DNA of 15,138 nt, taken from NCBI GenBank assembly GCA_037142615.1, contig JBAXAI010000057.1, positions 1 to 15,138 of the forward strand. Reading direction: 5' to 3'. Every line of letters starts with the position of its first letter. The first letter of the stretch is position 1. The translations under genes were made by a program, and so were the position numbers. This stretch comes from Spirochaetales bacterium (GTDB taxonomy: Bacteria; Spirochaetota; Spirochaetia; JABEVK01). This document shows, in pieces, positions 1-15,138 of this stretch. The notes below the pieces were generated by a model that saw only the letters and a program-made list of their open reading frames with translations, ran no database searches and had not been told where the DNA came from.

Positions 1-54
1 CTAAGAAAAGCTTAGGAAGGGCAAAAGTTTGTGTTGACAACGGGGTCCATCATA
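1..54. repeat. Left terminal inverted repeat (probable IS end whose body lies outside the window)
   Basis: 1-54 is the exact reverse complement of 15084-15137. Read outward it begins TATGATGGACCCCGTTGTCAACAC, resembling IS3-family termini (TG/TA..TGGACCCC..ACA). It carries an inward-pointing TTGACA at 34-39. The repeat is directly seen; the IS identity is inference. Confidence 0.9.
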
Positions 55-55
55 G

Positions 56-556
56 CTGGACGCGAGTCTCATCCACAACGCTCTGGCCATGCTGGAATCG
101 CAGGGTCGTCTCAAGGCGCTGATCACCCAGAACATTGACCTGCTTCACCAGAAGGCCGGGAGCAAGCACGTCATCGAGGTTCACGGCTCGCCTACCGTTC
201 ACCGCTGCCTGGATTGTGACCGGGTCTTTGCTTTTGAGACCATGGCGCGTCGCATCCGAAGTGGGGACATTCCGCCACTATGTTCGTGCGGCGGCTTCAT
301 CAAACCGGACATCACCTTCTTTGGGGAGCCACTTCCCGAGGCTGCGTTCCTCGATGCCAGACGCCATGTGATGTTGGCCGACGTGCTTCTGGTGCTGGGG
401 TCGAGCCTTTCCGTGTATCCCGCAGCATCGCTTCCTGAGCTGTGCCTCCAGCACAGCGGGAAGCTGGTCATCGTCAACGACCAACCAACCAGGTACGATG
501 ACCGGTGCACGCTGCGGCTTTGGGATCTGGAAGAGGCGTTTGCCCCGTCTGGGTGA
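56..556 (+). pseudogene. cobB: 5'-truncated Sir2/CobB (NpdA-type) NAD-dependent protein deacylase
   Basis: Motifs HNALAMLE, ITQNIDLLHQKAGS, IEVHGS (catalytic His), CLDC/CSCGG Zn site, KPDITFFGE, VLGSSLSVYPAA, IVN. The frame is open upstream of ATG89 only to 56, with TAG at 53-55 on the repeat junction. The N-terminal GAGxSxxSGIPDFR NAD-binding loop is absent. Confidence 0.85.
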
Positions 557-721
557 CCAAAGAGCCGTGCCGCGCTCAGTGGCGAGCGGTCGCCTTGCGC
601 TAATGCTGGTGTACAATCACTTCGTACTGCCCTGGCTCGAACCACGGTGACTATCGACCTCCCGCACGCAGTCAGCCACTTCGGAACCAATGGTGCACTT
701 CGTACCGGTAGAGTCTTTCTC

Positions 722-1147
722 ATGCTGACGACTCAAGAACGAGCCAGACTTACCCAGATGTTGACGATCGTGGTGAAGGGGAAGGTCTGGCTGCTGGCCC
801 AGGCGAAGGACTCAACGTGGGCGATCCGACTCTCGACTCATCCGACAAAGGTCTTGGCGCGACTGTCTGAGGTTCCCACGTACCGCGAGAGCTGGGATGC
901 CCTTTACTCGGTCATCGTCTCTCCCCCACGAGCCCTCTCAGTGGACGAAATCGCCTCGCTGGGACACCTGCTTCAGCAGCTCCTTTGGACGATGGAGAAT
1001 CTCAGAGCGAGGTCCACCGTCTCAGCGGTCCGGTCGTCGAACCCGGGCCTCTCGCCGCGGGCTGGTGTACAATCCCGCGCGGCTTCGGCTCAGCACGGTC
1101 ACCCGGTCGACGGTAGTTCGGCGGCCGCGATGGACCTCTTGAGGTAA
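722..1147 (+). CDS. Hypothetical protein (141 aa from ATG722; ORF open from GTG647)
   Basis: Protein-like composition to about ...WTMENLRAR. No clear RBS. The low-complexity tail overlaps the 3' end of the Macro gene by 49 nt. Confidence 0.35.
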   Translation: MLTTQERARLTQMLTIVVKGKVWLLAQAKDSTWAIRLSTHPTKVLARLSEVPTYRESWDALYSVIVSPPRALSVDEIASLGHLLQQLLWTMENLRARSTVSAVRSSNPGLSPRAGVQSRAASAQHGHPVDGSSAAAMDLLR

Positions 1148-1602
1148 CCCAGCGTCAGACCAGCAGACCTCTTTCCGCCTTCACCGCAGAACGCCTCGGC
1201 ACCCACCGCAAACGCCACGGAACCGCACCCTAGGTGGTCGGCTAACTGCATCGAAAGTGTTACGCAGGCCTCCAGCTCCCGACGCTCCTGAGAGGTCTTT
1301 GGGAACTGTTCGGGCCCCAAAGCATGAATCAGCGTCCGCGCGGGTAGTAGCCCGGGTACGGTGACGAGCACTCGGCCGGGACGAAGTCCTGGCTCGTTGC
1401 ACAGCCTCTCATACGCCTCGACTACTTCGGTACCGCCGGCCCAGCAGAAGCGATCAGAATGGCTTGGCGAGGGGCCATAGCCAACTTTGACGTTGACCAG
1501 GATGTCCGCCGAGAACCTGGTAATGTCGCCGTCAACAAGACGTATGGTCGTGCCGTTCCATTTCTCTTCGTAGGGGAGTTCAAATTCTCTGGCGTTGGAC
1601 AT
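1099..1602 (-). CDS. Macro-domain (ADP-ribose-binding / YmdB-like) protein with degenerate motifs
   Basis: IRLVDGDIT..ADILVN, GRVLVTVPGLLPARTLIHALGP and LADHLGCGSVAF match the macro fold. AGGAGG RBS 5 nt upstream of the ATG. Confidence 0.8.
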   Translation of the reverse strand: MSNAREFELPYEEKWNGTTIRLVDGDITRFSADILVNVKVGYGPSPSHSDRFCWAGGTEVVEAYERLCNEPGLRPGRVLVTVPGLLPARTLIHALGPEQFPKTSQERRELEACVTLSMQLADHLGCGSVAFAVGAEAFCGEGGKRSAGLTLGYLKRSIAAAELPSTG

Positions 1603-1605
1603 GGG

Positions 1606-1695
1606 GGCCTCCTGAAGTGGCTTTAGCGGTAGGCCGAGGGCCTGGTCCCCGGAAGGGGGCGTTGCCCCGCAAGCGGGAGCTCAAAACGGCAACGC
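1606..1695 (-). ncRNA. SAM-II-like riboswitch, copy A (leader of the Macro gene)
   Basis: Minus strand reads GCGUUGCC-GUUUU-GAGCUCCCG-CUUGC-GG-GGCAACGC, hairpin CCCC/GGGG, hairpin AGGCC/GGCCU, ACC-GCUAAAG, then AGGAGG-CCCCC-AUG. Loop CUCC can pair with SD GGAG. Confidence 0.7.
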
Positions 1696-1701
1696 AGGTT
1701 C

Positions 1702-1730
1702 AGTTGAGACCCTTCGGGGTTGCATGTCAA
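1702..1730 (-). promoter_or_regulatory. Putative sigma70-type promoter for copy A and the Macro gene
   Basis: TTGACA (1730-1725), 17 nt, TCAACT (1707-1702). The predicted +1 (~1695) coincides with the first base of riboswitch P1. The -10 box is non-consensus. Confidence 0.5.
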
Positions 1731-1740
1731 GAAGTTTCGC

Positions 1741-1769
1741 TTGACAGAATGACCAACTGGTGTTCAAAT
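1741..1769 (+). promoter_or_regulatory. Putative sigma70-type promoter for copies B/C and the 10-gene operon
   Basis: TTGACA (1741-1746), 17 nt, TCAAAT (1764-1769) preceded by TGt. The predicted +1 (~1775-1776) coincides with P1 of copy B. Confidence 0.55.
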
Positions 1770-1775
1770 GGAGTC

Positions 1776-1862
1776 ATCGTCGATTTAGTCTCCCACTTGC
1801 GGACGATACCAGAGTTTCTGGTGAAGGGCTACCCAGCCCACTGCTAAAGATTTCTAGGAGGC
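1776..1862 (+). ncRNA. SAM-II-like riboswitch, copy B
   Basis: AUCGUC-GAUUU-AGUCUCC-CA-CUUGC-G-GACGAU, hairpin ACCAGA/UCUGGU (1808-1822), hairpin GGGCU/AGCCC (1826-1839), ACU-GCUAAAG (1840-1849), AGGAGG (1856-1861). GUCUCC can pair with GGAGGC. Matches the SAM-II core GAUUU/UUGC/GCUAAA. Confidence 0.75.
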
Positions 1863-2020
1863 CCCCCAATCCAGCACTATTATTCATGACTCATTGCTGA
1901 CCTAGCCCCGTTCAGAATTTGCGTTGCACTGCGCCATTGGTGCATGACGCTCGGATAGACTTTGGTTCAGGAGGTCAGGCAACAAGGCAACCGCTATCCC
2001 GCATCCCAGTTTGGGATGTC

Positions 2021-2072
2021 TACGCCGTTTTCATCCAACTTGCAGGGCGTAATCACTGCTAAAACGGAGGTG
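2021..2072 (+). ncRNA. SAM-II-like riboswitch, copy C (directly over the RBS of the gene at 2077)
   Basis: UACGCC-GUUUU-CAUCC-AA-CUUGC-AG-GGCGUA-AUCACU-GCUAAAA-C-GGAGG-UGCCAC-AUG. Compact, canonical-sized pseudoknot; loop UCC can pair with SD GGA. Confidence 0.72.
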
Positions 2073-2076
2073 CCAC

Positions 2077-2631
2077 ATGGCATCTTTCACTTTGACCTAT
2101 CGAGACATCGAGCTCGAAGGTGAGATCACACACACGGGCGTCAGCTCGATAGGTGTACAATCCCTGGTCCCCTACGCTGGCCTTAGGGCATCAAAGCACT
2201 ATCCATTCCAAGCGGAGCACGTTCCCAGCCTTGCTGGCCCCAGGGGCCAAGACTGGGCGGCTGCACTTCTGACCCGACTGTACCTGGTCGGTCTCCAGAT
2301 CGAACAGCAACTTCCCCACTTCTTTGGACTCCTTTCAACCTACCGTCAGGAGGCGGCCTACTATCGTGCGTTGCAGGACAACGTCGACTACCAGGACGAC
2401 TGCCGTGAGCAGGTCCGACGACGTCGCGGGCGCTACGACATGGTCGACCACCGGGGCAGCAGACAGCACAGGGTCGATACGGAACTCTGCCAAGGACTAT
2501 TGGACAGGGGCTTGGCGCTCCAAGTCTTTGGCGGCCAATTCAGGCCTCGCCTGCCCGTGGAGACGCTACTGTCCATCGTGGACTACCTGGAAGACAGGAC
2601 AGCTGCCCAACGGGAGGTGCACAATGCCTAA
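2077..2631 (+). CDS. Hypothetical protein, first gene of the operon
   Basis: 184-aa ORF, GGAGG RBS at 2066-2070, stop overlaps the next gene's start. Confidence 0.7.
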   Translation: MASFTLTYRDIELEGEITHTGVSSIGVQSLVPYAGLRASKHYPFQAEHVPSLAGPRGQDWAAALLTRLYLVGLQIEQQLPHFFGLLSTYRQEAAYYRALQDNVDYQDDCREQVRRRRGRYDMVDHRGSRQHRVDTELCQGLLDRGLALQVFGGQFRPRLPVETLLSIVDYLEDRTAAQREVHNA

Positions 2632-3235
2632 CGACTCAATCGACTGGCAACGGGCCATTCCTCTTTTCGTCGGGGACCGCGAGAGGCTCTTTTCAGACAA
2701 GAAGTTACGGCTGGTCACCTTTCCTGACCTCGTTTTCGGGCTGGCGTACATGGGTGGAGGGCACCTTTTCTTGGGTGCCGCCATAATGGGTTGGCATGAT
2801 GGCTACCTCTGCCGACCCTGCCCAAAGTGCGAATCCAAGGCGTGGGTGACATGGGCGGGTGGAAGCCCACTCAGCGGTGCGGGTGCCTGGTCGGGTTACT
2901 GTCCCCGCTGTGGTTATGTCCACGTGAGGGAAAGAGTGACACAGCTCGTCGACCAACCCAAGGTCCGCGGTTACTGGGCCTCACTAGGCTATCAGCCAGT
3001 CCTCCAGAAGGCCTCTCCGTGGATCTTCTCGTTTGTCGATGGTGCGGTCCAACAAGGGAACCTCCAAGAGATCCGACTGCCTGTCCCTGGCTGGGAGGAG
3101 TTCATCAGGGATTACGACGCCTCACTACTGGTTCGAGCCGACGAGATCTTGCCGCAGGAGGACCGCAGCACCAGCTTCGGTCTCACTATCCGGGGCAAGA
3201 CCATCACTCTCGGAACGGAGGCCCACGATGAGTAA
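2624..3235 (+). CDS. Hypothetical Zn-ribbon protein (CPKC...GGSPLSG...CPRCG), 203 aa
   Basis: GGAGG RBS before ATG2624, so the true start is downstream of the ORF-track start at 2324. Two CxxC pairs. Confidence 0.75.
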   Translation: MPNDSIDWQRAIPLFVGDRERLFSDKKLRLVTFPDLVFGLAYMGGGHLFLGAAIMGWHDGYLCRPCPKCESKAWVTWAGGSPLSGAGAWSGYCPRCGYVHVRERVTQLVDQPKVRGYWASLGYQPVLQKASPWIFSFVDGAVQQGNLQEIRLPVPGWEEFIRDYDASLLVRADEILPQEDRSTSFGLTIRGKTITLGTEAHDE

Positions 3236-3716
3236 AACGCAAGGCTCCAAGCTTTGGCTTCGCATGGAAAAAGGCTACAACCGCGCCTACTATTGGCTCG
3301 AAATCAGAGACCACCTGCGCCAGTTGACGGTGCTCTGGGTCGAAGCGCTGGTGGCTGCGGCCCTGATTGCCATTGCCGTGGGTGCCATCTTCCTTCCCGA
3401 GGAAACGGCGCTGGGGCGGGCAGCGGTGGTGGTCATCGCGGCTTTGGCCATTTTCGAACCCCTGCGCCTGTTCGTCTACCTGGTCATCCTGGAGTGGGAG
3501 AAGTTCCGCGACCGCAACAAGGTCGAGCCCTCGCGCAAGGTGGCCATGGAGTACAGCTACTGGCTGTTCATCCGTTTCATGGCGTCCGTCTTTGAGCCCG
3601 ATCCCGAGATCAAAGCGCAGCTCCTCAGCGAGAGGGAGCGGAGCTGGAACCTGCACGGTTCGATGTTTGGCACGTCGGGTACCGACTTCGTCCCTCCCGA
3701 AGGGGTTGCACCATGA
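3228..3716 (+). CDS. Hypothetical membrane protein (about 2 TM), 162 aa
   Basis: GGAGG before ATG3228; hydrophobic VLWVEALVAAALIAIAVGAIFL and AAVVVIAALAIF segments; strong GC3 bias. Confidence 0.75.
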   Translation: MSKTQGSKLWLRMEKGYNRAYYWLEIRDHLRQLTVLWVEALVAAALIAIAVGAIFLPEETALGRAAVVVIAALAIFEPLRLFVYLVILEWEKFRDRNKVEPSRKVAMEYSYWLFIRFMASVFEPDPEIKAQLLSERERSWNLHGSMFGTSGTDFVPPEGVAP

Positions 3717-4090
3717 CTTGGGGCATTGTCGGCTCCCGCAGCTTTCAGGACTGGGACCGGTTCGTCGTCGAGCTCGACAGGCTGATGACCGGGCAGGTCG
3801 TCGACCGTATCGTGTCGGGTGGTGCCGACGGCGCGGACAGCCTCGCTGAGAGGTTCGCCCTCGAGCGCGGTATTCCCCTCACCGTCCACCAGGCCGACTG
3901 GGAGCGCTACCGCTCCAAGGCCGGACCCAAGCGGAACCGGCTGATTGTCCGTGACTCGGACGTCATCGTCGCCTTCTGGGTCGGGGTCAGCACCGGCACC
4001 AAGAACACCATCCGCCGTGCCCGTGAGGCCGGCAAGACCGTACACATCATTTCGATTCCCGAACCAGGAGATTCCCATGAAAACCTTTGA
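3713..4090 (+). CDS. SLOG-superfamily protein (YspA / DUF2493-like)
   Basis: IVGSRSF, IVSGGADGADSLAERFA, ADWERY..AGPKRN..IV..SDVIVAFW...STGTKNTI..A are hallmark motifs. ATGA overlap with the upstream stop. Confidence 0.85.
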   Translation: MTWGIVGSRSFQDWDRFVVELDRLMTGQVVDRIVSGGADGADSLAERFALERGIPLTVHQADWERYRSKAGPKRNRLIVRDSDVIVAFWVGVSTGTKNTIRRAREAGKTVHIISIPEPGDSHENL

Positions 4091-4430
4091 CCTCAAGCGC
4101 CGGTCCGCATTCTTCGTTGGCCTGCTGGTCCGTTACTCGAAAGCCCTCCTTCTGGCGTTGGGCCCGATCCTCCTTTTGGCTCTTGTCTACCTCGCCGTTT
4201 TTGTCATCTGGCAGGACAAAGGCTGGTGGGCCTTCCTCGTCCAATTCCTGAAACTCCAGGTTCTCAGCGGCTGGGTTCCCCGGACGATTCTGACAGTGTT
4301 GCTGCTGATCCCTGCGTTCCTGTTTGCGGCGGCGGCGGTGAAGGCCTACCTGGTCACGCTCCGAGACCCCCAGCTGGCGGAGTTGGAAGTAGCCGAACTG
4401 CGTCGGCGCGCCAGCAAGAGAGGATTGTGA
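4077..4430 (+). CDS. Hypothetical membrane protein, 117 aa
   Basis: AGGAG RBS before ATG4077; two long hydrophobic segments and a basic C-terminal tail. Confidence 0.7.
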   Translation: MKTFDLKRRSAFFVGLLVRYSKALLLALGPILLLALVYLAVFVIWQDKGWWAFLVQFLKLQVLSGWVPRTILTVLLLIPAFLFAAAAVKAYLVTLRDPQLAELEVAELRRRASKRGL

Positions 4431-5059
4431 TGGTTGTCGCTTGTAGCCGGTGTGGTACCGGCATCCCACTTGGACGGTCAATGTGCAGCTCTTGTGCTCA
4501 AGCGGCGACGGCCGAGCACACCATGAAGCTGGCTGAGTACGAGAGTGACCTCCGCCGATGGAACGCCATGTCTGACCGCGAGCGGGACTCGGCGCATCAG
4601 GCGGTCGACCAGCATTCGCTGAGGTGGAGTTTCTTCGGCGTGTTCGCTCTGGCATTTGCCATCGAACTCCTCGCATATGGCTTGGGAAAAGCCGATCTGC
4701 TTCAGCCTGAAGGCATGGTTGTCTACTTGACGACAGGGTGTTTGGCCTGGGTGCTCTACCGCGATGCCTTCGAAGTGACCGCGCGGACAGTCCGCGGCGC
4801 TGTGTACGCTTCGTTGTTCGCGGGCTTCGGTGCGCTCGTTGGTGCCGTGTTCGGATGGATCTTTCCCAGCCCCAGCCTGACCGCTGGTGTGAATGACGTT
4901 CTCAGTGCATTCGGGCTTGGGGCCAAATTCACCGATTCGATCGGCTTGGACGCCACACTGGTTGCCCTGGTGGCGTTCATCGGAGCGATCGTCGTTGAGG
5001 TCAGGATTGGCTGGTCGGGCACCGCCACTCCGACGCGGCCGTCGGCCCCACGCCTCTAG
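4430..5059 (+). CDS. Membrane protein with N-terminal Zn ribbon (CSRC...CSSC) and about 4 TM segments
   Basis: AGAGGA RBS, TGATG overlap, CxxC-x9-CxxC, a coiled segment, then hydrophobic helices. Confidence 0.7.
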   Translation: MVVACSRCGTGIPLGRSMCSSCAQAATAEHTMKLAEYESDLRRWNAMSDRERDSAHQAVDQHSLRWSFFGVFALAFAIELLAYGLGKADLLQPEGMVVYLTTGCLAWVLYRDAFEVTARTVRGAVYASLFAGFGALVGAVFGWIFPSPSLTAGVNDVLSAFGLGAKFTDSIGLDATLVALVAFIGAIVVEVRIGWSGTATPTRPSAPRL

Positions 5060-5068
5060 GAGGGAAAC

Positions 5069-5461
5069 ATGAAACGCAAGACACATCCCATCGCCATCCA
5101 TCCGCTGGAAAGCGAACCAGAACCCTGGCCGTCCACTCCCTTGATCTTCGACCGGTTTGACCTTCGAAAGCGAGGATGGTCACTGACGCTGATCCGGCGT
5201 CATCTGGACCACTGCGAGTTCAGGGTCCCTTCCGGGTACTACGCTGACAAGTGTTGCTACCCGGCGGGGGATGTCATCACCGCCGAAAGTACGGCGGCCT
5301 TTAAGGCTGGATTGGCCGTCACACAAGCAAGAAAAGCGGCCGCCAGATGCCCCCGGATTTTGCGCTGCCTCAAAATCCTCGACTGGGGACCTCGACTTCG
5401 GCTCATCGATTTCCCTCCGATCACTCCAGGCGATTCCAGTGAAACTGGAGGGGAGCAATGA
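5069..5461 (+). CDS. Hypothetical protein (LRKRGWS..LI...L motif typical of phage/plasmid HTH-like proteins)
   Basis: AGGAGG RBS; motif DLRKRGWSLTLIRRHL...Y...V..AEST.AF recalled from mobile-element hypothetical proteins. Confidence 0.65.
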   Translation: MKRKTHPIAIHPLESEPEPWPSTPLIFDRFDLRKRGWSLTLIRRHLDHCEFRVPSGYYADKCCYPAGDVITAESTAAFKAGLAVTQARKAAARCPRILRCLKILDWGPRLRLIDFPPITPGDSSETGGEQ

Positions 5462-5838
5462 CCGAACAGAAGCTGAGAAATGCCGTCGCACTGTGTCTCT
5501 GGACCCTCAGCGGCGCGGTCATGGCCTCCCTGTTCTGGACGTTGGCCGGAGAATCGCCGGTCGCAAGGGTGATCGGAACCGTTTGGGCCCTTTGCCTCAC
5601 TGCAGCCCAGATCCTTCTCTGGCGCTACGGCGGCTGGCGGCGATGGATCACTGTGGGTCTGGAATGCCTGCTCCTGTTCTCGGCTGTGACGATGGCATGG
5701 TCGCGCATTGAGGACGCACGTGCCCGTGAACTTCTGCGGCAGTTGATCAGTGCCGGTCGTGTCGCCATTCCCAAGTCGGTGGAGACCATACCCCGCACAG
5801 AAAAACAAACGATGGAGGCATCATCATGGCAAGTCTGA
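5458..5838 (+). CDS. Hypothetical membrane protein (3 TM)
   Basis: GGAGGG RBS, ATGA overlap, three hydrophobic segments. Confidence 0.65.
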   Translation: MTEQKLRNAVALCLWTLSGAVMASLFWTLAGESPVARVIGTVWALCLTAAQILLWRYGGWRRWITVGLECLLLFSAVTMAWSRIEDARARELLRQLISAGRVAIPKSVETIPRTEKQTMEASSWQV

Positions 5839-6308
5839 AATACGATCAGCTAGAACTTCGATTTGAGTACCGGTACGTGAGCTACTGGGAAAACGGCAAC
5901 ATCTTCCGGATCGGCTATGAGGTCGCCTTCCTTTGGGATGGACAGAGTCTGATCAATCCCCAAGTCATGAACGACGAAACGCCCGGCTCAGAGATCCGGG
6001 AGCTTGGCGGCTTCCTTCCTGTGGCCTTCGAGGAAGAGGGAATGATCGACCTCTTAGAACAAGTTCTGACAGCAGGCCGGGGCGGGGTTTGGGAGCCGTT
6101 GATCCTTCCTGCCATCGAGGTGACCGTAAGGGACCACCGCGACTACTTTTTGATCGACGTGTTCGCCTGCAGTGCCGCCTTCAAGGGATTCGACACCTAC
6201 TCGGGCAACGGCGTGGCACTCCGGCTTGAGGTCGACCGCCCCGAGCTCGAGCAGTTTCTAGCTGACCTGAAGGCAGAATATGCTCAGCTGCTGAAAGAGG
6301 CAGGGTGA
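5826..6308 (+). CDS. Hypothetical acidic protein, possibly WapI-like immunity protein
   Basis: GGAGG RBS; beta-rich with WEP...P and a C-terminal LEQFLADLKAEY helix. Family assignment is tentative. Confidence 0.65.
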   Translation: MASLKYDQLELRFEYRYVSYWENGNIFRIGYEVAFLWDGQSLINPQVMNDETPGSEIRELGGFLPVAFEEEGMIDLLEQVLTAGRGGVWEPLILPAIEVTVRDHRDYFLIDVFACSAAFKGFDTYSGNGVALRLEVDRPELEQFLADLKAEYAQLLKEAG

Positions 6309-6312
6309 AGCC

Positions 6313-6800
6313 ATGGCCGTCCTTCTGAATATCCCCAAAGGCGAGAACAATACATACTTGGAATTCTTCGTCACCGACGTCCCTGGGACTTGGTGGATCG
6401 ACAGCGAAGAAAAAGATCAGGGCTGGCCATCGAAGTTGCCTGAGGATCGGGAATTGTTGTTCCGACTTGAACTGGACATCCTGGATTCCCTTGTAGCCGC
6501 GTCGGGAATTCGGTGGCCACTAGGTGAGTATTTCTGGGACCGGTATGACTCTCGCACCGAGGACGGGAGAAGTAGCATTCAGTTCTGGGTGGAGCACTTT
6601 GAGAAAATGGCAACCAAGATCTCCGAGACACCAAGCCCAGCACTACTGGAGAAGTTGACAGCTGGAGCGTCCATCGTCTTGGTCGTCCAGCGACACCTGA
6701 AGCGATCCGCGAGGACCTCCTCGACACGTTGCACGCGATGCGAAGTGCTATCAGTGAGGTCATTGCTCTCCAGAAGACACTGTTTATTTTGGGTGTATAG
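6313..6800 (+). pseudogene. Hypothetical protein with a probable 1-nt frameshift near 6657
   Basis: The annotated frame becomes R/S/C-rich after LEKL. The alternative frame gives DSWSVHRLGRPATPEAIREDLLDTLHAMRSAISEVIALQKTLFILGV* ending at TAG 6798-6800. Confidence 0.55.
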
Positions 6801-6814
6801 CTGAGCACACGAGG

Positions 6815-7132
6815 TCAGGAATCGAAGTAGTGATCGACTGCTGTACCAACGCTTTCTCGAACGAAGATGCCCAGCGCATCGCCGAAGACGCGCTTGATGG
6901 TCTGGGGGTCGCGACGCTCTTGCTCGCTCATGAGGAGCTCCCAAGGACGTACCGCCAAGGCTCGAGAGAGTCCGTCAAGAAGTTCCATGGATGGGGACTT
7001 TCTACCCGCCTCAATCTCAGCTATGTGGTTTTGGGAGACTCCGGCGGCCTCGGCAAGGTGGGCCTGGGTGAGACCGAGTCCGGTTCGAAAGTGCCGGATG
7101 TTCTGGGTAAGGACTTCGTTCATGGAAGGCAT
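6815..7132 (-). CDS. XRE-family HTH transcriptional regulator
   Basis: NIRHFRTGLGLTQAHLAEAAGVSQNHIAEIEAGRKSPSMELLDGLSRALAVRPWELL is a canonical HTH_XRE. Start at 7132 or 7123. Confidence 0.9.
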   Translation of the reverse strand: MPSMNEVLTQNIRHFRTGLGLTQAHLAEAAGVSQNHIAEIEAGRKSPSMELLDGLSRALAVRPWELLMSEQERRDPQTIKRVFGDALGIFVRESVGTAVDHYFDS

Positions 7133-7150
7133 GACTGATGTTACTTTCGA

Positions 7151-7242
7151 GCGGATAATCCGCATTGACAATCAACTAGGAGGGATATAAAATCCCTAAA
7201 AGATGTACAGTAGGGTGATCTTTGGGTCTCATGGAGACCCAA
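7151..7242 (+). promoter_or_regulatory. Strong sigma70 promoter with overlapping palindromic operator candidates
   Basis: TTGACA (7165-7170), 17 nt, TAAAAT (7188-7193). Dyads: GCGGAT-A-ATCCGC (7151-7163), AGGGAT-N5-ATCCCT (7181-7197, covers the -10), TTGGGTCTC-ATG-GAGACCCAA (7222-7242). Confidence 0.7.
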
Positions 7243-7362
7243 GGTTTGCTTATGACCGGGTCCTGGTAGTGCGGGGTAGTCTCGACACTCCGATTTCGCT
7301 CGGTCACTTATGCCGCAGTCATGACGCTCTGCGGACGCTGTGGCACTGCCAGTCAAAGGGAA

Positions 7363-9822
7363 ATGGTCATGGACAAGGGCACGGGTGATCACAGCCACAA
7401 AACAAAGTCGCTCTTTCTACGGACCCTCGTGATCACCGTTTTGCCGGTCCTTATGGCGATAGGAGTACCTGCCGAAGCGAGGCACGCCCTGGTGGTGGGC
7501 AACTCCGTGTACGGCGGCAGTATCACCACGCTGGTGAACCCGGCCAACGACGCGGCCGACATGGGCAAGCTGCTGGCGGCCAACGGGTTCGCCGTCACCG
7601 AGCTGCACGACCAGGACTACGCCAGCTTCGAGGCCGGTTTGCAGGGCTTCAGCAAAAAAGTGTCCCGGGGCGACACTGTGGTGTTCTTCTACGCTGGGCA
7701 CGCGGTGCAGGTGGCCAACGAGAACTACCTGATTCCCGTCAAAGAAGCGATTACCAGCGAACCGCAGATCCGCAGCAAGTCGGTGAGCGTGGCCGAGGTG
7801 CTCGATTCGTTCAAGACCGCCGGCGCGGGCACCTGCCTTTTATTCCTCGACGCCTGCCGCGACAACCCCTTCACCGGGGCCAGCCGTTCGGCGACGCGTG
7901 GACTCGCCACTGTCGCTCCTCCCAAAGACATGGAAACTCTGATCGCCTATGCCACGGCACCCGGCGAAACCGCCAGCGACGGCGATGGGCGCAACGGCGT
8001 GTTCACGCAGGCGCTGCTCAAGAACCTGGCCCAAGACGGCGTGCCCATCACCGAGGCCATGACGCTGGTGAAGGCCGACGTGGTGCGCATTTCGAACGGG
8101 GTTCAGCGACCGCGTGTCGACGATGGCCTGACGAGGGCCTTTGTACTCAACGACGTGGCCACCGCCGCCACCAAGGCCAAAGCCGCCGCTGATGCCGCCA
8201 ACGCCGAGGCCGACCTGCTCGCGGCTCAGCTCGAGAAGGCCCGCGCCACCCTCGCGAGCGTCAAGAACGACACCGACCGCAAGACCAAGGAGCTCGAGGT
8301 TCAGGCCCAGGAAGCGCTGTTGGCTCAAAAGCAGCTCATCGCCGAAAACCTCGTCAAAGAGGAACAGAACCGCCAGTTGGCTGTGCTGCAGGCGCAGCGG
8401 TTGCAGGCCGCCCGCGAAGCTTCGGCCCAGGACGCGCTCAAGCAGCAGGCCGCCACCAGCGCCAAAGCCGACGCCATGCGCCGCGAGCTCGACGACCTGC
8501 AGAAGAGCGGTGCCCAGGACAGTCCCGATGCTCTGGTGACGGCTCTCGACGCCTTGGTTCCCCTCGAAAAGTCGATCAACGCCCAGTTTGACCAGAGCAT
8601 CGCCGACGTGAAGGCCCAGATCGGCACAACGTGGCAGGTGCAGATTGGCACGCTCAGCCTGCTCAAAAAGGAACCTTGGGAGTCGAAGAGCGAGTTCAGC
8701 GCGCGTGTGCTGGTCGAACAGACCAACTTCGAGCGCCAGCGCGACCAAGAGGTTCAGAATGCGCTGACGGGGCTGGAAGGCACCCGCCGCGCCCAGTTGG
8801 CTCAAGTCCAGGCCCGCCGCAACGTTTTGAACAACCAGTTGGCCACCAAAACCTGGCGCGAAGAAGGGTCCCAGGTCGAGTTGGTGTGGGGCGAGTTCAA
8901 CGACGAAACCAAGGATTGGCCGTGGACCATCACCAGCAAGGTGCCGGGCCTCGAGTGGAGCGACAGTGGCGTGGTCAACCTCGCGGGGCGCAACCTGGCC
9001 CGCGACTACACAGCGCTGCAAGCTGCCATCCAGAGCAAGAGCTTGTCGGCATGGTTTGAATACCAAGTGAAGTACCAGCTTGGGGGTTGGCACCCCATCG
9101 CCTTGGCCAGCTACGGTGTGCGCAATTTGACCACCAAAGCCGCGCTGTTCACCAGTCGAGGCCAGCAGACTGCGGCAGCTTTCCAGAGTGAGGGTTGGGC
9201 ACAGAAGGTCAGTCTCATCGACTCCTCCCGCCCTCTCGCGAGACAGGACAATGTGCGCATCTTGTTGCCTGACTTGCCCGGCGATGTCATCCTTTCAAAT
9301 GGGCGGAGCACACTGACCGCGCTGGTTCCTCGTCAGAATCCGCCGATCCTCCAGGCGACCTACCGGGGAGAGGCCTTCGGCTTCGTTTCCTTGGTCCCTG
9401 CGGGTTTGCTGCAGGCTTCTACCGTGATCGACCTTCGCCAAACACTACCCCAGGACCTCACGCGCCAGGCCCGCGATCGTAGAGCGGGGTTGGCGGCAGA
9501 GGCCCAATTCAAGAACACAATCGGAGTCAGTAGTTGGATCACAGGTGTCTTGGGGCTGGCCAGTGCTGGTGCTGCGGTCTGGGCCTACAGCGCGGGTTCA
9601 GCGACATACCTGCAATATCTCGCGACATACGACACTGACACCGCGCACGGACTTAACGTGCAGATGCAGGAGCAGCAGTCATTGTTCAACGGTTTTTTGG
9701 CGGCGGGAACCGGGTTGCTGGGAACTGCTCTAGCTACATGGTTCATCGCTCAGGATTTGGAGACTGACCGGCGCATCCAGACGCTGAGTTTGCTCATTGC
9801 CAAAATGGATGCCTCGCTATGA
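7363..9822 (+). CDS. Exported caspase-family (peptidase C14) protein with long coiled coil and C-terminal hydrophobic hairpin
   Basis: Signal-like LVITVLPVLMAIGVPAEA|RHALVVGN; LVNPANDA; FFYAGHA (His); LFLDACRDNPF (Cys); IAYATAPGETA.DG.GRNGVFTQALL; A/Q/E/K-rich coiled coil; two C-terminal hydrophobic helices. Start probably ATG7363 or ATG7369. Confidence 0.88.
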   Translation: MVMDKGTGDHSHKTKSLFLRTLVITVLPVLMAIGVPAEARHALVVGNSVYGGSITTLVNPANDAADMGKLLAANGFAVTELHDQDYASFEAGLQGFSKKVSRGDTVVFFYAGHAVQVANENYLIPVKEAITSEPQIRSKSVSVAEVLDSFKTAGAGTCLLFLDACRDNPFTGASRSATRGLATVAPPKDMETLIAYATAPGETASDGDGRNGVFTQALLKNLAQDGVPITEAMTLVKADVVRISNGVQRPRVDDGLTRAFVLNDVATAATKAKAAADAANAEADLLAAQLEKARATLASVKNDTDRKTKELEVQAQEALLAQKQLIAENLVKEEQNRQLAVLQAQRLQAAREASAQDALKQQAATSAKADAMRRELDDLQKSGAQDSPDALVTALDALVPLEKSINAQFDQSIADVKAQIGTTWQVQIGTLSLLKKEPWESKSEFSARVLVEQTNFERQRDQEVQNALTGLEGTRRAQLAQVQARRNVLNNQLATKTWREEGSQVELVWGEFNDETKDWPWTITSKVPGLEWSDSGVVNLAGRNLARDYTALQAAIQSKSLSAWFEYQVKYQLGGWHPIALASYGVRNLTTKAALFTSRGQQTAAAFQSEGWAQKVSLIDSSRPLARQDNVRILLPDLPGDVILSNGRSTLTALVPRQNPPILQATYRGEAFGFVSLVPAGLLQASTVIDLRQTLPQDLTRQARDRRAGLAAEAQFKNTIGVSSWITGVLGLASAGAAVWAYSAGSATYLQYLATYDTDTAHGLNVQMQEQQSLFNGFLAAGTGLLGTALATWFIAQDLETDRRIQTLSLLIAKMDASL

Positions 9823-12800
9823 AGCTCGGTGCTTTCCTGATCCCATCGCTACTCATGATTATTGCCTGCACCAACAGCTGGGGCCCGCTCAGCAACCCCG
9901 TAGATGACCTCAGTCCTTACTACGAGGGCCAGCCCACGGTAGCGACAGTCGCTGCCTTCGAACTTCTTGACCCAACAACCTCAGACCGAAAAGTGATTCT
10001 CCAGGCGACCAAGGTCGCCCATGCTGAAAGCTACAGTTTCCAGGGTTCCACCTCGGAGGATTTCGCATCAAGTGAAACTGAGGTGACCCAGACGTCTTCC
10101 AGCTTGGTGGTCGACCTGTCAAGCTCAATCGGTGGAGATCGGTGGTACCGATCGCGGGTCAAAGTCAGTGGCACTTGGTCGGAGTGGACGGCGGCGAAGA
10201 TGGTTACGCTAGTTCCGAAGGTTCCGGAGGGTCTGAGCGCAACGCAGGTCTACGGCATCGAGGCAATCAAGCTTAGCTGGACAAGTTCGAGCGATGCTGA
10301 AGGCTATGATCTGTACTGGTCCACCACCTCGCCCGTCACCACTGGATCGACAAAAGTCTCTGATGTGACCAGTCCTTATACTCTGGCGGGGCTCAGCAAC
10401 GGCGCAAGCTATTTCATTGGCATTCTGGCAAGGAACGCTGCAGGATCTTCTGACCTGAGTTCCGAGTTGAATACCTCGGTGGACCTCGGCTACTCGGTTA
10501 GTGTTGGCGACGGGGCCATAACGCTCTCATGGCAGCCCACCGGGGGCGCAAGTGGCTACAATCTCTATTTCGCTCAGGGATCGACAGTCACGAAAGCCAG
10601 TCCTAAATGGACGGGTTCAGCTCTCAACACGACTGTTGCAACAGTAACTGGTTTGGCAAACGGCGCCAATTACTCATTCTTAGTCACCGCCGTTGTCGGA
10701 GCCAACGAGGAAGACAAGACCTCGGTCATAACGGCTACGCCGGGTACGGCTCCGACACAAATCAACGCGGTAGCCTCGGGAACCTCTGTAGCATTGTCTT
10801 GGACGCCATTCAGGGGTGCAACTGGATATAACATTTATCAAGCGCTCGGAGCAACTGCCTCGACTGGCTCAACTCTGATCAAGACTGTTGGTACAACAGA
10901 TTCGACAACAGTTGATGGTTTGACTGCGGGAGCACAATACTCCTTCGTTATCACGGCTCTCGGAGGCGGCGAGTCACCGGCGAGCGCGGTCTCCACAATT
11001 ACCTTGGTGCCAGCACCACCAGCAAACCTTGGCTACAACGCGACGGCCAACTCCATCACGCTCACTTGGGCTGCCAGCACCGGTTCGACTACCCAGAATG
11101 TGTACTGGTCAGCCTCGTCACCGCTAACTACCTCCACTGGCACCAAGCTCTCGAATGCGTCCAGCCCTTTGGTCCTTAGCGGACTCGGCCCAGCGACAAA
11201 GTACTACTTCTTGGTCAGTTCACTGAATCAAGGAGGTGAGTCCGCTGCGTCTGCTCTCTCGACCATAACCTCACCAGCTGCGCCTGTAATCTCGGTCACA
11301 AGCACCACTTCCACCTCTGTGAGCCTGAGCTGGGCCAGCGTCGCAAGTGCCACCAGCTACAACGTCTACTGGGCGACCAGCAGCGGCGTCACGACGTCAA
11401 GCCCGAACAAAGCATCCGTTTCCGGAACAAGCTATACGGTGGCGGGTCTCGCTGTCGGAACGAACTACTACTTCGTCGCTACGGCACTGAATGGTGGTGG
11501 CGAGTCCGTGACTTCCGGTCAGGTCTCAGGGACAACCCGCCTACAGTATACTCTGAGCTCAACTGCGGGTTTGGGAGGAACGGTGAGCCCCCCACAAGCC
11601 TCAGTTGTCGATTCGGGGACGCCGTACAGTATCAACGCCACTCCCAACAATGGCTACCGCTTTGGCGGGTGGTCCGTGCTCTCCGGGGTGGCGACGCTTG
11701 GGAACCCAAAGAGTGCTTCGACAACGGTGGTACTCCCATCAGGTGGAGCAGCCATTCAAGCAGCCTTCGTTCAAATTGGTATAATCACCACCGTGGTTGG
11801 TACGGGTACCGGTGGCTACAATGGCGACGGCGGACCGGCGACATCTGCAACGCTCTACAACCCCACCGGCGTGGCAGTTGATAGAGCCGGGAACGTTTTC
11901 ATTGGTGACAACGCCAACTACTTGGTTCGCAAGGTGACAGTGGCCGGCATAGTCTCATCGGTGGCCGGCAACGGCATCCTTGGTTGGGCCGACGATGGTG
12001 TTGTGGCCACGTCCACGTCTGTAGGGGTAGCTGGGCTGACAATCGACAACTCGGGTAACCTGCTTGTAGCAGACTCTGCGCATAGTCGGGTCCGGAAAGT
12101 ATCTACCTCAGGGATTATCTCGAAAGTCGCAGGCACTGGAGCTCTGGGCTACTCCGGTGACGGTGGACTGGCAACTGACGCTACTCTTTACACACCTCTC
12201 GGTGTGGCAATTGACACAAGGGGTAATCTCTACCTCGCGGACTATCAAAACAACGTTTGCAGAAAAGTCGATCTTCAAGGAATCATTACCACTTTCGCCG
12301 GCGATGGAACAAACGGCTACATGGGGCCAAGTGAGGCTACTGCTGCCAAAGGCGATGGTGGACCGGCAACTACTGCCCAGCTCTCAAATCCACGTCGCGT
12401 TGCGGTCGACTCATCGGGTAACGTCTACATTGCCGACTCCTCAGACTGCCGCATACGGAAGGTATCGGTTGCAGGAACGATAACCACAGTTGCGGGAAGC
12501 GGTGTCCGATCCTTCGGCGGCGACGGGGGGGCGGCAACTAGTGCCACGCTAAACATTCCCACAGGAATTGTAGTTGACGCAGCAGGGAATCTGTACATCG
12601 CTGATTCGGGTAACAACCGAGTCCGCAAGGTATCAATAGCCGGAGTAATGTCCACGATAGCTGGAACCGGATCGGCAACCTTCAATGGAGACGGCGGCCT
12701 TGCCTCGCAAGCGTCCTTGAACGACCCCGAGGATTTGGCGCTCGACCAGGACGGAAATCTGTACATCGCAGAAACAGGCAATCACCGAATTCGTATGGTA

Positions 12801-12830
12801 ACGGGGAGTGGATCAGGTGTAGGGCCTTGA
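9819..12830 (+). CDS. Surface lipoprotein: about 5-6 fibronectin type III repeats, an InlB B-repeat-like domain and an NHL beta-propeller
   Basis: MKLGAFLIPSLLMIIAC lipoprotein-type signal; repeated LSW...Y.VY...GL..G..Y.F.V.A.N.GGES; ATPNNGYRFGGW; six GDGG.AT.A.L..P.GVAVD..GNLYIAD..N.RVRKV-type repeats. ATGA overlap with the caspase gene. Confidence 0.9.
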   Translation: MKLGAFLIPSLLMIIACTNSWGPLSNPVDDLSPYYEGQPTVATVAAFELLDPTTSDRKVILQATKVAHAESYSFQGSTSEDFASSETEVTQTSSSLVVDLSSSIGGDRWYRSRVKVSGTWSEWTAAKMVTLVPKVPEGLSATQVYGIEAIKLSWTSSSDAEGYDLYWSTTSPVTTGSTKVSDVTSPYTLAGLSNGASYFIGILARNAAGSSDLSSELNTSVDLGYSVSVGDGAITLSWQPTGGASGYNLYFAQGSTVTKASPKWTGSALNTTVATVTGLANGANYSFLVTAVVGANEEDKTSVITATPGTAPTQINAVASGTSVALSWTPFRGATGYNIYQALGATASTGSTLIKTVGTTDSTTVDGLTAGAQYSFVITALGGGESPASAVSTITLVPAPPANLGYNATANSITLTWAASTGSTTQNVYWSASSPLTTSTGTKLSNASSPLVLSGLGPATKYYFLVSSLNQGGESAASALSTITSPAAPVISVTSTTSTSVSLSWASVASATSYNVYWATSSGVTTSSPNKASVSGTSYTVAGLAVGTNYYFVATALNGGGESVTSGQVSGTTRLQYTLSSTAGLGGTVSPPQASVVDSGTPYSINATPNNGYRFGGWSVLSGVATLGNPKSASTTVVLPSGGAAIQAAFVQIGIITTVVGTGTGGYNGDGGPATSATLYNPTGVAVDRAGNVFIGDNANYLVRKVTVAGIVSSVAGNGILGWADDGVVATSTSVGVAGLTIDNSGNLLVADSAHSRVRKVSTSGIISKVAGTGALGYSGDGGLATDATLYTPLGVAIDTRGNLYLADYQNNVCRKVDLQGIITTFAGDGTNGYMGPSEATAAKGDGGPATTAQLSNPRRVAVDSSGNVYIADSSDCRIRKVSVAGTITTVAGSGVRSFGGDGGAATSATLNIPTGIVVDAAGNLYIADSGNNRVRKVSIAGVMSTIAGTGSATFNGDGGLASQASLNDPEDLALDQDGNLYIAETGNHRIRMVTGSGSGVGP

Positions 12831-12899
12831 ACAAGGGCGCATTCGTCCACAGTCAGGCGTTGAGATGCGCAGTTCTACACAGTTCGGTACGCGAAGAGC

Positions 12900-14116
12900 A
12901 TGGGAATAGCTAAGGAAGAACTTCTTCGACTTGAGTCTCACAACTCCTCTCGAGTAGAACGCAGGAGTGTCTGCTTCACCTGCTTTACGAACACTCACTG
13001 AGTGACTTCATTCGAAGAAGCGCCATCAGTGAGGAGTGCGACTTCTGCGGGCAGAAATCGACAGTTCCAATCGCGTTGGACATTAGGGTAGTCATTGACA
13101 GAATTGAGGCATCTCTGGACCAGCTCCATGATGATCCGGAGAGGTTGGGGCTCCCTGTCGGGAACGGTGACGTGGTTCGGCCCACTGACCTCATTGATGC
13201 TTACGATATGGTTCACGATTTCGCCGATCTCGGCTGCGAGAATGAGGAAATTCTTGAGCAGATCGTGTGGGCGTTGAATGATCGTATCTGGTTGCAGCGT
13301 GGTTCAGTCTATCCGACAGTGGTGGAAACCCTAAGGTTCAGTTGGGATCGGTTCTCCAAGTTGGCCAAGTACTCTTGGCGTTACACTCTCCTTTCTGCGA
13401 TGCACAGTGGAACTGGGGTGCAAAATCGGAGTCCTGCTTCATTGCTGCGAGAGATCCTCGTGGTGGCGCAAAGGGCTTCTCTGTTGATCATGCTATCGAA
13501 AGGTACGTTGATCTTCCGTGCCCGAGTGCATAGCAGTAAAGAGAAAGCGAACGATGCGAAATCCCTAGGGACACCAACTGCAGAGAAGATCCGCAACCCT
13601 AACAGGATGAGCCCCGCAGGAATAGCTGTGTTCTACGGGGCGCTGGAGTCGGAAACTGCACGTTGTGAGGGTTGTTCTCAGCGGAGCAAGGGAAATCAAC
13701 TGACTATTGGTGAGTTCTACAACAACAAGGCAATAGGTGTTCTGGACCTTTCAGTTCCGCTATCTCTACCCGGGACTTATAGTGACGAGGTCGGGACTAC
13801 GGATGCTGTTGAGTTCCTAAATCGGTTCGGCGAGTTAGTCAGCGCTCGTGTCTCCCGAGAGACCGATTCGGGTCTCGACTATGTACCGACCCAGGTATTT
13901 TCGGAGTTTGTGAGGATGTCAGGAATGTCTAGGACTAAGGTTCGCGGGATAATCTTTCGAAGTTCTCAGCACGAAGGGGGTAGAAACTTGGTTCTTTTCT
14001 ACGGCCCGGAAGACTGCAAAGATCCGGGGCAGGTTGAAAGCGGGGATGACTGTCTGGTGTTGAGGGCCTACAGTAGGACTAGGATTGCCTCGAGACATAG
14101 TGGCAACCCGAAGTGA
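12900..14116 (+). pseudogene. RES-domain protein with HEPN/RES-associated Cys4 N-terminal domain, split by a 1-nt frameshift near 12990
   Basis: ATG12900 gives MGIAKEELLRL...VCFTCFTNTH*, continuing in another frame as SLSDFIRRSAISEECDFCG into ORF 13076-14116. RES motifs FRARVH, NRMSPAGIAVFYGALE.ETA..E, DYVPTQVFSEFVR, GIIFRSSQH.GG.NLVLF. Confidence 0.8.
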
Positions 14117-14192
14117 CCGGCGGTAGGAAATTGGTTCGTCCGAATGAAGCTGTTGTGAAGCCCTGAGTGGGGATAGATTCTGCAGGGGCATC

Positions 14193-14468
14193 ATGAAAGT
14201 CTGCAGACGATGCCGGATCGAGAAACCGGCCATTGAGTTTTACCGGCGGTCCAGGACAAGCAGTCGCTTGATGGCGGAATGCAAAGAGTGCCGCAAGCTC
14301 ATGGTGCGAACCTACCGGGAGACGGAACGCGGCATGGACCGTCAACGGCTTGCAAACTACAAGTCCAGGTATTCTCCGCCCGAACACACCCGCCTTGCAC
14401 GCTTGGTGCGCGAACGTCTCGGGCTCCCTGGCAAGATAAAGATTTGGATCCGCGGTCGATGGTGTTGA
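14193..14468 (+). CDS. Small basic Cys4 Zn-finger protein resembling the N-terminal module of phage HNH/EndoVII-type nucleases, without a nuclease domain
   Basis: MKVCRRCRIEKPAIEFY...ECKECRK; AGGGG RBS before the ATG. Confidence 0.55.
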   Translation: MKVCRRCRIEKPAIEFYRRSRTSSRLMAECKECRKLMVRTYRETERGMDRQRLANYKSRYSPPEHTRLARLVRERLGLPGKIKIWIRGRWC

Positions 14469-14522
14469 GCCGGTACGACACTACCAGCAAGGGAGGAAAA
14501 GGAAAAGGTCCGATCCCAAGGG

Positions 14523-15107
14523 TCACCGTTGGTGCCGCCTCGCAAGTTTGTAGAAGGAAGACTTCGTCAGGTTTGTGGCCTTCATTGCCTCGACTGCGGT
14601 CAACTCGCCGTTCTTCCACTGGCGGTAGACCGACGACCAATTGGAAGGGACTTGGAGCTGTGGCCGGCCGAGGTGTTTACCCCGGGACTTCGCCGAAGCG
14701 ATGCCTTCACACTGTCGCTCAAGGATGGACTCCCTCTCCAGCTGACCAAGAGCGGCAAAGATTGTCAGCACAAAGTTCCCTTGCGGCGTCGAACTGTCCA
14801 GGCTCTCCTTGAGCGACCTGAAGCGAACTTTCTTGGCGGTCAGCGTGTCGACGATCTCGAGAAGGTCCTTGGTCGAACGGGCAAGGCGACTGATGGACTC
14901 GACCACTACCTCGTCTCCCTCCCGCACATATTCCAAGAGTGCCTTCAGGCCTGGCCGACTCTGGCTCTTGCCCGAAGCCTTGTCCGAGAAGATCTTCTCG
15001 ATCCCTAGGGAACTCATCAGGTCCATCTGCCGATCAAGAACCTGGTCCTCAGTCGAAACCCTAACATAACCAACCCGAGTAATTATGATGGACCCCGTTG
15101 TCAACAC
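14523..15107 (-). CDS. Serine recombinase (resolvase/invertase family) with C-terminal HTH
   Basis: GYVRVST (catalytic Ser), DKASG, RPGL, SISRLARS, LERESILERQ.EGIASAK.RG..LGRP, HTH tail. The GTG start and first 8 codons lie inside the terminal repeat. Confidence 0.92.
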   Translation of the reverse strand: MLTTGSIIITRVGYVRVSTEDQVLDRQMDLMSSLGIEKIFSDKASGKSQSRPGLKALLEYVREGDEVVVESISRLARSTKDLLEIVDTLTAKKVRFRSLKESLDSSTPQGNFVLTIFAALGQLERESILERQCEGIASAKSRGKHLGRPQLQVPSNWSSVYRQWKNGELTAVEAMKATNLTKSSFYKLARRHQR

Positions 15108-15138
15108 AAACTTTTGCCCTTCCTAAGCTTTTCTTAGG
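15084..15138. repeat. Right terminal inverted repeat (probable IS end)
   Basis: Reverse complement of 1-54 plus one extra base; contains hairpin CCTAAG-CTTTT-CTTAGG at 15122-15138. Confidence 0.9.

Follow-up and report, generated by a model that had tools for sequence, protein, structure and literature searches.

Probable SAM-sensing variants of the SAM-II/SAM-V pseudoknot upstream of accessory genes in a Spirochaetales bacterium

A 15,138-nucleotide stretch of a Spirochaetales genome (contig JBAXAI010000057.1, positions 1 to 15,138; here called the window) carries three copies, A, B, and C, of one structured RNA element, and a fourth, D, lies elsewhere in the same genome (G000:C1:453836-453935, minus strand). 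We think that these are probably cis-acting riboswitches with an H-type pseudoknot fold, a variant subclass of the SAM-II/SAM-V superfamily that senses SAM, turns translation off, and is placed on accessory genes. SAM binding and the OFF logic of the variant copies are what we infer from the sequence; the observations behind them are set out below.

Anatomy of the three copies

The elements lie where they had originally been predicted, A on the minus strand (1695-1606) and B and C on the plus strand, with ends that agree within a few bases. A common order of boxes was found in all three: P1, G(A/U)UUU, (C)UCC, CUUGC, the 3′ strand of P1, a linker, GCUAAA, and GGAGG. The coordinates given here come from reading these boxes, and R1, a covariance model built in this analysis with A, B, and C among its seeds, scores the copies at 66.8, 57, and 65.3 bits, respectively.

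Copy A, aptamer and expression platform together, occupies 1606..1695 (minus strand). Its P1 pairs GCGUUGCC (1695-1688) with GGCAACGC (1666-1659) and encloses the GUUUU of L1 (1687-1683), the P2a 5′ strand CUCC (1679-1676), and the P2b 5′ strand CUUGC (1673-1669); two linker hairpins (1658-1647 and 1642-1632) are followed by the P2b 3′ strand GCUAAA (1627-1622) and by GGAGG (1612-1608), which is both the Shine-Dalgarno sequence (SD) and the P2a 3′ strand. The aptamer of copy B (1776..1861, plus strand) has its P1 at 1776-1781/1802-1807, GAUUU at 1782-1786, CUCC at 1790-1793, CUUGC at 1796-1800, linker hairpins at 1809-1821 and 1826-1839, GCUAAA at 1843-1848, and GGAGG at 1857-1861. Copy C (2021..2070, plus strand) is the most compact form, with P1 at 2021-2026/2046-2051, GUUUU at 2027-2031, UCC at 2034-2036, CUUGC at 2039-2043, a linker of 6 nt (2052-2057), GCUAAA at 2058-2063 (the U at 2060 unpaired), and GGAGG at 2066-2070. 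The distance from GGAGG to ATG is 5 to 6 nt in copies A and C, and the variant RNAs are small throughout (52 to 97 nt).

Promoter-like hexamers can be read back to back at 1702..1769 on both strands: TTGACA (1741-1746), 17 nt, and TCAAAT (1764-1769) on the plus strand, and TTGACA (1730-1725), 17 nt, and TCAACT (1707-1702) on the minus strand, the second hexamer standing 7 nt from the start of P1 in either direction. Because a promoter consensus scan returned no promoter-like site, we treat these hexamers as a lead only; a terminator scan likewise returned no terminator-like site. The same sequence is present at low depth in contigs of four runs. No RNA run was found to contain the stretch, and the one RNA run among those compared gave no matching contig, which says nothing either way about expression.

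The element is real, repeated, and structured

The pattern TTTAGC N12-42 GCAAG N6-9 AAAWC has three matches in the window and a mean of 0.00 in 200 dinucleotide-preserving shuffles of it, none of which held any match. With its filters off, R1 searched 52,142 bases and gave seven matches of at least 47.7 bits, the next best scoring 13.0 bits; the nonseed matches among the seven are D (48.5 bits) and the copy in the congener G102 (47.7 bits). The own-lineage set used below consists of A, B, C, and D together with the copies in G101, G102, and G109 (n = 7).

In these seven copies P1 is 4 to 8 bp long and is built from seven different helices without one mispair, compensatory changes being found at five of six P1 positions. 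This bears out the original claim that the P1 sequences differ and yet pair. Of the R1 matches at large, 40/40 have a P1 helix of at least 4 bp and 38/40 one of at least 5 bp. Mean P1 length was 5.85 bp for the real strands, compared to 2.77 bp when strands were swapped between copies, in a comparison that mis-parsed a few copies with GCUAAA inside the linker; the later P1 count (7/7 and 40/40) corrected this. P1 pairs were counted with a dedicated script, since both MAFFT and covariance-model alignments shift the P1 3′ strand by one column in B and wherever the junction length differs. We therefore take the observation of three copies of a structured element as confirmed.

P2a behaves differently from P1. 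The prediction that the loop can sequester the SD stands as far as complementarity goes (CUCC/GGAG in A, GUCUCC/GGAGGC in B, and UCC/GGA in C), but the pairing is short, at only 3 to 4 bp, and its mean longest complement was 3.85 for real and 3.65 for swapped pairs. Since P2a thus carries no covariation signal, SD sequestration is proposed solely from conserved complementarity. Single-sequence minimum free energy z-scores (-0.29, -0.79, and +0.16) are uninformative here because the pseudoknot is not modeled.

A first, loose box pattern, which matched about as often in a reversed control as in the relatives, was used for candidate picking only. Among 148 distinct pattern matches, 19 with a P1 below 4 bp were set aside as likely false. 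The viral scan gave one contig. It is identical to a metagenome match and lacks a P1 helix, so that it probably reflects chance or coding sequence.

Copy B and the tandem arrangement

The original prediction needs one correction, which concerns copy B. Its SD is followed by GGAGGCCCCCCAAUCC, with no start codon, where copies A and D have GGAGGCCCCC(C)AUG, and the ORF list contains no ORF that begins behind it; it follows that B controls no gene directly. With its aptamer intact, it represents one of two things, the upstream half of a tandem with C or a leader left stranded. That B is the functional upstream half of a B+C riboswitch in a single leader, and not a relic, is a tentative reading that we hold with some doubt. 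Besides the intact aptamer, it draws on gene-less copy pairs, 29 to 74 nt apart, in at least seven other loci (L245, L214, L201, L252, L234, L074, and L127); these pairs and B+C resemble the tandem of “Candidatus Pelagibacter ubique,” which places a SAM-II and a SAM-V aptamer in one leader, as described in PMC11508383. However, both members are variants here, and B has no visible expression platform other than an SD that lacks a start codon. The terminator scan found nothing behind B, the gap of 148 nt between B and C exceeds those in the other tandems, and GGAGGCCCCCCAAU in copy B resembles the GGAGGCCCCC(C)AUG of A and D with the start lost.

A SAM-II pocket outside the Rfam models

The boxes GAUUU, UUGC, and GCUAAA had been recognized at the outset as the SAM-II core, and the Rfam SAM_alpha consensus (RF00521) agrees: it reads ..uGAUUUGacCGGCCGGCUUGCAgCCACGUUAAAcAAgUCGCUAAAgAGG..., and GAUUU, CUUGC, and GCUAAA follow one another around P1 in the order and with the spacing found here. 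In the account of the 2QWY structure given in PMC3303485, which agrees as well, SAM sits between U21 and G22 and is paired to the unpaired U44, U10 to U12 of L1 form a triplex, and the positive sulfonium is held between uracil carbonyls. The SAM-contact positions named there (U10-12, U21/G22, U44, and A45/A46) are kept in all seven own-lineage copies, apart from the A of GAUUU, which is U in three. None of the seven departs from CUUGC or GCUAAA; L1 is GAUUU in four and GUUUU in three, and GUUUU is also found in L063, an element with a standard A-rich linker. Likeness to SAM-II extends to the H-type pseudoknot, to a P1 hairpin that covaries (7/7), to a P1 loop with GAUUU as L1 and ..CC NN CUUGC, to a downstream GCUAAA with one unpaired U, and to a P2a able to include the SD.

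Searches with the Rfam SAM_alpha and SAM-V models, the check that the original prediction had proposed, gave no match at E ≤ 10 for any copy. Rfam was searched at the gathering cutoff and at E ≤ 10 with the window, with sub-stretches of it down to 71 nt, and with the relatives. No SAM_alpha, SAM-V, or SAM-II long-loop match at E ≤ 10 was found in any of the seven own-lineage copies, so these are not members of the Rfam families as modeled; matches at variant copies were at chance level only (mir-2796, DnaX, and similar). SAM_alpha, with a gathering cutoff of 36 bits, did recover its positive controls L030, L043, and L034 (43.1, 39.7, and 36.1 bits). The best RF00521 match of the own genome, 18.5 bits, is on a different contig.

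The copies differ from SAM-II in the linker. The own-lineage copies lack the A-rich linker of about 11 nt (consensus UUAAAcAAgUC), and in its place C has AUCACU, the G109 copy has AAAACG, and A, B, D, and the copies in G101 and G102 have 26 to 45 nt with one or two hairpins and 7 to 23% A. This linker, with its A-minor contacts, is conserved in both SAM-II and SAM-V, and its absence counts against our preferred reading. The variant copies also differ in preceding nonmethionine genes and in their proposed translational platform. Most SAM-II riboswitches are transcriptional according to PMC6061858, contrary to the original assumption that translational control is the usual SAM-II mode. With the long-loop form (RF01726), which PMC2864571 presents as a divergent SAM-II missed by the main model, the copies share that kind of divergence; yet this model did not match the window copies, and it scored 19.9 to 22.3 bits (cutoff, 44) on relatives with an A-rich linker.

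SAM-V (RF01826) offers a comparison for the platform. As described in PMC6061858, it combines a SAM-II-like core with translational OFF control, exerted through a very short P2a containing the SD, and with a linker hairpin, P3, after P1. The variants share the ligand core, and the same control is proposed for them: the loop (C)UCC is complementary to GGAG(G), 5 to 6 nt before ATG in A and C, without covariation. The empty terminator scan fits a translational platform as well. Copies A, B, D, and G101 also have linker hairpins, but no AAA follows them, whereas in SAM-V three stacked adenines after P3 dock on P1. Moreover, the variants have up to two hairpins or, in C, none, are unmatched by RF01826 at E ≤ 10, precede other genes, and occur in a GC-rich freshwater lineage rather than in marine alpha-proteobacteria or Bacteroidetes.

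We imagine the switch as follows. P1 would form a hairpin of 6 to 8 bp, with G(A/U)UUU in the 5′ part of its loop serving as the L1 triplex strand and CUUGC in the 3′ part pairing with the downstream GCUAAA to give P2b. Within GCUAAA, the U that corresponds to U44 would remain free of this helix and pair with the adenine of S-adenosylmethionine, and the loop (C)UCC would pair with the SD GGAG(G) to give the short P2a. Bound SAM would then lock the triplex and P2a and hide the SD, turning off translation of the Macro gene behind A and of the string of genes that begins with gene 1 behind C; a drop in SAM would free the SD, and translation would proceed. In SAM-II an A-rich linker docks in the P1 minor groove; in its place C has 6 nt, and A, B, and D have one or two hairpins.

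Genes behind the elements

As predicted, A lies directly upstream of a Macro-domain gene and C directly upstream of a co-oriented gene string. The Macro gene (1099..1602, minus strand; 167 aa; Pfam Macro, 1.9e-09, 37.9 bits) has its ATG at 1602-1600, 5 nt past the SD of copy A, and its protein has weak NCBIfam matches to O-acetyl-ADP-ribose deacetylase, all below cutoff. Gene 1 (2077..2631, plus strand; 184 aa; ATG at 2077), the first behind C, is an orphan: no Pfam, PHROGs, NCBIfam, or PADLOC family was found for it, and its sole database match was a fragment of itself. Gene 2 (2624..3235, plus strand; 203 aa, with two CxxC pairs) shares its first 8 nt with the end of gene 1. A homolog with 43% identity over 182 aa stands directly behind the riboswitch copy of the congener G101, and the family comprises only seven proteins. 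The AF2 model of gene 2 (pLDDT 78.8) had no PDB fold match at E ≤ 0.001; its best Atlas score, 0.89, is a lead only. PHROGs, NCBIfam, and PADLOC gave nothing for genes 1 to 3 and their neighbors.

Further co-oriented ORFs (3033..12830, plus strand; from the ORF list and Pfam) include a YAcAr/SLOG protein (3713-4090), a caspase-domain protein (7321-9822), and an fn3/NHL-repeat protein (9819-12830). They probably share a transcript with gene 1, a conclusion drawn from shared orientation and short or overlapping gaps; we infer the transcript boundaries at the locus as well. None of the controlled genes in the window is a methionine gene, in keeping with the original view that the controlled genes lie outside methionine and SAM metabolism; downstream of the copies are the Macro gene and an orphan. 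These genes have no evident link to SAM, which counts against our preferred reading.

The variant is found four times in this genome and once each in G101, G102, and G109, with no copy in the relatives G103 and G104. R1 finds many further copies in metagenome contigs, often clustered, and identical boxes are kept across distant lineages; the trio in the window is therefore not unique. Among own-lineage copies, only that of G102 heads an operon with a MetK-like gene (AAA_5, a 161-aa protein, DUF2201_N/VWA, and a divergent MetK-like gene; S-AdoMet_synt_C, 1.3e-18). The same four-gene MoxR-VWA-MetK-like operon stands behind a SAM_alpha-like element with the standard UUAAAC.. linker in the Burkholderiales metagenome-assembled genome L074, where the element scores 30.4 bits, under the 36-bit cutoff. 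In two metagenome contigs, a variant copy is preceded on its own strand by a SAM-I/IV riboswitch (60.2 and 56.3 bits), with one small gene in between. The orthologous operon context points to SAM as the ligand.

Behind the elements with a standard linker that these scans also returned, methionine-pathway enzymes account for at least 50 of the 62 first ORFs, a tally that favors long enzymes because the first ORFs dropped from it were mostly short: Pfam was applied to 62 of 86 first ORFs behind elements that a script had classed as standard-linker, and the other 24 are mostly under about 200 aa, likely spurious or of a UAAAC-linker subgroup. The variants almost solely precede nonmetabolic genes, namely, Macro, ADP-ribosylglycohydrolase, RadC-JAB, the MoxR-VWA-MetK-like operon, and many orphans. 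A 222- to 236-aa family behind metagenome variants is unrelated to the 222-aa protein of D and to gene 1 (hhalign probabilities, 0.2 and 0.1).

Which ligand, if any

The original prediction had also entertained a ligand other than SAM, and the context just described bears on this. The same fold might have changed its specificity to another adenosyl compound (ADP-ribose, NAD+, SAH, or a SAM breakdown product) tied to the ADP-ribose-processing genes under its control. Such genes do recur downstream, with Macro behind copy A, a NUDIX gene adjoining Macro at the related G101 locus, and, within the same class, a genome that has an ADP-ribosylglycohydrolase (257.9 bits) behind a SAM_alpha element; the variant linker is unlike that of SAM-II, and SAM-I variants that sense spermidine, as described in PMC10853860, give a precedent for a ligand switch. 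However, the element before the ADP-ribosylglycohydrolase passes the SAM_alpha cutoff at 43.1 bits, so the association with ADP-ribose is not specific to the variant. Known specificity switches alter pocket nucleotides, and here the 2QWY contacts are kept in 7/7 copies, bar the neighboring A-to-U change in three. The variant also heads a MetK-like operon and adjoins SAM-I/IV riboswitches, and a pocket of uracil carbonyls built around a sulfonium would probably fit diphosphates poorly. With the pocket nucleotides kept and the MoxR-VWA-MetK-like operon found behind both a variant and a SAM-II-like element, the idea is weakened; a non-SAM ligand is less likely than SAM, and we consider this change of specificity improbable.

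That the element does not respond to a ligand at all, being a conserved leader pseudoknot or protein-binding operator on mobile gene cassettes or a decayed, nonswitching SAM-II, would suit the missing Rfam matches, the lost A-minor linker, the persistence of B despite its lost gene, the sporadic distribution, and the mutually unrelated controlled genes, but it is very unlikely, given boxes identical over distant lineages and single-stranded pocket nucleotides that stay strictly constant against a freely varying P1 and linker, as expected of a ligand pocket and not of a generic hairpin.

Discussion

Feedback control of sulfur and methionine genes is the textbook role of SAM riboswitches. The SAM-sensing reading of the variants suggests, from the pocket and the genes behind it, that the cell’s methyl-donor level may also gate nonmetabolic gene modules. 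One can go further and envision a second, undescribed regulon of SAM-II/V-type variants, in which accessory conflict modules are de-repressed once SAM falls, for example, after an invading phage has destroyed SAM or blocked its synthetase. This extension is speculative, and we consider it unlikely as it stands. Were it true, the modules would include enzymes that remove ADP-ribose (Macro and ADP-ribosylglycohydrolase), RadC-JAB, proteins of the caspase type, many orphans, and a MoxR-VWA operon whose SAM synthetase is a spare, divergent one, each with its own aptamer and often in arrays, and the riboswitch would be a metabolite-level alarm for conflict systems and not a methionine feedback loop.

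Our literature searches returned no paper joining SAM-II with MoxR, a SAM riboswitch with anti-phage, MoxR with vWA and SAM synthetase, or riboswitch with ADP-ribosylglycohydrolase and SAM, and nothing relevant on riboswitch, SAM lyase, and phage or on SAM-II and defense systems; SAM-II with RadC was found only in a motif table of PMC2864571. PMC2864571 states that its Additional File 1 lists SAM-II-expanding RNAs; that list and the supplementary alignments of PMC6061858 may bear on how new the variant is.

Aptamers with a SAM-II pocket evade the curated models, and they can occur several to a locus. Should they prove to bind SAM, there are more SAM riboswitches than the present census counts, and the SAM level would serve to signal to accessory modules that are probably conflict-related. 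Attention is also drawn to an operon, conserved yet unstudied, in which a second gene resembling that of SAM synthetase is found, and the small variant RNAs offer a testable handle on when such modules are switched on.

Three copies of one motif in a divergent control region

Between the minus-strand Macro-domain gene (1099-1602; Pfam Macro, 1.9e-09) and a long run of plus-strand ORFs, the contig, whose entire 15,138 bp from a 4.27-Mb draft genome make up the window, carries three copies of one motif. Copy A (1695-1606, minus strand) precedes the Macro gene; copies B (1776-1861) and C (2021-2070) lie on the plus strand, with C ahead of gene 1. Each copy reads P1 hairpin, loop, variable linker, GCUAAA box, GGAGG, and each loop starts with G(A/U)UUU, contains (C)UCC, and ends with CUUGC. 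The box pattern matches three times in the window, compared to 0.00 expected from 200 shuffles. The copies lie where the original prediction had placed them, and, as it had noted, their P1 helices are unrelated in sequence yet all pair.

The aptamer of copy B is complete, but after its SD comes CCCCCCAAU, whereas CCCCC(C)AUG is found at this place in A and in D, a fourth copy elsewhere in the genome. Either copy B opens a tandem pair with C, or it is a leader whose gene was lost. Read from the sequence, TTGACA hexamers with weak -10 boxes stand back to back at 1741-1769 (plus) and 1730-1702 (minus), each pair ending 7 nt ahead of a P1; a consensus promoter scan called neither.

Further copies and their distribution

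A covariance model built from the copies, as had been proposed, recovered more of them in the same genome, in relatives, and in metagenomes. This model, R1, was seeded with A, B, C, and two copies from relatives found by a loose pattern. Copy D (G000:C1:453836-453935) scored 48.5 bits; among 151 relatives, the copies in two congeners, G101 (a model seed) and G102 (not a seed), scored 82.6 and 47.7 bits. Other matches in these relatives were either weak and without the boxes or a standard-linker SAM-II. When five relatives were searched more permissively, G101, G102, and G109 each yielded a single copy; G103 and G104 yielded none. With filters off, R1 found seven real copies over 52 kb, all at 47.7 bits or more, the best other match scoring 13.0.

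In the seven copies of this lineage, P1 is 4 to 8 bp long and has seven different sequences without a mispair, with compensatory changes at five of six positions. For P2a, the pairing of loop and SD, which spans only 3 to 4 bp, no covariation was seen (3.85 in real versus 3.65 in swapped pairs).

With one genome taken per species, an exact-pattern scan gave at least 120 stretches. Burkholderiales and other Proteobacteria supplied most of the 80 loci among the matches listed. Nearly all carry the standard A-rich linker, which in a few cases is interrupted by a hairpin. A second pattern, which excluded the common proteobacterial CUUGCGG form, gave 76 metagenome stretches, including records identical in sequence to copy C and to the G101 copy and numerous standard-linker elements of marine type. 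Another variant group from metagenomes (L180, L198, L214, L245, L201, L185, L182, and L244) has P1, a covarying 3- to 4-bp hairpin, GAAYGCG, GCUAAA, the SD, and ATG at +13; L197, L225, and second copies in L127 and L252 are singletons. None of these metagenome variants reached the Rfam cutoff, and the L127 copy alone came up at E≤5 (23.8 bits).

Clustering was usual, with 40 R1 copies over 25 loci: contig L245 (2.6 kb) has four, L214 and L074 have three each, and L225, L185, L252, L234, L201, L127, and L129 have two each. In L127, cmscan gave three SAM_alpha matches, one of them missed by R1. The three copies in one region of the window are thus one instance of a general habit. In these 10 metagenome or MAG contigs, two to four SAM-II-like aptamers are arrayed within 1 to 4 kb, laid out as one aptamer per small orphan gene or as tandem pairs 29 to 74 nt apart with no intervening gene.

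A SAM-II pocket outside the curated families

No Rfam family matched the window at gathering thresholds, and no SAM family appeared at E≤10, whether in 701 nt spanning the three copies or in 71 nt around C; the SAM_alpha or SAM-V match suggested as a check in the original prediction was absent at these settings. The SAM-II core that it named was right: for elements elsewhere, cmscan gives a SAM_alpha consensus, CGUGGu-GAUUUGacCGGCCGGCUUGCA-gCCACG-UUAAAcAAgUC-GCUAAAgAGG, whose boxes are identical to those of the window copies and stand in identical order around a 6-bp P1. As described for the 2QWY pocket, the SAM adenine is stacked between U21 and G22 and paired to the unpaired U44, U10-U12 of L1 make a major-groove triplex, and the sulfonium is held between O4 of U11 and O4 of U21 (PMC3303485). 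Mapped to the boxes, U21/G22 are the UG of CUUGC, U44 is the U of GCUAAA, and U10-U12 are the UUU of GAUUU. Across the seven copies of this lineage, neither CUUGC nor GCUAAA varies; the L1 sequence is GAUUU in four copies and GUUUU in the other three.

The linker differs. Where SAM-II has an A-rich strand of about 11 nt between P1 and GCUAAA, copy C has AUCACU; the G109 copy has AAAACG, and those of A, B, D, G101, and G102 have 26 to 45 nt forming one or two hairpins. SAM-V is described as having the SAM-II core, a small linker hairpin (P3) followed by three adenines docking on P1, and the SD within a very short P2a; the same source gives the majority of SAM-II as transcriptional (PMC6061858). 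The layout of SAM-V, with its linker hairpin and SD within P2a, resembles that of our elements, but the docking adenines are absent here and the SAM-V model does not match these elements either. We therefore file the elements as a variant inside the SAM-II/V superfamily and not as members of RF00521 (SAM_alpha), RF01826 (SAM-V), or RF01726 (the SAM-II long-loop variant). In the literature searched, outside which lay the supplements of the most relevant papers, there was no description of this subclass and no link from it to Macro, ADP-ribosylglycohydrolase, RadC-JAB, or MoxR-VWA-MetK-like genes.

Genes behind the variant copies

The genes behind the variants form a list very different from that of a standard-linker control. 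The control comprised 62 of 86 first ORFs (24, mostly short, were left out), among them 24 Abhydrolase_1 (MetX type), 20 Cys_Met_Meta_PP, 4 MetW, 3 GCV_T, 2 homocysteine methyltransferase, and 1 AAA_5. Besides the Macro gene behind A, the list includes, behind C, an orphan 184-aa protein (gene 1, 2077-2631) and a 203-aa Zn-ribbon protein (gene 2, 2624-3235; 8-nt overlap), the latter homologous to the gene that immediately follows the G101 copy. Ten more co-oriented ORFs follow, to 12830; by Pfam, the string includes a YAcAr/SLOG protein, a caspase-domain protein, and an fn3/NHL protein. Behind D is an orphan 222-aa protein, adjoined by a PIN_3-domain protein, and behind the G109 copy an orphan 165-aa protein. 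Among the metagenome variant-controlled proteins tested, eight had no Pfam family and one had a TAT signal only.

SAM_alpha itself matched in 12 of 151 sampled genomes of the window's taxonomic class, once per genome and eight times over the cutoff. Eleven matches have an ORF close behind: one ADP-ribosylglycohydrolase (257.9 bits) and eight others tested without a confident Pfam family, with two dubious ORFs left out. At the ADP-ribosylglycohydrolase locus (L030/L260, G119:C1, 1486-2592), a SAM_alpha element above the Rfam cutoff (43.1 bits) directly precedes the gene, which parallels copy A ahead of Macro. In the G101 locus (L057), a NUDIX gene adjoins the Macro homologue (1345-2326). In metagenome contig L184 (883-1630, minus), a SAM-II-like element is followed immediately by a RadC-like JAB protein, and a homologue of this protein (41% identity over 120 aa) is in the riboswitch-headed G101 string (L057, 6927-7358).

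Near the contig start, and converging on the region of the Macro gene, a Sir2-family ORF (89-556, plus) matches its profile over positions 71-180 of 180 only and appears to lack the N-terminal part. At the end of the string behind C, the caspase-domain protein (833 aa; Peptidase_C14, 3.8e-35) shares 4 nt with the start of a 1,003-aa protein carrying five fn3 repeats and five NHL repeats (together 7321-12830, plus). At the contig end, a 346-aa protein with HEPN/RES-N-terminal and RES domains (13076-14116, plus) and a serine resolvase (14523-15107, minus) fit an accessory or mobile island. At the copy D locus (L056, G000:C1:448000-458000), a 300-nt direct repeat, in identical copies at 6379-6678 and 9171-9470, lies about 450 nt upstream of D, and a Mu-type transposase/integrase gene (2600-4237, minus) lies downstream of D's two genes.

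Ligand and proposed mechanism

The G102 copy heads an operon of AAA_5 (MoxR-like), a 161-aa protein, DUF2201_N/VWA, and a divergent S-adenosylmethionine-synthetase-like gene. A matching four-gene operon in a Burkholderiales MAG, its proteins 33 to 43% identical to those of G102, is preceded by a SAM_alpha-like element (30.4 bits) with a UUAAAC.. linker. The literature that was searched contains no account of this operon. Headed by a SAM-II-type riboswitch, it is conserved in G102 (L058, G102:C1:170000-180000, 1892-6181, minus) and Burkholderiales MAGs (L074, 1542-6177, plus; L129, 4364-7886), with a second protein of 160 to 210 aa; L129 stops inside the VWA gene, so that only the first three genes are visible. 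The MetK-like gene scores 67.7 to 73.5 bits, versus 234.6 bits for the one ordinary, housekeeping MetK of the window's own genome. That genome has no R1 copy at its MetK gene and no SAM-I or SAM-I/IV riboswitch.

In two metagenome contigs, a variant copy is preceded, one small gene away, by a SAM-I/IV riboswitch (60.2 and 56.3 bits). In L182 (minus), SAM-I/IV at 4854-4956 is followed by the variant at 4280-4349, with a small ORF between; in L244 (minus), the positions are 1388-1492 and 822-894. About 500 nt separate two SAM riboswitch classes on one strand, and the variant precedes another small gene.

The original prediction had weighed another adenosyl ligand; a changed ligand is possible, but we do not favor it. 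Given the intact pocket and the MetK-like operon and SAM-I/IV contexts, SAM is the most likely ligand. By analogy with SAM-II and SAM-V, bound SAM would complete the L1-P2b triplex and stabilize P2a, whose 3′ strand is the SD; this would block initiation at the Macro gene (copy A) and at gene 1 (copy C).

What stands of the earlier interpretation, in part, is that these are probably structured cis-regulators with a SAM-II pocket ahead of accessory genes, and they fall outside the curated families. The boldest reading that the data allow, and one that we consider rather improbable, is that such elements may act as a SAM-depletion alarm for conflict modules.
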